From Acidobacteriota bacterium (GTDB lineage Bacteria; Acidobacteriota; UBA6911; RPQK01; CBDEGM01): a DNA stretch of 64,000 bases. Both the position numbers and the translations under genes were made by a program. Within the stretch, counting starts at the first letter, position 1. The number at the start of each line of letters is the position of its first letter. Location of the stretch: the NCBI GenBank assembly GCA_965237715.1, contig CBDEGM010000003.1, forward strand, positions 519,913-583,912, given 5' to 3'. Of this stretch, positions 1-64,000 are shown piece by piece. The notes under the pieces were generated by a model that was not told where the DNA came from, ran no database searches, and worked only from the letters and a program-made list of their open reading frames with translations.

Positions 1-602
1 CAGCGGAAAGATGACGAGAGAATGCTTGACGCAAGGTTGGAGGGCTGATAGGTTCTGATCATCCATCACGAAGAAGCTAGGCGAACTCGGATCTGGGGTT
101 AATATGAGGAATGTCGATTAAAGGGTGTCGGTATCTTGCGCAGCTGCAAAAACGGCTGAGAGAAACCGTCGCAGAAAAACCGAGAGTGGCCTTGTCGTTC
201 CTTCGCACAGTGCCCAGCTTCGTTTTTGTATTAACTTCTTTGGGTGTATATTTAATGTGTCAGTGCCCGACCATAGGCGTCCGGCATGGGTTTTGCACTT
301 AAGAAAACGCTAAAACATGATGGAGCAGGGTGTGGAGATCGAGCTGCCCAGGAAGAAAAAGCCGGCAATCGATATACATGCCCGGGTTATCGCTGTGGGT
401 TAACCCCATGGACGTTCGTGTTTTGGGTGGGTGTGCGCCTAACAGCAAGGTGGCAGATCGCTTTGACACTGTCTCGTCGACCTCGGCTACCACGTTTACA
501 CGGTGCTGGATGGTGGTCCCTGGACCCATCCGGGAAACAAGACGTGACAGTCGCCCTGATACCGAGTGGCCAGAGTATTCCCCTGCCCACGGAGCCTTGA
601 CC

Positions 603-1598
603 ATGAGGGCACGAAAATCAGGATCAACTTACCGCGCAAAATCGTCCAAGGAACGAGGCATTGTTTTGCTGGTCTCCATTTTGGCCTTGCTCCTACTCAC
701 CTTGCTGGGCCTGGCTCTCACCACCATGGGGATTGTCGCCACCAACGCCTGGGAGAACAGCGAAGCCTTCTATATTGCGGACTCGGGGATCACCCACGCC
801 AAAGCCCTCATCTTTGATTCGGCCACAGACCCAGACGTTTTTCTTCAGGCGGGAAATGGCATCGCCTGCGACGGTGACGAGTTGAGCGGCGTGGCGGTGG
901 GCCCCATTACCTCGATTGCAGCCGGAGGCCATCCCTTCCCCCCGGGAGGCCGCTATGAAGTCCAGGTCTGTGATGATGACGAGTCGAATTTAAATCCTCC
1001 CGACTTCGATCCCAACACCGATATCAACGGGCGCTTCCGGGTACTCTCGACAGGCTTCGGGCGTAACGGTTCGGTAGCTGCATTGGAGCTGATCGTGGGC
1101 AGCAACGCCGCGCCCGCCATTCTGGTGGAAGGGAATCTGCGCATCAACGGGAATCCCAAGATCCAGGGGCAGAACGGAGCAGCCCAGGCCAATGGGCAAC
1201 TGGAGCTCAACGGGAACCCGAAAGCAGAGCAGGCGTTCAATGCCGGCGGCGCTGCGACCATCTCAGGGGGCCCCAAGACCGGACCGCCTCCTGACTACGA
1301 CGACGATCCTGCTGATATCAATTCGGGAGAAGAAGCCGTCGAGGCTCCGGACCTTGAGCCCCAGGACCTTCGGCCTTCTGCCGATTCCATTCTGGGAAGT
1401 GATGGGCTCATCAGAGACCAATCTGGAGCGGTGATTGGGAACGCCACAGGCGGACCCTGGAAGAGATGGTCCTGGGATCCGGGGGGACAACGCTGGGTGG
1501 CCGGCAACGATATCCCCCAAGGCACCTACTATGCGGAAGGGAATATCGATTTAGACGCTTCGGGCTCCGCTCCCTCTTCAGGTTCGATGCTTCCATAG
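603..1598 (+). CDS. PilX-like type IV pilus minor pilin/pseudopilin (PilX_N domain) protein
   Basis: ATG at 603 inside the 330..1598 ORF. N-terminus is short basic segment, hydrophobic helix, then ...ATNAWENSEAFYIADSGI, which is typical of PilX N-terminal domains. Gly/Asn-rich secreted C-terminus. Confidence 0.55.
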   Translation: MRARKSGSTYRAKSSKERGIVLLVSILALLLLTLLGLALTTMGIVATNAWENSEAFYIADSGITHAKALIFDSATDPDVFLQAGNGIACDGDELSGVAVGPITSIAAGGHPFPPGGRYEVQVCDDDESNLNPPDFDPNTDINGRFRVLSTGFGRNGSVAALELIVGSNAAPAILVEGNLRINGNPKIQGQNGAAQANGQLELNGNPKAEQAFNAGGAATISGGPKTGPPPDYDDDPADINSGEEAVEAPDLEPQDLRPSADSILGSDGLIRDQSGAVIGNATGGPWKRWSWDPGGQRWVAGNDIPQGTYYAEGNIDLDASGSAPSSGSMLP

Positions 1599-1830
1599 CG
1601 GAATCCTCCGCGGATTCCGCTGCCAAAAAGTCCAAACCATGCTATCAGCAGCCGGATTCAGCTCCCGCTACCCGAGCGCGTAGCCGGGATCGATGTTCTG
1701 AAAGAAAAGAAGAATCTGGTGGATATCAACTGAAAGTAATTGGTCATGAAAAAGGGGACAGTCTACTGTGTCCCTTCGGGGGGAAGAGTTGGCAGTGGGA
1801 ACCAGATGTCCGAATGAGAAGAACGCCCCC

Positions 1831-2052
1831 TTATTCCTGGCACATGCCTCGCCGAGGTGCCCCGCATGCGCCGCAAGGCCCACTTTCGTCGGAAAAGGCC
1901 TTAGGCGAACCGCCCGCGACAGCAAAGGTCGACAATAGCCTTTCCGCCTCGGGACTCTGGCAGTTGGGGCACTCCACCCCGTCAGAATTAGGGAAGACGA
2001 TTTTCTCAAACCGGGCGTCACAGCTCGTGCAGCGATATTCGAAGATCGGCAT
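1831..2052 (-). CDS. FmdB-family zinc-ribbon regulatory protein
   Basis: Internal start MPIFEYRCTSCDARFE...CPNC is the classic FmdB CxxC...CxxC zinc-ribbon signature. ATG confirmed at 2050-2052 (reverse complement). Confidence 0.7.
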   Translation of the reverse strand: MPIFEYRCTSCDARFEKIVFPNSDGVECPNCQSPEAERLLSTFAVAGGSPKAFSDESGPCGACGAPRRGMCQE

Positions 2053-2091
2053 GGCTATATTATACAAGGGATATTATCCTAGTACTCGCTT

Positions 2092-2824
2092 ATGTCTCAG
2101 CCTTTTCTTTCTCTCATAATAATCCTTCCCCTGGCTCTTCCTCCGCCAAGCTTCACTGACTAGCTGTGGGAGGAGAATCGGGATATCTACGCGGAGATCC
2201 TGGGACATCCTTTCCTAGAGGGGTTGGTTGAGGGCAGCCTGAAGCGCGACGTGTTTGCTTTCTATTATGATTCAGGACGCCCACTATCTGCGCGAGTTTG
2301 CCAGGGCTCTCAGTGTCACAGCCGCGAAGGCGCCCCGAGAAGAATGGGCTGCACTGCTCAATACGCACGCGGCAGACACTCTCCGCTACGAAAGAGAGCT
2401 GCACGAAAGCGTCTTCAAAGAATATAGCATCACTCCCAGCAATGTGATGCACACGGAACCTGCGCCTGAGGCCTTTGCTTATACCAACTTCTTGGTCGCA
2501 ACCGCCCACAGCCGCCCTTTTTCCGAATCGATGGGAGCACTTCTCCCCTGTTACTGGATTTACTGGGAGGTGGGAAAGGAGCTGAAAAAGCGGGGATCCA
2601 AGAATCCAATCTATCAAAAATGGATCGACGCTTATTCCTCGCAAGACTATGGGGCGACCGTCAAGGCCATCTTGAACATCGCGAATGAGGTAGCCGTCAC
2701 TGCCGGTGCCGCCGAGGTCCAGAAGATGAGGGAGCACTTTCGCCGCAGTGCTCGTTACGAGTGGATGTTCTGGGACTCTGCTTATCATCGACGTCGCTGG
2801 CTACCGGGTACAGCGAAGGAATGA
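2092..2824 (+). pseudogene. tenA: thiaminase II / aminopyrimidine aminohydrolase TenA, disrupted (in-frame TAG at 2161 plus a frameshift near 2265)
   Basis: Frame 1 reads MSQPF..SFTD*LWEENRDIYAEILGHPFLEGLVEGSLKRDVFAFYY. It then shifts to the 2255..2824 frame (M)IQDAHYL...CYWIYWEVGKEL...WMFWD. Together these match the TenA/PqqC family end to end. Confidence 0.6.
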
Positions 2825-3558
2825 TTCGCCGGGCGAAGGGCTCTGACGGAGTGGGTCGTGAAGCGGATGTGCGCTTGGATGGTTTTCGCCCCGAGTTTCT
2901 CGACTTTCAACGCGGAATTCGAGTCGGTCGTCTGGAACCTCATCAGCGAATCACTCAAATCCTGAAGCGATCTTTGGAGAGCAGGTACCAGCAGCCTTTT
3001 GTGACCGACCGATGGGGACGTGGAGTCTACTGGCAATGGATCTGCTTCCTCCCCAAGGCCAACCGCTCAGCGAAGCCACTTTCCAGTCACGTCAACTTTG
3101 GGTGCTCCAAATTCTTCATCATGATCGATCGCGAGGAAGAGGTGTTCCAGTCTGGAACGCAGGTGGAGCGAGGTTTTGTCAGGGCACCCAAAGGATACCA
3201 ATCCTGCCAACTGTGCGAAGACTGGGATTGGCAGCGATTGATCCGCTCGCTGAAGGGAAAATCCACTCTTTATGAGGAAGTTCGCGGACTCGTGATGCAG
3301 GAAGGCTTCCGCCTGCATTCCGGAGCCTGGGAAGCCGCCAACGAATACTCGCGCTCGAATTTCCCTTCACGAAACCGACTCCTGCGGGTATTGAGGGAGG
3401 TCCCTGACCGCGAATGGAGCGGCTTTCAGGTTTACTATCCGATGAGGGCAAGCGAGGTGCAACACTCCACAGGCCCGGATCTGGTAGAAGCGATGCTCGC
3501 CGTATTTGAAGAGGTCAGGCCACTCATGAACCAATCCATGCAAATCGATCTCATTTGA
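2821..3558 (+). CDS. hypothetical protein
   Basis: Long ORF 2761..3558 with no recognisable motif. Start set to the first ATG after the tenA remnant; start is uncertain. Confidence 0.3.
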   Translation: MIRRAKGSDGVGREADVRLDGFRPEFLDFQRGIRVGRLEPHQRITQILKRSLESRYQQPFVTDRWGRGVYWQWICFLPKANRSAKPLSSHVNFGCSKFFIMIDREEEVFQSGTQVERGFVRAPKGYQSCQLCEDWDWQRLIRSLKGKSTLYEEVRGLVMQEGFRLHSGAWEAANEYSRSNFPSRNRLLRVLREVPDREWSGFQVYYPMRASEVQHSTGPDLVEAMLAVFEEVRPLMNQSMQIDLI

Positions 3559-3566
3559 TCCGTTCT

Positions 3567-4841
3567 TTATTCGGTCAGCTCCCGAAGTGGAGGTCCCTGG
3601 TAAACCTGGCGAGGCCGCGCGATTTTCTGCTCTGAGTCGAGAATCATCTCCTGCCACTGAGCCAGCCATCCCGAAGTTCGAGCGACAGCAAAGAGCACGG
3701 TGAACATAGTAGAGGGAAAACCCATCGCCTCGTATATTAATCCGGAGTAAAAGTCCACATTGGGGTAAAGTCTTCGGCTGACAAAGTAGTCATCCTGCAG
3801 AGCAATCCTTTCCAACTCCAGGGCGACCTCGAGCAAAGGGTTAGTTCCAGTCACTTCAAAGACTTCATCCGCCAGGCGCTTAATGATCCTGGCTCGAGGG
3901 TCGTAATTCTTATAAACGCGATGGCCAAAGCCCATCAGGCGTACTTCTCCTGCTTTTACGCCCTTGATGTGCTTGGGGACCCGATCCTTGGAACCAATCT
4001 GCTGCAACATGCGCAGCACCGCCTCGTTGGCTCCTCCGTGAAGCGGACCGTAAAGGGCACCGATGGCAGCTGCAGCCGCGCAGTAAGGGTCCGCCAGCGA
4101 GCTTCCCACGCTGCGCATGGCACTGGTACTGCAGTTTTGCTCATGGTCAGCGTGCAGGACAAAGAGGACGTCGAGGGCTCGCTCCAAAACCGAATTCACC
4201 GGAGATTCCTTCCCGCCCTCCTGAAACATCATATTGAGGAAGTTAGCGGCATAGGAAAGTGTCTGATCCGGTTCAGCATGAGGAAGACCCCTGCTGTGAC
4301 GACAGACATTGGCCGCGACCCCCGGCATGTGGGCAATCAGCCGATGGATCTGCAGATGCCTGTTCTCCTTCTCTTTTACTCTCTTGGCATCTGGGTAGAC
4401 GGTAGACAGCGCAGCCACAGCGCTGATTACCATTCCCATAGGGTGCGCGCCACGCGCAAAGGCATCGATCAGTTTCTTCACTTCTTCAGGGAGAGGGGCT
4501 CGCTCGGCGATTGTGGAAGTCCACTCCGCGTACTGGGCGTCAGTGGGCAGCTCACCGAAGAGAAGGAGATACGCTGTCTGGAGATACGTGCATCTTTCCG
4601 CCAGCTGCTCAATGGGATAGCCTCGATAACGAAGGATTCCTCTTTCACCGTCGATCTCTGTGATGCGGCTGCTACAGCTGGCGGTATTCGAGAAGGCAGG
4701 ATCGTAACCCATCATCCCGAAGTCGTCATCCGATAATTTGATCTGGCGCAGGTCCGCAGTGCGAATGGTGCCGTCGGTAACCGGAATCTCGTACTCTTTG
4801 CCCGAGCGATTATCAGTGATGGACAAGGTATTCTGCGGCAT
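3567..4841 (-). CDS. gltA: citrate synthase
   Basis: MGFGHRVYKNYDPRA citrate synthase signature. N-terminus MPQNTLSITDNRSGKEYEIPV. ATG at 4841 (reverse complement) confirmed in sequence. Confidence 0.9.
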   Translation of the reverse strand: MPQNTLSITDNRSGKEYEIPVTDGTIRTADLRQIKLSDDDFGMMGYDPAFSNTASCSSRITEIDGERGILRYRGYPIEQLAERCTYLQTAYLLLFGELPTDAQYAEWTSTIAERAPLPEEVKKLIDAFARGAHPMGMVISAVAALSTVYPDAKRVKEKENRHLQIHRLIAHMPGVAANVCRHSRGLPHAEPDQTLSYAANFLNMMFQEGGKESPVNSVLERALDVLFVLHADHEQNCSTSAMRSVGSSLADPYCAAAAAIGALYGPLHGGANEAVLRMLQQIGSKDRVPKHIKGVKAGEVRLMGFGHRVYKNYDPRARIIKRLADEVFEVTGTNPLLEVALELERIALQDDYFVSRRLYPNVDFYSGLIYEAMGFPSTMFTVLFAVARTSGWLAQWQEMILDSEQKIARPRQVYQGPPLRELTE

Positions 4842-5091
4842 TCTTCTCTCTGTGATCGAGCTGATCGCTGGACCGAAGCCCGTAACCCGCATTTGTCAGA
4901 CCCGATCTCTTGACTGCGTTGGGCTCCGTCGCTTCCCCGACGTACTGTTTCATTACGCCTTTCGAGGGCGTGAGCTCGTCAGGACAGTATCTGCGCCACC
5001 TCGCACAGCCCCACGGCGAGAAAGGTGGGTTCAAGAAGCTCAATGATAGCCAACTATTCTGGGAAACTCAATTGCGTGCTAGAGTTTTCTC

Positions 5092-5634
5092 ATGCGGAAG
5101 ATCGCTTTGGTCCTTCTCTGGTGGATCCTCGCCGGGCAGCTCGAGGCGGGAAGGACTCTGAGAATTCACACAAATACTTTTTCCTTCCTGGTGACCGAGC
5201 CGGAAGGCTGGATAATCGACGCTCGGTCCGCAGTTCAAATTGCCAGTTTGGTCATGCACAAGAGAGGAACAACGTGGAGAGAAGCTGAAGTCGTCGTGTT
5301 CGCACGCTTCATCGAAAAGGCAGAGGGCGAGACCCTGGCTGACTTCGGCAAGTCACACCTGGATCACCTTGCAGAACGATGTCCACCATTGAAGATCGGT
5401 GATCTAACGCTGAAGCTGGCCGGCAAACGGAAATTTCTGACCAAGGCCTATGGCTGTCCAGAGGGCAGAAACGAAGTGGTCGCCTTCACTGAGCTCCCCG
5501 GGGTTTTTGGCGTTTTCATCCTCTCCTCCCGAGACCAGAGTGTCATTCGCTCGGCCCTGGGGCCCTTCCAAGAAATGCTGCTGTCGTTCCGGTGGCTAGG
5601 TGAAGAGGACGGTCCCGCCCTCGCTAGCCCTTAA
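5092..5634 (+). CDS. hypothetical secreted protein (N-terminal signal peptide)
   Basis: MRKIALVLLWWILAGQLEA signal-like N-terminus. No recognised domain. Confidence 0.45.
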   Translation: MRKIALVLLWWILAGQLEAGRTLRIHTNTFSFLVTEPEGWIIDARSAVQIASLVMHKRGTTWREAEVVVFARFIEKAEGETLADFGKSHLDHLAERCPPLKIGDLTLKLAGKRKFLTKAYGCPEGRNEVVAFTELPGVFGVFILSSRDQSVIRSALGPFQEMLLSFRWLGEEDGPALASP

Positions 5635-5751
5635 TTGCCGAAGTTCGACTTATACGGCAAGAAGCACGAAATCCAAAGAATCCGCATCAGCCAAGAGCTC
5701 GCAGCGAGGACTTTACGAGCATCGATTCTTGCGTGTATGCTGCCACCCATT

Positions 5752-7143
5752 ATGCGGATTCTGATCTTGGGCGGAGGGCAAGTGGGGACACTGGTTGCCC
5801 GTCGCTTGATTCGGGAGAAAAATGAAGTGGTGATTGTGGAAAGCAACGAGGAGCGCTGTGCCGACCTGGAAGAAATCCTCGATGCCAAGATTGTTCAGGG
5901 CAAAGCCAGCAGCATCACGACACTGGAGAAAGTGGGTCTGCGCCACGCCGAGATGCTCATAGCCGTCACCCGCAGCGACGAGGCGAATATCTTAGGCTGC
6001 CTCATTGCCCAGGCTCACTCCAATGTGAAGATCAAGGTGGCACGCCTGCGCACCCATGAGGTCGACCGTTGGAGAGAAATTTGTAGGAATCGTGTTTTGA
6101 ACATCGATCTCGTGATCCATCCCGACAGCGAGACTGCTCAGCGTATTCTGGGGGTGCTGGGTTTACCGGGGATCTCGGATATCGTTGAGTTTGCTGAGGG
6201 ACGAGTCAAGCTTTTCGGAATGAACATCGACGACGACAGCTGGGTGCTCGACAAGAGTATGTCGGAGCTGGACCATTCCAGTCCTCCCAAAAACTCGCTG
6301 ATGGCAATTCTTTTTCGCGGCCATCGAGCGATCATTCCGCGAAGCAACGACCGGCTGCGCGCCGGAGACCACGTCTACATTGTCGTGCCCAGTGCGGAAC
6401 TGGACGAGTGCCTGAGATTCATGGGCGTTCCCAAACCTCAGAAGGTGGAGCGAGTGTTTATTCTGGGTGGAAAGCAGCTCGGCATCGAGATCGCCCTGCA
6501 GTTGGAGAAGAAGGGAGTCCAGGTCAAAGTTTTTGAGCGAGATTTTGTCCGCTGTCAGATGATCTCGGGTCTGCTCCAGAACACCGTCGTTCTTCACGCT
6601 GACGGAACAGACCAGCGTGTTCTGGAGGAGGAAAACATCGAAGGAATTGACGCCTATCTGGCTTTGACCGGAGACGACGAAGACAATATTATCGCCTCCC
6701 TCCTGGCCAAGCGGTTGGGAGCTCGTAAGGCCGTGGCCCTTGTCAACCGACTGAACTACCTCTCCATGGCGCAACTGTTGGGAATCAATTCCACCTTCAG
6801 TACCCGCTCCACCGTAGTGGACCGGATCTTGCAGTTTGTGCGAAAAGGACACGTGCTTTCCGTGACTACCTTCCGAGAGGAAGAAGTCGAAGCCATTGAA
6901 TTGGTTGCGACACCCGGCGCGAAATACGTGGGAAAGAAGTTGAAAGATGTCCACCTTCCCCACGGAGCCATCGTGGGAGCTATCGCTCGACCTTCCGGGG
7001 AAGAGATCGTCCCCCGTGGCGAAGTCGTGATCCAGGCCGGCGACCGGGTCATTTTCGTGTGCTTGGAAAACCTGGTTGCCCAACTGGAGTCGGTCTTCAT
7101 TGGCGAACCCCACGAGGTTGCGGGTAAGAGAGAAAAAGTGTGA
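5752..7143 (+). CDS. trkA: Trk potassium uptake system NAD-binding protein TrkA (tandem RCK domains)
   Basis: MRILILGGGQVGTLVARRL Rossmann motif, then a second RCK_N (VFILGGKQLGIEIA) and RCK_C domains. ATG at 5752. Confidence 0.85.
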   Translation: MRILILGGGQVGTLVARRLIREKNEVVIVESNEERCADLEEILDAKIVQGKASSITTLEKVGLRHAEMLIAVTRSDEANILGCLIAQAHSNVKIKVARLRTHEVDRWREICRNRVLNIDLVIHPDSETAQRILGVLGLPGISDIVEFAEGRVKLFGMNIDDDSWVLDKSMSELDHSSPPKNSLMAILFRGHRAIIPRSNDRLRAGDHVYIVVPSAELDECLRFMGVPKPQKVERVFILGGKQLGIEIALQLEKKGVQVKVFERDFVRCQMISGLLQNTVVLHADGTDQRVLEEENIEGIDAYLALTGDDEDNIIASLLAKRLGARKAVALVNRLNYLSMAQLLGINSTFSTRSTVVDRILQFVRKGHVLSVTTFREEEVEAIELVATPGAKYVGKKLKDVHLPHGAIVGAIARPSGEEIVPRGEVVIQAGDRVIFVCLENLVAQLESVFIGEPHEVAGKREKV

Positions 7144-8591
7144 CCCACTGGTTCGGCTTCCTGCGCTTGCTGGGATTCTTGATCCTCTTTCTTGCCCTCG
7201 CACTGAGCCTCCCCCTGCTTATCGCTTTTATCCTCGGTGATAGTGGATTCAGTTCCCTGCTCAAGGCAACGCTGACCACTGCAGGTCTCGGATTCTTTCT
7301 TTTCTGGATTTTTCAAACACCTCCTCATGAATTGACACGGCGGGAGGGAATTCTACTGGTGGTGGCTTGCTGGCTCTCAGCCAGTCTTCTAGGGGCACTC
7401 CCCTTCCATTTCTCCCCCTATTTCCCAAGCTTTACAGACGCGTTTTTTGAATCGATCTCCGGATTTACGACCACCGGAGCTTCGGTACTTGCCAGCGTGG
7501 AAGCGCTTCCCAAGAGCTTGCTCTTGTGGCGCTCTTTCACCCAGTGGCTGGGAGGCATGGGGATTATCTTGCTGGGAATTGTGATTCTTCCCTTAATTGG
7601 GGTGGGAGGTACCCAGCTCTATCGAGCGGAGTTCTCCGGTGCTCGTTCCGAGAAGCTCAGACCGCGGATTGCCGAAACAGCGATCGCTCTGTGGAAAATC
7701 TACGCTGCCTTTACCGTGGCAGGATATTTGGCCTTGCGTTGGGCGGGGATGGGCCCCTTCGATGCCGTCTGCCATACCCTCACCACCATGGCAACGGGAG
7801 GCTTTTCCACTCGAAACGAGAGCATCGAAGCTTTTGCCAGTCCCCACGTCGAGATGGTCATTGTGTTTTTCATGATCCTGGCCGGAATTAACTTTACCCG
7901 CCATTATCGTTTTCTGGTGGAGCGCCAGCCGGCCGGGTTTTTCGGCGACTTGGAGCTTCGTGTGTATGGTGTCATTCTTGCCGCAGCTACTCTGGTCATC
8001 ACGCTGTCGATTTTTCAGTCGTCCTCAGATCCCTTCTGGGAAGGTACACGAAAGGCACTCTTCCAGGTCGTCTCGATTACGACCACAACGGGCTTCGCTT
8101 CCACCGATTTCGAGCAGTGGAGTTCCTTCGCCCAACTGCTGCTGTTGGCCCTCATGTTCGCTGGAGGGTGCACCGGCTCCACCGCCGGCGGTCTCAAGAC
8201 GGCCCGGCTGGTGCTGCTCGCAAAGGTGGTGGGGCGCCAATTTAGACACATGGTGGAACCACGAGGCGTGTTTACCCTTCGGTTCAGTAATCAGACGGTC
8301 AGCGAAGTCTCGATCCAGAGTCTTCTGAATCTGATCTACCTTTCTTTTCTCGTCAATTTTGCCAGTTGTCTCCTGCTCACACTGGTGGGGATCGATATTC
8401 TGACGGCGATTTCCGCGGTGGCGGCCGCGATGTTCAATATTGGCCCGGGGCTCGGTGAGGTGGGCCCCACAGAAAATTATGGCCACCTCCCTGCCCTGGC
8501 GAAATGGGTTCTGAGCATCTGTATGCTGGCAGGACGACTTGAGTTCTACACCCTTTTTGTCCTCTTCACTCCCAGCTTTTGGAGAAAATGA
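7140..8591 (+). CDS. trkH: Trk/Ktr-family potassium transporter membrane subunit TrkH
   Basis: Multi-pass membrane protein with the TrkH-type repeated pore-loop pattern (GFTTTG, ...TTTGF...). GTG start overlaps the trkA stop, so the two are translationally coupled. Confidence 0.85.
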   Translation: MTHWFGFLRLLGFLILFLALALSLPLLIAFILGDSGFSSLLKATLTTAGLGFFLFWIFQTPPHELTRREGILLVVACWLSASLLGALPFHFSPYFPSFTDAFFESISGFTTTGASVLASVEALPKSLLLWRSFTQWLGGMGIILLGIVILPLIGVGGTQLYRAEFSGARSEKLRPRIAETAIALWKIYAAFTVAGYLALRWAGMGPFDAVCHTLTTMATGGFSTRNESIEAFASPHVEMVIVFFMILAGINFTRHYRFLVERQPAGFFGDLELRVYGVILAAATLVITLSIFQSSSDPFWEGTRKALFQVVSITTTTGFASTDFEQWSSFAQLLLLALMFAGGCTGSTAGGLKTARLVLLAKVVGRQFRHMVEPRGVFTLRFSNQTVSEVSIQSLLNLIYLSFLVNFASCLLLTLVGIDILTAISAVAAAMFNIGPGLGEVGPTENYGHLPALAKWVLSICMLAGRLEFYTLFVLFTPSFWRK

Positions 8592-8596
8592 AACTG

Positions 8597-8669
8597 CGGA
8601 TCACGCAGATCGTCACGGATTTTTGCAGATATGATCCGCGTCGATCTGTTCCGATCCGCGGATCCGCGG
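8597..8669. repeat. intergenic repeat family B copy 1 (GATCACGCrGATCGTCACGGAT..GCAGATAT.GATCCG.GTC.ATC)
   Basis: About 60 nt highly similar to 18095..18155. Both copies lie immediately 3' of a gene. Contains GATCCGCGGATC palindromes. Confidence 0.6.
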
Positions 8670-8765
8670 TCTCTGCTTTGACAGCAGTCAAATTCGGAAG
8701 GTATAATCCCTTTTCTCAACGACTTGTCGACTTTGTCGAACACTTCTTCTGAGGAGATACCTGTC

Positions 8766-9239
8766 TTGTACGCGATTATCAGAACGGGGGGCAAGCAGTG
8801 GCGGGTCAACCAGGGCGATGTGATTCGTGTGGAACGCCTCACTGGAGATGTGGGCAAACAGATACAATTCGAGGAAGTGATGTTCGTTGGAAATGAGAAT
8901 GAGATACGGGTTGGTACTCCGCTGGTCCCTGAAGCCCGCGTGGTGGGCACGATCACCCAGCAGGGGAAAGCAGCGAAGGTTCTGGTTTTTAAATACAAGC
9001 GGCGCAAGAAGTACCGGAGAACAAAAGGACATCGGCAGCTTTTTACCGAAGTCAGGATCGAGAAAATAGAACTCGCTGCACCCGCAGAGCGAAAAAGAAA
9101 GAAAGAGGCGACACCAAAGAAAGAGGTGAAGGCTGCGCCAAAGACGCCCATAAAAAAGAAAGAAGTCAAGAAAGCAGCAAAGGGACGGGTCGCAGAAGGA
9201 AAGATCAAGAAGGAAGCAGCTAAGAAACGCACCGAGTAA
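8766..9239 (+). CDS. rplU: 50S ribosomal protein L21 with Lys/Ala/Glu-rich C-terminal extension
   Basis: (TTG)YAIIRTGGKQWRVNQGDVIRVERL is canonical L21. About 60 extra residues of KKEVKAAPK-type basic tail follow. Confidence 0.85.
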   Translation: MYAIIRTGGKQWRVNQGDVIRVERLTGDVGKQIQFEEVMFVGNENEIRVGTPLVPEARVVGTITQQGKAAKVLVFKYKRRKKYRRTKGHRQLFTEVRIEKIELAAPAERKRKKEATPKKEVKAAPKTPIKKKEVKKAAKGRVAEGKIKKEAAKKRTE

Positions 9240-9284
9240 GACAAGGACCCCAAAGAAAAAGAGACAAGTCAAGGAATAGACTGC

Positions 9285-9548
9285 ATGGCGCATAAGAAAG
9301 GGTTAGGCAGTTCCCGAAATGGTCGCGACAGTCAGTCCAAGCGACTAGGAGTAAAGCGTTTCGACGGGCAATTCGTCACGGGCGGCGCCATTTTAGTGCG
9401 CCAGCGCGGTACGCGGATTCAGCCGGGTCTAAACGTCGGCCGGGGCAGTGACGACACACTCTTCGCCAAGATCGGCGGCATGGTCAAGTTCCAAAATCGA
9501 GGCCGGAGGGGCCGTTACGTTCACGTCCTGGCGGGCCAGGAAGTTTAG
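9285..9548 (+). CDS. rpmA: 50S ribosomal protein L27
   Basis: [31 protein letters not shown] is canonical L27. Confidence 0.9.
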
Positions 9549-9578
9549 CCCGGACTATTCGGCGGCTTGCTCGGAGGG

Positions 9579-10580
9579 ATGTTCATCGACCACGCCCGGA
9601 TCTATATCAAAGCGGGGGATGGCGGAAATGGTTGTTTAGCCTTTCGGCGAGAAAAGTTTGTGCCGAGAGGAGGCCCCAGCGGCGGCGACGGCGGTAAAGG
9701 GGGCGACATCTACTTCCGCAGTACCACCCAACTCAATACCCTCCTCCCTTTTAGATACCAACAGCACTTCAAAGCTGGATCAGGCCGCCACGGGTCAGGC
9801 AACAAGCGCCGTGGCAAAGATGGTAAATCGATGATCGTTGAAGTGCCTGTCGGCACTCAGATCTGCGAGCAGGCCAGCGGTGAAATGCTTTGTGATCTTG
9901 ATCGCCCCAACCGTCTGGAGTTGGCTGCCGAAGGAGGAAGAGGCGGGCGGGGAAACGCTCACTTTGCCACTTCGAAGAACCAGGCACCCAGGCATTTCGA
10001 GGAGGGAAAACCCGGACAGGAGCGGACCCTGGTCCTGGAACTGAAAATCCTGGCCGATGTGGGGCTGATCGGTTACCCCAATGCGGGTAAGTCCACTCTT
10101 GTCTCAGCGATTTCCTCCGCCCGGCCAAAAATTGCAGATTACCCTTTCACCACTCTCACCCCCACACTCGGGGTCGTCTCCTATGGAGACTATGGGAACT
10201 TTGTGGTGGCCGACATTCCAGGCCTGATCGAAGGAGCCCATAGCGGAACTGGCCTGGGAGACCAATTCCTGCGACACGTGGAGCGGACTCGACTACTGGT
10301 CCACCTGATCGATGTCACAGAAGGAGGTGAGGAGAGTCCTGTGGGCGCTCTTAAGGCGATCAATCGAGAACTAGAGCTTTACAATCCGTCACTACTGGAG
10401 AAACAGCAGATCATCACCGCCTCCAAAGTGGACTCAGTGAATCTCAAAAAACTCAACGGTTTGCGTCGCTACTGCCGGCAGCACCGGTTAGTTTTCTGTC
10501 AAATTTCGGCCGTGACGGGAAAAGGAATCAGGGAACTGAAGGAGAGAATCGCTCAACAACTCGGAGTTACAGGGAATTGA
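9579..10580 (+). CDS. obg: GTPase Obg/CgtA
   Basis: MFIDHARIYIKAGDGGNGCLAFRREKFVPRGGPSGGDGGKGGDIYF Obg fold, followed by GYPNAGKST and DIPGLIEGA GTPase motifs. Confidence 0.9.
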   Translation: MFIDHARIYIKAGDGGNGCLAFRREKFVPRGGPSGGDGGKGGDIYFRSTTQLNTLLPFRYQQHFKAGSGRHGSGNKRRGKDGKSMIVEVPVGTQICEQASGEMLCDLDRPNRLELAAEGGRGGRGNAHFATSKNQAPRHFEEGKPGQERTLVLELKILADVGLIGYPNAGKSTLVSAISSARPKIADYPFTTLTPTLGVVSYGDYGNFVVADIPGLIEGAHSGTGLGDQFLRHVERTRLLVHLIDVTEGGEESPVGALKAINRELELYNPSLLEKQQIITASKVDSVNLKKLNGLRRYCRQHRLVFCQISAVTGKGIRELKERIAQQLGVTGN

Positions 10581-11236
10581 GGATTGGCATTCTGGGAGGA
10601 ACTTTTGATCCCATTCACCAGGGACATACCTACCTTGCCAAGGAAGTGCTGAAAATCTTCAAGCTCGATCGTGTCCTCTTTATGATATCCCGTCTCCCTC
10701 CTCATAAGCCTGGAGGGGAAATCAGCAGCCCCTTTCACCGCTATGCGATGGTGGTTCTGGCGCTGCTTGGCCAGAAGCGGCTCTACACGTCACAGTGGGA
10801 GCTGCTGCGAGGGCGCTTCTCCTATACCGTGGACACGCTTCGACACTTCGCCCGGACACAACCCCAGCATCTCTACTGCTTCATCGCAGGCAGTGATTCC
10901 CTTAAGGAGATCCACCTATGGAAAGATTATGATAGGCTTCTAAGAAAGTACACGTTGATTTTTGTGCAGCGGCCCGGTGCTAGGATCAAGCTTCAGGAGC
11001 TAACGATCCCCGGGCCTCTGAAGGGAGCGATCAAGATCGTTCAAGATGGAGAAAGGCCTGCCATCCAGGCCGGGCAATCCTTCCTGGTCTCTCTTGACCC
11101 TCCCCCCATCAGCTCAACCTCAATTCGAGAGATGATTGTCGCAGGAAAGGAACCCAGCCAGCGGTGGGTCTCTCCGTCGGTTCTCCGTTACCTCCAGAAA
11201 CACAGACTGTATGAACGAAACAAGAAGCGTTGTTAA
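10577..11236 (+). CDS. nadD: nicotinate-nucleotide adenylyltransferase
   Basis: (TTG)RIGILGGTFDPIHQGHTYLA is the HxGH nucleotidyltransferase motif. Conserved obg-nadD-rsfS order. Confidence 0.8.
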   Translation: MRIGILGGTFDPIHQGHTYLAKEVLKIFKLDRVLFMISRLPPHKPGGEISSPFHRYAMVVLALLGQKRLYTSQWELLRGRFSYTVDTLRHFARTQPQHLYCFIAGSDSLKEIHLWKDYDRLLRKYTLIFVQRPGARIKLQELTIPGPLKGAIKIVQDGERPAIQAGQSFLVSLDPPPISSTSIREMIVAGKEPSQRWVSPSVLRYLQKHRLYERNKKRC

Positions 11237-11570
11237 AAAGGTTTACCGGGCAATTGACAACAAGAAGGGGGAAGAGGTTGTGATCCTGGATATCTCGAAA
11301 ATCTCCTCCTTCACCGACTATTTTGTAATCTGCCAGGGTCGCAATCAGAAGCAGAACCAGGCTATTTGCGGTGGAATTCAGGAGAAGCTGAAGAAGGAAG
11401 AGCAGCTCCCTGCCGGCCATATCGAAGGGTACCAGGAGGCAGAGTGGATCCTCATGGATTACCTCGGCTTCGTGGTTCATATCTTCTCCCCAGAGGCTCG
11501 CCAATTCTATCAGTTGGAAAAGCTGTGGAGCGACGGAGAGATGGTGAAGTTTCGAGCCCTCAGTGCCTAA
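11211..11570 (+). CDS. rsfS: ribosome silencing factor RsfS (Iojap)
   Basis: VILDISKISSFTDYFVICQGRNQKQNQAI...DYLGFVVHIF is the RsfS/Iojap family. Overlaps the nadD 3' end by 26 nt. Confidence 0.85.
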   Translation: MNETRSVVKKVYRAIDNKKGEEVVILDISKISSFTDYFVICQGRNQKQNQAICGGIQEKLKKEEQLPAGHIEGYQEAEWILMDYLGFVVHIFSPEARQFYQLEKLWSDGEMVKFRALSA

Positions 11571-11725
11571 AGAGACTCTAGTCTCTCGTTAGTTGTCATT
11601 CGTAGTCACTGGTCAGCTGGTCATTCGTCATTGACTAGATGTTCCAGGGCAGTAGCAGTGGCAGCCGGTCAGCTTTTCCCACTTGTCCCGGCGAGAAGAA
11701 TTTAGTATAAGGTCTCCTTTTGCGA

Positions 11726-12196
11726 ATGCGCTTGAGGTTTCTATGGGTCGGGAAGACAAGGGATCCCCATTGGGTTGGACTTGAGGAAAGATACCTGGAG
11801 AGGCTTCGCCGGTTCTTTCCGACCGAAAGAACCACAGTGCGGGACTTGAAGAAAACCGACCCTCGCCAGTACAAGGCACGTATACGAAAGGAAGCAGAGT
11901 CGATTGAAGAGAAATTCTTGAGGGCGGGTTATCGGGTGGTTCTTGACCAGGAAGGGAAACAGTACAACAGCCAGCAATTGGCCTCCCTTTTGGAGAAGTC
12001 GATGAATCAAGGAATTTCGGAACTGGCCTTCCTGGCAGGAGGCTGCCATGGCATTCCGGATCAGATAAAAGATTTGGGGCATCTGAGACTTTCGTTGAGT
12101 AAACTCACGATGCCTCATGAACTGGCTCGAATTCTGCTCTTGGAGCAAGTGTACCGTGCCTTGACCATCCTGAGAGGTTGGCCATACCACAAATGA
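11726..12196 (+). CDS. rlmH: 23S rRNA (pseudouridine1915-N3)-methyltransferase RlmH
   Basis: SPOUT-type RlmH: MRLRFLWVGK...ELAFLAGGCHGIPD... Confidence 0.85.
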   Translation: MRLRFLWVGKTRDPHWVGLEERYLERLRRFFPTERTTVRDLKKTDPRQYKARIRKEAESIEEKFLRAGYRVVLDQEGKQYNSQQLASLLEKSMNQGISELAFLAGGCHGIPDQIKDLGHLRLSLSKLTMPHELARILLLEQVYRALTILRGWPYHK

Positions 12197-12209
12197 CGGA
12201 GGTGGTACG

Positions 12210-12575
12210 ATGCGAGCCAAGGAATTGAAGAGTTTTCAGAAGAAGCTGCTGGAGAAACGAGAGGAATTGATCGTTGCGGTTCAGAAGACCGAGACCTATG
12301 GTCGTGAAGCTGACGCCGAGGGTGAGGCCATGGACATTGCCGATAAAGCCTCAAGCTCGTACACCAAAGAATTTATGTTCAGCAAAAGCAACACGGACCG
12401 ACAGCTGCTGCAGAGAGTGACCGAGGCCTTGGAGCGGATCGAAGCTAAGTCCTTTGGTGAATGCGTCAATTGTGAGGAGCAAGTGGAACGGAAACGGTTG
12501 TCAGCGGTGCCGTGGGCCCATTTGTGCCTCAAGTGCCAGGAACTCGAAGAAGAGGGGAAGCTGCCTGAGAACTGA
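12210..12575 (+). CDS. DksA/TraR-family C4 zinc-finger transcription factor
   Basis: Coiled-coil N-terminus followed by CVNCEEQVERKRL....CLKC, the four-cysteine DksA/TraR finger. Confidence 0.75.
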   Translation: MRAKELKSFQKKLLEKREELIVAVQKTETYGREADAEGEAMDIADKASSSYTKEFMFSKSNTDRQLLQRVTEALERIEAKSFGECVNCEEQVERKRLSAVPWAHLCLKCQELEEEGKLPEN

Positions 12576-12620
12576 CGGCGGTGGATTCGCAGATTCTTCC
12601 ACTCCCGCGTTATCTATTAT

Positions 12621-13369
12621 GTGACCTTCCGAGAGACACTGTGCAAATGTTGCCAGGCTCTTTTTTTCCCTCAAGAGTGTGTCACCTGCAAAGAGTACGT
12701 GCTTAACGCCGATTTCAGCCCCTTGTGCCAGGCTTGTTTCCAGTCTCTAGAGAACCTTTCCTCTCCCATCTGCTACTACTGTGGCGTTCCCTGCCCGGAA
12801 ACCTGCTGGAAGAGCTGGCCATCTGTAGCCAGTGCCGCTCCGGCGCCCGGATTTTCGATTTCGCACGCGCCTATGGACCGTATGGAGGAAAGCTTCGCAA
12901 GGTTATCCGCAAACTGAAATTCGAGGGTTTTCAGCGCCTGGTGCACCCACTGGCCACCCTGCTGGAGCAGTGTTACCAGAACAGTGGACTGGATCTGCAG
13001 CCCCACTGGATCCTCCCTGTTCCCTTGCATCAGAAGAGAAGGAGGCTGAGAGGTTTCGACCAGACTCTGCTGCTTGGACGGCTCCTTTCTCGGCGGCTTG
13101 GAGTGCCCCTGTTCCAAGGACTTCGGCGGGTGAAAAATACGCCTGCCCTCTTCGGTCTCGATGCTGGTGAGCGCGGCCGTACCATTTCTGGTGCCTTTTC
13201 ACTGAGGGATGCCCAATTGCTTTACCAACGCAGTATACTTCTCGTCGATGATGTAATGACCACAGGGACGACCGTTACAGAGATTTCCCGATTGCTTCGA
13301 CAGCAGTCGAACATCGACACGATTACGGTGCTCACCGTAGCCCGCGTCCATCTGCTCTCTTCTCTTTAA
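12621..13369 (+). pseudogene. comF: ComF/GntX-family phosphoribosyltransferase, apparent +1/-1 frameshift near 12795-12805
   Basis: The zinc-finger N-terminus (CQACF...ICYYCGVPCPE) lies in frame 0. The remainder (NLLEELAICSQCRSG...YGGKLRKVIRKLKFEG...LLVDDVMTTGTT PRTase motif) lies in frame 2. Confidence 0.65.
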
Positions 13370-13464
13370 GCGCGTCCCTGTCAGGGCCGCCATTGAAGGA
13401 GACGCAGACAGAATAGATGATTTCAGCGACAGGAGAGAATCTCTTGAACTATCGAGGCCTATTG

Positions 13465-13956
13465 ATGAGCTTCTTCTGGCTGATCCTGGTCGGGGAAATG
13501 ATGGGTTTATCCTGCACTCAGCGGAAGAGCAAGATGGACCATGGTGATATGGTATCCATTCTCGAGGTGAATCCCGCCTCACTCCCCGCTGGACCTGATC
13601 ACTTCCTAAAGGCAATCTTCACGGTTCGGAGTATTGGCTCCAAGCCGATTCCACTTGTTTTCAACAACGGTCAACTCTACGACTTCACTGTTGAGGACGA
13701 AGGCGGTCGCCTTTACTGGAAATGGTCGATAGGCAAATTCTTTACCATGATGATCGTCAGACGAGAATTGCGCAAAGAACCGTGGATTTATCGAGAAAAC
13801 ATCTCCACAATCGATGAACAAGGCCAGCCACTGCCGCCCGGAAACTACATTCTGCGTGCCAGGCTCAGCGCAGACAGGACGGCAGAGAACAGCCTCTCCT
13901 TTCGAATCGAGCCGGCTCCTGAAGAAATAAATCCTGAAGTAAATCCTAAATCCTAA
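13465..13956 (+). CDS. BsuPI-like intracellular proteinase-inhibitor domain protein, probably secreted/lipoprotein
   Basis: Signal-like MSFFWLILVGEMMGLSC. Then LVFNNGQLYDFTVEDEGGRLYWKWSIGKFFTMM...PLPPGNYIL matches the BsuPI beta-sandwich pattern. The 3' end runs into a heptamer repeat array. Confidence 0.5.
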   Translation: MSFFWLILVGEMMGLSCTQRKSKMDHGDMVSILEVNPASLPAGPDHFLKAIFTVRSIGSKPIPLVFNNGQLYDFTVEDEGGRLYWKWSIGKFFTMMIVRRELRKEPWIYRENISTIDEQGQPLPPGNYILRARLSADRTAENSLSFRIEPAPEEINPEVNPKS

Positions 13957-14008
13957 ATCCTAAATTCCAAGCACCAAGCTCCAAATAAATTCTCAATTCT
14001 AAATCCTA

Positions 14009-14095
14009 GCCTGCATTTCTCATCACCTCTCTACTGCATCGGCGTCGCCTTCACCTGAGCGAAGTGAAGAAATGATCCGTCCTGACTGCGTTGCG
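14009..14095. repeat. intergenic repeat family A copy 1 (GCCTGCATTTCTCATCAC...CTTCACCTGAGCGAAGTGAAG...CCTGACTGCGTTGCG)
   Basis: About 87 nt, roughly 90% identical to 28399..28485. Contains the internal hairpin CTTCAC-n9-GTGAAG. Confidence 0.7.
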
Positions 14096-14180
14096 TTTCT
14101 TCGGCCTCCTCGACGTACTGCACGAGTACGCCTGCGGGGGCCTCGGTCGCGCGCCTTGTCAGGCCGGCCCTTCCGCCGCT

Positions 14181-14210
14181 TGACACGAGTGTCTTGACAC
14201 AAGTGTCTCG
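14181..14210. repeat. tandem GACACGAGTGTC palindromic units
   Basis: GACAC-GA-GTGTC hairpin unit repeated twice. The same unit pair occurs at 18176..18205 and 35121..35161. Confidence 0.65.
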
Positions 14211-14312
14211 TGACGAGCCGTGATGAGAAATGCAGGTCAGAAGGTTTGGGATTTGGAATTTGGGATTTGGGATTAGAATTTAGAACTTACTCTGAGGATT
14301 TAGAATTTGTCA

Positions 14313-15075
14313 CTACTGCTTGTCAGAGTCTGACGTAATGGCCAGTTCGACGCAAGGCAGCGGCGCAGGCAGCTCTGGCAGGCGGCCCGAGAAGAAGTCC
14401 TTCATACGACCTCGCCAGTGTCCCAGAAGATTCCTTCTCTTGTAGCAATGGTCTCGAATTGAGTGGTAAAGCAGCGCCATGTAAATCATGAAGTTCTGGG
14501 CCGTGTCCGCTTCGTCGAACTCAGCGAACGGGTACTGTAGCTCAATCCAGGTCTCGGGATCACCGATCGAGAAGTAACGATCCAGCAGTTCTTCCAGGTC
14601 AGCGGCGTGATCCAACACCGATAAAGGGGTTCCTGTCAACACCATTGGCTTGGCACGCCGAAACAGATCAGCCAACACCCTGCGGTGCTGGCGCCACAAC
14701 CTGTTGAATGCCCGCCGCTCAGATCCTCCCCACACCTGGAATCCTACTGAGAAGAGGCAACTCTTATACGGCAGGATCGAAAACTTCAGGTGGACTCCGG
14801 CTGCATCGGTTCCGTCCTTCATAGGGATCCGGAGCCTTACGCTTTCGAAAATAGGCGGCTTCGGGAAAGAATTCCATGGTCGCAGCCGAATTGATTGAGT
14901 AACGGAATTGGTTGTGGTCACGAAAGTCCGCGTCAAAGATCTCGGCAGCTTGAATCGCCACTCTTTCAAAGAGATCCCATATGACATCATAGAGTTCCTC
15001 TTCAGGGTTGTTGATACACTGATAGGATTTCTCCTGAGTTGCATTCCTGAACATTTCGTAGTAACGGTTGTCCAC
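14313..15075 (-). pseudogene. hypothetical protein with apparent frameshift near 14760-14780
   Basis: Protein-like N-terminal part is in the 14764..15075 frame (MDNRYYEMFRNATQEKSYQCINNPEEELYDVIWDLFERV...). Protein-like C-terminal part is in the 14313..~14760 frame (...ERRAFNRLWRQHRRVLADLF...DRYFSIGDPETWIELQYPF...). The first ~85 aa of the 254-aa ORF are low-complexity. Confidence 0.35.
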
Positions 15076-15236
15076 AACTGGCTGCTTCTTGCTTTCTGCT
15101 CTTAAAGCGAATCGGGAAGCTTTGCCGCCCTCTCCCCAATAGAAGGTTACAATGTACTACAAGAGGGCAGACAAAATGTACAGAAATCTGTCCAGAAAGA
15201 GGCTCCGTAAGTCTCCCTCTTCGATTTGAAATTCCC

Positions 15237-16160
15237 ATGAAACAGATTATCGAGTGCGTCATGAATGTCAGCGAGGGAAAGGATTCTGCCAAACTCCAGG
15301 CCATCGCCGCAGAGATCGAGGGAGCGGCCGAGAGTTATTTGTTGAGCTGTGCCCCAGATGGCGATCACCACCGAGCCGTCTACTCCTTCATAGGAACTCC
15401 TGTCTCAATCCTGGCTGCTACCTTTGCAGCCATTCACAAAGCCGTAGATCTGATCGATCTAGGCAACCATCGGGGTGTTCATCCCCGTATCGGAGCCGTA
15501 GATGTGGTTCCTTTCGTTCCCTTGAAGGGAGTCTCGATGCAAAAGTGCGTAGAGCTAGCCCGCCGGCTAGGGAAAAAGGTGGCCCACAAACTACAAATCC
15601 CCGTCTATCTCTACGAGCGGGCTGCCCTGCGCCCAGAGCGCCGAAGCCTTTCCCAAATCCGGAAGGGTGGATTCGAGTTGCTCTTGCACCAGGTGGTGGA
15701 TCCCTCGCGTAGGCCCGATTTTGGTCCTCTGCGACTGCATCCTTCAGCCGGAGCCACGGTCATCGGAGCCCGGGACCCCCTCATTGCCTTCAACATTTAC
15801 CTGAATGCCTCTGAGGCCGGGGTGGCAAAGAAGATTGCCGCTCGGATTCGCGAAACGAGCAGGGGGCTTCCCGGGGTCAGGGCACTCGGCTTTCTCCTGC
15901 CCAGCCGAAACCAGGCCCAGGTTTCCACCAACGTGACCAACTACCGGCAGACACCTTTGCTTGCTGTGTACGAAAAGGTGTGCGAGGAAGCCTCTCGACT
16001 AGGCTACCAGGTGGTTTCCAGCGAGGTGATCGGCTTGGTTCCCCGGGAGGCTCTCCCCAATTCCGTCCTCAGGCACCTGCGGCTGGAGAACTTTCACCCC
16101 GGTCTGGTTCTGGAAAGCAGGATTTCAGAAGTGCTGGGAGTTGAAAATCATAAATCATAA
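15237..16160 (+). CDS. glutamate formimidoyltransferase (FtcD transferase domain)
   Basis: MKQIIECVMNVSEGKD matches the ECVPNFSEGR signature of formiminotransferase N-terminal domains. Full-length two-subdomain protein. Confidence 0.8.
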   Translation: MKQIIECVMNVSEGKDSAKLQAIAAEIEGAAESYLLSCAPDGDHHRAVYSFIGTPVSILAATFAAIHKAVDLIDLGNHRGVHPRIGAVDVVPFVPLKGVSMQKCVELARRLGKKVAHKLQIPVYLYERAALRPERRSLSQIRKGGFELLLHQVVDPSRRPDFGPLRLHPSAGATVIGARDPLIAFNIYLNASEAGVAKKIAARIRETSRGLPGVRALGFLLPSRNQAQVSTNVTNYRQTPLLAVYEKVCEEASRLGYQVVSSEVIGLVPREALPNSVLRHLRLENFHPGLVLESRISEVLGVENHKS

Positions 16161-16227
16161 ATCCTAAACAAATTATAAATCCTAAATCATCAGCACTACT
16201 CAGCCATTCCTTCGCCGCACGGTCTTT

Positions 16228-18051
16228 ATGCTAGAATTCGGTGCGAAGCAATCAGTGTTCCCAGGTCTGAATTTGAGAGGCGCGATTCGATTGAAATTCC
16301 AAACTCAACCATTCGACATTAAGCTCACTTTCCTCGCCATTTTTCTGACCTCCAATCTGGCAGTGAGCGCTGGAGTACGTCGCGAGATCGAGTCTGCTTA
16401 CGTCCAGAAATACGAGAATAAGGCAATCTTTCTCAGAGTCCCGGTCAGAGGGTTACAGCAAGTGGTCTTCGTGACCGCGGCAGGGCCAAGCCTGAATCGA
16501 GGCAACGTCACTGAATCACTCATGTTCAGAGTAGGGGACCAGGTACGAATTACAGAGGTGAAGTTTGGTGCAGACTACGTACGCTTCAAGATTGCCTCAA
16601 TCGACTTGCGGAGAGCAAGCGAAGTGGTCTTCCGATTCCCCTCACGTCTCCAGGAAAATTTCATCCAGAAAGACTCTCTCGATCGAGCTCTGGAGTACAG
16701 CTTTACGGAGGGTCTTCACTACGCTGAACTGGATTCTGCCAAGGAGCAATTTGTTCTGGATGAATTTGAAAAGATGCTGCAGCTTTTTGCCCGAGCGTCG
16801 GGTAGCTCAACCGATTTCGTGAGGAAGACGATCTCAGAGAAGAATCCGGACTATCTGGCCGTGAAAAAAGAGGCCACCGGGTTGAGACAAAAACTGGCGA
16901 ATGTAGAGGAAGAGTTGCAGCGGCAAGGGAAGGCTCGGGCTGGGTTGGAATCCCAGTTGTCGGGACTTAGAGAGAAGTTGACCCAGAGCGATTCTCGGCT
17001 GGATTCTGCGAAAATGGATTCCCGGCGGCTTTCCGAACAGAACGACTCCCTGAACAGACAGTTGAGGCAGCTTCAAGAGACGAACCGGGAGTATGAACAT
17101 CGTGTCGACGAACTGATCAGAACCCTGGACGTGAAGACCACCTCCAATGCCGATCTGGGCAAACGAGTAGAGGCTCTCAGTACCGCGATTCAATTGTTGC
17201 GGGAGGAGCGGGCGAGCCTTTCCCAAAAGCTGGATCAAGTAAGTGAGGAACTCGAAACGTTTCGCAAAAAGAACAGGCAACTTGAGGCAAAGCTGAGGCG
17301 GGCACGCCAGAAAAACACCAGACTGAGTAAGGACCTGCGGGCGCTCACTTCAAATCGGGAGAGCCTGGAAGCGCGCTACCTTGAAACCAAGAAGCGGAAA
17401 GAAGCTTTGGAAAATGCGGACGCGCTTGCCCAGGCTATGAGACTGGACAAGAGTATGGAAGAGAGAGCCGAAGGCACTTATCAGGTGGCCAATCTGTACC
17501 TGCTCAGTCAAAGGGTGGGAACCTTCGAGGTCCGGGTGCCCAAACATCCCGGAGAGGCCTGTCCCGTCCAGTTTTCGGCAGAATCGCCCGACACGGTTCA
17601 ATTCACCGAAGAAGAGCGCACACTCTACGAGGGTTTGGGAGAGAAACTGCAGATCGAGACAGCCTGGTCAACTACCTCTGACCGCTTGCACGCCGAGCTG
17701 GTGGAGAAGGAAGCACTACAGAGCCTGGCTCCCCGGGAAAAGGTTCAGTGGCCCTGGCGCCTGGAGGGCGAGCTCGCTCGGCCGGAGCGGGTCCTACTGC
17801 ACATCGATTTGATCAGCGCGGACGGGGAAAAGATTTCGCTGCCAGCCCAGGAATTTGTGGTAGAGCCGGGAGGAATGGTGGGTCAGCTGCGTCAGCATTG
17901 GTCTCTACCCTCGCTTCTTGCCGGAAGCCTATTGGGAATCTTCCTTTTTGGCCTTCTCTTCGGCTTCCGCCGTCGCTCCAGAAGTCAGTTTTCGCCGCCG
18001 TCGCCGAGCTCCTCCCGCAGCAGTGACTACGGAGCACCGAAAAGACTTTAA
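16228..18051 (+). CDS. hypothetical coiled-coil protein with N-terminal signal/TM and C-terminal membrane anchor
   Basis: A long heptad-rich central region of about 250 aa (LRQKLANVEEELQRQG...). N-terminal hydrophobic segment. C-terminal LLAGSLLGIFLFGLLFGF TM helix, then a basic tail. Confidence 0.5.
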   Translation: MLEFGAKQSVFPGLNLRGAIRLKFQTQPFDIKLTFLAIFLTSNLAVSAGVRREIESAYVQKYENKAIFLRVPVRGLQQVVFVTAAGPSLNRGNVTESLMFRVGDQVRITEVKFGADYVRFKIASIDLRRASEVVFRFPSRLQENFIQKDSLDRALEYSFTEGLHYAELDSAKEQFVLDEFEKMLQLFARASGSSTDFVRKTISEKNPDYLAVKKEATGLRQKLANVEEELQRQGKARAGLESQLSGLREKLTQSDSRLDSAKMDSRRLSEQNDSLNRQLRQLQETNREYEHRVDELIRTLDVKTTSNADLGKRVEALSTAIQLLREERASLSQKLDQVSEELETFRKKNRQLEAKLRRARQKNTRLSKDLRALTSNRESLEARYLETKKRKEALENADALAQAMRLDKSMEERAEGTYQVANLYLLSQRVGTFEVRVPKHPGEACPVQFSAESPDTVQFTEEERTLYEGLGEKLQIETAWSTTSDRLHAELVEKEALQSLAPREKVQWPWRLEGELARPERVLLHIDLISADGEKISLPAQEFVVEPGGMVGQLRQHWSLPSLLAGSLLGIFLFGLLFGFRRRSRSQFSPPSPSSSRSSDYGAPKRL

Positions 18052-18094
18052 CCCGGATTATGCATAAAGCGTCTACTGCATCGAGGAACCCACA

Positions 18095-18155
18095 GATCAC
18101 GCGGATCGTCACGGATGTTCGCAGATATTGATCCGTGTCAATCCGTTCTCATCTG
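18095..18155. repeat. intergenic repeat family B copy 2
   Basis: Matches 8597..8669 (gatcacgcggatcgtcacggatgttcgcagatattgatccgtgtcaatc). Confidence 0.6.
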
Positions 18156-18175
18156 TATTATCCGCGGGTTCCCCG

Positions 18176-18205
18176 CTCGACACGAGTGTCTCGACACGAG
18201 TGTCT
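18176..18205. repeat. tandem GACACGAGTGTC palindromic units
   Basis: ctcgacacgagtgtctcgacacgagtgtct. Confidence 0.65.
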
Positions 18206-18285
18206 TTGCTACGACATTTTTAGGTTAGGAATTGGGAATATAAGACCTACTTGACGTACACGGTAACGAGGTGTAGTTTGTTTGG

Positions 18286-18531
18286 GTGCGTTGGCAAAAA
18301 TGGTCCAGATGGATTGGAGCGAAGCCAGTATCAAGGATTGCAATTATTGCGCTGGTGCCAGGGATTGTCGGTGCGATTGGCGGAGGAATCTGGGAGTACA
18401 TCATGACTAGGGGACTATCAGGCTGGGTTCCGCTCTATGCAGGTCTGATTTCTGGGTTGATTTCGGGAATCGGAACCCTATTGTTTTCGTGGTATCTGGC
18501 GACGGCTCACCCTTTGGACCTGAACCACTGA
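18286..18531 (+). CDS. small hypothetical membrane protein (two predicted TM helices), IS passenger
   Basis: GTG-start ORF. RIAIIALVPGIVGAIGGGIW and LYAGLISGLISGIGTLLFSWYL hydrophobic helices. Low-GC cargo region. Confidence 0.3.
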   Translation: MRWQKWSRWIGAKPVSRIAIIALVPGIVGAIGGGIWEYIMTRGLSGWVPLYAGLISGLISGIGTLLFSWYLATAHPLDLNH

Positions 18532-18558
18532 GAATTCTCACCTCGTAAGCCATCTGAG

Positions 18559-18885
18559 TTGGTGGCAGAAATTAACGGCCTTACCGGCATAGCCAGGCAA
18601 TCCGTCATAGACCGACACGCCAACAAATGGTTGCGTGTAGCTGGAACTGTGTACGATGTTTTCGACAAAAACCAGCTAGTAATTTTGTGTTTGGATGGTA
18701 GCGATATTGGACCTAACTACTGGTTAGAATTCGACGCTTCCGACTGGCGAGACTCGCTAAAAACACTTAATGTCGGCGACCAAATCAGGGCGACCGGGAA
18801 AATAAAATCGTTCAACTCTCTGTATATTGTCCTTGCTCAGTGCGAGAAGGAGCAGGGGTTACACAATCTGAGCGCAATACAATGA
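18559..18885 (+). CDS. hypothetical protein, IS passenger
   Basis: 108-aa ORF with protein-like composition, immediately upstream of and overlapping the MTase start. No recognisable motif. Confidence 0.35.
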   Translation: MVAEINGLTGIARQSVIDRHANKWLRVAGTVYDVFDKNQLVILCLDGSDIGPNYWLEFDASDWRDSLKTLNVGDQIRATGKIKSFNSLYIVLAQCEKEQGLHNLSAIQ

Positions 18886-20235
18886 GCACGCCCAACTGGG
18901 CCAACCAGACCATCTGGACCGGGGATAACCTGCCGATCATGCGGGGCATGAACTCGGAGTCGGTAGACCTTATCTACTTAGACCCCCCCCTTCAACAGCA
19001 ATACGAACTACGCTGCTCCCATTGGCAGCAAGGCTGCTGGAGCCGAGTTCAAGGACACCTGGACCCTCACAGACATCAACGTCGAGTGGGTGAACCTGAT
19101 CGAGTCCAAGCACCCCGCTCTCCACCGTGTCCTGTTGGCGGCGATGACTTCCAGCGACAAGTCCTATCTGATCTACATGGCCGCTCGACTTCTCGAAATC
19201 AGGAGGATTCTCAAGCCCAAAGGCTCGATCTACCTGCACTGTGACCCGACCATGAGCCACTACCTCAAACTGCTCATGGACGCGGTTTTCGGTAAACGTA
19301 AATTCAGAAACGAAATCATCTGGAAGCGCAACTCATCACATAACGACTCGAAGGCATTTGGCCGCGTGGTCGACTCGCTCCTATTCTACGGCCCGCCAAT
19401 AAGGACCGATTCCGTCCGTGTCCCGCTAAGCACAGATTACACTGAGAAGTTTTACCGTCACCGGGACCACCGAGGGCTGTATCGACACGACAACATTATT
19501 CGATCCGCATCGATGGGCGAACGGCCTAACCTGACCTATGAGTACAAAGGCTTTACGCCACCCTTTGGGTGGCGAATGACCAAAGACAAGATAACGGCGC
19601 TGGACGCGGAAAACCGAATAGCTTGGTCTGCATCTGGGCGACCCTATCTGAAACGCTATTTGAGTGAGAACAAGGGGCAGGTTCCGTCGGCGATCTGGAC
19701 CGATATTTCGCCAATTTCAGGCCATGCCAAGGAACGAGTCGGCTATCCGACGCAGAAACCTGTCGCGCTACTGGCTCGCATCATCCAAGCAAGCTCCAAC
19801 ACGGGTGATATGGTTCTGGACCCGTTCTGCGGATGCGCCACGGCCTCCATTACGGCTCAGGGTTTACACAGGCAGTGGGTAGGAATCGATATCTCTCCCA
19901 AGGCCGCCGATCTAGTTCAACAGAGAATGCATGACGAACTGGGCCTATTTTCCAAGGTCATCCACCGCACGGATACTCCCAAACGCACGGACCTAGGAAC
20001 GCTCCCTAGGTACAACTCCGATGCCAATCGAAAGGAGATCTACGGCGATCAGGAAGGTCACTGCAACGGATGTCGGATCCACTTCGAGCTACGCAACTTG
20101 GAGGTAGGCCACATCATCTCCAAGGGCAAAGGCGGGACCGATCACATTGGAAACCTGCAACTTCTTTGTGGGAACTGTAATCGGATCAAAGGAGACCGTG
20201 GCATGGAGTACCTGAAAGCGAAGCTACAGATATGA
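18882..20235 (+). pseudogene. beta-class N6-adenine/N4-cytosine DNA methyltransferase fused to C-terminal HNH endonuclease; reading frame broken at a C8 homopolymer (18983..18990)
   Basis: N-terminus MSTPNWANQTIW..SVDLIYLDPP is in frame 0. With C7 instead of C8 it would read DPPFNSNTNY...KDTWT..., motif IV, and continue into the 19090..20235 frame. That frame carries HPTQKP-like GYPTQKPVALLARII, motif I VLDPFCGCATA, and the HNH motif HCNGC...HIISK...GNLQLLCGNCN. Confidence 0.7.
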
Positions 20236-21258
20236 GAAAACGACCTGACTATGGAAACGCAACCCCGGAAGACTTGGTGAGAGCTCTTCTGCGCGTGCAC
20301 CGGAAGACAGCCCGTTATCGGCAATCAGTTCCTGGTACATCAGTTGTTTCCCAGCCAAGCCCCGCACAACCCGTCTCATCTGGTGCAGAGTGTCCAGCTG
20401 GCGAAGGTTGTGCTTCCCAGCGAACTCACGAACATAGCGATCCAGATGTTTAGGACTGATCTTGTGAAAGACTCCCGTATGCGCCCTTTTGAGCATAGAC
20501 CAGAAGCTCTCGACGCCATTGGTATACGCTTTCCCTCGCACATACTCACCAATCGAGTGCTTAACCGTCTCATGATTCGGAAGGGTGTGGTAGGTCAAAG
20601 CGTCATCGGTGTAGATTTTGGTTCCCAGCTTGACGTGCTCCATAATGAAAAGGCTCATGGTCTCAGACTTGGTATTGCGGACAACTTGGGCGGAGACTTG
20701 ATTAGAGGATCGATCTTTGATCCCCGCTACAGCCATTTTGCCAGTCGGTCCACGACCACTCATCTGAGCTCTCTTGGTCTTGTTCATGTTCCTGCGCTTT
20801 CCTCCTATGTAGGTCTCATCGACTTCGACCGGGCCGGAGAAAGACGTTCCACCGTTTTTAGTTCTGGTCCAGGCTTCTCGAATTCTGTGGAGCATGAACC
20901 ATGCAGCGGGTTGACTGACCCCAATGTCGCTCGCCAACTTGGTGGAGGCGATGCTCTTCAAACTGGTCAGTTCCAGATAAATGGCCATAGCCCATTTGTG
21001 GAGCGAGAGGTTTGTTTTGGCAATGGGCGTCCCAGTGCGGACCGAGAAATACCGCTCGCAATCTCGGCACCGATACGGCATGGGCTTTCGGTTGGGCACG
21101 GTGTAGGTATTGGTGGACCCGCAATGCCCACAACACCTTTCCTCTGGCCACAGTGTCTTTTCAAACCACTCCTCAGCTGCTTTTTCGTTGGGGAACATGT
21201 CCATCAAGTGGATAATGTTGAGTTTCCTGCGTTGCCGGTTTCTTGTTTGTTTTCCCAT
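20224..21258 (-). CDS. IS1595-family (ISXO2-like) transposase
   Basis: N-terminal zinc ribbon CCGHCGS...YRCRDCERYFSVRTGT, then the ISXO2-like DDE domain (VEVDETYIGGK...). 344 aa. Confidence 0.85.
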   Translation of the reverse strand: MGKQTRNRQRRKLNIIHLMDMFPNEKAAEEWFEKTLWPEERCCGHCGSTNTYTVPNRKPMPYRCRDCERYFSVRTGTPIAKTNLSLHKWAMAIYLELTSLKSIASTKLASDIGVSQPAAWFMLHRIREAWTRTKNGGTSFSGPVEVDETYIGGKRRNMNKTKRAQMSGRGPTGKMAVAGIKDRSSNQVSAQVVRNTKSETMSLFIMEHVKLGTKIYTDDALTYHTLPNHETVKHSIGEYVRGKAYTNGVESFWSMLKRAHTGVFHKISPKHLDRYVREFAGKHNLRQLDTLHQMRRVVRGLAGKQLMYQELIADNGLSSGARAEELSPSLPGLRFHSQVVFSYL

Positions 21259-21337
21259 AGGAGTATTATATGTCAGGAGAAGGGAAAAGTCAAGTAGGTC
21301 TTATAATCCCCTTAGGAATCTATGCCTTGGTGCTTTG

Positions 21338-22012
21338 GTGGTAAGAAGAAAAAGTAGAGGGCAGGAAAAGGAGCAGTATCGGGTATCGGAAATTGTTCGG
21401 CGCCTGGCCGATGAGTACCCGGACGCGACCTGCGCCCTCTACCACGAAACCCCCTACCAGCTTCTTGTGGCCACTATTCTCTCGGCGCAGTGCACTGACG
21501 CCCGCGTCAACATGGTTACTCCCCAACTGTTCCGGCGTTATCCAAACCCGGGAGCCATGTCCCGTGCGAAGCAGCCTGCAATGGAAAAACAGATCCGAAG
21601 TACTGGCTTTTTTCGAAACAAGGCCAAGAGCCTGATTGGAACCTCGAAAAAGCTGGTCGGCGAGTTTGCAGGGGAGGTACCGAAAAGGATGGAGGATCTT
21701 CTGCAGCTGCCCGGGGTAGCCCGCAAGACGGCCAACGTGGTCTTAGGAACAGCCTATGGAATCCCCAGCGGGGTCGTGGTGGACACTCATGTCAGTCGTC
21801 TCTCCCGTCGTCTCGGCCTCAGCAGCTCAGAGAACGCCGAGAAGATCGAAAAGGAACTCATGGATCAACTCCCTCAGGAGCAGTGGATTGATTTCTCCCA
21901 CTGGCTGATTCATCACGGGCGCCGTGTCTGTCGAGCCCAAAAGCCCCACTGTAAACAGTGCGTGCTGGCCGATCTGTGCCCCTATTACCAGGAAATGGTT
22001 TCAGGTCGATGA
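21338..22012 (+). CDS. nth: endonuclease III (DNA-(apurinic/apyrimidinic site) lyase)
   Basis: HhH-GPD LQLPGVARKTANVV and the C-terminal CRAQKPHCKQCVLADLC [4Fe-4S] cluster loop. GTG/TTG start at 21335-21338, only 16-19 bp downstream of the IS1595 right-hand TSD. Confidence 0.85.
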   Translation: MVRRKSRGQEKEQYRVSEIVRRLADEYPDATCALYHETPYQLLVATILSAQCTDARVNMVTPQLFRRYPNPGAMSRAKQPAMEKQIRSTGFFRNKAKSLIGTSKKLVGEFAGEVPKRMEDLLQLPGVARKTANVVLGTAYGIPSGVVVDTHVSRLSRRLGLSSSENAEKIEKELMDQLPQEQWIDFSHWLIHHGRRVCRAQKPHCKQCVLADLCPYYQEMVSGR

Positions 22013-22207
22013 CCTTTACCTGACCCCAGCGGGCATAGCCTGGTACTATGGTTGGCAGGATAGCTGGGATTGTGAAACCCATGAACCTTACATGGCGTCA
22101 CTCCTCAGTCGGGGCGAGGCGCTTGAGTTCCTGGTATAGTGCATCTTGAGCAAGCCTTGGAGACGAGGGTCGGAGCGTGCCGCCGCAATCCGACAGAAAA
22201 GGTGAAG

Positions 22208-23275
22208 ATGGACAACATTTCATCGCTTCGAATGGAAATCAAGCAGCGTGGATGGTACAAAAAGGCGACTGGCAAAATACTTCTCGAGCTGGCGTTGCAG
22301 CTGACCGTAGCCCTGGGTGGAATAGCCGTTTTCATCATTTCAGACTCCATCTTTGTGTGCGCGTGCGCCATGCTGCTTTCCACGGCTGGTTCCATGGGAG
22401 TGGGTACTAACAGCCACACCTCGTCTCACTATGGAACAAGCGACAAGAAATGGCTAAATGAGCTTCTCACTTACTTCGGTTTTCCTGTATTTCTTGGACT
22501 GTCGGCCAGCTACTGGCGTTACATGCACGTGATTCGTCATCACCCTGCACCCAACGTCATGGGAATGGACATGGATCATGATCTCATGCCATGGTTCTCC
22601 ATGATCGAGAAACAAGTCCAGAAAACGACCGGGCTCCGCCGCTTCTACCATGAGCGAATTCAATCGATTGCATTCCCGTTCGCACTGGTGCTCAATGGTT
22701 TCAGCTTTCAAATTGCCGGGTGGCGGCACCTGCTTGCCGTTCTCCGAAATACACAGAAGCGGAAGAAGATTCACTGGATCGATCTGGGCGCCATGGTGAC
22801 CTACTGGGTGATCTGGCTGGGAGTTCCCATGGTTTTCTTTCCAGCCACGGACGTAGTGTTGTTTTATCTACTTCGGATCGGGTTGATAGGTTACGCGATG
22901 TTCGCAGTTCTAGCCCCCGGCCACTACCCCGCCGAAGCAGTCTGCCTTGCGAAGGATCACGGAGAGCAGGATTCCGTATTGCGGTTAACCGCGACTACGC
23001 TCAACTTTCGGACCGGACTGTTGGGGCGATTCATTTGCTCCGGCCTGGAGTATCAAATCGAGCATCATCTGTTCCCCGGTGTGAGTCACGTCTATTATCC
23101 GAAGATGAGCAAACTCGTGGAAGACTTCTGCCGGAAGAACAGGTATCCGTACCGCACTCTAAACTGGGACCAAGCTGTCTGGAAGAGCCTTGATGTGTTT
23201 CGTGCGCCGAAAGTGGTGCAACCTAGCCTGCAACGGACAGAGACGAAACGATCTGTCTTGGGCTTCGGGCAATAG
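22208..23275 (+). CDS. membrane fatty-acid desaturase family protein (His-box di-iron enzyme)
   Basis: Histidine boxes HVIRHH and [14 protein letters not shown], with several TM helices. Confidence 0.7.
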
Positions 23276-23291
23276 AGGAAGGACAAAGATC

Positions 23292-24953
23292 TTGTCGATA
23301 GAAGACCACTACGACGCCATCAGAGAATTGATTCATGTGGGCAAACAAAAAGGATATCTGGCTTACGACGAGGTGATCGAAGTCCTCCCTCACGACGTTT
23401 GTTCCTCGGAAAATCTGGATGACATCTTCAATCTTTTTGAGGATGCCGGGATCGAAATGATCGAACCCAGGCAGCGGTTCGAAGCAATCCAAAAGAGAAT
23501 CCTCACTAAGACTGAAACGGAAGACCAGGATCAGGATGTAGTTCTGTGGGCTAAGAGCCTGGACAAAAACCATGATGCGGTTCGAATCTATCTGAGGGAA
23601 ATGGGCACGGTGCCTCTCTTGAGCCGACAGGCCGAAGTGGAAATTGCGAAGCGGATTGAAAAGAGCCAGGAGACCGTGCTGAAAGCTTTATCTCAATCCC
23701 CGGTCGTGGTGGCCGAAGTGTTGAGGTACGGCGATGAATTGAGAAAGGACGACATCAATATCAAGGATCTGGTCAATTTCAATAATGAGGAGATCACCGA
23801 GGAGGTCCTGGTCAGGCGCCGCAAAGAGGTTTTACGTAGGATCAACAAGATCCGACACGAGGATCAGGAAGCTGCGAAAGTCCAAAAACGGTTGTGCAAG
23901 GCTCGCAAGGATGGACGGACATCTAAGAAACTTCTTTCCCAGCTGGCCCTCTATCGGATGCGCATGGAACGAGGGATCTGTCGGGTGAATCTCAATCCGG
24001 CCACTCGTGCCGAACTGGTCTGTACCATAAAAGATGCCGTAGGCCGAATCGTGGAGCTGGAGCGAGAAAGAAACAATCTGAAAAGGGTGCACGATTCCAC
24101 GCAGAGGGTCATTGAGACGAAACACACCAAGCTCCGCTTGCGGGAAATTGAAAAGGAGATGAAGGAGATCGTGGAGAAAGTCCCGGCTTCTCCTGCGAAT
24201 CTGAAAAGGACCCTAGCCACCATTAGGCAGGCAGAACTGGGAGCGGAGATCGCAAAGAAACAACTGGTGGAGGCCAACTTGCGGCTGGTCGTCTCAATCG
24301 CCAAAAAGTATGGCAAACGAGGGCTCGACTTCCTGGACCTCATCCAGGAAGGAAACATTGGGCTGATGACGGCGGTGGACAAATTCGACTACCGACGAGG
24401 CTATAAGTTTTCCACGTATGCTCACTGGTGGATTCGCCAGGGCATTACTCGAGCCATTTCTGACCAGGCCCGAACCATCCGTATTCCCGTCCACATGGTC
24501 GATGCCGTGAACAAGTTGATGCGGACATCACACTCTTTGACCCAGGAGTATGGTCGGGAGCCAACCTGGGAAGAAATCGCCAAGAAAATGGACATTCCGG
24601 TGAGCAAGGTCCGGAAAGTCTTCAAAACCACCCAAATGCCGATCTCCCTGGAGACACCCATCCGGGAAGGAGAAAACAGGTACTTGAGTGATTTTATTGA
24701 GGACCGCGGGGTGATTTCACCGGCTGACATCGCAACTGATATCCTCTTAAAGGATCAGACGGCAGCGGTCTTACAAAACTTGACTCCACGCGAAGCGCAG
24801 GTGATTCGCATGCGCTTCGGCATCGGGGATGGGAGTGAACATACCTTGGAGGAGGTGGGCCAACGTTTCTCGCTCACCCGAGAGCGGATTCGCCAGATCG
24901 AGGTCAAGGCACTGCGCAAGCTGCGGAAACCATGGCATAGTGCCCGATGCTGA
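23292..24953 (+). CDS. rpoD: RNA polymerase sigma-70 factor RpoD
   Basis: Regions 2-4: [35 protein letters not shown]..., region 4 [23 protein letters not shown] start at 23292 with an aggaagg RBS chosen over the overlapping upstream ATG; start is uncertain. Confidence 0.85.
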
Positions 24954-25025
24954 GTCTGCCATTGATCTGGAAGGGATCTCCTATATGGGATCCCCGTGCG
25001 GCAGCTTTGCTTCACACTCATTTCA

Positions 25026-25200
25026 CACTGAGTACTCTCTTTCATAAATACGGTAACGTATGCGGATGGGGCGGGACGGGCCCATCTCTTTGTTGCTCCT
25101 CCTCGCCGATGTCTCGACATCGACTCGTCGTCGCGCCTCGATCTGGTCTGGGTCGCGCTCCCAACATACGTCATCGTATTTGTAAAAGTGAGTACTTAGT
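25026..25200. mobile_element. MITE-like palindromic element, copy 1 (AGTACT-terminated, about 175 bp)
   Basis: Ends are AGTACTCTCTTTCATAAATACG ... CGTATTTGTAAAAGTGAGTACT. The reverse complement of the interior matches the first ~150 bp of 51684..51976 at roughly 90% identity. Confidence 0.7.
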
Positions 25201-25212
25201 TGTATAGTCTGC

Positions 25213-26796
25213 ATGAGTTTCAATGTTGGAATAGTCAAGACGCGAACAGAAAGGGGTTTCTCCATGGGACTTCCGCGACCCAACAACGACGCGAGCATCT
25301 TTTTGGTCAATCCGGCACCCGCAGCGGAGCGAATTCAGTTCTCTTTTATCACTCCCAGAGCCTTGCCCGTGCTGGCGGCTGCCACGCCCGAGCGTTTCTC
25401 TGAAAGACTCAGGCTGATCGATCAAACTTTGGAAGAGTTTCCCCTTGACGAACTGCGATCTGGGGATCTCGTCGGGATCAGCATCCACACCTTTAATGCG
25501 ATTCATGGCTATGAATTGGCCCGCAAGGCCAAGAAACGAGGGGCAGTGGTGGTCTTTGGCGGGCCGCACACGTCGGTCTTCCCCGAAGAGACGCTGCGCT
25601 TCGGAGATGCAGCCGTCACGGGAGATGGTGAGGTGATTTGGGAGAAGTTGCTAGAGGACTATTGGAAAGGGTCTCTGAGCACCATTTACAAAGGGGGCCG
25701 GGTCAGCCCGGGAGATTTTAGACCGGCTCGTTGGGACCTTCTGCCTCTTGAAAAGTATCTCTGTGCCTCCATCCAAACGGTGCGCGGCTGCCCGAAACAG
25801 TGCTCCTTTTGCTCGGTTTGGGTGCAGGATGGCCGCGTCCCCAGGGTTCGCACCAACGACGCCATTTTGCAAGAGGTTCAATACCTTTATCAGGCCGGGT
25901 TTCGTCTGGTGATGTTTGCTGACGATAACTTTTATCCATACACCCTAACCGACATCGAGCAGGCCCGTTCAACGGAGGAAAGAAAACAGCTGGAAGAGGG
26001 AATGGAGCACCGTTTAGAACTCCTCCGCCGCCTGGAGTTCGAGGTCCCCAATGACATGTTTTTTTGTACGCAGATCACGATGGAGGTGGCCGATGATCCG
26101 GAATACCTGGCGGCCATGAAAAAAGCCGGAGTCGCAGGTGCGTTGATTGGCATCGAAACGATTACGGAAGAAGGGTTGAAGGCAACTCGCAAGTTTTTCA
26201 ACTCCACCGGCGAAACGCTTGCACAGAAATTGGAGACAATCCGAAGAGACGGGTTCCCGTACATCATGGGAGCTTTTATCTTCGGGATCGAAAGCGATAC
26301 GATTGAGAGCCTGGACGAGACGATCCAATTTGCGAGGGACTGCGGGATTGCACTGGCCCAGTTCATTCCGATGACTCCACTGCCTGGAACCGTGGACTTT
26401 AATTTGATGAGGAAGGGAAAAAAGGCGTTTAAAGAGATCAGGCCGGATTACGACTATTGGCTCGATCCCCAACACCCACGAATTCTTTACCACCACCCGC
26501 ATATGAAGGAGGGGCAGATTCTGGAGCGAGTCGAAAGGGCCTGGAAAGACTTCTACGGTGTCTTCTCGATCTTGAAACGGGCCAAGCGCTTTCGTTTCGT
26601 CCAGGATCCGAGGAAGTTTCTGGCCTACCTTGTGGTTTGCAGGGGGCTGCTGACGCGCTACCGCCGTTACGGGCTTTCGGCCGACAGCGCGGTACGCGGG
26701 ACCAAGCGAACATTCGCCACCTTCTTGGGGCGGCTTGCCTTGTCATTGATGAAAAGGGATCGAACCGACGTGGCTTGCCAACTACAGGACATGTGA
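25213..26796 (+). CDS. B12-binding domain-containing radical SAM protein (paralog 1)
   Basis: N-terminal cobalamin-binding-like domain (DLVGISIHTFNA...VVVFGGPH). Radical SAM CxxxCxxC as GCPKQCSFCSV. Confidence 0.75.
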   Translation: MSFNVGIVKTRTERGFSMGLPRPNNDASIFLVNPAPAAERIQFSFITPRALPVLAAATPERFSERLRLIDQTLEEFPLDELRSGDLVGISIHTFNAIHGYELARKAKKRGAVVVFGGPHTSVFPEETLRFGDAAVTGDGEVIWEKLLEDYWKGSLSTIYKGGRVSPGDFRPARWDLLPLEKYLCASIQTVRGCPKQCSFCSVWVQDGRVPRVRTNDAILQEVQYLYQAGFRLVMFADDNFYPYTLTDIEQARSTEERKQLEEGMEHRLELLRRLEFEVPNDMFFCTQITMEVADDPEYLAAMKKAGVAGALIGIETITEEGLKATRKFFNSTGETLAQKLETIRRDGFPYIMGAFIFGIESDTIESLDETIQFARDCGIALAQFIPMTPLPGTVDFNLMRKGKKAFKEIRPDYDYWLDPQHPRILYHHPHMKEGQILERVERAWKDFYGVFSILKRAKRFRFVQDPRKFLAYLVVCRGLLTRYRRYGLSADSAVRGTKRTFATFLGRLALSLMKRDRTDVACQLQDM

Positions 26797-26809
26797 TCGA
26801 GGATCAGAA

Positions 26810-28396
26810 ATGAACATTCTCCTGTACAACCCCGACAATGAAGTGACACGGAACTATATGCCACACCTCTGGATGTTCGTTCTGCAAGCATTGACTCCTC
26901 CCGAACACAAAGTGTTTCTCATCGATGGGAATGTTCAACCATTGACGGAAAAAGAAATCGCAGATTTCGTCAGGAAGAATGAGATCAAGCTCGCTGGAAT
27001 CGGTGCCATGACTCGCATGGCGGCCCGTGCTTATCGAATGGCGGATTCAATCCGCGGCGCTGGCGCCAAGGTCGTCATGGGAGGGCCCCACGTCACGGAG
27101 GTGCCGGATGAACCCTTAGGACGAGACAGCGAGCCTCGCCACGCCGATGCTGTTGCTCTCGGAGAGGCTGATAATACCTGGCCGGAAGTCGTGCAAGACG
27201 CCGAACGAGGCGAGCTCCGGGAAGTCTACTTGCCCGTGGATGCAACGGGAAAGGAGATCAAGCCGTCCCTGGAAAACTATCCACTTATACCCTGGGAGCG
27301 GTTGGATCTGGACCAGTTCGACCTCATCAAGAAGATACCTGGCTGGGTGAGCCGCGTTATGAAACGAGCGGGAATCCACCTCTGGAACAGCTTTTATGTG
27401 CTCCCCGTCGAATCCGGGCGCGGTTGTCCTTACGGCTGTGACTTTTGCACGGTGACTGGTTTCTTCGGAGACTCCATTCGGTTTCGGACAGACAAGAGTG
27501 TGGTTGATGAGCTGCTCCGCATCAAAAATCGAGCCAAGGCCGAAGGAGGAAGGGTTGCGGTCTTCTTCATCGACGACAACTTCGCCATCAACGTAAAAAG
27601 AACCAAGTCGCTGCTGCGTGAAATCATCGCGCGTAATGCCATATTGCCATGGGTGGCTCAAATCAGTGCGAATCTACTTCGTGACGAAGAGCTGGTCGAC
27701 CTGATCGCTGCCAGTGGCGGCCGTTGGATATTCATGGGACTCGAATCGATTGACACGGAGACCCTGAAAGATGTCAACAAAGGGTTCAACAAGCCGGCTC
27801 AATACGGAGCGATTATAAACCGCTTGAGACATCGAGGAATTTATGCCATCACTTCCTTCATTTTCGGTATGGACGGGGACCGCTTTGGGGTCGCAGCAAA
27901 GACACTTGAGGCCATAGAGTCTTGGCCCCCAGGCCTTCCCGTATTCGGGCTCCTCACACCTTACCCGGCCACCCCCCTTTATGATCGCCTGCTCCAACAG
28001 AACCGCCTCACACGGCCCAAGCACTGGCTCGATTTCCGTCCTTTCCGGATGGCCTTCACGCCCAAGAACATGAGCGTGGAACAGGCGGAAGCCGAAGTTC
28101 ACGAGGCCTGGGATCGACGCTACAGCTCACAGGCGATTGCGTCTGCTCTCAAAAAGATCGAGGAACGCCCGTTTGGTGAACGCCTGACCCTGTTCTTCGC
28201 GCAACTCGCCTTTCGCGGCATCTATTTTCCCCAAATGACGGCATGGCACTGGATCTCCCTGTTGTTCAGCAACCGGAGGACCTTGATGCAGTTAATGGGT
28301 GAAGGCTTAGCTGAACATAGAAAAGGTCGCACGAGCGTTGAGGCCAACGTCCTCAGGTCGGCACCGGTGGAACAGTCGCAACGCAAAGCCCACTAG
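26810..28396 (+). CDS. B12-binding domain-containing radical SAM protein (paralog 2)
   Basis: Same architecture as paralog 1. GRGCPYGCDFCTV radical-SAM cysteine triad. FFIDDNF matches FADDNF in paralog 1. Confidence 0.75.
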   Translation: MNILLYNPDNEVTRNYMPHLWMFVLQALTPPEHKVFLIDGNVQPLTEKEIADFVRKNEIKLAGIGAMTRMAARAYRMADSIRGAGAKVVMGGPHVTEVPDEPLGRDSEPRHADAVALGEADNTWPEVVQDAERGELREVYLPVDATGKEIKPSLENYPLIPWERLDLDQFDLIKKIPGWVSRVMKRAGIHLWNSFYVLPVESGRGCPYGCDFCTVTGFFGDSIRFRTDKSVVDELLRIKNRAKAEGGRVAVFFIDDNFAINVKRTKSLLREIIARNAILPWVAQISANLLRDEELVDLIAASGGRWIFMGLESIDTETLKDVNKGFNKPAQYGAIINRLRHRGIYAITSFIFGMDGDRFGVAAKTLEAIESWPPGLPVFGLLTPYPATPLYDRLLQQNRLTRPKHWLDFRPFRMAFTPKNMSVEQAEAEVHEAWDRRYSSQAIASALKKIEERPFGERLTLFFAQLAFRGIYFPQMTAWHWISLLFSNRRTLMQLMGEGLAEHRKGRTSVEANVLRSAPVEQSQRKAH

Positions 28397-28398
28397 CA

Positions 28399-28485
28399 GC
28401 CTGCATTTCTCATCACTCCTCTACTGCGTCGGTGTCGCCTTCACCTGAGCGAAGTGAAGAAAGCATCTGGCCTGACTGCGTTGCG
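28399..28485. repeat. intergenic repeat family A copy 2
   Basis: gcctgcatttctcatcactcctctactgcgtcggtgtcgccttcacctgagcgaagtgaagaaagcatctggcctgactgcgttgcg. Matches 14009..14095. Confidence 0.7.
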
Positions 28486-28585
28486 ACACTCGTGAGTTAT
28501 TCGGGTCCTGGTTCCCCCTCGGCCAGGGTTGGAAGCTGTGCTGCTTCCCATGCCGCTATCCCACCCACCAGATCAGCACTGCCCG

Positions 28586-29920
28586 TCACCTTGTGCCGCT
28601 CCAGGAGGGGCTGACAGCGATCGAGGAGCGGTATCCGCTTGCACAGTGCACGACCACCATTCGATCGCTGGAAACCCTATTGATTTGTTCCTGCAGGTGA
28701 TTCAAGGGAATATTGAGACTTCTCTCGATTTGTTTGGCCCGCCACTCCTTCCCTGTGCGGACATCCAGCACAAGCGGCGGTTGCGACGAGGCAAGTTCTT
28801 CAACAAGCGTGGCAGCCGTGATACGAAGAGTCTGTCGCACCAGATCGGGGGTTGCCTCGAGCGCCTGCATTCCCCCCTTGAGATAGCCGGCCACATGGTC
28901 AAAACCGATGCGACCCAGTCTCATCGCTGCTTCTTCCTCACGTCCCGGCTCGGCGATAATCACAATCGGGTCCTTTTCATCGAGGATCGTTCCGGCCCAG
29001 GTCGCGTATTTTCCACCAAGGCCAATGTTGATGGCGTCAACCAAGTGTGCGCCCGCAAAGTCCGCGGGATCGCGTACGTCCAAAAACTGAGCTCCACCCT
29101 CTTTCAATCGAAGTACTTCCTTGACAGTAAGGGGTGTAAGTGTCTGCTTGAGCGTCTCCTCGAGGGTGGGTGCTCCTTCATGTTCAGGACGGCACCATAG
29201 GTCATAGGTAAAATAGTGTGGTGCATCGAGCTGGTCGGCAGTCACAATCTGGACAAATTCTTCCGGGCTCATGGGTTGGAGTGCGTAGTTGTATCGGCGC
29301 TGGATTCCGATTGTGGACCGGGTTTCTTCGCTCAGGTTCTTGCCACACATCGACCCGGCTCCATGTGCCGGATAGACCAAGGTTTCATCCGGAAGGCGGA
29401 GGAGCTTTTTGTGAAGTGAGTCGTAGAGCATGCGTCCCAGTTTCCTCGAGGACCATCCGAGGGAAGCCCTCAGGTCAGGACGCCCCACATCGCCTATAAA
29501 GAGGGTGTCTCCTGTGAGGACGGCATGTGGATTGCGGGCATCCTTCTTCAGATCGTATACGACAATCGAGATCGACTCGGGCGAGTGGCCCGGTGTCTCG
29601 AGGATCTCAAGGCGTACCTTGCCGAACTGTAAGGCGTCCCTATCCTTTACCGGGGTAAACTCATACTCGGTTTGGGCCCGGGCACCCAGGTGAATCCTGG
29701 CTCCAAGCCGATCTCTCAGTTCCAGATGACCAGCCACAAAGTCGGCATGGAAGTGACTGAGAAACACGTGGCGGATTTGGAGGCCTTGTCGCCTGGCATC
29801 TTTCAAGTATTGGTCTATATCTCGCTGAGGATCCACAACCACAGCCGTTCGGCTTTCCTCATCTCCGATCAGATACGAGGCATGTGCGAGACAACCCAGG
29901 TAGTATTGTTGAAAGAGCAT
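28586..29920 (-). CDS. MBL-fold persulfide dioxygenase fused to rhodanese domain(s)
   Basis: HFHADFVAGH metallo-beta-lactamase motif and ETPGHSPES. C-terminal rhodanese active-site loop VVHCASGYRSS. Confidence 0.75.
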   Translation of the reverse strand: MLFQQYYLGCLAHASYLIGDEESRTAVVVDPQRDIDQYLKDARRQGLQIRHVFLSHFHADFVAGHLELRDRLGARIHLGARAQTEYEFTPVKDRDALQFGKVRLEILETPGHSPESISIVVYDLKKDARNPHAVLTGDTLFIGDVGRPDLRASLGWSSRKLGRMLYDSLHKKLLRLPDETLVYPAHGAGSMCGKNLSEETRSTIGIQRRYNYALQPMSPEEFVQIVTADQLDAPHYFTYDLWCRPEHEGAPTLEETLKQTLTPLTVKEVLRLKEGGAQFLDVRDPADFAGAHLVDAINIGLGGKYATWAGTILDEKDPIVIIAEPGREEEAAMRLGRIGFDHVAGYLKGGMQALEATPDLVRQTLRITAATLVEELASSQPPLVLDVRTGKEWRAKQIERSLNIPLNHLQEQINRVSSDRMVVVHCASGYRSSIAVSPSWSGTR

Positions 29921-30094
29921 ATCCTGTTTATTGTAACCGCAAGCTATTGGTGCGTGGTACCGGGATCAAAAACCGTACCTTTTTCCCTTATCATGACGGT
30001 TGTCTCAAGACTGCTGGAGGAGCAGCCCAACTGGTAATATAGTGATAGATTATGTGATATATGACACATACGAGGTCGAAGGAGGTGTTGCGCA

Positions 30095-30379
30095 ATGAGA
30101 GCCGTTTGGAAGAATGTCACTCTTGCTGAAAGTGACCAGACCATTGTCGTGGAGGGGAACCATTATTTCCCACCCGACTGCATCAACAGGGAATATTTTG
30201 AAGAAGGCGACACACACACCACTTGTCCTTGGAAAGGGCAAGCCAGTTACTACCACATCACCGTGGATGGCCAGCGCAATGAGGACGCTGCCTGGTATTA
30301 CCCAGAGCCCAAGGAGACGGCAGCGGAGATCAAAGGCCGTGTCGTCTTTTGGAAGGGTGTTGAGGTTGTTTCGTCATGA
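30095..30379 (+). CDS. DUF427-domain protein
   Basis: VVEGNHYFPPD and GQASYYHI...AAWYYPEP, characteristic of DUF427. Confidence 0.6.
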   Translation: MRAVWKNVTLAESDQTIVVEGNHYFPPDCINREYFEEGDTHTTCPWKGQASYYHITVDGQRNEDAAWYYPEPKETAAEIKGRVVFWKGVEVVSS

Positions 30380-30427
30380 GTCATACCAAATCCCAGTTTC
30401 GGAATCATTTTGAAAAATGGAGCAGTT

Positions 30428-30805
30428 ATGATCGTCGTCACCAACCGAATCCCTGTGACTTCCGGCCACGAGATTGATTTCGAGGACCGCTTCAGGAACC
30501 GAGTGCATCTCGTGGACCAGGCACCAGGATTCATTCGGAACGAAGTCCACCGCCCGAAACCCATGCGGTTCGATCACGAGACCGGCAACTGGAGGGAGGA
30601 CTCTGACGTGCAGGGATACTACGAGGTCAAGACCTGGTGGCATTCCTTCGACGACTTCGTGGCCTGGACTCAGAGCAGCGCCTTCGCTGAGGCCCACAAG
30701 AACAAGCCACCCAAAGAGATGTTCGCTGGGTCTAGTCAGCTTGAAGTTCACGAGGTTTTCCTGAGCACCGATGCCAACCGCCACCTCAAGCTACCGATTG
30801 GGTAA
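30428..30805 (+). CDS. antibiotic-biosynthesis-monooxygenase (ABM) domain protein
   Basis: MIVVTNRIPV...HEIDFEDRF... ferredoxin-like ABM fold pattern. Start set at the internal ATG. Confidence 0.5.
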   Translation: MIVVTNRIPVTSGHEIDFEDRFRNRVHLVDQAPGFIRNEVHRPKPMRFDHETGNWREDSDVQGYYEVKTWWHSFDDFVAWTQSSAFAEAHKNKPPKEMFAGSSQLEVHEVFLSTDANRHLKLPIG

Positions 30806-31004
30806 GCGAACAGTTTCTCAATCCAGGCTACAGCCAGAGGGGAACGGATGAATTCTTTTTCCTGCCCCGGGACGCCTGAACTGCCCGTTTCGATCAAACG
30901 GTTTGAGGCGCTTCCCCATCCCCGGCTTTGGATCGCATCAAGGCAGCGGCAATGCCACCAAACAGAGTCCCGAACACCACGGTAAACATAATCCAGAAGG
31001 TCAT

Positions 31005-31592
31005 TTAGGGCAGCAGAGCCAGCAGAAGAAACTTCGCCAAAAAGCCCATCTCCGGGTACCCGGCAGGTCCCAGCTCGTAATGGGTCCCCCAATTGCCAAC
31101 CATGGCAACGAACGCCACGATCAACACAGGAATACGTGACGCAAAGGCGTAGCTGAGCATGGTTTGAAAGAAAGCGGGCCACACGCTGCGTAAGATCCAG
31201 AGAGCGACCACAGAGGCAGCTACGAATCCCAGCTGTTGAGCAATCGCTCCACCGAAGCTAACGCTCACATCAGGGTTCCCAGTCAGGGCAACCACCGCTA
31301 TGCTCATCGCAATCGCTGCTACCAGCCCCAGCACAGAGAACCCAATCACTCTGCCGGCACTCTCCGGTGCATGACCACTCCGGGCCAGCTTGACGGCAAA
31401 GTAAATCCCAAAGATGGGGATCAACCAAACAATACCTACCAGTGCTCCCTGGCCCCCGGCCTCCCTGTTGAAAAGAGCCGATGGTCCACCGCCCAACTCA
31501 CCAACCAGGCGAGCAATCGTGACCGCCAGAGCGATCAATGCGGGAACCATGACGAGCCGCTTCACGTTAAGACCTGAACTAGACGTTTCCAT
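31005..31592 (-). CDS. hypothetical integral membrane protein
   Basis: Five to six predicted TM helices. No motif recognised. Confidence 0.45.
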   Translation of the reverse strand: METSSSGLNVKRLVMVPALIALAVTIARLVGELGGGPSALFNREAGGQGALVGIVWLIPIFGIYFAVKLARSGHAPESAGRVIGFSVLGLVAAIAMSIAVVALTGNPDVSVSFGGAIAQQLGFVAASVVALWILRSVWPAFFQTMLSYAFASRIPVLIVAFVAMVGNWGTHYELGPAGYPEMGFLAKFLLLALLP

Positions 31593-31770
31593 AAGTGACC
31601 TCCGAAAAGACCTTATGCATAATGCAGGCTCCTAGAACCATAACTGGAGTGAAAAAGCGAGTCAACTCCCAGTGGTCTGTCAAATTTCTGCTGGCTACTT
31701 CATCAGGTTTGAGCGGTCCATTCCCGATGGTAGCGGCCCCACCAGTGAAATCCCAATAGAGCAACCAGAA

Positions 31771-34700
31771 TCACGCGAGAATTGCCCCTGCAAAGGCCGA
31801 TGGATAGGCCTCATAAAAACCCTCTTGGAGTTGAGAGAGAATTACGACCGCCGCAGTCGAGACTGGAATCAGCGTCAGGTCAAAGCGGAAAACGAAAATG
31901 TAGCACAGCAGAAGGATCATTCCGGTAATGAGTCCTGAAGCGAGCCACCCCAGGGGAGCGTCGACAGATGTACCGCTCACAACGAAACCGAGCACAATCA
32001 GCAGCGTGGAAAAGAGACCCTTTTTTCGGGACCAACCACCCGTGTAGTGATCCACTGCGAGAAAAACGAGCAGGACAAAAGAGGTCATCAACAGATAATT
32101 GAGAAGTGAATCCAAGGCGGAACCCAAGACCGGGAGAACCCCGTCAGCAGCGCCATAGTGGCCCCAGTTTGGAGAGAGAGAAGGCATCTGACCCAATGCG
32201 AGTGTTCTTAACGCTACCGCAATAAAACCCAGGGAAAGACCTGACCAGAATCGGGTCCAATCCTTTTCACTCGCTACTGGAGCCCTCCATTGGTGGAGAA
32301 ACCCTGCCATCAGTCCGATCAATGCGGAAAGAAACAGAAGGCTCAGAAATCCCACAGCAATGGCGGTTAAGATTTGGTTGCTTATAGGCTGATCTGTGAA
32401 AAAGCCCGCCTTCATGGCTGGCCATTCGTTAATACGGCCAAGAAGGTTTACGAGAGAAGAGAGACCCAGAAAAGTGAGGAAGGCAGGTACAGCAAACTGC
32501 CGGCGGCTCCATCTCACCACAGCGCCTACGACACCGGCCAAAAGCAGCAGACCCAAAATCGAGCTGCTCAGAATCCCGATGATCCGGGCGGCGCTGTTTC
32601 TGCTGCGATCCTCACGAAGCCACTCCTCCGGCACATGGATATGGCGATAGGAATCCACTATCTCCTGGCCTGCGATTTCCACAACGATTCTTGCTTCACC
32701 TTCCGGCAGGGGAGAAGTTTCATCTACGAAAGTGAAGGACCAATCCCGACGGGCGGAAAGTTTCGAGGGCTTGGCGGAGATTTCTCTCAGCTGCGATGGT
32801 CCGAGCCGATAATTCGTCTCCACAACTGAAAAGGCCATCTTTCTGGTCTCATCTTCCGACAACGTCTCTCCGGATCTAGCCTCAGGCAGCTGATGGCGGT
32901 ACCTCAGAGTCTCACCATCCTGACCAATGCCCACCACATGTTCCTCAGCTCGTTCTTCTACATCGCCCTCGAAGGTGGCAAAGCAAACCCGCCAGTGTGG
33001 TGGACTCAGAAAATTTCCAATGAGCTTCCCATAAAGCTCTTCACCTCCGGTCTGCCAGATGAATCGGTGCTGTACGCCCACCCTTGCCTGAACAGAGCTC
33101 AGGACTTCCCACGATTCCGGCAGTTCGACCCCTCGATCTGACAAGACCTGGTGGGCCCGGCCTACTGCTTCTTGGCGCGAAACCTTCAGAGCCGGAGCGT
33201 CATTTTGAAAATCCCCGGCCAGCACCCAAATCCCCAATCCCAGAATTCCTCCCACCTGAAGAGAACGCAAAACGCCGGGCCTAAGCCTCACTGCAGCAGT
33301 ATCAGCCGGTTCCTCTAACGGTGCTTCGACAACTTCCAGCTCCTCCTGAAGCGGAGGACTCCAGGAGGTGTTGAGGTGTTCCGGAGAGACCTTGTCCCAT
33401 TGCCTGGCACGCCATCTCCTCCCCAACACCACCCATAAAGGAATCAGCGTTAGAGCAACCACCAGCACCTTATCCAACCAGACTCCCGGCGCCGATGAGA
33501 CAAATAGCGGAAGGGCAAACCAAATCACATCGAATGCGAAGTGCAAAACGATTCCCGGAAGAAGTCCGAAATAAAGGTACAGCAGGCCAAAGAACAATGA
33601 GGGAATAATCAGCTCAACAACTCGGGCGTAGGCAGGTTGGTTGGGATATGCGGCGTGCCCGGCACCGAAAATGAGGGCCTGGATCACGAAGGCAGCGATA
33701 ATCCAAGCCCGGCGGTGGCCAAAGCGCTGCCCGATACAGGCCGCACCCGCAATCGGCACCGCTCGAAAGAGGCACTCTTCCCAGAATCCCGCCTGAAAAG
33801 AAATCGCGATCGAAGAAAACCAGGGCAAATAGGTCGCCAATACATCAGGGCTAAAGAGCGTGTGGGAGGGCGTCCACCAACCCAATACCCTGTTTGAAAA
33901 AAAGTAAAGGATCACCTCGTAAGCAAAAAAGAGCGGCACCAGCAGATAACCCACCACACTCCGCCCCATGACTGCAGGCGTATTCGCAACTCCCCGGGAC
34001 CACGATTTCCACAACTGGATATGATGGGGAAAAGCTCGACGGGACAGACTCTCGGCAGCCATAAAGGACAGGCTCAACAAGATCGACAGGATCACAAACT
34101 GGCCAAATATCGTCACCATCTGCTGAACCATGAAAGTTTTCACTGACAATGCCGTGTCATACATCATCCAGGCAAGCGGCCACTGGTTGATCATGGCAAG
34201 AGCTTGCAGAAGAGCCACGAATACTCCCCAGCAGAGGGCCATTCGCCAGAGGACCCAGCCTTTGCGAAGGAGAAAGAACAATCCGATAATGCACCCCCCC
34301 AGGATATAAAGCAGCGCCATTGCAACGTTGCCGATAACTCCAATGGTCCGATTGGCGGATCGCATTTCTCCATAACGGCGCTGGAAGCCTTCCGGAATCT
34401 TGATGAAGTGCGAAAGCTCAGTGAATTCATCGCCGCTGACGATCAGCCTAAGTCGATAGCGCCCTTCCCCAAGCTTCTGACTGCCATGCTCGTAGACCAG
34501 GCTATGATCGATCCGACCGCCCGTGCGAACCTCCTGAGACTCTTCCACCAGATGATAACTACCCAGGTTGATCTTCCAATCTCTAACGGCCGCTGTTTCG
34601 GCAATGGTTCGAGCGGATTCAGCGGGCAAAGCGGCCCCTGGTTCGTCTTCCGGAATCTTCTCAGTAAACCCATAGGGCTGGCCTGCCGGGGTGAAACGGA

Positions 34701-35052
34701 TCTCTGTCTCGTTGGTCTCCCTCTCTCGGTAGTGGCGTACACGCCAGGTGTAAGGAGAGTAGAGCCCTTCTCGGAGGATGCGGTTGAACGTTTCTTTACC
34801 GCCTCCCTCCAGCTCCACGAAGGTCTGTACTTCCCCCTCCAATAGAAAGGACGCAGCCTGTGCAAAGTCTTCGGGCCCCCAGTGGTATTTCTCCGCCAGA
34901 GCAGAGGCTTTCTGAAGAGCACTCTCGCGGTTCATCTGAATATCCAGATTCACCAAGGAAAATGCCTGTGGAAAATACTGAAAGCTGAAAACAGTCGCGA
35001 TCAGGGCCGCCAAAGCCAGCACGATCCAGAAGGCAGGTTTCTTAACAGACAT
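31771..35052 (-). CDS. large membrane protein containing a CPBP-family (CAAX/Abi) intramembrane glutamic protease domain
   Basis: 1093 aa. The C-terminal polytopic region carries EECLFRAV (EExxxR), FGAGH and HFAFD, the CPBP catalytic motifs. Large N-terminal extracytoplasmic region. Confidence 0.6.
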   Translation of the reverse strand: MSVKKPAFWIVLALAALIATVFSFQYFPQAFSLVNLDIQMNRESALQKASALAEKYHWGPEDFAQAASFLLEGEVQTFVELEGGGKETFNRILREGLYSPYTWRVRHYRERETNETEIRFTPAGQPYGFTEKIPEDEPGAALPAESARTIAETAAVRDWKINLGSYHLVEESQEVRTGGRIDHSLVYEHGSQKLGEGRYRLRLIVSGDEFTELSHFIKIPEGFQRRYGEMRSANRTIGVIGNVAMALLYILGGCIIGLFFLLRKGWVLWRMALCWGVFVALLQALAMINQWPLAWMMYDTALSVKTFMVQQMVTIFGQFVILSILLSLSFMAAESLSRRAFPHHIQLWKSWSRGVANTPAVMGRSVVGYLLVPLFFAYEVILYFFSNRVLGWWTPSHTLFSPDVLATYLPWFSSIAISFQAGFWEECLFRAVPIAGAACIGQRFGHRRAWIIAAFVIQALIFGAGHAAYPNQPAYARVVELIIPSLFFGLLYLYFGLLPGIVLHFAFDVIWFALPLFVSSAPGVWLDKVLVVALTLIPLWVVLGRRWRARQWDKVSPEHLNTSWSPPLQEELEVVEAPLEEPADTAAVRLRPGVLRSLQVGGILGLGIWVLAGDFQNDAPALKVSRQEAVGRAHQVLSDRGVELPESWEVLSSVQARVGVQHRFIWQTGGEELYGKLIGNFLSPPHWRVCFATFEGDVEERAEEHVVGIGQDGETLRYRHQLPEARSGETLSEDETRKMAFSVVETNYRLGPSQLREISAKPSKLSARRDWSFTFVDETSPLPEGEARIVVEIAGQEIVDSYRHIHVPEEWLREDRSRNSAARIIGILSSSILGLLLLAGVVGAVVRWSRRQFAVPAFLTFLGLSSLVNLLGRINEWPAMKAGFFTDQPISNQILTAIAVGFLSLLFLSALIGLMAGFLHQWRAPVASEKDWTRFWSGLSLGFIAVALRTLALGQMPSLSPNWGHYGAADGVLPVLGSALDSLLNYLLMTSFVLLVFLAVDHYTGGWSRKKGLFSTLLIVLGFVVSGTSVDAPLGWLASGLITGMILLLCYIFVFRFDLTLIPVSTAAVVILSQLQEGFYEAYPSAFAGAILA

Positions 35053-35120
35053 GGTTTCGCTCCTTATTTTTGCGGGAAGCTTGCGACGAAAGCCGACTCA
35101 CTATGCGTAAACTGTCTACT

Positions 35121-35161
35121 GACACGAGTGTCTTGACACGAGTGTCTTGACGACGAGTGCC
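35121..35161. repeat. tandem GACACGAGTGTC palindromic units (x2 plus a degenerate third)
   Basis: gacacgagtgtcttgacacgagtgtcttgacgacgagtgcc. Confidence 0.65.
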
Positions 35162-35455
35162 TTCGCTGTTAATGCTCACTGAGAACCGTAGTTTTTTGGA
35201 CACCCGCCGGTAGTTAACTCAACATCATCCGCACCGCAGGTGCGCGTTTCATCATCCGCGCTTGAAAAGCGCGGGGCCATTTTTCCTGAACAGTTGGTGT
35301 AGTGTCTGGGGGCCAAAGGTGGAAAGGACCTCGACCCTTTGACCGAGAATCGAGGTCCGGTTGTGGCAACCCCGTTACAAGTGGAGGACCACCGCAGACT
35401 TCACTGTAGCCTGTCATGATCCTGGGCTGTTGTCCAGTTCCGCCGGGACTGGACT

Positions 35456-35899
35456 ATGGCCGATCCGCTGGTTGTTTTCCGCCTCCGCTCGTGCCGCGCT
35501 GCAGGCTGCGGTGCACTGTTTTGGATCTGTCGCCGTTGCGGCCGAGGCCATCGCTATTGCAGTGTGCGCTGTCGGCAACAAGCGCGCCGCCAGCAGTGCC
35601 GGGAAGCCAATCGGCGGCATCAACAGTCCCCCGGGGGGCGACTGGATCATCGAGACCGTCAGCGCGCGTATCGGCGGCGGCCGGAGCGCGTGACGGATCA
35701 AGGTAGACGCGAGGATCGCATCTTCGTCAGCATGGCTGCCGTAGCCTCCCTCCAGTTCTCCCTGCCGGGAAAGGAGGGGGAGCCTCGAAAGGAGCGCCAT
35801 GTCCCATCCCATGGGGAGCGTCCCCGCCGTTTTCGGGTTCGCTGTGTCGTGTGTGGTCGGTCCGGCCACTGGATCCATCTGTTTCGGGAAGGAGGGTGA
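35456..35899 (+). CDS. Cys/Arg-rich ORF (possible zinc ribbon) ending 4 bp before istA. May be a spurious frame within the IS21 left terminal region
   Basis: CRAAGCGALFWICRRCGRGHRYCSVRC and C-terminal CVVCGRSG cysteine pairs. The Arg/Gln-rich composition is also typical of out-of-frame GC-rich DNA. Confidence 0.2.
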   Translation: MADPLVVFRLRSCRAAGCGALFWICRRCGRGHRYCSVRCRQQARRQQCREANRRHQQSPGGRLDHRDRQRAYRRRPERVTDQGRREDRIFVSMAAVASLQFSLPGKEGEPRKERHVPSHGERPRRFRVRCVVCGRSGHWIHLFREGG

Positions 35900-35902
35900 A
35901 GC

Positions 35903-37341
35903 ATGATCGATCGAGAACTGCTCGCCCGAATCCGCCATCTTTTCCATGCCGAACATTGGAAGATCGGGACCATTGCTGATCACTTGGGGCTTCACTGGGA
36001 GACCGTGCGCCAGGCTCTCCAGACCGATCGCTTCAATCGCCAGAAGATGGAACGGCCCCGTCTGACCGATCCCTACCTTCCCTTTATCCGAGAGACCCTG
36101 GAGCGCTACCCTCGGCTTCGTGTCACGCGTCTGTTCGAGATGCTGCGCGCCCGGGGCTACACGGGCTCGGTCGTGCAGTTGCGGCGCGTGGTGGCCACGC
36201 TGCGCCCCACCCCTCGGGAGGCCTTCGCTGCGTCTGCGGACCTTCCCGGGGGAGGCGGGTCAAGCCGACTGGGCGCACTTCGGTAAAGTCCGGGTGGGCC
36301 GTGCCGAGCGCATCCTGTCCTGCTTTGTGTTCACCCCCTCCTATTCGCGGGCGCTGTTTCTGGAGTTTTGTTTTGACCAGCAAATGGAAAACTTCCTGCG
36401 CGCTCACATCCACGCCTTCGAAGACATCGGTTGTCCACGCACCATCCTGTACGACAACACCAAAAGCGTCGTGTTGGAACGTCGGGGCGAGGCTGTTCAC
36501 TTTCATCCGCGCCGGTTGGAGCTGGCCGCCCATTATCACTTTGCGCCACGCCCCTGCCACCCCTACCGGGCTTCCGAGAAAGGGCGCGTCGAAAGAGCCA
36601 TCTCCTATGTGCGCCATTCCTTCTTCGCCGCCCGCCCCTTTAGCACGCTCTCAGACTTCAACCGTCAAGCGCTCCTCTGGCGCGACCAGGTAGCGCCATC
36701 GTCGGCCCTGGCCCGGCGGCGATGGGCGCACCGTCGAGGAAGTGTGGGAAGAAGAAAAAGCCTTCCTTCTTCCCTTGCCGGCTCATCGCCTGGAAACCGA
36801 TCTGGTTCTGCCGGTCCGCTCCCGCAAAACCATCTACATCCGTTTTGATTTAAACGACTATTCGATCCCGCCTTCGGCCGTGGGCCGGCCCCTGACACTG
36901 GTGGCCTCCGAGCAGACGGTGCGCATTTTGGACGGAAGCACCGAGATCGCCCGCCATCTCCGCTCCTATGACCGCCACGACGTCCGCACCGATCCGGCTC
37001 ACCAGGAAGCGCTGCTGGCCGCCGTTCCGGAAACGGAAACCTTGCTGGACGAGGCCTTTCAGCGCGGAGAGCCCACCGGCCGCCAGACGGCCAAGCTGGT
37101 GGAACTCTTGGATCTCTATGGGGCCGAAGAGCTGCAGGCGGCGGTGCGTGAAGCCCTGCAACGGGGCACCCCGCGCGCCGCCTCGGTGGCCTTTCTGCTG
37201 GGCCGGCGCCAGCGCGCTCAGGGGCGAAAGGCGCCTCTACCCATTGAGTTGCGCCAGCGTCCCGAACTGGAGGACCTCTATGTCCAATCCCATAACCCGG
37301 AGACCTATGACGAACTGGCTTCCGATGACGACGAATCCTGA
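35903..37341 (+). pseudogene. istA: IS21-family transposase IstA, two frameshifts (near 36240 and near 36695)
   Basis: HTH N-terminus in frame 2 (35903..36286). Integrase core ...[15 protein letters not shown]...[10 protein letters not shown]... in frame 0 (36120..36848). C-terminus [19 protein letters not shown]... in frame 1 (36742..37341). Confidence 0.75.
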
Positions 37342-38089
37342 TCTGATGCAGCTTTTGCACAAGACCGGTCTGGTGACGCTCGCCGGTGAGCTGGAGGATT
37401 TTCTGGCCCGCGCCACCAAGGGGCGCTGGTCCCCCCGTCAGATCTTGGAGGAACTGGCTCGTCGGGAGCATGAGGAGCGAGCCCAACGCAGTCTCAAGCG
37501 GCGTCTGCGCCTGGCCAAGATCGGCCGCTTCAAGCCGATGGATGACTTTGACTGGAACTGGCCGACCCGGATCGACCGGGAAGTCATTGAGCGCGCCTTT
37601 ACCCTGGACTTTATCCAGGAAGGCCGCAACCTCATCTTACTGGGTACCAACGGCCTGGGAAAAACCATGATCATCAAGAATCTGGCTTACCAGTCCGTCC
37701 TGGCCGGCTACTCTGTGCTCTTTCGAACCGCCCCGGAGATTCTCGACGACCTGCAATCGGAGGCGCCGGAACTGCAGCGCCGCAAGCTGAAAAAATACGC
37801 GCGCGCGCAGGTGCTCTACCTCGATGAAGTCGGCTGTCTCACCTACGACAGTGAGGCCGCCGACCTGCTCCATGAAATCGTCAACCGGCGCTATGAGTGC
37901 CGGTCGCTCGTGCTGACCTCCAACAAAGCCTTTAAGGAGTGGAATAGCGTCTTTCCCCAATCCGGCTGCTTGATTGCGCTTCTGGACCGTCTCACCCACC
38001 ATGCTGACGTCACTGTGATGGAGGGGCAAAGCTACCGCGTGCGGGAAAGCGAGCAGGAAGCGGCCGCCCGTCGCAAGAAAACAAGATGA
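37328..38089 (+). CDS. istB: IS21-family helper ATPase IstB
   Basis: Walker [13 protein letters not shown] and Walker [12 protein letters not shown] overlaps the istA stop as ATGACGACGAATCCTGA. Confidence 0.85.
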
Positions 38090-38493
38090 GCACTCCCGTC
38101 CAGCGTCGCGCTCATATCCAGACCCTCTTGGCGGATTATCTCGAACTTCCCCATACGCCCACTCGAGCACGCCCGCCGGATCGGCGACTCGCCGCTCACT
38201 TCTATGACCGCGCTATCCCTCTGGCCACCGTCCAGGATGCCTTCCTGGTGGCGACCAGCCGCCGTCTTTTCCGAGACCCAGCGCTTCCTCGACTTTCTCC
38301 CATTCGCTCCCTTTACTACTTCCTCCCCATTGTCGAAGAGTTGCTTCAGTATCCGCTCCCCCACGGTTACGCTCAGTATCTCGAACGCAAACCACGCGCC
38401 CATCACAAGCCCAAGGAGGGGCACCCCATGGAAAAACCCGTTGATCGAGGTTCGCCACCCGGCGTGTGTTCAGAAAAGTTCAGATCCTCGTGA
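38086..38493 (+). CDS. hypothetical protein, translationally coupled to istB (ATGA overlap)
   Basis: 135-aa ORF whose ATG overlaps the istB TGA. No recognisable domain. Confidence 0.35.
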   Translation: MSTPVQRRAHIQTLLADYLELPHTPTRARPPDRRLAAHFYDRAIPLATVQDAFLVATSRRLFRDPALPRLSPIRSLYYFLPIVEELLQYPLPHGYAQYLERKPRAHHKPKEGHPMEKPVDRGSPPGVCSEKFRSS

Positions 38494-38534
38494 TCGCTAA
38501 CACCTTCGCTACCACACCTTATGCATGATCCGGG

Positions 38535-39341
38535 CTAGTCGACCTTCCAATAGCGGTGGAAGTGACCCAGTGGTCCGTGTCCTGCCCCCAGAGGAAAGGA
38601 GTGCCGGATCGCCTCTACAATGTACTCCTTCGCCCTGCCCACCGCTTCTTTCAGTTCCAGACCGCGTGCCAGATAAGCCGTGATGGCCGAGGCGAACGTG
38701 CAACCACTACCATGAGTGTTCGGCGTCTTCAAGCGCGCTCCAGAAAATGGAGTGAATTCCTGACCGTCGAAAAAGTAATCCGTACATTGGTTCGGATCGT
38801 CGAAGTGCCCCCCCTTCACAATGACCGAACGGGGACCGAGCTGGAAAATTTGCCGAGCGGCCTCCTTGATTTCTGCTTCGTTTGTGATCTCTTGTCCCGT
38901 CAAAACCTCAGCCTCCCGGAGGTTTGGAGTTACCGTCAAGGCCAGTGGAAAGAATTCTCTTTTCAGGATCTCAACGGCATCTTCTCGAATCAGCGGGCTG
39001 CCACTGGTGGTGACCATTACCGGGTCGACCACCAGCCGCTCGACCCTGTAGTGCTTCATCTTGGCGGCGACAAGACAGATGATCTCCACAGAAGAGAGCA
39101 TTCCGGTTTTCACTGCGTCCACTCCGATATCCTCCACCACCGCCTGAATCTGTTTTTCGATGTTGTCTAGAGGCAAATCTGCACTTGCGTAGACACGTCG
39201 AGTGTCCTGAGCAGTAACCGAGGTAATCACGCTCATCCCGTGCACTCCCAGAGCCGCGAAAGTCTTGATATCCGCCTGAATTCCGGCACATCCACCACTG
39301 TCGGAACCAGCGATGGTCAGGGCCCTGGATACGGGAGGCAT
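38535..39341 (-). CDS. thiD: hydroxymethylpyrimidine/phosphomethylpyrimidine kinase
   Basis: ALTIAGSDSGGCAGIQADIKT...GGHFDD...THGSGCTFASAI ribokinase-fold ThiD motifs. Confidence 0.85.
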   Translation of the reverse strand: MPPVSRALTIAGSDSGGCAGIQADIKTFAALGVHGMSVITSVTAQDTRRVYASADLPLDNIEKQIQAVVEDIGVDAVKTGMLSSVEIICLVAAKMKHYRVERLVVDPVMVTTSGSPLIREDAVEILKREFFPLALTVTPNLREAEVLTGQEITNEAEIKEAARQIFQLGPRSVIVKGGHFDDPNQCTDYFFDGQEFTPFSGARLKTPNTHGSGCTFASAITAYLARGLELKEAVGRAKEYIVEAIRHSFPLGAGHGPLGHFHRYWKVD

Positions 39342-39349
39342 GGAGGGAT

Positions 39350-39380
39350 ACTACCACTACCACTACCACTGCCACTGCCA
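39350..39380. repeat. (CTACCA/CCACTA)n hexamer tandem repeat, about 5 units, 9 bp upstream of the thiD start codon
   Basis: ctaccactaccactaccactgccactgccat. Confidence 0.7.
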
Positions 39381-39637
39381 TACCTCTTAGCCGACATTCC
39401 CCATATCATTCTCGGAAGGACCTTTTTCCGGTCTCTCCAGTGAATGACCACAACTTATCAGACCGTCAACCTTGCCTCAAGTGGTCTTTGGTCCCTCTCT
39501 CCATCAAAAGCGCCTCTGCTCCCTCGGTTTTCCAGGTGCTTTTCGTCAAAAACCTGATGTTGCAAAACCGGAAGAATGGAGCGCTTCCAGTGCTCAATCC
39601 TACAGCTGCGTGAGGCTTACCTGGTAAGGGAATGAGG

Positions 39638-39662
39638 TTTCGGCACCTGAGGTGCCTCCCAC
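39638..39662. repeat. repeat family C copy 1 (TTCGGCACCTGAGGTGCCTCCCAC, palindromic core GGCACC-TGA-GGTGCC)
   Basis: Identical 24-mer at 59678..59701. Confidence 0.6.
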
Positions 39663-39726
39663 GCTGAATGGGGCGACCGTAACAGAGCGGTCAGCTTTTT
39701 CGGTCAGCCGGTCCGGGCTTCCTCTC

Positions 39727-42131
39727 CTACTTTGCAAGAATCACCGACAGGGGGCGAGCGATACCTTGTGCCGGTGGGACCTCTCGAAGAGGTTTGCCCT
39801 GCCGGTAGAGGTCGAGATGCCTGTCCAGATCCGTGGCTTGTTTCTCATCCTTTTTTACCGAGGCCAGCTCGAGCGCGGCTTTCGCGGCGGCTATGGCGCG
39901 GTCGAACTGCCCGGTCGCGGCATAGGCTGCTGCCAGTGTCTTCAGAACTCCGGCGTCGTGCCCGCCGACCCGCTTCGATGCGTGCTGGGCCAGACGGAGC
40001 GCTTCTTCGCCATCATGGAGGTTGGGGTCGGGATGGGTGGAAAGGATCCAGGCCATGCTCTTCAAGGGAGCTATATAGTCCGGCTCGAGACGAATTGCTT
40101 CTCGGAAATGCCCCACAGTGCCTCCTGGATTCGGCCGATCAGGCTAAGCGCCCTGCCCTGGCTGTAGTGTCCTTCGGCCAGCTTGCCTTGAGACTGAACT
40201 GTCAGGCCCAGGTTGAAATGGGCGTTGGGAAAGTTCGGCTCCGTCTTCAGGGCCTGACGAAAGTGCCGGATGGCTTCCTCCAGTTTGCCTTGAGAGCCCA
40301 GCAAAATCCCCAGGCCGTTATGGGCGGGGGCATAATCGGGATTGAGCTCGAGCGCCTGATTGTAGTGACGAGCCTCCTCCTCCAGCTCCCCCTGTGCTTT
40401 CAACGTACTGCCCAGGTTGGCGTTCATTTCGACCAAGTCGGGATCCGCCTCCAGTCCCTGGCGAAAATGCTCGATCGCTTCCTGAAGCCTGCCCTGCGAA
40501 GCCAGTGCAATACCCAAACTGTTGTGTGCCAGGACGTAATCGGATTTTAGCTGTAGGGCCTTGCGGAAGTGCCGGATCGCCTCCTCCACTTTGCCCTGAG
40601 AGGAGAGCGCTGCACCCAGCGTGTTGTGCGCCTGGGCATCGTCGGGGCTGAGCCGCAGTACCTCACGAAACTGCGCGATCGCTTCCTCCAGTTTTCCCTC
40701 CGAGTGCAGCAGTGCGCCCAGATGGTAGCGGGCCCAAACATCGTCGGGATCGACCTCAAGCTCTTTTTCGTAGCCGGCGCGCTGAGCGTGAAGCTCTTTG
40801 GCCGCAAAATCACGCCTCAAAACCTCAAGGTCCTCGCCGTTTTCCGGCAAGAGCTGAACCCAGAAATCCCCCATCTCATCGGAGGATTCCGGGCCGTACA
40901 GCACACGCCGGGGAGGAGTGTGCGGATTGCCAACGTTGGCGGCGGAATTATCGTATGTGAACCCCATCGACAGGATCGTACCACGAGGCAGACGCACCGG
41001 TTGTGCGTAGCGATATTCGTCCTGCCAGTTGAAATCCCATTCCTTGATATGGAGAAGTGTCGCTTGAGATCCATCCGGAAAGGTCGCAATGCCTTTCATT
41101 TCTCGGGCCAGATAATGGGCATGTGGATACACACTCAGCACCTCGACGTCCACGGGGAGTCGGTACGTGTCTTCGATTCGGTAATCCTTCTCTCCGGCGG
41201 GAATGTCTATGGTACGAGAGCCCAGCCGGATCAAGACGGGGATTTGGGTGGGCGGCTTGTCGGTAAAGTAAAAGTCGGCCCTGGCCTCGATTTGCTCCGG
41301 CCTTCCGCTGGGTAGCATGTGGAACTGAAGGAGGAGGTTACTGCCTTTCTTGAGACGCCAGGCCATCTCTTCGGGTACCTTGAAGGGCACCTTGCCTGGC
41401 GTCCAGCCCAGGAAATGGCCATCGGGGTTGTGGGCACTGCTGGGGGTGAACATGCCGTTGAAGCCCACTCCAGGATCTTGTTCGTCGAGGTGTCGGGAGG
41501 CCGGCGTTCGATCGATCATCAATACCGCGTGGTGCACGATCTTGGGATTGCCCGGCTGCAATTGCATGCCTACCACATACCGTCCGGTCGAGACGGGGAT
41601 CGGGATCACAAAATTACGAAACACATCGCGACCCGCAGCGGGGAGCGTGTAGGATTCATCCATACGGATGACCAGGTCCGGTTCTCCGAACTGCCAACCC
41701 TCCTTCCATACGGGAGCAGGCGGCAGGTCGGAGGGGTTCCCCTCCATGGCCCCTTCTTCCACCCATTGTCCTACCCTACCGATCTGATCGACGCTGAGTC
41801 TGCGCTCAGCGGCAAACTCAAGATCCCCTGGCTCGGGCAGCCAGGGAGGCATGAATCGACTCTTGGTGACCGCTGCGATCTGCCGGGCCTGCCTCTTGAC
41901 GTCACCGTACGTGAGCAAAGGGAATGGTCCCGATCCGGAGGGGCGATGACACACGGCGCAGTTGCGAAAGATGATGGGAGCGATGTCCCGTGTAAAGGTC
42001 AAGGTACCCGGCGAGCGCGGAACGTACACATGGGTTGGGTTGGCCACTCCCGCTTCCACTCCGGTCTCCATACCCAGGACGATGCCGAAGAGTGACAGCT
42101 GCAGGCAGGCGATACTCCAACAGATTCTCAC
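39727..42131 (-). pseudogene. secreted heme-c (CxxCH) + copper-monooxygenase-like + C-terminal TPR protein; frameshift at a G4 run near 40116
   Basis: The 40071..42131 frame carries a signal peptide, CAVCH, His clusters HHAVLM / HAHYLAREM, then about 8 TPR units. The TPR array continues without a break into the 39727..40116 frame (GHFREAIRLEPDYIAPL...) if ctgtggggcat is read with five G rather than four. Confidence 0.6.
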
Positions 42132-42254
42132 ATCACAACTCCCGGATGACTATGGATCTTGATCATGAAATTATAGCAGTGTCGTGGAATGAGGTTCTGC
42201 GTTCCCGGTTTCGGGTTCCGCGTTTTGGGTTATCATGGACCAGGGCGTGGGCCA

Positions 42255-43505
42255 ATGACCCTTACATCACTTTTCAGGCCAGCTCGGGTCTATACGTTTG
42301 TGTCGACCTTTACGCTGGCGCCCCTTCTGCTTTTCATTGCGCTTAGCACCCCTGTCGTGGTCGCTGAAGATACGAAGCCCGACCCTCGGCTTGTCGAATT
42401 GTTTGAGAATCAGGTCCGCCCCCTCCTGGCCAAGAATTGCTTCTCCTGTCACGGACCCTCACAGCAGCTCTCTTCGCTGCGGCTCGATTCCCGACAGCGG
42501 ATGTTGAAGGGCGGAAATAGGGGACCCGCCATTGTCGCCGGCCGTGCTGCGGACAGCTTGCTGATGAGGGCCATTCGCCACCAGGGACTCGAGATGCCGT
42601 TGGGCGGCGGCAAGCTCAAGGACGAAGAGATTGCAGCTATCGAGAAGTGGATCGACCTGGGAGCCCCCTGGCAGGAGAAAGTGGCCGAAGACGCTCTCGG
42701 ACCCGGTGATCCTGGCTTCTATGAAAGGATCACCAGAGAGCACTGGGCGTTTCAGCCCGTGCGTAAATCAAAAACGCCGCTACGAGATCTCTCCGGGTCA
42801 GACCATCCGGTAGACCGTTTCATCCTTACCGCATTGGAAAAGGCAGAATTGAAACCGTCTCCGCCGGCCGATCGGCGGACGCTTGTCCGGCGCTTGAGTT
42901 TCGTTCTTACAGGCCTCCCTCCTACTCCTTTGGAAGTCGACCTATTTGTCCGCGATCAATCTCCCGGGGCTTACCCGAGGCTGGTGGACCGCCTGCTGGC
43001 ATCGCCCCATTTCGGTGAGCAGTGGGCCCGGCACTGGATGGATGTGATGCGATTCGCCGAAACCCTGGGCAACGACTGGAACTATGAACTCCACGGTGCC
43101 TGGATGTACCGGGATTACCTGATCCGCGCTTTCAACCAGGATCTCCCATACGATCAGTTCGTCCGCGAACATTTCGCCGGCGACCTGCTCGAAAATCCGC
43201 GCCTCAACCTCGAAGAAGGGATCAACGAATCGGAAATCGGAACGGCTTTCTTTCGTCTGGGCGAGCAGGGTCACGATGACTGTGTACGCTTCCGGGAGAT
43301 CCGCACCGACGTTGTCGACAATCAGATCGACACTTTGGGCAAGGCGTTCCAGGGACTGACCATCGCCTGCGCGCGCTGCCATGATCACAAGCTCGACCCC
43401 ATCCCCACCAGCGACTACTATTCCCTATACGGTGTGCTGACCAGTTCCCGTCTGCTCACGCGCACCGTTGACCTGCCGGAAGTCCACACCGCTCTCAAAC
43501 AGTGA
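42255..43505 (+). CDS. PSCyt1 (CxxCH) + PSCyt2/DUF1549 domain protein, N-terminal part of a gene interrupted by in-frame TGA at 43503
   Basis: Signal peptide. CFSCHG cytochrome-like motif. DUF1549 block HFGEQWARHWMDVMRFAE. Confidence 0.6.
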   Translation: MTLTSLFRPARVYTFVSTFTLAPLLLFIALSTPVVVAEDTKPDPRLVELFENQVRPLLAKNCFSCHGPSQQLSSLRLDSRQRMLKGGNRGPAIVAGRAADSLLMRAIRHQGLEMPLGGGKLKDEEIAAIEKWIDLGAPWQEKVAEDALGPGDPGFYERITREHWAFQPVRKSKTPLRDLSGSDHPVDRFILTALEKAELKPSPPADRRTLVRRLSFVLTGLPPTPLEVDLFVRDQSPGAYPRLVDRLLASPHFGEQWARHWMDVMRFAETLGNDWNYELHGAWMYRDYLIRAFNQDLPYDQFVREHFAGDLLENPRLNLEEGINESEIGTAFFRLGEQGHDDCVRFREIRTDVVDNQIDTLGKAFQGLTIACARCHDHKLDPIPTSDYYSLYGVLTSSRLLTRTVDLPEVHTALKQ

Positions 43506-43514
43506 TTGCGGGAG

Positions 43515-45629
43515 ATGAAGCCGCAGATCCGTGAAGAATTGGCTCGCGAGTGGATCCGCGAGACGGCAACCATACCCCGCTATCTGCTGGCTGCCCACAG
43601 GGCATGGAAGGGACTTCCCCCGGAAGTGAAGGACCTCACCGAACTATCTTTGGACCGGGTTCAGGCCTGGCTGAGTCTACTGGAAAAACCCAAACCGGAG
43701 ATGGAAGATCTCCTCTACCCATGGATCCAGGTGGCGCAGTCCAGGGCCGATGTCTCCCCGGCCGAGTGGCAGAAACTGGCTGTCCGCTACCTCGAAGAGA
43801 GCCGATCCCGCGTCGCCTTTAATCGCGAGAACTTCCAGCCCTTCGGGGATTTCTCCCTGGCTGGATTCGGAAACTGGCATCCTGACGGAAATGCCTTGAG
43901 GGATGGGGCCTCGCCGAGTGGTGAATTCGCAGTAGCCAACCGCGGACCGGAAGCGGTCACTGGGGTTTTCCCTGCCGGCACTTATACGCATCCACTGTCG
44001 GAGCGCCTCAATGGAGCTCTCCGCTCGCCCCTGGTTCCCAAAGACAAGAAGTTTGTCAGTCTACGGATCCTGGGCGGCAATTTGGGTGCACGTCGCACGG
44101 TCCTGGACAACTGTATGCTCAACGAGGACTATGAGGTTCTTGATCAGGATTCTCTTGCTTGGCTTAAGATCCCGAATCGCGACGATCAGAAAGACCTGCC
44201 TTTTTACATCGAGCTGGTTACCAAGTCGGACAATCCTCGCATCCCCGGTCGCCCGGGACGCCTGAAAGCCTCGCCAGAGCAATTGGCCTCGCCCCACTCC
44301 TACTTTGGCATCACCCGAGCCGTCCTGCATGAGATCGACGAGACGCCGAAGGACGAACTGACCCATATGAACCGGCTCTTCACTGGCGAGTCTCCGGTCA
44401 ACCTCACCCTGCTCGTACACCACTACTCGGACCTTGCGAGCCGGGCGCTTGGCGTATGGGCCCGGGGTAAAGCCTCCGACGATGATGCCCGCTGGATCGG
44501 CTGGCTGTTGTATAACGGACTCGTCACCAATTCGAAAGATCTCAGCCCGCAGCTGCGAGTGCTGATTGATCAGTACCGCGCCTTGGAGTCCCGTATTACG
44601 CCGCCCAGGGTCTTCCACGGGATGGCCGATCTCGATGTCGGCTACGACTTTCCGGTGTTGCCCGGCGGCGACGCCCACCACCCCGGAAAGACCGTCCCGC
44701 GTGGTTTCCTGCAGCTCATCAGCAGATCCCGGGAGGGATTCCAGGCTTTCGGCAGCGGCCGGCGTGAGCTGGCCAGGCTGCTCGCCAACCCTGACAATCC
44801 GCTCACAGCCCGCGTCATGGTCAACCGCATCTGGCAACAACTCTTCGGGCAGGGCATCGTGGCGACTGCGGATAACTTCGGTACCTACGGCGAGCCGCCC
44901 TCACATCCCGAGTTGCTCGATTCTCTGGCGGAGCGCTTCGTTCAGGAGGGCTGGTCCGTCAAGAAGCTCATCCACTTCCTCGTGCTTTCCAGGACCTTTC
45001 AGCAATCCAGCCAGGATACACCGGAGGCAAGTCGTGTCGATCCCTTGAACCGGCTGCTGTCCCACTACCCCGTGCGCCGCCTGGGAGGAGAGTCCATACG
45101 GGATGCCATCCTCGCCGTCTCAGGTCGTCTCGACCGCTCGCTGTATGGACCAAGCATTCAGCCCTACCGGGAGCAGCCCAAACCTTACCGCAGGTTGTTC
45201 CAGGGTCCGCTCGACGGCAATGGCCGGCGCAGCATTTACCTGAAGGTCACCCGCCACCAGGGCCCGCGTTTCCTTGAAATTTTCGATTTTCCCAATCCCA
45301 CGGTGACGCGGGGAACCCGCGACGTGACCAACGTGCCAACCCAGGCCCTTGCCCTGATGAACGATCCCTTCGTACTCGACCAGGCCGGTGTCTGGGCGGA
45401 TCGTCTCCTGGCCCAGACTGTCTCCATGGAAGCACGCATCGAGTCCCTCTTTCGAACAGCGTTAGGCCGGCTTCCAGACGCTGCCGAAAGCGAGCAGTTC
45501 CAGGGGCTGACCCAAGAGCTGGCAAAGCTCCATGAGGTGGAGGACGACCAGATCCTCGCCAGCCGGGAGGTGTGGAAAGACATCTGTCACGCGGTGTTCA
45601 ACTTGAAGGAATTCATTTATACTCGATAG
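43515..45629 (+). CDS. DUF1553 (PSD1) domain protein, C-terminal part of the same interrupted gene
   Basis: Same frame as 42255..43505; TGA then TTG then ATG. DUF1553-type C-terminus, ending ...VWKDICHAVFNLKEFIY. Confidence 0.6.
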   Translation: MKPQIREELAREWIRETATIPRYLLAAHRAWKGLPPEVKDLTELSLDRVQAWLSLLEKPKPEMEDLLYPWIQVAQSRADVSPAEWQKLAVRYLEESRSRVAFNRENFQPFGDFSLAGFGNWHPDGNALRDGASPSGEFAVANRGPEAVTGVFPAGTYTHPLSERLNGALRSPLVPKDKKFVSLRILGGNLGARRTVLDNCMLNEDYEVLDQDSLAWLKIPNRDDQKDLPFYIELVTKSDNPRIPGRPGRLKASPEQLASPHSYFGITRAVLHEIDETPKDELTHMNRLFTGESPVNLTLLVHHYSDLASRALGVWARGKASDDDARWIGWLLYNGLVTNSKDLSPQLRVLIDQYRALESRITPPRVFHGMADLDVGYDFPVLPGGDAHHPGKTVPRGFLQLISRSREGFQAFGSGRRELARLLANPDNPLTARVMVNRIWQQLFGQGIVATADNFGTYGEPPSHPELLDSLAERFVQEGWSVKKLIHFLVLSRTFQQSSQDTPEASRVDPLNRLLSHYPVRRLGGESIRDAILAVSGRLDRSLYGPSIQPYREQPKPYRRLFQGPLDGNGRRSIYLKVTRHQGPRFLEIFDFPNPTVTRGTRDVTNVPTQALALMNDPFVLDQAGVWADRLLAQTVSMEARIESLFRTALGRLPDAAESEQFQGLTQELAKLHEVEDDQILASREVWKDICHAVFNLKEFIYTR

Positions 45630-45652
45630 ACGAGGCTGGAGGTGCGATTGCC

Positions 45653-47092
45653 ATGAAGCAGAACCATCACGGTGGGTGCCCCGGATGCCTTCGAACTCCT
45701 CTCACGCGCAGGGACGTCCTAAAAATTGCTTCCAACGGATTCGGCATGTTGGCGCTGTCGGCACTGATGGCTGACGAGACCTATGCGGGCCTGGTTCCTC
45801 ACTCGGGACCCCATTTCCCGCCCAGAGCCAAAAACGTCATCTTTTTGTTCATGCCCGGCGCGGTCTCACACATCGACACATTCGACCCCAAGCCGAAGCT
45901 GGAGGAATTCGACGGCAAACCGTTCGACGGCTTTTATCAGGTGGGAGCTAAGCGGGAGACAGACCGCACGTGGATGAAGAGCCCCTGGAAATTTACTGAG
46001 TACGGCCAATCCGGGATCCCCGTGAGCGAATTATTCCCGCACATCGCCACCTGCGTGGATGATCTTGCCATCATCCGTTCCATGGTTTCCGGATTCCCCC
46101 TGCATCCGCGGGCCAATCTGCTGATGCACACGGGACGCACCATGGGCGGCCACCCCAGCCTCGGGTCGTGGATCAGCTACGCCCTGGGGAGCGAGAACAA
46201 GAATCTGCCCGGCTATGTGCTGCTGCACGCGGGCGCGGTTCCACCCGGAGGACTCGAAAACTTCGCCAACGGCTTTTTGCCTGCTTCCCACCAGGCAATG
46301 CCCATGCAGGCGGAGGGAACTCCCGTCGAAAACATCGAGCCGGCCGACAAGAATCCCAAAGTGCAGCGTGCCAAGCTGGATCTCCTGCTCCGGCAGGACC
46401 GGCGATTCCTTGCTTCCCTGGGATCGAATGACGCCATCGAGTCCGCCATCCACAATTACGAGATGGCCTACCAGATGCAGTCGCTGGTTCCCGATGTTCT
46501 GAACCTCGACAAAGAGAGCAAAGCTACCCGGCGCCTCTACGGGCTCGAAGCTTCAGACAAGAACAAGCAATTCTATGGCCTGCAGTGCCTTCGGGCCCGC
46601 AGGCTCATCGAAGCCGGAGTCCGCTTCGTCGAAATCACCTGCCCGGAAGTCTACGGTGACAACAACGGGACCTGGGATCAGCACACCGAGTTGAAGAAGG
46701 GACATGAAGGCAATGCTCTCATCACCGATCAGGGCGTGGCGGCACTGCTGCAGGATCTGAAGGTGCGAGGCATGCTGGAGGAGACACTGGTGGTCTGGGC
46801 AACTGAGTTCGGACGCACCCCCCATACCAAAAACGGCCATGGCCGCGATCACCATGAGACCGGCTTCACGATCTGGATGGCGGGCGCCGGCGTCAAGGGC
46901 GGTGTCATTCACGGAGCCACCGATGAGACCGGAATGCACGCGGTCGAGAATATCACCGCCGTCCACGACGTGCACGCCACCATCCTTCACTTGCTCGGCC
47001 TCGATCACAAGCGAACCACCTACCGTTTCGGCGGCCGCGACGTCAGCCTCACGGATGTGCACGGCCGCGTGATCCGCGAAATTCTGAGCTGA
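45653..47092 (+). CDS. DUF1501 domain protein (sulfatase-like fold, Tat signal)
   Basis: Tat-like TRRDVLKIASNGFGMLAL. DUF1501 motifs. Canonical partner of a DUF1549/DUF1553 gene. Confidence 0.8.
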   Translation: MKQNHHGGCPGCLRTPLTRRDVLKIASNGFGMLALSALMADETYAGLVPHSGPHFPPRAKNVIFLFMPGAVSHIDTFDPKPKLEEFDGKPFDGFYQVGAKRETDRTWMKSPWKFTEYGQSGIPVSELFPHIATCVDDLAIIRSMVSGFPLHPRANLLMHTGRTMGGHPSLGSWISYALGSENKNLPGYVLLHAGAVPPGGLENFANGFLPASHQAMPMQAEGTPVENIEPADKNPKVQRAKLDLLLRQDRRFLASLGSNDAIESAIHNYEMAYQMQSLVPDVLNLDKESKATRRLYGLEASDKNKQFYGLQCLRARRLIEAGVRFVEITCPEVYGDNNGTWDQHTELKKGHEGNALITDQGVAALLQDLKVRGMLEETLVVWATEFGRTPHTKNGHGRDHHETGFTIWMAGAGVKGGVIHGATDETGMHAVENITAVHDVHATILHLLGLDHKRTTYRFGGRDVSLTDVHGRVIREILS

Positions 47093-47186
47093 GCCGCCGG
47101 GTTGGTTGAGCACGTGCCCGTAGGAGTTCTTGTAACGCCGCCGTCTCGGCGGTACGGGAGGGCAACTCAAGGAAGTAGAGAAGATC

Positions 47187-47366
47187 ATGTCAGGGAAAGG
47201 CAGAATGAATCGCCGTCACCTGCTCACCCGAACTGCCGCAGCAGGGTTGGGGGTCTGGGTGGCCGGTTGCGGCAGTCAACCGGAGCGGGTCGGGTTTTTC
47301 GACCTGTACGGCACATTCGATCGACGACTTTTTCCGTATAATCGATGGCACTTCGCCGGGAAGTAG
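47187..47366 (+). CDS. small ORF (59 aa) with Tat-like signal and lipobox; possible gene remnant
   Basis: MSGKGRMNRRHLLTRTAAAGLGVWVAGC, preceded by an aggaag RBS. Below the 60-aa cutoff of the ORF track. Confidence 0.25.
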   Translation: MSGKGRMNRRHLLTRTAAAGLGVWVAGCGSQPERVGFFDLYGTFDRRLFPYNRWHFAGK

Positions 47367-47447
47367 CGCCGGCTTCCCGCCGGCCGGGATGTAGCGGAAT
47401 CCGCGGAGGATTCCGCCCGGACAGCGTTGCGCTCCTGTGTCAGCCCT

Positions 47448-49151
47448 TCACACCGACAAGCGATCCAGGATGTTTCGGGTGATCCTCTCCACGGTCTTGT
47501 CTCTGCCCCGCAGGCCATAAGCCCATTGGGTGCAACCCGTGGTGACCACGGTGCCGGCACGGGTGTAGGTACCCAGAACGGTTGCCCCGGGTTGAGGATG
47601 CTGCTTCCCTGAGCCTTCACCATAGAGAGCCCCGCTGACCAAACCAAGCGAGTCGTCTTGAGTGGTCAAGCCCGCCGGGGCAGTGGCGAGGATCTCAAAC
47701 CCTTCCGGGGTCCCGTCACGGTGGGTGGGAACCGGAAGCCCGTCCCGCAGTTCAAAGTCACAGCCGTCGCACTCGTAGCCGACAATCCGGTCCTGCTGAC
47801 CCAGAAGATCCCCCCCTGTTAACCCGGTACCCTCAAGGATCCAGTGCTCGGGCCGATGGACCGTGTAGGCTCCGGGGCTGTCAAGGAACTGATCGAAAAA
47901 GTTGTAATAGCCTCCGTAGGCAAAGCTGACTCCTGTCAACTGGTTCTCCGGTCGGCCAATCAGCCCGTGGCACCACATGGTGCTCAGCAGTTTGTGGTCC
48001 CCGCTTTCGTAGACCGGATCCTGTTTGTAGGCCTCCTTCCAGCAGACCAGTGCTCTGCCGTTGTCTTCAGAACGAACCTGCCACCATACAGCGTTGCCGC
48101 TGAAGAAGGCCACATTGCCGCCGGCGGCAATGAACTCTTCCAAATGATCCCGCATGGGTGAGGACCAGTACTCGTCGTGCCCAACACTGAGTATGAGGCG
48201 ATAATGGGGGAGGATTTCGGGGTGAAATTCCAGGTCCGAGCTGACTGCGTACTCAATCCGGTACCCCTGCCGCTCGGCCCAGGCCACGAACGGTTGTTCC
48301 CATCGCCTCCATTCGTTCTCCCAGGCGGTTGTTGCCTCGTGGACGTTGAGCCCGTCCGCTTCCTTCCGTATCTTGTATTCTGGAGGTCCGTTCCCGGAGA
48401 GATCTTCGATGCGCCACTGCTCACCCTCCCGGTCGGTAGTAATGGTTCCCCTCTCCGAGAGGGCAATGGGAGAGGCGTGAATGTAGGGTCCGGGAACTCG
48501 ATATTCTACCGCCTTCCGATGGAATTCCTCCTGAAGGCTGGCCGTGACCGTACCCGCCTCCAACACATCCTGGAATTCTCCCGCCATGGGAAACAGGAAG
48601 ATTCCTTCGGAGGAAGGGAAACCTGTGTAGGGGCGGTCAAAGGAGACTCTCCGGGCAGGGCCTTCCGGACCACGGTACAGGTTGCTGCCCCCGAAGGTAT
48701 TGTAGGCATTGGAGGTGTTGGTAGTCAGCTGCAACAGGATCCTGGCTTCCCGTCCCGGATGCATGGCACGCACCACAAAGAACATTTCCCCCTCGGTGGT
48801 CTGTCCCCCGCGGCTTGCCCGCAGCATCACGCTGTAGTACCCGGATTTCCATTCTTCCGGCACCGGCACTGCCACTGTCAGCGGCCAGCCGCATCCATGC
48901 GAGGACGCATTGTCGGGAATCTCATACTCAACCCCCGATACATCGTCCCGGGTCCAAACCACCTGCCTCTCGGCTCCCACACGAGCGATCTCGATCGAGT
49001 ATTTCTGTGCGTTGGTGGAAATGTGAAACCCGATCTCGTCCCCTGCGGAAACGCTCAACTGGTCAGGGTAGCCTTCGATGAAGAGTCTGCCACTGGGGGG
49101 AGTAGTCAAGTTGGCCTCCTTATGTCCTACTTCGAAGCCCGCCTTCCGCAA
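47448..49151 (-). CDS. hypothetical protein, possibly N,N-dimethylformamidase large-subunit-like family
   Basis: 567 aa. A GHDEYWS-containing segment loosely recalls DmfA2-like proteins. Assignment is tentative. Confidence 0.45.
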   Translation of the reverse strand: MRKAGFEVGHKEANLTTPPSGRLFIEGYPDQLSVSAGDEIGFHISTNAQKYSIEIARVGAERQVVWTRDDVSGVEYEIPDNASSHGCGWPLTVAVPVPEEWKSGYYSVMLRASRGGQTTEGEMFFVVRAMHPGREARILLQLTTNTSNAYNTFGGSNLYRGPEGPARRVSFDRPYTGFPSSEGIFLFPMAGEFQDVLEAGTVTASLQEEFHRKAVEYRVPGPYIHASPIALSERGTITTDREGEQWRIEDLSGNGPPEYKIRKEADGLNVHEATTAWENEWRRWEQPFVAWAERQGYRIEYAVSSDLEFHPEILPHYRLILSVGHDEYWSSPMRDHLEEFIAAGGNVAFFSGNAVWWQVRSEDNGRALVCWKEAYKQDPVYESGDHKLLSTMWCHGLIGRPENQLTGVSFAYGGYYNFFDQFLDSPGAYTVHRPEHWILEGTGLTGGDLLGQQDRIVGYECDGCDFELRDGLPVPTHRDGTPEGFEILATAPAGLTTQDDSLGLVSGALYGEGSGKQHPQPGATVLGTYTRAGTVVTTGCTQWAYGLRGRDKTVERITRNILDRLSV

Positions 49152-49343
49152 GCTGGACGGGCTAGACTATCATCAACGAAGAAAAACTGCATGAGTGTGG
49201 TGGCGAATTCTTACTGGCCTTCTTATGGAAGCCGCCTCAGACGGCGAGGGGTAAAATCATTTGGTCAACGCGCCCTTGGAACCTGATGGAACTTGGAACT
49301 CAGCGAGCATACCTTACTATATTTAAGGAATGGTGTACGTAGG

Positions 49344-51638
49344 ATGAATCATACTCATGGGACCTGGGAGTCACTCCCCAGCCTGGTCACTGCCACCTTG
49401 TGCCTGTTCCTGTTTGGCTGTAATCATGTCTTGCCTCAGGAGCGAAGAGATACTTCCGGCGCAGAAGAGCCGGTGCCGGAAAAGCCAGCCGCATCAGAGC
49501 TGCCGAGGACCCAGACCCCGGGGCATCGCAGGATGCTCGATCTTCTCACTGAGATTGCTCGACGCACGCCGGAGGAGCATCCCTATCTGGGAGACCGGAG
49601 GGCACGTGAATTGCGGCAGCAGCTGGCGAGTTTGGACGAGGAGGAGGAGGACGCGGATCCTCTCGACCGGTGGCTACTCCACCTCCGCCTGGGAGCCGCT
49701 GAGCTGGATTTGGGGAATGTGCGAACCGGCATCGAGCATCTTTCTCGGGCTCATCAACTCCTACCCCAGGTAAAAGCGAAGATCAAACCGTTTTGGGCCA
49801 ATGAGACGATTTTCCAGCTCGGGATGGGCTACCTGCGGTTAGGCGAGATCGAGAATTGCGCGCTGCGCCACACGGCCGAAAGCTGTATTGTACCGATCCG
49901 GAAAGAAGGTGTGCATGTGCTGCAGGAAGGCTCGAGAAAGGCCATTCGGCATTTTCTCGAGTTATTGAACGAGACCTCGGAGGAAGAAGCCTCACACCTC
50001 TCGGCCCGGTGGCTGCTCAACATCGCCTACATGACGATCGGGGGCTATCCCGACGATGTGCCCGGGCGCCACCTGATCCCACCCAAGGCATTCGAATCTG
50101 AGATCGACTTCCCTCGTTTCCAGAACATTGCTCCGAAGCTGGGGCTGGACACGATGAGCTTGTCCGGAGGCGCGATCGTCGATGACTTTGACAACGATGA
50201 TTTTCTGGATATCGTCACCTCGAGCTGGGACGTTTCCGGACCGATGCGCCTGTTCCGAAACAACCGGGACGGTACCTTCTCTGAGCGCAGCCGGGAGGCC
50301 GGGCTGACGGGCCTGTATGGAGGTCTCAACCTGAAGCAAGCCGACTATGACAATGACGGCAACCTGGACATCCTGGTGCTGCGTGGCGCCTGGGCGGGAA
50401 AAGCGGGGCGACATCCCAACTCGCTCCTTCGCAACCAGGGAGACGGGACGTTTCGGGACGTGACCTTTGAGGCAGGACTGGGTGAGGTCCACTACCCGAC
50501 TCAAACGGCTGCCTGGGCAGACTACGACAACGACGGTGATCTGGACCTTTACATAGGCAATGAGGCAACGGCAGGCTTTGCCGCTCCCGGACAGCTGTTT
50601 CGCAATAACGGCGACGGCACCTTCACAGACGTAGCCGCCCAGGCGGGCGTCCAGAATCAGGGCTACACCAAAGGGGTAGCCTGGGGAGACTATAACAGCG
50701 ATCGATTTCCCGATCTTTACGTTTCCAACTACCAGGGTCCGAATCGCCTTTACCACAACAACAGCGACGGAACCTTTACGGACGTGGCGCCACGGCTGCA
50801 GGTGGGCAGGCCCAAGGTGAGTTTTCCGGTTTGGTTTTGGGATTTTGACAATGACGGCGTGCGGGATCTGTTTGTCCCCACATACGAAGGGTTCGTCGAG
50901 CATGTTGCGGCATATTACCTGGGCCTACCTCCCAAGTTTGAATTGGCTTGCCTGTATCGCGGCGACGGGCAAGGTGGATTCCAGGAGGTGGCCAAAGAGT
51001 ACAATCTCGACTATCCGATGCTTCCCATGGGATCGAATTTCGGTGATTTGAACAACGATGGCTACCTCGATTTTTACCTGGGTACGGGCGATCCGGCTTT
51101 CAAAAGCCTGATGCCCAACATCATGTTTCTGAATGATCGAGGCAAAAGGTTCACCAATGTAACTATGGGGGGCGGTTTTGGCCACCTGCAGAAGGGACAC
51201 TCGGTGGCCTTTGCCGATCTGGACAACGACGGAGATCTGGACATCTTCGAGCAAATGGGGGGCGCCTTCCCCGGCGATCCCTTCAGCGATGCTCTCTATG
51301 AAAACCCGGGGTTTGGCAATCACTGGATCACGGTAAAGCTGGTCGGGGTCCAGTCCAACCGCTCGGCATTGGGAGCTCGTATCCGAGTCGAGATCCTGGA
51401 GGAGGGAAAGATGCGGTCGATTTACCGAGACGTCGACAGCGGCGGCAGCTTTGGCGGTAATCCCCTCCGTCAAACCATCGGCCTGGGAAGGGCCAGCAAG
51501 ATTCGGGTGCTCGAGGTCTTCTGGCCGGCGACCGGGCTTACCCAAGTCTTCTCCAACATCCCTTTCGATCAGATCATTCAGATTGTTGAAGCCAGCAGCG
51601 AGTACACGACTTTGTCTCTGAAGAGGCTTCGTTTTTGA
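49344..51638 (+). CDS. CRTAC1-like lipoprotein: N-terminal helical/TPR-like region + FG-GAP repeats + ASPIC/UnbV C-terminal domain
   Basis: Lipobox LFLFGC. Repeated FDNDDFLD/YDNDGNLD/YDNDGDLD beta-propeller calcium-binding repeats. C-terminal NRSALGARIRVEI...GGSFGG UnbV/ASPIC domain. Confidence 0.7.
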   Translation: MNHTHGTWESLPSLVTATLCLFLFGCNHVLPQERRDTSGAEEPVPEKPAASELPRTQTPGHRRMLDLLTEIARRTPEEHPYLGDRRARELRQQLASLDEEEEDADPLDRWLLHLRLGAAELDLGNVRTGIEHLSRAHQLLPQVKAKIKPFWANETIFQLGMGYLRLGEIENCALRHTAESCIVPIRKEGVHVLQEGSRKAIRHFLELLNETSEEEASHLSARWLLNIAYMTIGGYPDDVPGRHLIPPKAFESEIDFPRFQNIAPKLGLDTMSLSGGAIVDDFDNDDFLDIVTSSWDVSGPMRLFRNNRDGTFSERSREAGLTGLYGGLNLKQADYDNDGNLDILVLRGAWAGKAGRHPNSLLRNQGDGTFRDVTFEAGLGEVHYPTQTAAWADYDNDGDLDLYIGNEATAGFAAPGQLFRNNGDGTFTDVAAQAGVQNQGYTKGVAWGDYNSDRFPDLYVSNYQGPNRLYHNNSDGTFTDVAPRLQVGRPKVSFPVWFWDFDNDGVRDLFVPTYEGFVEHVAAYYLGLPPKFELACLYRGDGQGGFQEVAKEYNLDYPMLPMGSNFGDLNNDGYLDFYLGTGDPAFKSLMPNIMFLNDRGKRFTNVTMGGGFGHLQKGHSVAFADLDNDGDLDIFEQMGGAFPGDPFSDALYENPGFGNHWITVKLVGVQSNRSALGARIRVEILEEGKMRSIYRDVDSGGSFGGNPLRQTIGLGRASKIRVLEVFWPATGLTQVFSNIPFDQIIQIVEASSEYTTLSLKRLRF

Positions 51639-51641
51639 TCC

Positions 51642-53339
51642 ATGAGCAAATCTCTGCTTCTGATGTTCTCCTTGGCAACTCTTAGTACTCCCTTCCATAA
51701 ATACGATGACGTATGTTGGGAGCGCGACGGAGACCAGATCGAGGCGCGACGACGAGTCGATGTGGAGACATCGGCGAGGAGGAGCAACAAAGAGATGGGC
51801 CCGTACCGCCCCAACCCTTTGGGCGGATGGGGGTTGCGGGCGATCTCTTTGTCGTTTGTCGTCGACGATGCCTCTGCATCGCCTAACGATGCCACCGCAT
51901 CGCCTCCTCCTCTCTTCGCGACCTCACCTCGCAAGCCCCATCCGCATACGTCATCGTATTTATGGAAGGGAGTACTAAGTCCGGCTCCGGGACCAACGCA
52001 ACTGCGGGCCTTCCCACAAGGGGAGGATAGTGAAGAAGCGGTGAGCTTGGCGCGTCGGTACGCCCGGGAAGAGAAGCTTCTGAAGGCCGTGTCCGAGTAC
52101 CGGCGGGCACTGCAGTGGGACCCCACTCATGAACCGGCAGCCTTGGAATTTACGAGCCTTCTCTATGGTATGGGTCGCCATAAGGAGGCCTACGCCGTCA
52201 GCCGCCAGCTCCTGCGCGATCATCCAGAGCTGCTGCGGGTACGTCTCAATTTCGCTTCTCTTCTGCAGAAGGCCGGAAAGCTGGAAGAGGCGGAAACCGA
52301 GACTCAGATGGTATTGTCGGAACTGGAAGGAAAGGTCTCCGAGGACCACCCGATTCGAGCGTACGCGCTGCACCTGCTGGGAAGGAATCGACTCAATAGT
52401 GAACGCTACGGAGAAGCAGAGAAATATTTCCTGAAGGTGATCGGGTGGAATCCCGACTTTTCCGAAGCCCATCTCAATCTGGCACAGTTGTACACACTGA
52501 TGCCGGAGAGCAAGGAGAGAGCAGTCCTGCATTTTCAGAAGGTAGTGGAACTACTGCCCGAGTCGGCATTTGCCCGCCTGAAATTTGGGGAAACCCTGCT
52601 CAATATAGGGAAGAGCCGCCAGGCCATCGCCCATCTGGAAAAGGCGGTTGAGTTGGCTCCCGATTCCGCAGCAGCGTACTATCGCCTTGCTTCCGCCTAC
52701 CGCAATGAGGGCGACATTGCAAAAACCGAACGGATTCTTTCCCGCTTTCACACACTCGACTCCAAGAACCGGTTCTGGGAGAGATCCCGGGCAAAAGCTC
52801 AGGCCTTCTATAAGGAAGGAACAGAGAATCTGAAGCGTGGCGACGTGGGTCACAACAACCAAAAGAACGTGGAAAAGGCCCTCAGGGTATTTGAGAAAGC
52901 AGTGGCACTCTCACCCGATTATCATGAAGCTCATTCCGGCCTGGCTCAAGGCTATCTGGATCTTTCCCGTCCCCGGGAAGCGCTAAACCATATTGATCAG
53001 GCTCTCTCACTGCAACCCTACGACTCCCACTGCCACTATATTCGAGCCCTCTGCCTACAGGGGCTCAGAAACATTACCGCTGCCCTCGAGGCGCTGGAAA
53101 ACGCCATCAACCTGGATCCCTCTCTGGCCCAATACCACAATCTTCTGGGGAATCTCTTCTTCAGCAACGGCCAGTACCAGGAAACCGTATCTGCTTACCG
53201 GAAGGCGGTGGATTTGGAGCCCTTGAATGCCCTGTACCATCTGAACCTCTCCTCCGCCTTAGCGAAAATTAACCGCTTCGATGAAAGCAAGAAGGAGAAG
53301 GAACGGTATCAAAAGCTTCTCACCAAACCGTCGGAGTAG
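51642..53339 (+). CDS. TPR-repeat protein; 5' region traversed by the MITE (true start may be GTG near 52036)
   Basis: About 10 TPR units from residue ~130 onward. The ORF is open through the 293-bp MITE, which begins after a signal-like MSKSLLLMFSLATL. Confidence 0.6.
   Translation: MSKSLLLMFSLATLSTPFHKYDDVCWERDGDQIEARRRVDVETSARRSNKEMGPYRPNPLGGWGLRAISLSFVVDDASASPNDATASPPPLFATSPRKPHPHTSSYLWKGVLSPAPGPTQLRAFPQGEDSEEAVSLARRYAREEKLLKAVSEYRRALQWDPTHEPAALEFTSLLYGMGRHKEAYAVSRQLLRDHPELLRVRLNFASLLQKAGKLEEAETETQMVLSELEGKVSEDHPIRAYALHLLGRNRLNSERYGEAEKYFLKVIGWNPDFSEAHLNLAQLYTLMPESKERAVLHFQKVVELLPESAFARLKFGETLLNIGKSRQAIAHLEKAVELAPDSAAAYYRLASAYRNEGDIAKTERILSRFHTLDSKNRFWERSRAKAQAFYKEGTENLKRGDVGHNNQKNVEKALRVFEKAVALSPDYHEAHSGLAQGYLDLSRPREALNHIDQALSLQPYDSHCHYIRALCLQGLRNITAALEALENAINLDPSLAQYHNLLGNLFFSNGQYQETVSAYRKAVDLEPLNALYHLNLSSALAKINRFDESKKEKERYQKLLTKPSE
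51684..51976. mobile_element. MITE-like palindromic element, copy 2 (293 bp), lying inside the 51642..53339 ORF
   Basis: Ends are AGTACTCCCTTCCATAAATACGATGACGTATG ... CATACGTCATCGTATTTATGGAAGGGAGTACT. Its first half matches the reverse complement of copy 1. Confidence 0.7.
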
Positions 53340-53341
53340 AA

Positions 53342-55102
53342 GTGGGAATCCTCAAAGGTACGCTGGGTTTTCTGCTGCTTTTTCCCGTTCTCACTGAAGC
53401 GGGGCCGGCGCAATCACCCCAGGATGCTCCTGCGTCAGTGGAATTCGTCGATGTGACCGGGGCCTCCGGAATTGATTTCCAGCATGTGAGGGCCTCGACT
53501 TCTGAGAAATACCTGGTGGAGGTTATGGGCTCCGGTTGCGCGTTTTTCGATTACGACGCAGATGGTTGGTTGGACATCTTTCTGGTGAACGGGGGCGCGG
53601 TCCCGGGCTTCCGCTACCCGGGAGCGATCGATCACGCCCTCTATCGAAATCTCGGCAACGGAAAGTTTCAGAACATGACCCGTCGATCCGGAATCCGAAA
53701 ACCATCCCACTATGGCATGGGTGTGGCGGTTGGCGATTACGACAATGACGGGTTCGATGATCTCTACCTGACCTACTTCGGAGGCCCAAACCAGCTTTAC
53801 CGCAATCGTGGAGACGGAAGCTTCGACGACGTAACCAGGAGGGCCGGTGTGGGGGGTGATGGCCAGTGGAGCACGAGTGCCGCCTTTTTTGACTACAACA
53901 ATGACGGGTTCCTGGATCTCTATGTTACCCGCTACACGGATTTTCACTATGATCGCAACCGAGTCTGTGGACCCGTGGAGAAGGGACACCGGGGCTACTG
54001 CAACCCCAAGGTTTATGATGGCGTTTCCGATCTGCTTTTCCAAAACAACAGAGACGGTACCTTCACCGACGTCAGTGTCGCCAGTGGTATTTCCGTGTTG
54101 CCGGCCAAAGGCCTTGGTGTGGTGGGAGCCGATCTCGATCAAGACGGCTGGCCGGATCTCTATGTGGCAAACGATACGGATCCGAATTATCTTTTTCGCA
54201 ACAACGGGGACGGAACCTTTCGGGAGATGGGCCTTCTGGCGGGGGTGGCCCTCAGCGAGAACGGAAAGGCACAATCGGGTATGGGTATTGGTTGTGCCGA
54301 CTATGACCGGGATGGCCTGTTCGATCTGGCCGTGACCAATCTTGACGTACCGGAATATCTTGCGGTGTATCGCAACCTGGGTCACCTCTTTTTTGAGGAT
54401 GTGAGCGCGCGACTCCGCATCAAGCGTGCCAGCAGCAGGTACGTGGGATTCGGAGTGGGATTTTTCGATTTTGATAATGATGGAGATTTGGATCTGTTTG
54501 TCGGCAACGGGCACATCAACGATGTTCTCCTGACGGGTGAGAATATCTCCCTGAAACAGCCGAAGCTCCTGTTTGAGAATCTGCGAGGGAGGTTTCGGGA
54601 AGTTGCCTCACACCACGGCGAAGCCCTGCTCGAAACACAACTCAGCCGGGGGGTGGCCTTCGGTGACTACGATAACGATGTCGATGTCGACGTTCTCGTT
54701 GCTAACGGTGGGGAGAAACCTGCACTTCTGCGCAATGACGGGGGCAATCGGAAGCACTGGCTCAGCATTCGCCTTCAGGGAACCAAAAGTAACCGCAATG
54801 GAATTGGCGCGGTTCTCACTCTGAAAACGGAAGCGGGCATTCAGAAAACCGTGCTGGCGGAAGGGGGAAGCTACCTTTCCAGCAACGATCTGAGACTTCA
54901 TTTCGGCCTGAGGGAGCAACAGAAAGTCAGTAAACTGGAGATTCACTGGCCCAGCGGCGTCGTGGATCAGATGGGGCCCATCGAATGCAACCAGTTGATT
55001 GTGGTAAGAGAAGGGACGAAACAGAAAGGGCGGCAGGTCGAACTCAATTCGGGCTCTACAGTTAACCACCAAGACACAAAGACACCAAGGTTCACAAAGT
55101 AA
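53342..55102 (+). CDS. CRTAC1-like secreted protein (FG-GAP repeats + ASPIC/UnbV domain)
   Basis: GTG start with signal peptide. YDADGWLDIFLVNGG-type FG-GAP repeats. C-terminal NRNGIGAVLTLKT...GGSYLS UnbV/ASPIC domain. Confidence 0.7.
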   Translation: MGILKGTLGFLLLFPVLTEAGPAQSPQDAPASVEFVDVTGASGIDFQHVRASTSEKYLVEVMGSGCAFFDYDADGWLDIFLVNGGAVPGFRYPGAIDHALYRNLGNGKFQNMTRRSGIRKPSHYGMGVAVGDYDNDGFDDLYLTYFGGPNQLYRNRGDGSFDDVTRRAGVGGDGQWSTSAAFFDYNNDGFLDLYVTRYTDFHYDRNRVCGPVEKGHRGYCNPKVYDGVSDLLFQNNRDGTFTDVSVASGISVLPAKGLGVVGADLDQDGWPDLYVANDTDPNYLFRNNGDGTFREMGLLAGVALSENGKAQSGMGIGCADYDRDGLFDLAVTNLDVPEYLAVYRNLGHLFFEDVSARLRIKRASSRYVGFGVGFFDFDNDGDLDLFVGNGHINDVLLTGENISLKQPKLLFENLRGRFREVASHHGEALLETQLSRGVAFGDYDNDVDVDVLVANGGEKPALLRNDGGNRKHWLSIRLQGTKSNRNGIGAVLTLKTEAGIQKTVLAEGGSYLSSNDLRLHFGLREQQKVSKLEIHWPSGVVDQMGPIECNQLIVVREGTKQKGRQVELNSGSTVNHQDTKTPRFTK

Positions 55103-55140
55103 TCCTCTTGGTGCCTCTTTGTGTCTTGGTGTCTTTGTGG
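55062..55140 (+). terminator. long imperfect hairpin spanning the stop codon of the 53342..55102 gene, followed by a T-rich tract
   Basis: caccaagacacaaagacaccaagg ... ccttggtgtctttgtg arms, then gtaaaaaactcttt. Confidence 0.35.
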
Positions 55141-55223
55141 TAAAAAACTCTTTCCCGAAGATCAACTAAGCCAACTGGCAGCTGCCGGCTGGAAGCCGGC
55201 GTTACTTTCCGGAGGAGGGAGAC

Positions 55224-56102
55224 ATGGCAACGCTGATTACAGGCGGTACTGGATTCATAGGGGCCGAAGTAGCGCGTCTCTTGCTCAAGCGGGGGGAAGA
55301 CGATACTACTGTCTTCGATATCAGCGCCTCCACCCAGCGCCTGGACGAGATCGCCGGAGATGTGAAGTTGGTCCCAGGGGATCTGGGGAATTTCAGCCAT
55401 GTCCTGGATGTGGTGCGCCAGAGCTCGCCGGAAGTCGTGTACCACCTGGGCGGCATGCTCTCGGTGCCGTCGGAAAAGGATCCGCAGGCGGCGATTTCCG
55501 TCAACGCAATGGGGACGTTTCACGTGCTGGAGGCTGCGCGCCTGTTTGACGTACAGAAGGTGATTTTCACGAGCAGCATCGGCACCTACGGCCTGGGGCT
55601 GACCGAGGACTCGCTCAATGACTTAACGCTTCAGAGACCACAGCTGATCTATGGCGCGTGCAAGCTCTTTGGGGAACACATGGGCCTCTTCTACCGGCGC
55701 AAGTACGGAATCGACTACCGAGGTATCCGATACCCGTCCATCCTCGGACCTGGTGTTCGATCACCCGGCGCGACCCAGTACACCTCGTGGGTCCTGGAGG
55801 AGAGCTTCAAAGGCAACCCTTTCACGATTTGGGCCAGGCCGGACACCAGAGCACCCATGCTCTACTTTAAGGACGCCGCCCTTGCCATAGTCGCGCTGGC
55901 ACAGGCTTCGGCCGAGCGCATGAAGACAGTCAACTATCTGGTTGCGGGTCCTACACCGATTCCGAGCGCGAGTGAACTGGTGGACGTGGTCCGAAGAAAG
56001 ATTCCGGAAGCTCGAATCGACTTCAAGGTCGACGAGGAAATTCAGTCGCTCCTCGACAATTTCCTTAAGCCGATCGACGACCGGTGCGCCCGAGAGGAGT
56101 AG
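55224..56102 (+). CDS. NAD-dependent epimerase/dehydratase family SDR
   Basis: MATLITGGTGFIGAEVARLL Rossmann motif. YGACK catalytic Tyr-x3-Lys. Confidence 0.8.
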   Translation: MATLITGGTGFIGAEVARLLLKRGEDDTTVFDISASTQRLDEIAGDVKLVPGDLGNFSHVLDVVRQSSPEVVYHLGGMLSVPSEKDPQAAISVNAMGTFHVLEAARLFDVQKVIFTSSIGTYGLGLTEDSLNDLTLQRPQLIYGACKLFGEHMGLFYRRKYGIDYRGIRYPSILGPGVRSPGATQYTSWVLEESFKGNPFTIWARPDTRAPMLYFKDAALAIVALAQASAERMKTVNYLVAGPTPIPSASELVDVVRRKIPEARIDFKVDEEIQSLLDNFLKPIDDRCAREE

Positions 56103-56290
56103 GGGTGGCAGCCGTCTTATGAGCTGGAAGAAATGGTAGATGATTTTCTTCGAGAGCTGCGCGAGAATCCCCAGAGATATGAGTCACCTCAAAAGCCCCA
56201 AGTCGCCACATAGCAGCGAGTGACGGAAGCGCGCTTCCAAGATGGTCCTTGCTTGAAAAGGGATTTCCTATGTGCCAGGGTATCGGAGGA

Positions 56291-58318
56291 ATGGCAAAGA
56301 TGGCAAAACCCAGGCTCAGCAAGAAGGCACTACTGGACTTGTACCGTGTGATGCAGCTGATTCGCCAGTGCGAGGAGCAGCTGGCCCGAGCCCATCAACG
56401 CGGTCTGGTTCTTGGAGCGTGTCATACCTATGTAGGTGAAGAAGCGATCGCTTCCGGCGTCTGTGCCCATCTGCGCAGCAACGATGCCGTGTTCAGCACC
56501 CATCGCGGACACGGCCACGCCCTGGCGAAGGGACTTTCTCCTCGTGAACTGATTGCGGAGTTGTTTGGTCGCGAGACGGGCTGCTCGCAGGGTCGCGGCG
56601 GCAGCATGCATCTCTTCGCTCCCGAGGTGGGTTTGATGGGAACCAGCGGCGTTGTGGGGCCCTCTATCCTGCAGGCGGCTGGAGCAGGCTACAGTTTTAA
56701 GTTGCTCAAAACCGATCAGGTTGCGGTCGCCTTCTTCGGCGACGGTGCCGTGAACAACGGGGCCTTCCATGAGGGCTTGAACATGGCGAGCATCTGGAAA
56801 CTACCGGTGCTCTTTGTTTGCGAGAACAATCAATTCGCTACGGAGGTGCCGTTCTCCTATGCCAGCGCCAATCCCCGCATCGGGGACCGGGGCAAGATGT
56901 ACCAATTGCCGGGCTTTGAAGTGGACGGCAATGATGTTCTTGCCGTGCACAAGATCGCTGCACAGGCTGTGCGCCGGGCCCGCAAAGGAGAGGGCGCGAC
57001 CTTGATCGAATGTAAGACCTACCGCACCCGCGCCCATGCGGAAGGGCACCCGGATTACACCTATCGCAGTCGGGAAGACGTGCAGGAATGGAGGACTCGC
57101 TGCCCGATCCTGCGCCTGAAGCAACTGCTGCTGCAGGGGAGCGCGGAGGAGTCGGAGCTGGCAAAGATTGAAGAGCAAGTTCGCGAGGTGGTTCGCGAGG
57201 CTCAAGCATTTGCTCAGAAGAGCTCCTGGCCGGATCCGGCCACGGCAACGACTCACGTTTTCTACGAGGGACCCGCCGCTTCCTCAGGCAGCGGGAAGAA
57301 TCCCGTGGTGAACCAGCCAGCCCATCAGGATCCGAAGAAGACGCGGGAAATCACTTTCATGCAAGCCACGCTGGAAGCGCTTTCCGAGGAAATGGCAAAG
57401 AATCCCAAAATCTTTGTCATGGGAGAGGGTGTGGGCAAACGGGGCGGCAATTTTGCCACCACCACGGGTCTGTATGATCTCTACGGTCCGGAACGCCTCT
57501 GCGATACGCCGATTTGCGAACGCGGTTTCGTGGGGTTGGGGGGGGGAGCTGCCATGACCGGCACCCGGCCGGTGATCGATTTCATCTTTGCGGACTTCAT
57601 GCTGGACACCGTGGGCGAGCTGATCAACCAGATCGCCAAGATGCAGTATATGAGCAGCGGCAGGCTCAAGATGCCGGTTCTTCTCCGTGGCTGTATCGGC
57701 ATTGGCCATTCGGCATCGACCCACCACTCGGGAAACTACTATCCCATGTACTCGCATTTCCCGGGATTCCGCGTGGTCGTCCCTGCAACTCCCTATGACG
57801 CCAAGGGTCTGTTCAAACGAGCACTGAACTGCAATGACCCGGTGCTGTTTTTGGAACACCGGGAATTGCTTGCCTTGAAAGGACACGTACCCAAACAAGA
57901 ATACGAAATCGAATTCGGCAAGGCTTGCGTCGTGCGTGCAGGGAACGACGTCACGGTGGTGGCGATTGCCCGAATGCTGCATGAGTCCCTGGAGGCCTGC
58001 AGGGCGTTGGAGGAAGAAGGGATTTCAGTGGAATTGATCGATCCGCGTACTGTTGCGCCGCTGGATGTGGAAACCATCCGACAGTCGGTGCACAAGACCG
58101 GCCGTCTGCTCATCGTGGACGAAACCTTTGCAAGCTGCGGCATCGGAGCGGAGATCGCGGCCCGAATCGCGGATGAGGGCTTCGATGACTTGGATGCGCC
58201 GATTCGTCGGGTCAACGGCGCATTCGCCCCGACTCCCTACAGTCCCACATTGGAAAAGGCGATCCTTCCCCAAAAAGAGCAGATCGTGGAAGCCATCCGC
58301 AATTTGGCAGCTGAGTAA
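56291..58318 (+). CDS. fused E1 alpha-beta subunit of a TPP-dependent 2-oxoacid (pyruvate/acetoin) dehydrogenase complex
   Basis: The N-terminal half is E1-alpha-like with the TPP motif GDGAVNNGAFHEGLNMA. The C-terminal half is E1-beta-like (transketolase pyrimidine-binding and C-terminal domains). Confidence 0.8.
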   Translation: MAKMAKPRLSKKALLDLYRVMQLIRQCEEQLARAHQRGLVLGACHTYVGEEAIASGVCAHLRSNDAVFSTHRGHGHALAKGLSPRELIAELFGRETGCSQGRGGSMHLFAPEVGLMGTSGVVGPSILQAAGAGYSFKLLKTDQVAVAFFGDGAVNNGAFHEGLNMASIWKLPVLFVCENNQFATEVPFSYASANPRIGDRGKMYQLPGFEVDGNDVLAVHKIAAQAVRRARKGEGATLIECKTYRTRAHAEGHPDYTYRSREDVQEWRTRCPILRLKQLLLQGSAEESELAKIEEQVREVVREAQAFAQKSSWPDPATATTHVFYEGPAASSGSGKNPVVNQPAHQDPKKTREITFMQATLEALSEEMAKNPKIFVMGEGVGKRGGNFATTTGLYDLYGPERLCDTPICERGFVGLGGGAAMTGTRPVIDFIFADFMLDTVGELINQIAKMQYMSSGRLKMPVLLRGCIGIGHSASTHHSGNYYPMYSHFPGFRVVVPATPYDAKGLFKRALNCNDPVLFLEHRELLALKGHVPKQEYEIEFGKACVVRAGNDVTVVAIARMLHESLEACRALEEEGISVELIDPRTVAPLDVETIRQSVHKTGRLLIVDETFASCGIGAEIAARIADEGFDDLDAPIRRVNGAFAPTPYSPTLEKAILPQKEQIVEAIRNLAAE

Positions 58319-58329
58319 GGAATTGGGAA

Positions 58330-59586
58330 ATGGCAGTTGAGATCATTGTGCCTCGCCTGGGCTGGTCGATGGACGAAGGCGTCTTCAGCGAGTGGCTCAA
58401 AGAGGACGGCCAGGCTGTCCAGGAGGGGGACCTGTTGTTCGTGCTGGAAAGCGACAAGGCGGCCCAGGAAGTCGAATCGATGGACGCGGGTGTCTTGCGG
58501 ATCCCTCCCCACGCGCCCAAGCCTGGCGACACGGTGGTGGTGGGTCAGCTGTTGGGTTACCTGGTCGAAGAAGGAGAGGCCGTCCCCTCTCCACCCAAAG
58601 CAGCGATCTCTCCGATGGGTGACTCCAAGTCGGTGGAAGAAACTACCCATCTCGGAACCGAGACCCGGGAGAAAGACGCCGCGCCAGCCGCCCGAGAAGG
58701 AGACGAGAAATCGACGAGAAAGCAGGGCTCTATTGCCATCAGCCCCCGTGCGCGACATCTCGCTCGGGAATTGGGCGTGGATTGGTCCACCCTCCGGGGA
58801 AGCGGTCGCGACGGTCGGATTCGGGAACGTGACATCCGCACCTTTGCGCTGGCGCAAGGTTCCACTCGATCCGCTCCCGCCCAGCATCTGGCAGACGCCG
58901 GACAGATCGTGCCCGTGACGCCGATTCGACGGACCATTGCCGAGCGGATGCTCGCCGCTGTGCGGGACACCGCTCCCGTCACATTGACCGTCAAAGGGGA
59001 CGCTTCCAACCTGGTGAACCTGCGTCGCCAGTTCACTTCCTCTTCCTCTCCAGATGATGTCGTCCCCAGCTATACGGATCTGATCGTCAAACTGGCTGCC
59101 GTTGCCCTGGAAAAACACCCGATGCTCAACGCGCAGTGGAGAAAGGACGGAATCTTCATTCCCGAGCAGATTCATATTGCCATCGCCGTCGAAACGGAAG
59201 ATGGGTTGTTGGCGCCCGTGCTCCGCGACGTCGGCAGACTGAGCCTGCGGGAAGTGGCCACCCAATCCAGCGCGCTCATCAGCAGGGCTCGGAGTCGAAA
59301 GTTGGCTGCTCAGGAAATGCAGGGAGCCACTTTTACGATTTCCAACCTGGGGAACTACGGTGTGGATACGTTCACGCCCATCATCAGCGTATCCCAGTGC
59401 TCCGTGCTGGGCCTGGGAAGAATCCTTCCCGAAGCTGTGGTTGTGGATGCCGAAATTGTCGTCCGGGAGATGCTTTCTCTGAGTCTGACATTTGACCACC
59501 GTGTCGTTGACGGCGTACCGGCCGCTCGATTCCTTGACACGGTTCGCAGCTGTGTGGAGCAGCCCAGCCCCTGGCTGATGCCCTGA
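58330..59586 (+). CDS. dihydrolipoamide acyltransferase (E2) component
   Basis: N-terminal lipoyl domain LESDKAAQEVES. Subunit-binding domain. C-terminal catalytic DHRVVDG. Confidence 0.85.
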   Translation: MAVEIIVPRLGWSMDEGVFSEWLKEDGQAVQEGDLLFVLESDKAAQEVESMDAGVLRIPPHAPKPGDTVVVGQLLGYLVEEGEAVPSPPKAAISPMGDSKSVEETTHLGTETREKDAAPAAREGDEKSTRKQGSIAISPRARHLARELGVDWSTLRGSGRDGRIRERDIRTFALAQGSTRSAPAQHLADAGQIVPVTPIRRTIAERMLAAVRDTAPVTLTVKGDASNLVNLRRQFTSSSSPDDVVPSYTDLIVKLAAVALEKHPMLNAQWRKDGIFIPEQIHIAIAVETEDGLLAPVLRDVGRLSLREVATQSSALISRARSRKLAAQEMQGATFTISNLGNYGVDTFTPIISVSQCSVLGLGRILPEAVVVDAEIVVREMLSLSLTFDHRVVDGVPAARFLDTVRSCVEQPSPWLMP

Positions 59587-59612
59587 TCCACCCGCCCCAA
59601 CGGAGAACGAAC

Positions 59613-59701
59613 GTGGGAGGAGCCTCAGTGTGGGAGGAGCCTCAGGCTCCGAAAAAAGGTTACGGGTTTCACTGCCGTTCGGCACCTGAGGTGCCTCCCA
59701 C
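59613..59701. repeat. repeat family C copy 2: 2x direct GTGGGAGGAGCCTCAG + inverted partner TTCGGCACCTGAGGTGCCTCCCAC (long hairpin)
   Basis: gtgggaggagcctcag t gtgggaggagcctcag, then about 32 nt, then ttcggcacctgaggtgcctcccac. Confidence 0.6.
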
Positions 59702-59754
59702 ATTCCCGGAGCGCCGGGAGGCGGTCCCGGCCTACACAGCTCCCCGAGCCGCGC

Positions 59755-60543
59755 TCACCAGTCTCTGGCAAATCCGGCCGTCCAGCCGCCGTCGACCACC
59801 AGGACGGTGCCGGTAATGTAGGAAGCGGCGGGCGACGCCAGAAACAAGACGGCATTTGCGATCTCTTCCGGCTCCCCGACCCTGCCCAGGGGTACATGGC
59901 TGAGTAAGCTTTCCGCCAGATCTTGTTTGTCAGGATTGTAGAAGAGCTTCCGAACCCCTTCAGTCAGAGTGGAGCCCGGCGCCACGGCGTTGGCCCGGAT
60001 CCCATGGGGCCCCAGCTCCAACGCGATGGATCGAGTGAAATTGATGACGGCCGCCTTGGCAGAAGCGTAAGACAACTGCTTTCTTATGGGGACGATACCC
60101 ATGGTTGAGGCTATGGTAATGATGGTACCCTGCTTGCGCTTTACCATCCCCGGTGTAACGGCTCGACAGCAATAAAACAATCCGTGCAGATCGATGTCGA
60201 TCACACGGTGCCACTCTACCTCACTGAATTCATGGACGGGTCGGCGCTCTTCGGCCGGCGTATTGACTCCCGCATTGCCCACCAGAATGTCAATAGCACC
60301 GCACTCTCGCTCCGCCTCCGAAATGAGATGATCCACTTCCTCACGCTTGCTCACATCGGCATGGATGAGCACGGCCTGCCGACCCAGCTTCGTGACCTCG
60401 TCCCTGGTTTCTTCCCCCCGGCCCTCCAGGTCATTGACAATAATGGAGGCACCGTTCTGCGCCATAGCCAGAGCAATGGCACGGCCAATGCCCTCGGCTG
60501 ATCCTGTGACCAGGGCCACTTTCCCTTCCAGATCCACTTTCAT
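59755..60543 (-). CDS. SDR-family oxidoreductase (3-oxoacyl-ACP reductase-like)
   Basis: [24 protein letters not shown] (TGxxxGIG). YSASKAAV catalytic motif. ATG at 60543 (reverse complement) confirmed. Confidence 0.8.
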
Positions 60544-60548
60544 GGCTC

Positions 60549-62087
60549 TCACCTTAGATTTCTGGTTTCGGTGCCTGTCCTTGGAGGCTGATACAGGAAG
60601 CGCAGCTGGAAAGCCAGAAACATCGCAGCGAAGAGCACAGCCGGAAAAATCACGGCATGCCAGACGGTGTGATCCCAAAGTGCCGTCAGTCCCATGTATC
60701 CAAAGATCACGCCCCCAATGACGTTCAGGGCCACCAGCCAGCCGGGCATGCGGAGGGGAGCCGGAAGAAAACGCCAGTCCACCCAGACATTGGCCAGACA
60801 GTAGAAACCACACAGCAGCACTCCGGTATAGAGACCGGCAGGAGTAATGATGTCAATCAGCGTGACCCCTGGAAAGGGGCGACTCAACCACAGAATCGAC
60901 AATCCTCCCCCCAGCGTCCAGAAGATCACGGCCCACCGGATTTTGCCTGCAGGCAGGCGGTCACGCCAGCGAGGCAGTGTCAGTAAGAACTCGTTATAGA
61001 TGCGGTAGCCCATTTCAGGTCCGGCATACAGACTGCCGAAAAAGGCGAGAAAAACCGCGAGCTGGTACAGGGGCAGCAGCGCCGGACTCAAGGTGGTCAG
61101 GAACTGCGCCTGGTGGTTCAAAAGGTCCACACCGTCGGGGACCAGTTTTTGGGGCTGCAGGATCATGGCCCCCAGGATGGCAAAGGCGGCAGCGATCAAG
61201 ACAATCATCGCAAAGCTCAAGACCGTGTCGATCACTCCTGCCCGAACCCAGACTCGAACGGGATGTTTCTTGCTCTCCGCGATTCGCGCCACTTCCTCTG
61301 CGCTTGCAATACCCATGTCGGCCCGCCCCCACCTCTTGTCCCGCAAAAACGAGGCATAGCAGAAGTAGTCGTAGCTCTGACCTCCGATGGCAGCAGCGTA
61401 TACGGTATACTCAACCCATTCCGAGCGGTCTCGGAAACTCGGGTACAGCTGGGGCACCCAATCGGGATAAACCAGCACCTGCGGCAAGAAGAGCCCCTTG
61501 AGTACTCCCCACCAGTCCGGGCCAACGTAGACCAGCGCGACAAAAACGGCCACCAGCATCGACCCCAGAATCACCAGTTGTGTCTTTTCCAAAAAGTTAT
61601 ACCCCCCCATGGCGAGGAGAACCAGTGAGACCGCGACCCACACGGTGGCCCAGATGTGCAGGTCGCCAACTCCAAAAATCCAGGTGCTGACCGAACCCAG
61701 AATTCCCTGCATAAAGGAGTTCCAAACCGGTGAGCAGAGTAGAGCAACGATGATGATAAACAGCGGCAGCCAGCCGCGCGGCCCGGGCAGGGAGCTCCAA
61801 CGCTCATAAGGGTGGGCTCCCGTGAGCATCATGTGCCTCATGCTGGAGTACGCCATGGCCCACTTCAGGACGGAGAAGAGAAGGAAGATCCAGAGGAGAT
61901 CGTAGCCGAATATGGCTCCACTGCGAGAGGGGAAGAGTACCTCTCCACTTCCCACATTCAGTGAGGCGATGATGGCCCCGGGGCCAAAGAATCGCAGCCA
62001 CTGCATGGGATTGCGGGAGAGGAGGGGCCGAGGTGGAGCCAGCAGCCGGTCGTTCTCACTCACCTTCACGGCTTCCGATTCCTGCAA
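60549..62087 (-). CDS. NRAMP-family divalent metal cation transporter
   Basis: [18 protein letters not shown] resembles the Nramp GPG.. consensus. 11-12 TM helices. TTG start. Confidence 0.65.
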
Positions 62088-62124
62088 TGAGACCTCCGCA
62101 ACAAATAAAACCCGTCAAAATCCG

Positions 62125-63411
62125 TCACGAACGTGCTGCACTAACCGTAGACCGGGGGCTCACAGAACTCACGTCGTTCCATCCCTGCCACGATTTTCGG
62201 AAAAACCGCAGGGCATTGCCACTCAAAATTGCTTCAGCATCCTGTTCCGAATAGCCTGCCTCTTGCAGCACGGAACCGAACCGGGATACATCGGCAATGG
62301 TGTCCACGTCGGTGGGAGTCAGTTCCGCACCGAACCCCCCGTCTATGTCGGTGCCGATCGCGATGTGTTCCAGTGATCCGCCAGCCAGATTGCCCAGGTG
62401 CTCGACGTGCGGGAGCAACGCTTCCATTGTGTATTTGGACACGTAGTCCCGCTTGGCCGGTTGCGTTTCCCAAACCACGTCGGGATCGAACATGAAATGG
62501 CAGAAAACGAGCCCCATGATGCCGCCGCGACGGAATAACTCCCGAATCATGTCGTCGTTCAAATGCCGCTGTCCTCGGATCAGGGAACGGCAGTTGCGAT
62601 GCGACGCCAAAATCGGCCCGTCCCAGATCTCAAACGACTCCCACACCGCCTGATCGGCCATATGAGTGATATCCAGGATCATCCCCTTCTCGCGCATGGC
62701 CTTGTAGAGCGCGGCAGCGGCAGCCTTGAGACCTCCTTCCGTTCCCGTACCTTGAATGTAGGTATTGTCCCCAAAGTGGGCCGGCCCAACCACCCTCAGG
62801 CCCGCGTCCCACCAGAATTCCACATCGTGGAGGTCGATAATGGGGTCGGCACTCTCCATGGAAAGAATGTGATAGATGGGGGTTTTTTCCCCAGGGTTTG
62901 TCCAGGCTTTCACAGCTTCTTCGAGATCGGCCACTCCCCCCACCGGCTTGATCTCCCCTCGCTCCACCATCATCTGGTAATAGGCCAGATGGCCTCGCCC
63001 CATGGCGATGGCCTGCTCCTGGGTCTGCATGCCATCGCGCATCACGTCGCCGCGTGCGTTGATTCGGCTCATGATGGTGCTCAGAATCACCCCTACCCTG
63101 CCCCGGCGAAGCTCAGGAAAGGTTGCGGTGCAAAGACCACAGCTGATGTCCGCGGCAACCTGGGGAGGCTCACTGGCCTCCTGTTCCCGCACCTGGTGGG
63201 GATCCAGCGTCAGGTTGCGGTTCCAGAAAATCGCGTCCCACGCCAAATCCAAATGCAAATCGACGACGAGTGGTTCTCCCACGAGTTCTCCTTGAACGCA
63301 AGCTTTGTAGCAGTTTGTCGGCAGGGAGTCAATTCGTTGCGAGCGTGGCCGTGCACCTACAGGATGATGAACCCGGGCGAAGCTTCGCTCCGGGAAAAAC
63401 AAGGCGTCCAT
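62125..63411 (-). CDS. membrane dipeptidase (peptidase M19 family)
   Basis: VVDLHLDLAWD (DxHxD-type), ILASHRNCRSL, and the GGIMGLVF segments of renal-dipeptidase-family amidohydrolases. Confidence 0.7.
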   Translation of the reverse strand: MDALFFPERSFARVHHPVGARPRSQRIDSLPTNCYKACVQGELVGEPLVVDLHLDLAWDAIFWNRNLTLDPHQVREQEASEPPQVAADISCGLCTATFPELRRGRVGVILSTIMSRINARGDVMRDGMQTQEQAIAMGRGHLAYYQMMVERGEIKPVGGVADLEEAVKAWTNPGEKTPIYHILSMESADPIIDLHDVEFWWDAGLRVVGPAHFGDNTYIQGTGTEGGLKAAAAALYKAMREKGMILDITHMADQAVWESFEIWDGPILASHRNCRSLIRGQRHLNDDMIRELFRRGGIMGLVFCHFMFDPDVVWETQPAKRDYVSKYTMEALLPHVEHLGNLAGGSLEHIAIGTDIDGGFGAELTPTDVDTIADVSRFGSVLQEAGYSEQDAEAILSGNALRFFRKSWQGWNDVSSVSPRSTVSAARS

Positions 63412-63492
63412 CGCTTTACTGACTGACGCCCATCGGGTATCATTGAAAAGCCTTCACATACCACTCACGACGTCAAGGAAGGTTGGGCAACC

Positions 63493-64000
63493 ATGCAATC
63501 CCGAGTGATATTGACCAGGCCGAGAAACTCTCGCTTGATGGGATGGATTCTTCTCTTCTCGGGAACCTTCCTGTGGGCACAGGACGAAAAGAAACCCGAC
63601 ACTCCTCCCAGAGAACCAGAGCTGATTTCCATGTTTCCTCTGGCGGGGAGATCCGGCTCGACGGTCCAGGCCACCATTCGGGGCCGAACCCTTGCCAGTG
63701 TCTATGCCGTCTGGTTCGACAGTGGTGATGTACAAGGACGGGTCATCGGGGTGGAACAGATCGACCTGGACCAGTCGGAGAAGAACGAGAAGAACCAGAA
63801 AGCAGGAGAAACGGCCAAGAAGAGCCGCATCGGCCATCGCGTCACCCTGCAGCTTCGTGTCAAGCCCGAGGCTCGGACCGGCGCTCAATCACTGCGACTG
63901 GTCTCGCCACAGGGAATCTCCAACGCTCTCCCTCTCTGGGTTCATTCCGGTCCCGTGGTCACGGAAACTTCCCGCCCCCATCAGACACCAAGAGATGCAC
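63493..64000 (+). CDS. hypothetical secreted protein, 3' partial (runs off window)
   Basis: MQSRVILTRPRNSRLMGWILLFSGTFLWAQ signal peptide. Open to the end of the window. Confidence 0.4.
   Translation, partial: MQSRVILTRPRNSRLMGWILLFSGTFLWAQDEKKPDTPPREPELISMFPLAGRSGSTVQATIRGRTLASVYAVWFDSGDVQGRVIGVEQIDLDQSEKNEKNQKAGETAKKSRIGHRVTLQLRVKPEARTGAQSLRLVSPQGISNALPLWVHSGPVVTETSRPHQTPRDA

Follow-up and report, generated by a model that had tools for sequence, protein, structure and literature searches.

The window is a 64-kb stretch of genomic DNA from an uncultured acidobacterium, and the region studied (nt 13937–14312) is the spacer between two converging genes (Table 1). One of these carries a BsuPI domain, and the product of the other shares 84% protein identity over 182 aa with the syntenic ORF of a sister species (L077), showing that both genes are real. 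Exact-protein look-ups for the neighbouring genes gave matches in the source contig alone. The initial annotation described the spacer as a single 375-bp composite inverted repeat built from three repeat modules. All of the features it named are present where it placed them, and the inverted symmetry extends well beyond short palindromes, but as described below they do not make up one coherent structure.

Table 1. Positions of genes, arrays and repeat elements in the window.
Feature	Position (nt)	Strand	Description
BsuPI-domain gene	13417/13444..13956	+	Pfam BsuPI match; TAA stop at 13954-13956
Start of left repeat region	13925..13965	+	12-nt repeat GAAATAAATCCT, 2.4 copies, passing into 3.7 perfect TAAATCC units (TRF)
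Left outer arm	13937..14009	+	Perfect, then degenerate heptamers (TAAATCC, TAAATTC, TCAATTC); terminal CTAG at 14006-14009
Inner MITE-like element	14010-14236		227 bp, 17-nt terminal inverted repeats, GC-rich self-folding core
Left terminal inverted repeat	14010..14026	+	CCTGCATTTCTCATCAC
Variable left sub-terminal segment	14027..14076	+	Motif TCTACTGCATCGG at 14030-14042; CTTCAC...GTGAAG hairpin at 14049-14070
Conserved family core	14077..14171	+	Includes central hairpin CGTACT-gcacg-AGTACG, 14114-14130
Right sub-terminal module	14179..14208	+	Two tandem 14-nt units, CTTGACACGAGTGT and CTTGACACAAGTGT
Right terminal inverted repeat	14220..14236	-	GTGATGAGAAATGCAGG on the + strand; outer flank TCAG, not CTAG
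Right outer arm	14237..14312	-	Minus-strand heptamers CAAATTC, TAAATCC, TTCTAAA, CCCAAAT and similar
Convergent gene without Pfam domain	14313..15077	-	Stop TAG at 14313-14315; from ORF list
Single-armed array	16145..16190	+	TAAATCA/TAAATCC, about 7 units; overlaps glutamate formimidoyltransferase stop at 16158-16160
Variant-end relative	18052..18240	+	End TTAA/CCCGGATTATGCATAAAG; inserted at stop codon of gene 16228..18051
Partial second copy	28398..28485	+	Left terminal repeat and left sub-terminal segment, 88 nt at 91%; no right terminal repeat
Probable decayed, internally deleted remnant	35095..35175	+	ATGCGTAAAC-GTCTACTG fused directly to three 14-nt GACACGAGTGTC-type units

The outer layer of the spacer consists of TAAATCC-type simple-sequence repeats that start at, or just past, the stop codon of each gene and run in its sense direction. 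A (TAAATCC)n array is found at nt 13940–14008, and its imperfect complement, in GGGATTT and GGAATTT units, at nt 14245–14309. The outer arms had been described as (AAATCCT)n and its reverse complements; the right side is mostly composed of complements of AAATCCC and AAATTCC, not of AAATCCT. The best pairing between the two arms covers 29 nt at 83%. Period-7 tandem repeats were located by TRF at nt 13940–13965, 13986–14008, 14245–14285 and 16145–16190, the last being the recurrence that had been reported near nt 16140–16190. The sense strand of the left arm is poor in G (4 G and 19 C in 73 nt), with a GC skew down to −0.58, as is the right arm when read on the sense strand of the minus-strand gene (5 G and 21 C in 76 nt), leaving GGG and GG tracts on its plus strand. 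The sense strand of the 16145 array has 3 G in 61 nt.

The left array encodes the final residues (EINPEVNPKS) and the stop codon of the BsuPI-domain gene, and the 16145 array encodes the tail (VENHKS) of the glutamate formimidoyltransferase gene (ORF 15237..16160), confirming that arrays overlap two stop codons. The right array begins 2 nt past the TAG-TGA stops of the minus-strand gene. All of the arrays of the window lie in sense orientation at gene ends, a pattern that comprises three arrays in 64 kb; a metagenome scan with (TAAATCC)3 gave no orientation bias relative to ORF ends, and the hits were heterogeneous, with many long arrays in poorly coding contigs. The two arrays of the spacer face each other because the genes converge, and the opposed arrays could pair to give an AT-rich hairpin.

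The heptamer arrays probably grow and shrink by replication slippage. The initial annotation had raised variation in copy number between strains, and this is seen in a closely related strain (L074; 99.2% identity over 6.5 kb, up to nt 14010 of the window), where the left arm is retained with one TAAATCC unit fewer (a 7-bp indel; 3 versus 2 perfect units). Because each reading frame of TAAATCC meets a stop codon no later than the third unit, changes in unit number can alter only the last few residues. The suggestion that array length alters C-termini is borne out in part: the array-encoded tails EINPEVNPKS and VENHKS differ or are absent between species, with L077 having the tail GGKQ and other arrays at the end of its glutamate formimidoyltransferase gene, but the sole unit change observed lies past the stop and leaves the tail unchanged.

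The inner layer is a 227-bp element whose 17-nt inner arms, CCTGCATTTCTCATCAC and its inverse, are perfectly complementary (17/17), as had been annotated, and can be extended to 22 nt at 91%. Allowing up to three mismatches, the terminal repeat occurs three times in the window against 0.17 expected, a number reached in none of 100 shuffles. Both halves of the previously noted CTTCAC/GTGAAG hairpin are present (nt 14049–14054 and 14065–14070). Compared with the Bryobacterales consensus, the left sub-terminal segment in which they lie represents an insertion of 25 nt. The window copy at nt 28398–28485 has it too, and another hairpin is found at this position in L077. The core is about 73–78% identical to many places in Bryobacterales loci. 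Its central hairpin is kept through compensatory changes in L052 and L024, suggesting that some structural constraint on the element, as DNA or as RNA, may exist. The right sub-terminal module, described earlier as two GACACGAGTGTC palindromes, comprises an exact GACACGAGTGTC (nt 14182–14193) and a variant that differs from it at one position, GACACAAGTGTC (nt 14196–14207), both being interrupted palindromes of the form GACAC-GA-GTGTC. The same module adjoins the right end of an element in L077 and is found in the remnants at nt 18176–18205 and 35120–35163. Only short spurious ORFs occur in the element, with no coding capacity for a transposase.

Three related repeats lie elsewhere in the window, which in total holds one full copy, one partial copy and two variant-end relatives. 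The partial copy (28398..28485) is also situated between convergent ORFs (26810..28396, plus strand; 28586..29920, minus strand). In the variant-end relative at nt 18052–18240, ATCCGYG-type repeats take the place of the inner part; two GACACGAGTGTC units come next, and then a right end that has decayed. The ortholog of this relative in L077 shares its core and retains 21-nt inverted ends that are intact. Comparison with the L077 copy indicates that 35095..35175 is probably the remnant of such a variant-end element.

A scan of GTDB genomes with the 17-mer detected many MAGs of Bryobacterales and other Acidobacteriota, with several matches each. MAG loci of Bryobacterales and other Acidobacteriota yielded another 43 end-to-end elements with CCTGCATTTCTCAYCAC in inverted orientation at their termini, delimited by the CCTGCATTTCTCATCAC 17-mer or its CAYCAC variant. 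Their lengths have a mode of 176–178 bp, with variants near 187, 200 and 260–277 bp; copies of 176, 177 and 178 bp do not differ by multiples of three, which argues against a conserved ORF. The window copy is colinear with them except for two sub-terminal insertions, and up to 11 terminal-repeat ends occur per 8-kb locus in Bryobacterales genomes. These alignments establish the anatomy of the inner 227 bp and its membership in an abundant family of MITE-like, non-autonomous transposons. They also show that the ‘family-A’ piece, the CTTCAC hairpin and the GACACGAGTGTC pair, taken initially for separate repeat modules, are sub-parts of one element family, so that the modular build stands but the independence of the modules does not. 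Besides Acidobacteriota, the host range possibly takes in Planctomycetota and other MAGs. Several matches of the 17-mer in Bacteroidales and Caldilineaceae were read by eye as chance matches inside genes, because the sequence there is conserved between unrelated MAGs and is accompanied by neither the TAG flank nor the interior. Distant blastn searches of a plasmid collection with the consensus and the window element returned nothing relevant, the terminal-repeat sequence matched only unrelated primers in the literature, and among the papers listed by a search on Acidobacteria and MITEs none describes the element.

The mobility of the family is shown by its flanks and by one filled and empty site. 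Flanking sequences are centred on TA, both on the left (T in 38/44 elements, A in 42/44) and on the right (T in 39/44, A in 37/44), and at either end of the 44 elements CTAG is found more often than any other flank. The left and right flanking 4-mers are the same in 13 of 44, against 7.1 expected by permutation (p = 0.005). A filled site (L031, nt 5975–6175) could be compared with an empty one (L032, around nt 733–812), the flanks of which are 93.5% identical over 400 nt; the empty site has a single CTAA. Non-palindromic matched 4-mers (n = 5; CTAA/CTAA three times, CTAT/CTAT and ATAG/ATAG) favour a 4-bp target duplication; a TA duplication is favoured by this lone empty-site comparison and by the poor agreement of the outer flank positions. 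The window copy, flanked by CTAG on the left and TCAG on the right, has no clean duplication.

In the L074 strain, the left arm occurs alone. Divergence begins exactly at the CTAG where the MITE starts, synteny is lost there, and an IS5-type element (DUF772 and DDE_Tnp_1) stands in place of the MITE and the right arm, so that this strain offers no clean empty site for the window insertion, the same CTAG being occupied by another element. The end of the IS5-type element, CAGCCCGTGGCAAAAGTACC, is unrelated to that of the MITE and its inverted partner was not found, and it was rejected as the parent. The sister species L077 (Obg 92% identical) keeps the gene order with a spacer of 137 bp, in which neither the MITE nor a TAAATCC array is found, the window insertion being therefore absent from both relatives. 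The L077 spacer holds instead a hairpin of short tandem units of CACAAAG type, a dispersed repeat with TAA flanks that is seen again at nt 55067–55140 of the window. In a third relative both convergent genes are absent. The outer arms were also considered as the ends of a larger, older MITE, but no second such pair was found, the 16145 array is single-armed, and L074 has the left arm by itself. When the inner element is taken out and the outer arms are joined, their predicted RNA fold is −48.4 kcal/mol (z = −5.2), compared with −5.9 kcal/mol when one arm is flipped. The two relatives, the single-armed array and the fold of the outer arms show that the outer and inner layers are independent, and the inner 227 bp is self-contained, with many copies elsewhere. 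The spacer is very probably a MITE-like transposon nested within a heptamer-repeat hairpin, rather than a single unit. It is ordinary repeat debris in two nested layers, with no purpose-built structure. The space between the convergent genes would have been permissive, allowing two kinds of common repetitive DNA to pile up one within the other, with the MITE inserting at a CTAG that lay in the loop separating the arrays.

The predicted RNA fold of nt 13937–14312 is very stable (−153.1 kcal/mol, against −106.0 ± 5.7 for shuffled sequences; z = −8.25), and that of the inner element alone also exceeds its shuffles (z = −5.1). Such stability, together with a position exactly between convergent genes, starting at both stop codons, would suit a composite selected as a whole, serving both genes as a bidirectional terminator, an insulator or an RNA-stabilising stem-loop. 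The copy at nt 28398 is likewise between convergent ORFs, and the CACAAAG-type hairpin of the L077 spacer means that some hairpin recurs at this place. However, that hairpin is itself a dispersed repeat, the spacer sequence is not at all conserved between relatives, the third relative does without both genes, and convergent spacers merely tolerate insertions. There is no T-tract, and consensus intrinsic terminators within nt 13700–14600 numbered zero against 1.3 expected in shuffles; the terminator scan also returned two weak promoter-like matches. Rfam gave no match in the whole window at the gathering threshold and only chance-level matches (E ≥ 2) for nt 13800–14450 at a permissive one. Selection of the whole as a functional unit is, on this evidence, quite unlikely, and nothing suggests that a long cruciform or a dedicated RNA has been selected for. 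Read-through transcripts from either gene, if they included the composite, would fold into a long stem-loop, with polymerase stalling or 3′-end protection as possible effects. Any such effect on the host is regarded here as a by-product and not a selected function, and any consequence for the host is one that we infer.

A role for the heptamer arms by themselves is equally doubtful. Their sense strands, C-rich, presumably unstructured and lying after stop codons, might load Rho in the manner of rut sites, and the G-tracts of the opposite strand may form G-quadruplexes. The base composition and the GC skew of the arms agree with such a role, as does the sense orientation of the three arrays out of three at gene ends, and a known analogue within 50 bp of stop codons forms G4 in vitro (PMC4692102). 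Three cases are few, however, L077 lacks these arrays at the same sites, and metagenomic (TAAATCC)n arrays show no bias towards ORF ends. The G-tracts here are mostly GG or GGG with several interruptions, and the Xanthomonas repeats have their G-rich sequence on the coding strand past the stop, the opposite of the window arrays.

Returning to the nested MITE, its mobilisation would presumably depend on a DDE transposase supplied in trans that cuts TA-centred sites (NTAN, mostly CTAG). Since an autonomous element carrying such terminal repeats was not found, we infer both the mobilisation in trans and the family of the transposase. Among about 0.5 Mb of fetched loci searched for an autonomous parent, paired ends enclose only IS110-family transposase genes, at two loci (L034 and L053), and the ORFs adjoining solo ends in two others (L065 and L033) are ordinary genes. 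The IS110-family genes were interpreted as secondary insertions into elements already in place, that of L053 lying where the right terminal repeat meets the interior of the element. They could also be taken to indicate that the inner element is a target or by-product of an IS110-family recombinase, and its nest of hairpins that it is REP/BIME-like or of IS200/IS605 type (Y1 transposase), rather than a DDE derivative. This is highly improbable, given the symmetric 17-nt terminal inverted repeats and the TA-centred flanks which, with their excess identity and one empty site, are what cut-and-paste DDE elements display. Neither target duplications nor such terminal repeats are known from IS200/IS605 and IS110 elements, and the IS110 copies resemble secondary insertions.

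A wider proposal is that the family may belong to an undescribed and very successful MITE superfamily, its ends of about 20 nt identical across Acidobacteriota and possibly in MAGs of Planctomycetota, Myxococcota and Gammaproteobacteria. Its sub-terminal ‘slots’ may swap hairpin or heptamer modules, and its copies may be preferred landing pads for IS110-family (bridge-RNA-type) recombinases. The differing 7–8-nt arrays at the same intergenic positions in related species raise the possibility of active array generation or replacement and not passive slippage. Taken jointly, a MITE superfamily with exchangeable slots and IS110 landing pads, linked to an active array-replacing process, is unlikely.

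The inner element shares many properties with bacterial MITEs such as the Correia/NEMIS elements of Neisseria and those derived from IS630/Tc1-mariner or IS5. They are non-coding, present in high copy number and of about 180–230 bp, with terminal inverted repeats, a TA-centred target duplication (a possible one in the present family) and strong fold-back. They also occupy intergenic positions, often at gene ends, vary in size through internal indels and are polymorphic in presence or absence. It differs from known MITEs in that neither its terminal repeat (CCTGCATTTCTCAYCAC) nor its core could be matched in Rfam or the literature searched, no parent insertion sequence was found, and the hairpin or heptamer modules in the sub-terminal slots vary among copies. 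The last feature is reminiscent of the BIMEs of E. coli and the BOX elements of Streptococcus pneumoniae, composite intergenic elements in which recurring sub-modules appear in variable combinations, and the family shares with them a mosaic construction from a small set of sub-modules. BIME and BOX elements lack long terminal inverted repeats with target duplications, and REP units are moved by RAYT tyrosine transposases. Elements of the IS110/IS1111 family are known to target repeats or transposon ends, IS621 inserting into REP sequences and IS4321/IS5075 into the inverted repeats of the Tn21 family. This likeness, an IS110-family gene inside a family element at two Bryobacterales/Acidobacteriaceae loci and at one of them at the inner edge of the terminal repeat, concerns related loci and not the window.

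The outer arms resemble heptameric intergenic simple-sequence repeats, which include the STRR of cyanobacteria. Such repeats have been described as GGGAATC in Xanthomonas and GGGGAYT in Nostoc, for which G-quadruplex formation was proposed (PMC4692102), and as TAACTGA in Beggiatoaceae, Cyanobacteria and Bacteroidetes (PMC4679880). Those of Xanthomonas are paired, inverted and within 50 bp of stop codons (PMC4692102). Common features are arrays of a few to a dozen 7-nt units, an intergenic location often less than 50 bp from a stop codon or overlapping it, frequent inverted pairs, and length and sequence that vary between close relatives; with a stop codon in every heptamer frame, ORFs end inside the array. 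The unit here, TAAATCC, differs in being rich in A and T and in having its C-rich strand run in the same sense as the gene upstream, and three arrays are seen in 64 kb.

Nothing at the locus suggests a new biological mechanism, and the relevance of the findings is mostly for annotation and assembly. Bryobacterales genomes are densely populated by the element family, which numbers several copies per 8 kb at the loci sampled and could be mistaken for structured RNAs or regulatory palindromes; its recognition accounts together for several of the odd inverted repeats of the window. In one Planctomycetota MAG the family lies at the ends of short-read contigs, suggesting that assemblies break there. 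The terminal repeat provides a handle for finding the transposase, and the IS110 insertions are a possible natural example of recombinases that target a dispersed repeat. With the heptamer arrays, an acidobacterial example joins the 7-nt repeats of bacterial intergenic DNA, whose excess is poorly understood.

The flagged stretch (13937–14312) occupies the whole spacer between two convergent genes, and the coordinates of its parts and relatives are listed below. A protein identity of 84% with the counterpart ORF at the syntenic position in a related species shows that the minus-strand gene is real. The host Obg GTPase shows 66–71% identity to its top organism-labelled matches, every one labelled 'Acidobacteria/Acidobacteriota bacterium', which by sequence places the host as an uncultured member of Acidobacteriota. 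The ENA copy of the source contig (ERZ26167216, metagenome-assembled, 1.39 Mb) is 99.99% identical to the window with one gap, a 1-nt indel between about 9548 and 15237 (offset 5237 to 5236), likely a polishing or version difference.

Features of the composite and related repeats (window coordinates unless a locus is named; L077, sister species)
Feature	Position	Remarks
BsuPI-domain gene	end 13956	left neighbour of spacer
Left heptamer run, TAAATCC		begins within final codons of BsuPI gene; decays towards 14008
CTAG tetranucleotide		between left heptamer run and 17-mer
Left 17-nt repeat, CCTGCATTTCTCATCAC	14010–14026	perfect
GC-rich interior		193 bp, between the two 17-mers
Right 17-nt repeat	14220–14236	exact reverse complement of CCTGCATTTCTCATCAC
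Right heptamer run		imperfect complement of left run; stops 2 nt short of minus-strand gene's stop
Convergent gene, no Pfam domain	end 14313	minus strand; right neighbour of spacer
Variant-end element	L077 18168–18440	encloses same core
Decayed variant-end element	18052–18240	
Variant-end remnant	near 35095–35175	
Hairpin of about 72 bp	55067–55140; L077 14256–14333, 18421–18465	CACCAAGA/CACAAAGA 8-mers and complements; TAA on both sides

The inverted-repeat structure is well above chance. With up to three mismatches, CCTGCATTTCTCATCAC has three matches in the window (0.17 expected), and the two outer arms are complementary at 83% along 29 nt. The predicted fold of the 376-nt composite has an energy of −153 kcal/mol, compared with −106 ± 5.7 for dinucleotide shuffles (z = −8.25). 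The inner element by itself gave z = −5.1, and the outer arms joined without it −48.4 kcal/mol (z = −5.2), or only −5.9 kcal/mol with one arm flipped. The CTTCAC/GTGAAG hairpin lies where the initial annotation had placed it, as do two GACACGAGTGTC-type interrupted palindromes, the second of them with one mismatch. The proposed single long cruciform or structured RNA was not borne out, the composite being two independent layers. It matched no Rfam family, and no intrinsic terminator of consensus form was found.

The inner layer, of 227 bp, appears from its sequence to be a MITE of an abundant acidobacterial family. One genome per GTDB species was scanned with the 17-mer; the matches listed include many in MAGs of Bryobacterales and other Acidobacteriota, with several to a genome, and at least nine at the ends of contigs in a single Planctomycetota MAG. 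Extraction of 17-mer pairs in inverted orientation (three mismatches allowed) gave at least 43 further elements, mostly 176–178 bp, with other size classes near 187, 200 and 260–277 bp. The window copy is colinear with these, having ends, core and central hairpin in common, and its core (14077–14171) is about 75% identical to family copies; it departs from them in having an extra 25 nt at the left, an insertion bearing the CTTCAC hairpin, and the GACACGAGTGTC pair at the right. The predicted consensus fold consists of a terminal stem and a central hairpin; in the two copies that are most distant the hairpin stays paired through double changes, a weak covariation signal that could reflect constraint on DNA or RNA. 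In the Planctomycetota MAG (casp150-mb.46), CTAG and the 17-mer end are followed by a different interior (atcggaaaatgtggaggggcatcggcgtagcgcggcgttttttt...) at nine contigs (L004, L006, L015, L018, L040, L046, L064, L070 and L072), 45–65 nt from contig termini. The pattern points to a repeat in high copy number that disrupts short-read assembly, and represents either terminal-repeat spread across phyla or a binning artefact.

A diverged form of the family has the ends TTAA|CCCGGATTATGCATAAAG, with 13 of 20 positions in common with the first end type (counted from the alignment). Since these variant ends bound the same core, the three repeat modules of the initial annotation are pieces of one element superfamily. 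Repeats rich in GATCCGC/ATCCGTG-type motifs at 8599–8670 and 18095–18160 share 54 nt at 87% identity; the latter copy makes up the interior of the variant-end element that follows gene 16228..18051. The window also contains another MITE-like element, whose terminal inverted repeats are long (cttagtactcccttccataaatacgatgacgtatg...); its two copies, one of 300 bp (51681–51980) and one of about 175 bp (25027–25200), have 136 nt in common at 93% identity.

Flanking bases and an empty site indicate that the family is mobile. The four bases outside each element end are TA-centred, most commonly CTAG. Left and right 4-mers are the same in 13/44 elements, where permuting the right flanks gives an expectation of 7.1 (p = 0.005). 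Five of the 13 matched pairs are non-palindromic, and would favour a four-base target duplication. For one filled site in a Bryobacterales MAG (L031, 5975–6175), the two flanks form a contiguous alignment (93.5% over 400 nt) with a second Bryobacterales genome (L032), in which the site is empty with a single CTAA; this, together with the variable outermost positions, would favour a TA duplication within an NTAN target. The window copy, flanked by CTAG (left) and TCAG (right), shows no clean duplication. With terminal repeats that are symmetric and a TA-centred flank at either end, the element is not of REP or IS200/IS605 type. No parent transposase was found in the fetched loci, where paired ends enclose only IS110-family genes (DEDD_Tnp_IS110 and Transposase_20), at two Bryobacterales/Acidobacteriaceae MAG loci (L053, 4096–5549; L034, 5017–6792). 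These were considered as the parent transposase and rejected; they look like secondary insertions, because the one in L053 lies within an already present element of the 277-bp type, at the inner edge of its right terminal repeat. IS1111-group elements target transposon ends and IS621 targets REP, and the L053 insertion resembles such targeting. Elsewhere in the window, Pfam domain calls on the source contig show an IS1595-family transposase gene adjoining an N6/N4 DNA methyltransferase-HNH nuclease fusion gene (20224–21258 and about 19090–20235).

The outer arms are heptameric simple-sequence repeats. Each of the three arrays in the window starts at or just past a gene's stop codon and runs in that gene's sense direction. 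Three TAAATCC units contain stops in all frames, so an ORF that enters an array cannot continue beyond it. Close precedents are known. The overlap of TAACTGA repeats with stop codons has the same frame-independent explanation (PMC4679880), and the Xanthomonas GGGAATC and Nostoc GGGGAYT heptamers, which are often arranged as inverted pairs and vary among close relatives, are concentrated no more than 50 bp from stop codons (PMC4692102). The window arrays are young: in the sister species the C-terminal tails differ (SFRIESALGRK in place of ...EINPEVNPKS for the BsuPI gene, and ...LGGKQ in place of ...LGVENHKS for the other array-overlapping tail) and other repeats occupy the equivalent sites. 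Each arm is G-poor and C-rich on the sense strand of its own gene, a composition that would suit Rho loading, and there are G-tracts on the opposite strand, which might form G-quadruplexes; a metagenome scan with (TAAATCC)3 gave no orientation bias towards ORF ends. In the RsfS-rlmH spacer, short arrays of 7-nt units (GTCATTC, GTTCCAG, GACCGGT and similar) vary in unit number and sequence at the same position among three related species (window 11590–11650; L079 12000–12102; L077 12016–12057), and short heptamer arrays of other units (TCACGAA and similar) are common in fetched Bryobacterales, Bacteroidales and Opitutales loci.

A second assembly, of a close strain (L074), matches the window at 99.2% identity for 6.5 kb, ending exactly at 14010. 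Its left arm is kept with two perfect units rather than three. This 7-bp indel, the one difference in unit number observed between strains, lies past the stop and leaves the C-terminal tail identical. Directly past the same CTAG is an IS5-type element, followed by unrelated genes, and therefore a strain-level rearrangement breakpoint coincides with the composite. The IS5-type element (6561–7925) carries DUF772 and DDE_Tnp_1 as two ORFs, possibly a frameshift. The sister species (Obg 92% identical) retains the gene order, with an orthologous spacer of only about 137 bp that has no MITE and no TAAATCC units, and instead holds a 72-bp, TAA-flanked CACAAAG-type hairpin. This hairpin is a dispersed repeat that also occurs in the window; its loci differ between the two species, and it is probably a further small mobile palindromic element. 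In this species the BsuPI-domain gene (13800–14234) contains an in-frame stop (ggt tag ctc) that divides it between two small ORFs, and it is probably a pseudogene. Both convergent genes are absent from a more distant relative. The composite is therefore no conserved unit but the chance product of events that followed one another in a permissive spacer, with the MITE nested in the loop of a hairpin made by two slippage-prone arrays.

The original observation is correct: between the convergent gene ends, a heptamer-array hairpin holds in its loop a MITE, from a family that is abundant in Acidobacteriota and apparently without earlier description. The kind of element was known already, and the overall significance is modest.

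Follow-up and report, generated by a model that had tools for sequence, protein, structure and literature searches.

The window analysed here, a single stretch of 64,000 nucleotides given as contig ctg495421 of the assembly ENA ERZ26167216, contains a compact mobile element in which two passenger genes and one transposase gene are enclosed by a pair of terminal inverted repeats (IRs; Table 1). The two 22-nt IRs (18234–18255 and 21289–21310; left copy GGGAATATAAGACCTACTTGAC) are complementary at 21 of 22 positions and constitute the longest inverted pair of the region. Their motif occurs at two places only within the 64-kb window, with none expected from 100 shuffles, and the initial annotation, which had described these imperfect repeats as bounding a 3079-bp segment, is borne out on this point. 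Outside the IRs is an 8-bp direct repeat (TTAGGAAT) that had been placed immediately next to them; the repeat is indeed perfect, but a single base, T18233 on the left and C21311 on the right, intervenes on each side. Because one base separates the repeat from the IR at either end, the mobile unit extends from 18233 to 21311, that is, over 3,079 bp. Six of the nine copies of the element considered below have G as the tip base of the left end.

The right target duplication ends 19 nt upstream of the GTG start codon (21338) of nth, the gene for endonuclease III, and an insertion 19 nt 5′ of this start would cut nth off from its former upstream sequence. Short dispersed intergenic repeats adjoin the insertion, which agrees with the earlier description of an insertion amid such repeats, and an Rfam search of the window found no RNA family. 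No unoccupied site was found in a related genome; by exact look-up, the proteins encoded in the flanks are recorded only in ERZ26167216. The GC content is 52.3% for the element, 54.4% for the methyltransferase gene and 52.2% for the transposase gene, compared with 53% for the flanks and 56.1% for the window. The passengers had been characterized as low in GC, which is clearly the case only for the 108-aa part of passenger gene 1 (46.8%) and not for the methyltransferase gene or for the element as a whole relative to its flanks.

Table 1. Features of the element and its insertion site (positions within the window)
Feature	Position	Strand	Remarks
Left target-site duplication, TTAGGAAT	18225..18232	.	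Other copies have different 8-bp duplications
Left (cargo-side) terminal IR	18233..18255	+	Tip base T18233 plus 22-nt IR GGGAATATAAGACCTACTTGAC
Passenger gene 1, ~199 codons	18286..18885	+	Two N-terminal membrane helices and C-terminal OB fold (tRNA_anti-like)
Passenger gene 2, beta-class (Type III Mod-like) DNA methyltransferase with C-terminal HNH	18882..20235	+	Frameshifted in the window copy
Poly-C run, 8 C in the window copy	18983..18990	+	Within codons of catalytic DPPF motif; 7 C gives the intact frame
GGC (Gly409) at the conserved Asp of the HNH "DH" dyad	20107..20109	+	From alignment of homologues
IS1595-family DDE transposase, 344 aa, N-terminal zinc ribbon	20224..21258	-	Pfam and NCBIfam matches
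Small ORF antisense to the transposase 3′ end	20232..20453	+	Conserved part MRKRPDYGNATPEDLVRALLR
Candidate sigma-70-like promoter of the transposase gene, TTGACT-17-TATAAT	21265..21293	-	Consensus match only, 11/12
Right (transposase-side) terminal IR	21289..21311	-	22 nt plus tip base C21311
Right target-site duplication, TTAGGAAT	21312..21319	.	Identical to the left copy

Transposase and passenger genes

The transposase had been assigned to the ISXO2-like (IS1595) type, and this assignment is upheld by its matches to Pfam DDE_Tnp_IS1595 (PF12762, 1.7e-36), to NCBIfam transpos_IS1595 (NF033547, 4.7e-48; 163.9 bits, cut-off 75) and, over residues 23–69, to Zn_ribbon_IS1595 (PF12760, 27 bits; cut-off 25.4). 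Homologues at 60–79% identity number in the thousands. The catalytic pattern VDETY...YTDDA...NGVESFWSMLKR comprises D, D and E, with K seven residues further on, and the transposase-side end of the element is GGGGATTAT, the ends of relatives being GGGGATTA or GGGAATTAT. The ISNwi1 subgroup of IS1595 in ISfinder is characterized by ends of the form ggnnatTAT and by a DDEK catalytic signature. The end and the D..D..E..K pattern of the present element may be compatible with this subgroup. The transposase gene may be transcribed from the predicted promoter, the −35 hexamer of which falls within the right IR; the total of promoter-like matches in the region is not above shuffle expectation. The small antisense ORF, the ATG of which overlaps the methyltransferase stop codon, has no match in Pfam. 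A corresponding peptide (..LDPKRDL.GATPE.LA+AL+R) is nevertheless encoded at the same place in the related IS backbones L011, L012, L016 and L095, across which changes are mostly confined to third codon positions.

The initial annotation recognized three passenger ORFs, two of which it treated as a separate two-transmembrane-helix (2-TM) micro-protein and a 108-aa protein of unknown nature. These two are the halves of one gene: an in-frame TGA at 18529–18531 splits passenger gene 1 into ORFs of 81 and 108 aa in the same frame, so that there are two passenger genes, one of them with a nonsense codon. The family HMM matches both halves (7e-41 and 4.5e-7), and the 185 remote homologues obtained with HMMER are mostly 180–230 aa long and contain both parts; homologues pass Pfam tRNA_anti-like. 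Taken separately, the 81-aa and 108-aa ORFs gave nothing significant against Pfam, NCBIfam and PADLOC, and an exact look-up of the 108-aa product returned no record. A word-index search, which found only a truncated copy of the 108-aa ORF itself, had made it appear an orphan, a notion rejected on the strength of the 185 homologues from the full HMMER search. The stop codon of passenger gene 1 overlaps the start of the methyltransferase gene (ATGA, 18882–18885). The 2-TM/OB gene is not a regular partner of the methyltransferase (MTase)-HNH gene, since a search of 85 other loci gave no matches to it.

Passenger gene 2 had been described as a beta-class MTase-HNH fusion carried as cargo. It does lie inside the IRs, but in the window copy its frame is broken by a +1 frameshift in a run of eight C. 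Removal of one C in silico yields a 450-aa protein with matches to N6_N4_Mtase (3e-39) and HNH (6e-11), and exactly this version (P0001) is encoded by other copies of the element. A structure model and fold search returned EcoP15I Mod and beta-class N6A methyltransferases as top matches and, for the tail, Gme HNH and Cas9 HNH. Residues 1–360 are best matched, in sequence and fold, by EcoP15I Mod together with M.BceJIV, CcrM, M.MboIIA and M.RsrI, and the motif order, running from DPPF to the AdoMet-binding motif at the end, is that of Type III Mod and beta-class enzymes. Unlike Type III Mod, however, the fusion has no Res partner and carries a C-terminal HNH domain instead. Once its frame is repaired, the protein combines methyltransferase and nuclease on one polypeptide, as do all full-length proteins among the 120 homologues listed.

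Multiple copies and decay of the cargo

ERZ26167216 contains at least eight further copies of the element. They occupy different sites, the contigs that bear them are similar in coverage, and several are flanked by 8-bp duplications of their own; exactly the same transposase protein is encoded at no fewer than eight further places of this assembly. A scan of JGI metagenomes with the IR pattern yielded one locus, the sequence of which is too short to reveal the cargo. Besides the length of the C run, the copies differ at only 1–9 positions in 3 kb. An 8-bp duplication flanks the copies in the window, L001 and L002, and a near-perfect one flanks L003; the independent duplications comprise two perfect ones (TAGAGATA and AAAGAAAA), one matching at 7 of 8 positions and one offset by 1 nt. 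The 13 distinct flanking 8-mers are 86% A+T. The 3.08-kb unit has inserted as a whole at many such AT-rich 8-bp targets, each insertion duplicating 8 bp. In four of the nine copies the flanks do not match, which we read as recombination between copies, the other explanation being assembly errors at a 3-kb repeat; when the swapped flanks of L004 and L006 are rejoined in silico, continuous transposase reading frames result, with one copy of the 8-mer each. Since the nine copies are 99.5–99.95% identical from end to end, passengers as well as transposase, and the same transposase protein is encoded at many sites, the element has been active recently. In each of the nine copies the IRs enclose both the MTase-HNH gene and the 2-TM/OB gene, an arrangement characteristic of transporter IS (tIS), and the earlier proposal that the cargo moves with the IS is thereby confirmed.

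The cargo is in a different condition from the transposase. The C run is 7 nt long in L001, L002, L003 and L006, 8 nt in the window copy, L004, L005 and L007, and 11 nt in L008, so that of the nine copies four keep the 450-aa frame of the methylase and five, the window copy included, have lost it, with the proviso that these length differences may partly be long-read consensus errors. A 451-aa variant (P0134) reads DPPPF, from which a run of 10 C is inferred. The run is missing from homologues, which, like a related element 88–92% identical to the present one (L101), encode DPPF with mixed codons. Among further MTase-HNH protein variants, C-terminal frameshifts remove the HNH domain.

The second lesion concerns the nuclease. 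The residue occupied by Gly409 is Asp in all 49 other homologues aligned and Gly in all nine copies of the element, and its counterpart in a Cas9 HNH domain is the D of ELDHIVP. This Asp binds metal in Cas9-type HNH domains, a role established for Cas9 and T4 endonuclease VII, and its replacement by Gly is predicted to inactivate the nuclease. The Asp is retained in L101 and in the variants P0126 and P0013, and across the family the HNH residues H410, N424 and N433 are invariant, as are CxxC pairs. The TGA of passenger gene 1, for its part, is unchanged in all nine copies. The cargo would thus have been crippled within this lineage by three lesions, two of them common to all copies and the third affecting five of nine; at the level of the genome, the copies with an intact frame could at most supply a methylase, predicted to lack a working nuclease.

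Because of the nonsense codon, the missing HNH Asp and the out-of-frame C run, we regard the window locus as a live IS with dead cargo, and 18233–21311 very probably represents a tIS of the IS1595 family that is present in multiple copies. The initial annotation had stressed that most IS1595 members carry no cargo; the novelty this implies is overstated, given that tIS were first described in this very family (Siguier et al. 2009, as quoted in PMC11891212 and PMC7986276). With the tIS type represented by ISNwi1+, ISPna2+ and ISNha5 (Siguier, Gagnevin and Chandler 2009, as cited in PMC11891212, PMC7986276 and PMC2853133), the element shares the zinc-ribbon IS1595 DDE transposase, short IRs, the 8-bp duplication and passengers inside the IRs. 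In the literature searched, no description was found of an MTase-HNH fusion and a 2-TM OB-fold protein as tIS passengers.

Two other readings of the cargo bear on these lesions. The poly-C run could be a contingency locus at which slipped-strand mispairing toggles the methylase copy by copy, generating variable methylomes, so that the element would represent a transposon-borne phasevarion. As in phasevarion methyltransferases, a homopolymer run lies in the methylase frame and its length variants shift that frame; since the run sits in the catalytic motif, every length other than 7 disables the enzyme, and lengths of 7, 8 and 11, with 10 inferred, are found among copies that are otherwise nearly identical. 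However, unlike in phasevarions, the length varies between paralogous transposon copies rather than within one locus, and the run is lineage-specific: given the mixed DPPF codons of L101 and the homologues, it is not a conserved feature. Furthermore, coverage is ~11x and homopolymers are a typical class of long-read consensus error, and with about half of the copies ON at any time, switching one of them would hardly alter the phenotype. We consider such switching unlikely.

Quite unlikely, in our judgment, is the view of the element as a functional mobile defence or addiction module, the intact-frame copies of which restrict unmethylated incoming DNA or kill cells that lose the element, with the broken copies as spares. 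The four copies with the 450-aa frame would fit, as would a large family that always has both domains and the invariant HNH residues, in which MTase-HNH stands alone without a partner gene and is often linked to transposases, like selfish restriction-modification genes. Yet the Gly common to all nine copies replaces the residue aligned with the metal-binding Asp of Cas9-type domains, every copy has a nonsense codon in the co-passenger gene, other variants lose HNH through C-terminal frameshifts, and the overall pattern resembles relaxed selection on the cargo. With its frameshift and an HNH domain devoid of the conserved Asp, the window locus is not an intact methylase-nuclease module, contrary to the compact mobile epigenetic or defence module that had been envisaged. 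As a tIS, the window copy instead illustrates cargo decay alongside an intact transposase.

The methylase-HNH family across genomes and IS backbones

The MTase-HNH family is large, with at least 592 genome hits, stand-alone and found mostly in genomes of sponge-symbiont type. A transposase lies within 5 kb at 21 of 80 sampled loci (80 genomes), belonging to IS1595 in 16 cases and to IS1 in five, in several gene orders; IS1595 may be dense in the sampled genomes, in which case 16 of 80 overstates the specific linkage, whereas the cases bounded by IRs and target-site duplications (TSDs) are independent of this density. At least five of these transposase-linked units have perfect 8-bp TSDs, and such TSDs are present in the relatives L057, L059, L061, L079, L091 and L096. 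Related elements whose IR is nearly the same encode an intact MTase-HNH; an Acidobacteriota genome of 9.2 Mb has three such copies, which are 99.9% identical. OZ240210.1 is an example of a genome with intact relatives. No conserved neighbour of MTase-HNH was found at the sampled loci other than transposases, apart from a helicase at five loci. Members of a single methylase-HNH family are therefore found repeatedly on backbones of both IS1595 and IS1, in numerous genomes of uncultured marine origin and largely of sponge-symbiont type.

Judging from domain content and the absence of partner genes, we tentatively suggest, as the most likely role, that the family may constitute a self-contained selfish module, either a single-chain restriction-modification enzyme or a nicking methylase, which is mobilized by IS and may stabilize or protect its carrier; we put this at slightly less than even odds. 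A more far-reaching scenario, in which this selfish module repeatedly colonizes, or is captured by, IS1595 and IS1 elements and spreads across phyla sharing the sponge habitat, while the slippery C run switches ~20 copies independently as a transposon-distributed epigenetic switch, is speculative and we think it unlikely.

Recurrence in unrelated IS backbones would also be explained if methylase-HNH were a homing-type selfish gene, the HNH domain of which cuts naive IS1595 or IS1 elements and allows the gene to copy itself in. Consistently, transposase and MTase-HNH divergence show no overall correlation (Spearman 0.02), as exemplified by L020 and L030, with transposases 34% and cargo 71% identical; closely related backbones differ in the order and orientation in which they carry MTase-HNH, the gene is present in IS1 elements as well, and there are known cases of HNH genes that home into methylase genes (PMC11855218). 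Nevertheless, about three quarters of the sampled loci have no nearby transposase, the insertion points inside the IS differ, so that no common homing site is evident, and the same data are accounted for if flanking IS copies captured the gene and selection followed. We consider homing very unlikely. That the cargo lies outside the mobile unit, with a simple IS next to native genes or two ISs forming a composite, is virtually untenable, and only the view of a single copy that the window affords spoke for it. The same IR pair encloses cargo and transposase in all nine copies, which lie at unrelated sites and several of which have 8-bp duplications of their own; an insertion of the IS next to native cargo is thereby excluded. 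A composite transposon is rejected because each unit has one transposase gene and one IR pair.

Transposon-like restriction-modification units have been read as selfish, mobile genes by Furuta, Abe and Kobayashi 2010 (PMC2853133), who cite Siguier et al. 2009 in connection with solitary M genes that have IS elements on either side. Like these units, the present tIS has DNA-modification genes enclosed by inverted repeats that are imperfect, together with a target duplication of 8 bp. It differs in having an internal transposase, whereas those units either lack a transposase of their own or are flanked by whole IS copies, and in combining nuclease and methylase on a single polypeptide. The latter property, a methyltransferase and a nuclease domain on one chain with no partner gene, is shared with Type IIG/IIC enzymes; in place of the intact frame and catalytic residues of such enzymes, the window copy has a frameshift at DPPF and Gly in HNH. 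Type IIG enzymes join a PD-(D/E)XK nuclease to a gamma-class methylase, and to our knowledge no combination of HNH with a beta-class methylase has been characterized. The prophage ParB-methyltransferase fusions with nicking activity, mentioned in PMC3592412, likewise unite a methylase with a nuclease or nickase on one chain, theirs having a ParB-like domain and the present one HNH.

Collectively, these comparisons leave current views of IS biology in place. What the locus adds is a clearly delimited, recently active IS that mobilizes DNA-modification genes, which bears on the horizontal spread of methylases and restriction-like genes and on the acquisition of cargo by IS. In this respect, L096 has the same backbone with other cargo, bounded by the perfect TSD TTTGGAAA.

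Boundaries and mobility of the IS1595-family unit

The initial annotation had described an IS1595-family unit bounded by inverted repeats (IRs) and flanked by a target-site duplication (TSD). The two IR arms are indeed where it had placed them and form the longest inverted pair of the region; their motif occurs at no further place in the 64-kb window, and shuffled sequence would be expected to contain none. The 8-bp direct repeat is perfect but, rather than lying immediately outside the IRs, is separated from each by a single base, and the element therefore spans 18233-21311. The ISXO2-like transposase belongs to the IS1595 family, with matches to Pfam DDE_Tnp_IS1595 (1.7e-36) and Zn_ribbon_IS1595 and to NCBIfam transpos_IS1595 (163.9 bits; cut-off 75). 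Bound to the 22/23-nt ends, this DDE transposase would catalyze transposition, and it would be transcribed from a candidate promoter (TTGACT-17-TATAAT, 11/12 consensus) whose -35 lies inside the right IR. Many IS elements have a promoter overlapping an IR in this way, so that the transposase, once bound, can repress its own gene.

Coordinates of the element, its genes and related features (window positions unless a locus is named)
Feature	Coordinates	Strand	Remarks
Element	18233-21311		3,079 bp
IR arms	18234-18255; 21289-21310		22 nt, 21/22 complementary
Direct repeat	18225-18232; 21312-21319		8 bp, TTAGGAAT
Spacer bases	T18233; C21311
Gene 1 (2-TM/OB-fold)	18286-18885		TGA at 18529-18531
Methylase-HNH gene	18882-20235		C run 18983-18990; Gly409 codon (GGC) 20107-20109
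Transposase	20224-21258	-
Small ORF antisense at transposase 3' end	20232-20453	+	also L012 5911-6099, L011 6177-6371, L016 ~4758 (-), L095 3-194
Nested IS1595 transporter IS, differing from the element	L003 ~7960-11220		in methylase gene; 3,261 bp; perfect 24-nt IR GGGGATTACTAACAATAGTGCCCA; 8-bp TSD CTGAATTT
Nested IS256-like element (Transposase_mut)	L007 ~8842-10274		1,433 bp; 9-bp duplication CCAGCCTGA
Unit with nearest transposase relative outside the genome (79% identity)	L096 4448-6928 (also L097-L100)		2,481 bp; IRs nearly the same (GGGTATTATAAGATCTACTTGAC); perfect TSD TTTGGAAA
IS1 units with methylase-HNH inside	L024 4625-7388; L046 2431-7220		IR GGTAGTGTCTCAGTTTGA
Tandem 14-mer, 2-3 units	14181-14210; 18176-18203; 35121-35160		CT(C/T)GACACGAGTGT
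GATC-rich repeat, ~35-50 nt	8599-8632; 18095-18150
175-bp intergenic segment	39386-39558; L004 5243-5415		91% identity

The window sits in contig ctg495421 (1.39 Mb, ~12x) of ENA assembly ERZ26167216, in which at least eight further sites, on contigs of similar coverage, code for a transposase of identical protein sequence, always adjoining the methylase-HNH gene. Eight of these loci (L001-L008) were fetched, and their copies are 99.5-99.95% identical to that of the window across the full 3.08 kb, passengers included; the IR pair, for which other genomic copies had been proposed as a check, is identical in all eight, and the flanks are unrelated. Perfect 8-bp duplications surround L001 (TAGAGATA) and L002 (AAAGAAAA), and imperfect ones L003 (7/8) and L005 (one-base offset); A+T makes up 86% of the 13 distinct 8-mers in the flanks, against a window GC of 56%. 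The unit is thus shown to transpose whole, with 8-bp duplication and into AT-rich targets, and to have been amplified recently, in line with the annotated placement of the cargo within the mobile unit. The opposite scenario, namely native cargo beside which an IS had inserted, is excluded by passengers that lie inside the same IRs in near-identical copies with unrelated flanks.

L004 and L006 are inverted copies ~112 kb apart on one contig (ctg495427, ~660.8-785.6 kb) with exchanged flanks (CTTACAAA, ATAAAAAG). Rejoined in silico, these flanks restore continuous IS1595-type and IS5-type transposase frames with one 8-mer each and serve as in-silico empty sites. The swapped flanks and restored frames indicate an inversion by recombination between the two copies, and the frames show that the element inserts into other IS elements as well. 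The left and right flanks of L007 and L008 are likewise unmatched, their partner copies presumably lying outside the fetched set. Later insertions are nested in two of the copies: an IS256-like element in L007 and, in L003, an IS1595 transporter IS (tIS, an IS with passenger genes inside its IRs). Besides a 312-aa transposase, this tIS encodes three ORFs (86, 324, and 65 aa), of which the longest has a weak metallopeptidase match. With 19 distinct variants of the cargo-gene protein on record for the assembly, we roughly estimate 15-20 copies in the genome.

The nine copies differ in their terminal bases, with T or G at the cargo end and C or A at the transposase end, and all four combinations occur in otherwise near-identical copies.

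Decay of the passenger genes

The initial annotation listed three passenger ORFs of low GC; the GC claim is weak, and two of the ORFs, of 81 and 108 aa, share a frame interrupted by a TGA that is the same in every copy. A full HMMER search returned 185 homologues, mostly of 180-230 aa, in which the 108-aa part is C-terminal and the N-termini match the 81-aa ORF (ILPGIIAGIIEYVVTKGVSGWLPL vs LVPGIVGAIGGGIWEYIMTRGLSGWVPL); the linker ..EREFSPRKP.. of homologue P0285 aligns with ..NH*EFSPRKP.. of the element, and the family HMM matches both halves. Judged from these alignments, the two ORFs are one gene (gene 1), whose homologues pass the threshold of the OB-fold family tRNA_anti-like of Pfam. Gene 1 adjoins the methylase-HNH gene in none of 85 other loci and is an extra, lineage-specific passenger.

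The methylase-HNH gene is frameshifted in the window copy. Its catalytic DPPF codons form a run of 8 C, and removal of one C yields a 450-aa protein exactly matching P0001, the intact-frame version encoded by other copies. The annotated fusion is borne out for this repaired protein, which contains both N6_N4_Mtase (3e-39) and HNH (6e-11) domains, but not for the window copy as it stands. Among solved structures, the repaired protein is most closely related to beta-class N6-adenine methylases and to Type III Mod subunits; the best fold match of the AlphaFold model (mean pLDDT 76.8) is EcoP15I Mod, and for the tail of the model the matches are the Gme HNH nickase and an HNH domain of Cas9. Across the nine copies, the run comprises 7 C in four, 8 C in four (including the window), and 11 C in one, and a 451-aa variant has DPPPF, from which we infer 10 C. 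This slippery run would inactivate about half of the copies; it is recent and lineage-specific, since homologues, including L101, an 88-92% related element, use mixed codons for DPPF.

The HNH domain is also altered. In an alignment of 50 homologues (...LEVDHII...GG..H..NLQLLCG.CN..K.), the Asp of the DH dyad, which we take to be a ligand of the catalytic metal as in Cas9 and T4 endonuclease VII, is replaced by Gly in this element only and kept in 49/49 others; Gly409 falls opposite the Asp of the ELDHIVP motif when aligned to a Cas9 HNH domain, and its codon is invariant among copies. L101 and more distant paralogues of the same assembly retain Asp, and the nuclease activity of the Gly409 enzyme is likely lost. 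Because both the gene 1 nonsense codon and Gly409 occur in 9/9 copies, the cargo was probably disabled already when the element amplified. As a speculation, out-of-frame copies retain a 381-codon ORF with HNH and without methylase motif IV, in which an active nuclease would be hazardous, and this could explain fixation of Gly409.

Methylase-HNH fusions as recurrent IS cargo

Homologues of the fusion number in the thousands (58-73% identity), and the full-length ones among the matches listed have both domains. Scanning one genome per species brought up 592 relatives, and the 80 best-scoring ones are almost all from metagenome-assembled genomes labelled as Poribacteria, Dehalococcoidia/SAR202, Caldilineaceae, Acidobacteriota, Alpha- and Gammaproteobacteria, Poriferihabitaceae, and similar lineages, presumably typical sponge symbionts. 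Among these best 80 of 592, a transposase lies within 5 kb of the fusion gene at 16 loci for IS1595 and at 5 further loci for the IS1 family (L024, L046, L036, L058, and L092, the first two IR-bounded). Five IR-bounded units have perfect 8-bp duplications (L057, L059, L061, L079, L091), and a 9.2-Mb genome contains three 3.7-kb copies, 99.9% identical, with IR GGGGATTACAAAGACTACTTGAC and an intact methylase-HNH gene. Gene order differs between loci, the transposase lying downstream in convergent orientation, upstream in the same direction as the fusion gene, or divergently from it. Transposase identity does not correlate with cargo identity (Spearman 0.02), and on a neighbour-joining tree the fusion genes linked to an IS group in part of the family with backbones and arrangements mixed. 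In the L096 unit, the place of the fusion is taken by a 126-aa ORF together with a gene that has a phosphoribosyltransferase domain. Since such a backbone bears other cargo and the fusion recurs on IS units, the IS backbone is a cargo platform and methylase-HNH a recurrent cargo. After the L096 cargo, 130 bp with homology to the 3' end of the transposase gene are found a second time, a hint that cargo may enter at that end of the IS.

No conserved partner gene besides transposases was found near methylase-HNH genes, which suggests that the fusion works alone. We tentatively read the family, with somewhat less than even confidence, as a stand-alone enzyme that would methylate its target and nick or cut through HNH, a selfish single-chain restriction-modification-like module profiting from IS mobility. 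Alternatively, it could be a nicking methylase with another role, or a homing-type gene. ParB-methylase fusions with nicking activity (PMC3592412) offer a functional parallel.

The structural reading of the unit is correct and the observation confirmed; its functional and novelty claims were overstated, given that the cargo is decayed and tIS have already been described from the IS1595 family (Siguier et al. 2009, as cited in PMC11891212 and PMC7986276, which list methyltransferases among the passengers). Furuta et al. 2010 (PMC2853133) report IR-bounded R-M units with 8-bp duplications and refer to Siguier et al. 2009 on solitary M genes that have IS elements at their sides. We found no description of the methylase-HNH family as IS1595 or IS1 cargo in the literature searched, ISfinder being outside its scope. 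The find is of value mainly because this cargo is associated with IS elements again and again in uncultured marine genomes, and because it exemplifies cargo decay clearly.

In a related 3.7-kb element (L012 and L013; OZ240210.1, ~8.92 and ~9.06 Mb), the flanks of each copy are mutually inverted repeats, and each of the 8-mers (TTTTGAAA, TTTCAAA) has its partner at the other copy. This pattern suggests that both copies inserted at an identical position within a repeated sequence and that an inversion came later. At L012, a Type I hsdS gene is disrupted by the element.

Antisense ORF and insertion surroundings

The small antisense ORF, whose ATG overlaps the methylase stop codon in the window (ATGA), has no Pfam match and encodes a conserved peptide, ..LDPKRDL.GATPE.LA+AL+R... 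In relatives, its N-terminal ~25 codons, past the transposase stop, change mainly at third positions, and the peptide therefore seems to be under selection; a role as a regulator encoded by the IS is conceivable.

Only 19 nt separate the end of the insertion (21319) from the GTG start codon (21338) of the downstream endonuclease III gene, nth, which is therefore severed from its former upstream region; a simple scan detected no outward promoter toward nth. The window has short dispersed intergenic repeats, the tandem 14-mer at three sites and the GATC-rich repeat at two, and the element inserted directly beside one such cluster. The 175-bp segment shared with L004 represents a further dispersed repeat in the genome.

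Follow-up and report, generated by a model that had tools for sequence, protein, structure and literature searches.

The run of eight cytosines (C8) at positions 18983-18990 of the window (the whole 64,000-nucleotide stretch of DNA analysed here) lies in the catalytic motif of a DNA methyltransferase gene. It is best read, with a probability of about 0.7, as a real, inherited +1 frameshift, that is, a pseudogene allele borne by an insertion sequence (IS), at a slippage hot spot that is tolerated under relaxed selection and does not act as a switch. The sequence-only reading of this DNA had proposed either a phase-variation switch or a homopolymer miscall. Absent from it was the context of the gene, which is a passenger of a multi-copy element of the IS1595 family, and this passenger status changes the biological reading of C8.

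Motif IV of the methyltransferase (D-P-P-F) is encoded at 18981-18993 of the forward strand, where the extra C falls within the codons GAC CCC CCC (C) TTC. The tract itself (18983-18990, + strand) is C8 in the window copy, with C7 as the in-frame, ancestral state. As the window is written, the frame opened by the ATG at 18882 reads MSTPNW...LIYLDPP, continues as LQQQ... and stops at a TGA (19242-19244), giving a truncated product of 120 aa (18882-19244, + strand) that has lost the frame past DPP. Deletion of one C in silico yields a single 450-aa ORF (18882-20235), which reads DPPFNSNTNYAAPIGSKAAGAEFKDTWT. These results bear out two claims made earlier from the sequence alone, namely that C8 breaks the methyltransferase at its catalytic motif IV, and that with seven Cs the gene joins the downstream frame in one 450-aa ORF. 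In the out-of-frame copies, gene callers annotate that downstream frame as a predicted ORF of 381 aa with a GTG start (19090-20235, + strand; P0121). When the frame was computed for each tract length, C10 also proved to be in frame (451 aa, with DPPPF at the motif), and C6, C9 and C11 were out of frame, as is the C8 of the window. The 120-aa fragment would be the only product that the window copy makes from the gene, and it would be devoid of the aromatic residue of motif IV, the region for target recognition, motif I (which binds AdoMet) and the HNH domain. The idea that C8 runs are over-represented in the window by more than chance was rejected, as C8 or G8 occurs three times, compared with 5.6 +/- 2.9 times in dinucleotide-preserving shuffles. 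The run is meaningful by its position and by the length series across copies, not by its existence.

The gene (18882-20235, + strand; frameshifted in the window copy) joins a methyltransferase with a PF01555 beta-class layout to an HNH domain. The C7-repaired protein matches PF01555 (N6_N4_Mtase) at 135.7 bits (cut-off 26.7) and, in its C-terminal part, PF01844 (HNH) at 42.7 bits. Its DPPF (residues 34-37) is N-terminal to DPFCGCATA (residues 313-321), which belongs to motif I (VLDPFCGCATA, encoded at 19813-19845, + strand). Judged by family match and motif order, the repaired protein is a predicted beta-class N6-adenine/N4-cytosine methyltransferase, and the window allele as written encodes no such protein. 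Relatives of the repaired protein in the PDB are the beta-class enzymes CcrM, M.RsrI, M.MboIIA, DpnA and type III Mod. Compared with P0001, the product of another copy, the repaired 450-aa sequence has a single residue exchanged (Thr3/Ala3), and the specificity region is essentially identical across the copies of the element. The HNH domain (about 20059-20181, + strand; PF01844 match) contains both CxxC zinc-binding pairs and the His. The acid-His ('DH') dyad is missing, as a Gly, residue 409 of the repaired protein, precedes the His in every element copy (EVGHII, window 20101-20118), and the same position is occupied by D in 63 of 64 homologous loci and by E in the remaining one. The HNH domain of the element is thus probably a family member that is catalytically impaired. 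If the nuclease is indeed impaired, loss of the methylase half would carry no risk of self-restriction, which would fit relaxed selection on the gene.

The gene is contained in a unit of ~3.07 kb (18233-21311), the core of which (18234-21307) is present in all copies; the tract is some 750 bp from the left end of the unit. The unit ends in imperfect terminal inverted repeats of ~23 bp (GGGGAATATAAGACCTACTTGAC and GGGGATTATAAGACCTACTTGAC). The left repeat, (T)GGGAATATAAGACCTACTTGAC, is found at 18233-18255 (+ strand; first base T or G), and the right repeat at 21286-21311 (- strand), with GGGGATTATAAGACCTACTTGAC as its reverse complement. Directly outside the repeats, an 8-bp target-site duplication, TTAGGAAT, occupies 18225-18232 on the left and 21312-21319 on the right. 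Target duplications of 8 bp are present at six copies, i.e., the window (TTAGGAAT), L001 (AAAGAAAA), L086 (TAGAGATA), L090 (GAAAATAT), L096 (TAGATGTT) and L094 (TTATGAAA); three copies have no target duplication, as would fit recombination between copies. The L090 copy interrupts an inositol-1-phosphate synthase gene. The transposase (20224-21258, - strand; 344 aa, intact) is an IS1595-family DDE enzyme with an N-terminal zinc ribbon, and matches NCBIfam NF033547 at 163.9 bits (cut-off 75) as well as the Pfam families PF12762 (126 bits) and PF12760 (27 bits). An identical transposase protein is present on 10 contigs. Its gene is convergent with the methyltransferase gene, with an overlap of 12 bp, and is directly preceded at the right end of the element by a promoter-like site, TTGACT-17-TATAAT (21265-21293, - strand), which is a consensus match only, at 11 of 12 positions.

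Two small ORFs complete the element: orfA (18286-18531, + strand; 81 aa, hydrophobic) and orfB (18559-18885, + strand; 108 aa). Neither has a match in Pfam or NCBIfam, nor a tblastn match in 79 homologous loci. Because the stop codon of orfB overlaps the methyltransferase ATG (ATGA), orfB is probably cargo that is co-transcribed with the methyltransferase gene. The transposase type, the inverted repeats, the 8-bp duplication and the occurrence in many copies with passenger genes, which are all the features tested, agree with the IS1595 family and its transporter IS. On these sequence features the unit is an insertion sequence with cargo, i.e., an IS1595-family transporter IS, whose cargo comprises orfA, orfB and the methyltransferase-HNH gene.

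The sample (ENA ERZ26167216), in which the window is contig ctg495421_12.29x_l and the names of all copy-bearing contigs indicate ~11-12x, contains at least 14 copies of the element from four contigs, which are 99.3-99.9% identical over the 3074-bp unit. The flanks of the copies are mutually unrelated, and the neighbouring genes differ across the 14 copies. Insertions of IS256 interrupt L081, L084 and L097, and some copies are truncated. Tract length was recorded in 13 of the 14 copies, the excluded one being without the 5' part of the gene. Five copies are C7 (L001, L086, L091, L096 and L097), five are C8 (the window, L081, L085, L090 and L095), and C9 (L094), C10 (L084) and C11 (L082) are represented by one copy each, the 451-aa product of the C10 copy, with DPPPF, being P0134. 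Hence the tract departs from C7 in 8/13 copies and puts the gene out of frame in 7/13. The full 450-aa product is encoded in the DNA of L001, L086, L091 and L096, and one more C7 copy is implied at the protein level by P0125, likewise a product of 450 aa. The copies differ at 30 substitution sites and in five indel alignment columns, four of which fall in the tract; elsewhere just two 1-bp indels are found, all copies pooled.

Tract length among the copies is linked to the surrounding SNPs. The variable sites nearest the tract are 18888 and 19056. The former (+ strand), 95 bp upstream of the tract, is A in the window (Thr3) and G in the alternative state (Ala3), and its A marks the sub-lineage that holds all C8 copies. 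The combination of 18888A and 19056C is found in all five C8 copies plus the C7 copy L096, that of 18888G and 19056C in the other four C7 copies, and that of 18888G and 19056T in exactly the C9, C10 and C11 copies. Carriage of A by the C8 copies (5/5) has an exact P of 0.0047, and the identity of the three copies of at least C9 with the three T copies an exact P of 0.0035. Within the C8 group (five copies) there are nine substitution sites and no tract change, and within the C7 group (four copies, as L097 is outside the alignment) eight substitution sites and again no tract change. Since C8 occurs at five loci on the 18888A haplotype, it is heritable, spread by transposition or gene conversion, and not a random miscall; consensus errors made at random would not sort with haplotypes. 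The four-gamete test is violated by SNPs 18888, 20042 and 21268, so gene conversion between copies is evident. Such conversion could itself preserve the linkage between tract and SNPs, and it makes the number of independent events less certain.

An error of assembly or consensus, with a true C7, an intact gene and an extra C miscalled in a low-coverage long-read assembly, is very unlikely in view of this distribution. The chief error left in long-read consensus sequences is that of homopolymer length, the contig name ('12.29x') may be read as modest coverage, and within this assembly a few other 1-bp indels separate copies of the present element and of other insertion sequences; in principle, homopolymer-compressing assemblers could also mis-restore run lengths in near-identical repeats. 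However, the C8 call recurs at five separate loci, solely on the 18888A haplotype, the alleles C10 and C11 are impossible as +/-1 miscalls of C7, and the five copies called C7 by the same assembler argue against systematic over-calling. The remaining homopolymers of at least seven bases in the window likewise speak against an error. These comprise two T7 runs, one A7 run, four C7 runs (34294, 38808, 47810 and 61602) and a G9 run (57538-57546, within an intact E1 dehydrogenase gene), and all are in frame within unbroken ORFs of 113 to 1108 codons, which leaves the C8 at 18983-18990 as the only such homopolymer in the window to coincide with a frame break. The suggestion of a miscall made in the sequence-only reading therefore finds no support, given that the same C8 stands at five loci, all with 18888A, and that the other long runs are in frame.

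A control is provided by 79 homologous loci from other genomes. Their DPP codons contain interruptions (GAC CCG CCG, GAT CCG CCG and similar), with at most C6, and each of the 79 stays in frame through DPPF or DPPY, none being frameshifted at the motif. Departure from C7 in 8/13 copies here compares with 0/79 at the homologous loci (Fisher P = 1.4e-8). Among the loci compared (79 homologues), GAC CCC CCC is confined to the lineage of this element, and it is this synonymous choice, instead of GAC CCR CCG, that places a slippage-prone C7 run on the catalytic motif. The closest homologue, from a Terriglobia metagenome-assembled genome (MAG), has 87-91% protein identity. At 32 of these 79 loci, the methyltransferase-HNH gene has an IS1595-type transposase as its neighbour, and in three other MAGs the two genes form discrete multi-copy units of 2.6-3.7 kb with 99.9% identity. 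Methyltransferase-HNH elements of the IS1595 type are multi-copy in MAGs of several phyla, and many of these MAGs are named after sponge symbionts. When JGI metagenomes were scanned for the tract together with the sequence to its left (ATCTACTTAGACCCCCCC), two matches were obtained, both dissimilar to the element and attributable to chance.

Active phase variation, in which the tract would switch rapidly and reversibly between ON (C7, C10) and OFF (C8, C9, C11) so that the dose of methylation or nuclease varies between cells, as at a contingency locus, is unlikely here, although several observations favour it. Phase-variable methyltransferases occur in Helicobacter, Neisseria and Haemophilus. 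The tract is a simple repeat in an ORF that sets the frame (C7 and C10 in, C8, C9 and C11 out), and its length ranges from 7 to 11 in copies whose identity is otherwise 99.3-99.9%, with the preponderance of tract columns among the indels (4/5) pointing the same way. The three longest alleles, C9, C10 and C11, are all unlike one another although they belong to close relatives, as expected if instability grows with length. Switching by way of homopolymer tracts is, moreover, well established for methyltransferase genes (PMC3936762, PMC4209511). Against this, the tract alleles track flanking SNP haplotypes and have stayed unchanged across the 8-9 substitutions of the C7 and C8 groups, whereas at a contingency locus tract changes should greatly outnumber the substitutions gained by 3 kb of DNA. 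Tracts of C7 or C8 are also short for high-rate switching, and the window shows no excess of C8 runs. Finally, with at least four full-length copies, plus one known from its protein, switching of a single copy should leave the methylome unaltered. Of the phase-variation switch originally proposed for this locus, the mutational premise stands, as the tract varies from C7 to C11 among paralogues and sets the frame; the fast and reversible regulation is unlikely, as the alleles follow the SNPs, the groups are stable and the intact copies appear to make this one redundant.

A variant of this view takes the poly-C tract as a copy-by-copy rheostat of a selfish, IS-borne methyltransferase-HNH module, in which slippage would set the number of ON genes among the ~14 copies per cell. 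This we regard as quite improbable. If true, it would produce cell-to-cell differences in methylation dose, which might influence how foreign DNA is fended off or how the element itself transposes, a parallel being the effect of Dam methylation on the transposition of IS10 and IS50. It would also amount to a distributed, multi-locus phase variation, a form not described for phasevarions.

Tract length could also tune expression through leaky recoding, whereby +1 ribosomal slippage (tRNA-Pro on CCC-C) or transcriptional slippage would partly restore the frame. In the C8 allele, the exact DPPF frame is restored by a shift of +1 on CCC CCC C|UU, CCC-C sites are +1-prone, and long homopolymers are sites of transcriptional slippage. 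However, slippage normally amounts to ~1% or less when tRNA modification and EF-P are intact, and the C9 and C11 alleles would require another shift, which makes leaky recoding highly improbable.

An inherited frameshift in an IS-borne pseudogene, by comparison, would arise as follows. Replication slippage is an established mechanism for such homopolymer runs, and the encoding of motif IV as GAC CCC CCC TTC would make the C7 run prone to it. Slippage to C8 would have happened once, in the 18888A sub-lineage, after which the broken element would have spread, by transposition or gene conversion, until it occupied at least five loci. Another sub-lineage, the one with 19056T, would have expanded to at least C9 and then diversified into C9, C10 and C11. 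Any methylation would be supplied in trans by intact C7 copies. With at least four intact 450-aa copies in the DNA and a fifth implied by P0125, the window copy appears redundant, and its loss should leave methylation unchanged. The C8 copies of the window and L090 lie within target duplications of their own, which indicates that an element with a broken methyltransferase still spreads, be it by transposition or conversion. A requirement for the methyltransferase in cis for transposition was considered and rejected as unnecessary on account of these same two copies. Beyond the observed tract, frames, element anatomy, copy census and SNP linkage, we infer that the mechanism is slippage, that C8 arose once, that the intact copies provide redundancy in trans and that the tract switches at a low rate, the last from the pattern among paralogues as given by consensus sequences, which would hide minority tract lengths.

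The locus shares features with several known systems. It resembles the phasevarions, such as type III mod genes and those type II methyltransferases of Helicobacter pylori that contain homopolymers (PMC3936762, PMC4209511), in the repeat within the ORF, the one-unit frameshift that abolishes the enzyme and the existence of several lengths. However, there are at least 14 near-identical copies here, carried as IS cargo, the alleles are stably inherited with flanking SNPs, the ON length is as short as C7 and sited on the motif IV codons themselves, and the enzyme combines a beta-class methyltransferase with HNH in one fusion instead of being a type III Mod. The likeness is thus one of mutational mechanism, the length variation here being that between paralogues in consensus sequences. 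With the IS1595-family transporter insertion sequences (tIS; Siguier, Gagnevin and Chandler 2009, as cited in PMC11891212) the element shares the zinc-ribbon DDE transposase, the short inverted repeats, the 8-bp duplication and the passengers within the repeats. The IS1595 passenger given in PMC11891212 is a transcription regulator (ISNha5), and a methyltransferase passenger is placed there in the IS1380 family, whereas the present element carries a methyltransferase-HNH fusion together with two small ORFs. Transposon-like mobile restriction-modification units with inverted repeats and an 8-bp target duplication have also been described (Furuta, Abe and Kobayashi 2010; PMC2853133). They are similar in being compact inverted-repeat units that move modification, and possibly restriction, genes with an 8-bp duplication, but the present element has its own transposase, many copies, methylase and nuclease in one polypeptide, and a nuclease whose DH dyad has no acidic residue at the conserved position. 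Similarly, the many copies, the truncations and IS interruptions and the frameshifted cargo recall the pseudogene decay of multi-copy IS in host-associated bacteria, except that decay is here concentrated at one 7-bp hot spot and not randomly spread. In the literature, we found no description of an IS1595 element with a methyltransferase-HNH passenger, nor of the fusion itself.

For annotation, the gene should be recorded as a 'pseudogene copy of an IS-borne methyltransferase', and should neither be corrected to C7 nor be labelled a phase-variable regulator. The locus constitutes a clean natural experiment, in which one synonymous codon choice has made a catalytic motif a mutational hot spot. 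Beyond this case, it points to a family of IS1595-type elements that carry a methyltransferase-HNH fusion, which may matter for the spread of methylation genes in the communities to which such MAGs belong.

The element carries, upstream of its methyltransferase gene, two small ORFs: a hydrophobic one of 81 aa (window 18286-18531) and one of 108 aa (18559-18885), the stop codon of which overlaps the methyltransferase ATG in the sequence ATGA. Neither has a Pfam or NCBIfam match, and no homologue of either was found among the 79 related loci. At the right end of the element, immediately upstream of the transposase start (21258), lies a putative promoter, a near-consensus match of the form TTGACT-17 nt-TATAAT on the minus strand (21265-21293). 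In the HNH half of the methyltransferase fusion, a Gly precedes the catalytic His in all element copies (EVGHII, 20101-20118). In the 64 homologous loci compared, the residue at this position is always acidic, being an Asp in 63 and a Glu in one. The nuclease half is probably impaired in this element lineage.

At L090 (ctg495427, 677-685 kb), a copy of the element with a C8 tract splits an inositol-1-phosphate synthase gene into pieces of 314 and 89 aa and is bordered by the target duplication GAAAATAT; the element has knocked this gene out. The copy at L094, which has a C9 tract, shares its left flank with the copy at L095 and its right flank with that at L084, suggesting either that copies of the element have undergone homologous recombination with one another or that they inserted into another repeat. 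The L094 copy alone also contains 11 substitutions within 47 bp (equivalent to window 19105-19151). Because this patch agrees with the sequence of more diverged paralogues (EAKHPALYRVLLAAMTDSDK type), it is probably the product of gene conversion.

Insertion sequences are very abundant in this genome. IS256-type elements interrupt three of the methyltransferase-element copies (L081, L084 and L097), and the window itself holds an IS21-type element (35167-38503; Mu-transposase C-terminal domain and IstB) that shares 99-99.8% identity with a copy at another locus of the assembly, L001. Further along, the longest homopolymer of the 64-kb window, a G9 run (57538-57546), keeps the frame and codes for a Gly-rich stretch of a fused E1 dehydrogenase, the gene for which is intact and 711 codons long (56183-58318; E1_dh, Transket_pyr and Transketolase_C).

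In 32 of the 79 homologous loci, the methyltransferase-HNH gene has an IS1595-type transposase gene next to it. In other MAGs (L008-L010, L015/L016 and L035/L036/L040), these two genes together make up discrete units of 2.6-3.7 kb that occur in multiple copies with 99.9% identity. No description of such a family was found in the literature searched. The genomes that carry the pair span several phyla, and many are named as sponge symbionts; the pair looks like a widespread transporter-IS family.

Follow-up and report, generated by a model that had tools for sequence, protein, structure and literature searches.

Two related repeats in their gene context

Two related repeats lie in the window, the whole stretch of 64 kb analysed here, whose genes have their nearest named homologues in Acidobacteriota and Vicinamibacterales. 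The first repeat (copy 1) is located between an rpoD-like sigma-70 gene and a gene for a B12-binding radical SAM protein. The second (copy 2) is found behind a CRTAC1-like gene at the beginning of a gene encoding a TPR-repeat protein (Table 1). A first-pass annotation of this DNA had placed both at gene boundaries. This holds for copy 1, but copy 2 is located inside the 5'-end of the TPR coding sequence.

Table 1. Positions of the two repeats, their parts and the neighbouring genes, counted from the first nucleotide of the window.
Feature	Position	Strand	Remarks
rpoD-like sigma-70 gene	23190..24953	+	upstream of copy 1; Pfam Sigma70 regions r1_1, r1_2, r2, r3, r4
Triplet TGA flanking copy 1	25029..25031		duplication position; preceded by C at 25028
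Copy 1 (very probable MITE)	25032..25195	-	164 bp, short form; orientation opposite to copy 2
Copy 1 terminal inverted repeat, low-coordinate arm	25032..25062	+	GTACTCTCTTTCATAAATACGGTAACGTATG; nhmmer E = 2.5e-8
Copy 1 terminal inverted repeat, high-coordinate arm	25165..25195	-	26/31 identity to the other arm
Triplet TTA flanking copy 1	25196..25198		followed by G at 25199; middle base differs from the TGA partner
B12-binding radical SAM gene	25265..26796	+	downstream of copy 1; Pfam; likely start; open reading frame opens at 25213
FG-GAP/UnbV_ASPIC (CRTAC1-like) gene	49293..51638	+	stop codon 3 nt before the TPR start codon
TPR-repeat gene	51642..53339	+	565-codon open reading frame through copy 2; 467 codons without the 294-bp insertion
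Triplet TTA flanking copy 2	51682..51684		C at 51681 precedes it; a single TTC in the orthologue
Copy 2 (very probable MITE)	51685..51975	+	long form (fold-back) of 291 bp; insertion point behind codon 14 of the TPR gene
Copy 2 left terminal inverted repeat	51685..51715	+	31/31 identity to the right arm
Segment present only in copy 2	51808..51934	+	127 bp, missing from copy 1; GCCCCA at both edges
Copy 2 right terminal inverted repeat	51945..51975	-	matches the 32-nt degenerate terminus
Triplet TAA flanking copy 2	51976..51978		followed by G at 51979

A degenerate terminus of 32 nt had been described as common to both copies. It matched the window exactly four times, at 25031-25062 and 51684-51715 on the forward strand and at 25165-25196 and 51945-51976 on the reverse strand, with no match expected by chance (100 shuffles). 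When 16 termini of the wider family were combined into a profile, no further termini were detected in the 64-kb window. The terminal inverted repeats, previously estimated at about 30 bp, comprise 31 bp. Final boundaries were set from the junctions of the whole family, and both copies run from GTAC to GTAC. Thus, the two size variants were confirmed, but with corrected lengths of 164 bp instead of 175 bp and 291 bp instead of 293 bp.

The reverse complement of copy 1 could be aligned with copy 2 as two separate blocks (51685-51807, 51935-51975) with 152 of 164 identical positions (92.7%), in good agreement with the interior of about 150 bp and 90% identity in opposite orientation first reported. 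The extra internal segment of copy 2, originally given as about 120 bp, separates these blocks. According to inverted-repeat analysis, it corresponds to the first half of the copy 2 interior in inverted and diverged form; copy 2 as a whole is a near-complete fold-back, its two halves being diverged inverted versions of each other. The GCCCCA motifs on both sides of the 127 bp fit a microhomology-mediated deletion, and from these motifs we infer that copy 1 probably arose from the long form by loss of this segment. Folding of the RNA, a check recommended in the first-pass annotation, yielded strongly folded structures for both copies, with -75 kcal/mol (z = -7.6) for copy 1 and -175.3 kcal/mol (z = -14.2) for copy 2.

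Homologues of the radical SAM protein comprise 510 aa, which places the likely start of the gene at the ATG at 25265. Copy 1 therefore forms a strong predicted hairpin about 70 nt upstream of this gene. A promoter-like site directed at the radical SAM gene was observed at 25180-25208; it is a hybrid of a -35-like TTGTAA in the right arm of copy 1 and a -10-like TATAGT in the flank, separated by a 17-nt spacer, and is a match to the consensus only. Look-ups of an empty site for copy 1 led to an orthologue of the radical SAM gene with 90% identity, which has a different upstream gene, and to one with 95% identity, whose contig begins 39 nt upstream of the start codon. In sister genomes, gene order ahead of the radical SAM gene is altered by a rearrangement adjacent to a copy of IS481.

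Copy 2 sits 43 nt inside the TPR gene, just after a signal-peptide-like N-terminus (MSKSLLLMFSLATLSPAPGPTQ...), and adds 98 stop-free codons in-frame (291+3 bp). A search with the insertion-free reconstruction found a protein of 467 aa (P0122; N-terminus MRNSLVLLFFLATVRPALGPTQ...) with 86% identity over 100% of the length. Its size equals 565 minus 98 aa. The corresponding locus (L038) is syntenic, with the same arrangement of UnbV_ASPIC, TPR and UnbV_ASPIC genes as in the window. At the insertion point L038 reads TTGGCAACCG-TTC-GTCCGGCTC, whereas the window reads TTGGCAACTC-TTA-[291 bp]-TAA-GTCCGGCTC. Hence, copy 2 represents a precise presence/absence difference of 291+3 bp relative to the orthologous gene. 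Transposase genes of the IS5/IS4 type (DDE_Tnp_1) and of the IS481 type were also present near the orthologous loci (L038, 6119-7357 and 18892-20046; L040-L042, 1-631).

Relatives, target site and full-length partner

The scan for relatives was performed with the inner 24 nt of the terminus, CTTNNANAAATACGNTNACGTATG, from which the AGTACT end was deliberately omitted. This core was found at 24 loci, two of them in species-representative genomes (a Gemmatimonadales MAG and an NC10 MAG) and 22 in metagenomes, and had no matches in viral contigs. Core matches also agreed with the window at the unconstrained positions, except for one AT-rich marine locus seen four times (L009, L013, L019 and L022). 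These matched the pattern but had no CTNAG-GT terminus and had one flank in common, and were treated as one unrelated chance locus. The flanks of the relatives diverge exactly at or upstream of the CTNAG pentamer. Most of the core matches were elements of 205-211 bp belonging to one lineage, in which some copies are devoid of an internal G+C-rich module. Other lineages (L005, the second element in L004, and L038 at 20259-20470) have similar ends and unrelated interiors, and related lineages were found at more than 15 metagenome loci. The combination of conserved ends, free interiors and unrelated flanks points to recognition by a transposase and not to a shared RNA.

Several of these loci provided additional observations. 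At an apparently identical chromosomal site, L002 (about 4150-4060) and L003/L004 carry the NC10-type MITE with or without a G+C-rich hairpin module of about 88 bp, a variation that was seen across different samples. In L004 a pair of different MITEs from the same terminus superfamily lie directly side by side (1533-1661 and 1657-1900) and have one TAA triplet in common, which suggests that the CTAAG restored at the end of one served as the insertion site of the other. Two loci were rejected as sources of a transposase: L001 (Gemmatimonadales) has a solo terminus-like motif beside an ORF of the beta-lactamase family, which is not a transposase, and L020 has a truncated end without a transposase.

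The 96-residue translation of copy 2 matched 65 representative protein clusters (P0385-P0449), 5 of them below 1e-30 and 20 below 1e-10. These were mostly short ORFs, each with different flanking sequence. Thus, the element is not restricted to the two copies of the window; such a restriction, together with a lack of conserved termini, was what the first-pass annotation had named as evidence against the family. As the long form is covered in most of these alignments, copy 2 probably corresponds to the commoner form, from which copy 1 would be derived by deletion.

To define the target site, junctions were tabulated for 26 insertions of independent origin, comprising 9 full-length IS and 17 MITEs. 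Every element extends from GT to AC and is flanked according to C|TNA|GT...AC|TNA|G. Identical flanking repeats were present in 20 of the 26 insertions (8 of 9 full-length elements, 12 of 17 MITEs); these direct repeats were TAA, TTA, TCA and once the 4-bp repeat TCAA, which was found in place of a 3-bp TNA at the MITE copy of L012 (185-313). Both copies of the window are among the six exceptions; the triplets of copy 1 are TGA and TTA, those of copy 2 TTA and TAA, with a mismatch in the middle base in either case. The duplication is therefore shown family-wide only and not on the two window copies; we tentatively attribute their discordant triplets to later mutation.

Other readings of the flanks were rejected. 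An inversion between the two inverted window copies predicts TCA to the left of copy 2, where TTA is observed, and an extension of the inverted repeats would pair TAA with TTA, which is not the pattern seen. A TA duplication, which the first-pass annotation had proposed from TA-like flanks, fits copy 2 and L024 but is excluded by the TCA/TCA repeats of L008 and the symmetric GT..AC ends elsewhere. The TCA/TCA repeats and the identical triplets imply that the target of this clade is an interrupted palindrome, of which 3 bp are duplicated. Its flanks thus depart from the TA insertion with 2-bp duplication that defines IS630 elements and agree with the CTNAG target and TNA duplication that define the Tc4 clade. 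In the literature searched, with ISfinder outside its reach, no description of a bacterial IS630 element with TNA duplication was found; likewise, the literature searched, which extended neither to ISfinder nor to MITE catalogues, held no matching description of the MITE family.

The closest full-length element with these ends was found on an unrelated metagenome contig (L024, 344-1623). It is 1.27 kb long and has left and right inverted repeats. Its left terminus, CTTAGTACTCGCTTTCATAAATACGCTAACGTATG, is identical to the low-coordinate arm of copy 1 at 29 of 31 positions and to the left arm of copy 2 at 27 of 31; the right end (1590-1623) repeats the terminus imperfectly in inverted orientation. 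In the window MITEs, both arms are similar to the left end of the IS and not to the right end. Two overlapping frames, orfA (376-744) and orfB (611-1576), are joined across GGGTTTTTCCCCCC, a T5C6 run. The fused protein matched Pfam HTH_32 (1e-16) and DDE_3 (1.2e-13) above the gathering thresholds, in addition to HTH_29 and HTH_23, and reached 149.5 bits with the NCBIfam model NF033545 'IS630 family transposase' (cutoff 100). By manual motif assignment its catalytic triad is D213, D298 and E335 (DD36E). More than 8000 homologues of this transposase were found below 1e-20. On longer contigs, 13 full-length copies have the same architecture and ends, and all encode DDE_3 proteins. Since nine independent insertions have the same architecture, it is unlikely that the ends of L024 are chimeric with the transposase gene. 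These results bear out the IS630/Tc1-mariner-type parent that had been surmised. A tblastn search with the L024 transposase yielded no homologue within the 64-kb window, in line with the earlier remark that no transposase is associated with the copies.

About 24 nt inside the left terminal repeat, L024 (399-408) and L025 (about 2181-2190) contain a second ..CTCACGTATG.. motif that is absent from the window MITE; it may be a second transposase-binding site. In L031 and L037 (914-3556) an IS630-like IS is split by an IS encoding a DDE_5/DDE_Tnp_1 transposase, and the TAA/TAA duplication on the outside of the split element is preserved.

Origin of the two repeats

With high confidence we consider both repeats to be copies of one non-autonomous DNA transposon (MITE), for whose mobilization an IS630-family DDE transposase acting in trans is presumably responsible. 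At 164 and 291 bp, both copies also lie below the size of about 500 bp that is usual for MITEs. The terminal inverted repeats, the many unrelated contexts, the empty orthologous site of copy 2 and the window without a transposase homologue agree with the non-autonomous element postulated at the outset. In the proposed mechanism, the HTH domain of the transposase would bind the conserved inner repeat block AAATACG-N-T-N-ACGTAT, and the element would be excised by double-strand breaks. Its 3'-ends would then be joined to a 3-nt-staggered cut at C|TNA|G, and subsequent gap repair would produce the TNA duplication.

The target site itself might suggest a different parent. TNA duplication in C|TNA|G has been reported as a hallmark of the NuwaII group of PIF/Harbinger-related elements, which prefers C|TNA|G with a 3-bp duplication (PMC4482050), and it differs from the canonical TA of IS630 and Tc1/mariner (PMC2170065). 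Elements of the IS5/PIF-Harbinger type (PHIS) typically make 3-bp TNA or TWA duplications, some with preference for C|TNA|G, so that the repeats could be MITEs of such a transposon. However, every full-length element with these termini encodes a transposase of the DDE_3/NF033545 type rather than one with DDE_Tnp_1 or DDE_4; by tblastn, nothing else was detected between the repeats, and none of the 13 loci contains an IS5/Harbinger-type transposase. A PHIS parent therefore seems highly improbable. The same applies to the idea that the copies are non-mobile, conserved structured RNAs or regulatory DNA hairpins (terminator, attenuator or sRNA gene) whose similarity reflects function. The very stable predicted folds, the conservation of the 24-nt core across phyla, and the -35-like hexamer of copy 1 that combines with a -10-like hexamer of the flank towards the radical SAM gene would agree with a role of this kind. 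Nevertheless, no Rfam family matched at gathering score in the whole window, and the elements occur in unrelated contexts, in both orientations and also inside coding sequence. Precise presence or absence at an orthologous site and flanking duplications across the family are expected of mobile DNA, and the restriction of conservation between lineages to the termini is a signature of transposase recognition; we consider a non-mobile structure scarcely credible.

Slightly more probable, but still very unlikely, is an exaptation of copy 2, which would serve the TPR protein as an in-frame coding module, comparable to the Rickettsia palindromic elements, and would be selected as translatable sequence. 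The ORF is open over all 98 inserted codons, an independent assembly calls the same full 565-aa TPR protein (P0362), and other proteins have termini derived from the MITE. In addition, stop-free frames are frequent, namely 3 of 6 in copy 2 and 4 of 6 in copy 1, where a first-order Markov simulation that ignores the palindromic correlation between strands expects 0.4 and 1.0 (P about 0.007 and 0.013, respectively). An excess of such frames was seen only in the lineage of the window and not in other MITE lineages. As 294 is a multiple of three, the reading frame is preserved wherever the element lands, and with half of the frames of copy 2 free of stops an open ORF has about an even chance. Sister strains from two independent samples (L044 and L045) carry copy 2 inserted at the same site, the segments 2340-2960 of L044 and 540-1160 of L045 corresponding to window positions 51620-52260. 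Both have a 22-bp deletion inside copy 2 between CATCGC repeats and a 7-bp deletion downstream in the TPR gene. These deletions break the TPR frame, the gene being called from Met223, and argue against exaptation. Moreover, the MITE has diverged by about 3% in the sister strains, compared to about 1.5% for the flanking coding sequence. This suggests that copy 2 is neutral or deleterious and that constraint on the gene carrying it is relaxed. Neither copy 1 nor copy 2 shows evidence of a host function.

Relation to known elements and implications

A MITE derived from an IS of the IS630 family is a known kind of selfish DNA, and the current understanding of how MITEs work is unchanged by our findings. 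The sole unusual feature is that a bacterial IS630 clade uses the Tc4-like target C|TNA|G. As in IS630 of Shigella and ISY100 of Synechocystis, the partner elements are 1.26-1.27 kb long with imperfect terminal inverted repeats, their transposase has an N-terminal HTH and a C-terminal DDE_3 domain and passes NF033545, and short non-autonomous derivatives retain only the ends. In the clade described here the transposase is derived from two overlapping frames across the T5C6 run. Characterized IS630 members insert at TA, often within CTAG, with a 2-bp duplication (PMC2170065). In contrast, this clade duplicates a 3-bp TNA in C|TNA|G.

The CTNAG target and TNA duplication are features in common with Tc4, a member of the Tc1/mariner superfamily from nematodes, arthropods and tardigrades, for which C|TNA|G insertion with TNA duplication has been described in eukaryotes (bioRxiv 10.1101/2023.11.06.565293). 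An origin of Tc4 within Ecdysozoa has been proposed. Tc4 is eukaryotic and has a DDD triad, whereas the transposase found here appears to be DD36E by manual assignment and scores as bacterial IS630. Tc4 was first described as a fold-back element, a shape that it has in common with copy 2. The NuwaII group of PHIS elements has the same C|TNA|G preference with a 3-bp duplication but differs in the transposase family, since no IS5/Harbinger-type gene lies between such termini.

Rickettsia palindromic elements (RPE) are small palindromic repeats found in-frame inside protein-coding genes. Copy 2 resembles them as a small palindromic repeat located in-frame inside a gene. Unlike RPE, this family is characterized by distinct terminal inverted repeats, duplicated target sites and a transposase partner that can be identified, and the in-frame copy 2 decays in sister strains.

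Tentatively, the data may be taken to indicate a very large, apparently undescribed clade of bacterial IS630-family elements with at least five MITE lineages, which would target C|TNA|G with a 3-nt instead of a 2-nt staggered cut across Acidobacteriota-like, NC10 and Gemmatimonadales genomes. Such a clade could be the prokaryotic relative of Tc4, or the spacing of the cut could have switched independently while the transposase fold stayed the same. If true, a 3-nt cut in bacterial IS630 elements would extend to them a behaviour that within the superfamily has so far been ascribed to the eukaryotic Tc4. A bacterial IS630 clade duplicating TNA provides a natural comparison for the spacing of target cuts in IS630/Tc1/mariner transposases.

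For genome evolution, copy 2 is a clean, dated case of a MITE landing in-frame, with the ORF open in one strain and the gene decaying in sisters. It also has consequences for annotation. The public gene call for the TPR gene of the window (P0121, 514 aa) takes a methionine within the MITE as its start, and dozens of public 'hypothetical proteins' are translations of the element. Some of the 65 clusters are real proteins with N- or C-termini derived from the MITE. Examples are P0402, a RecA-like ATPase whose C-terminus stems from the element, and P0394, which resembles membrane transporters and has an N-terminus of the same origin.
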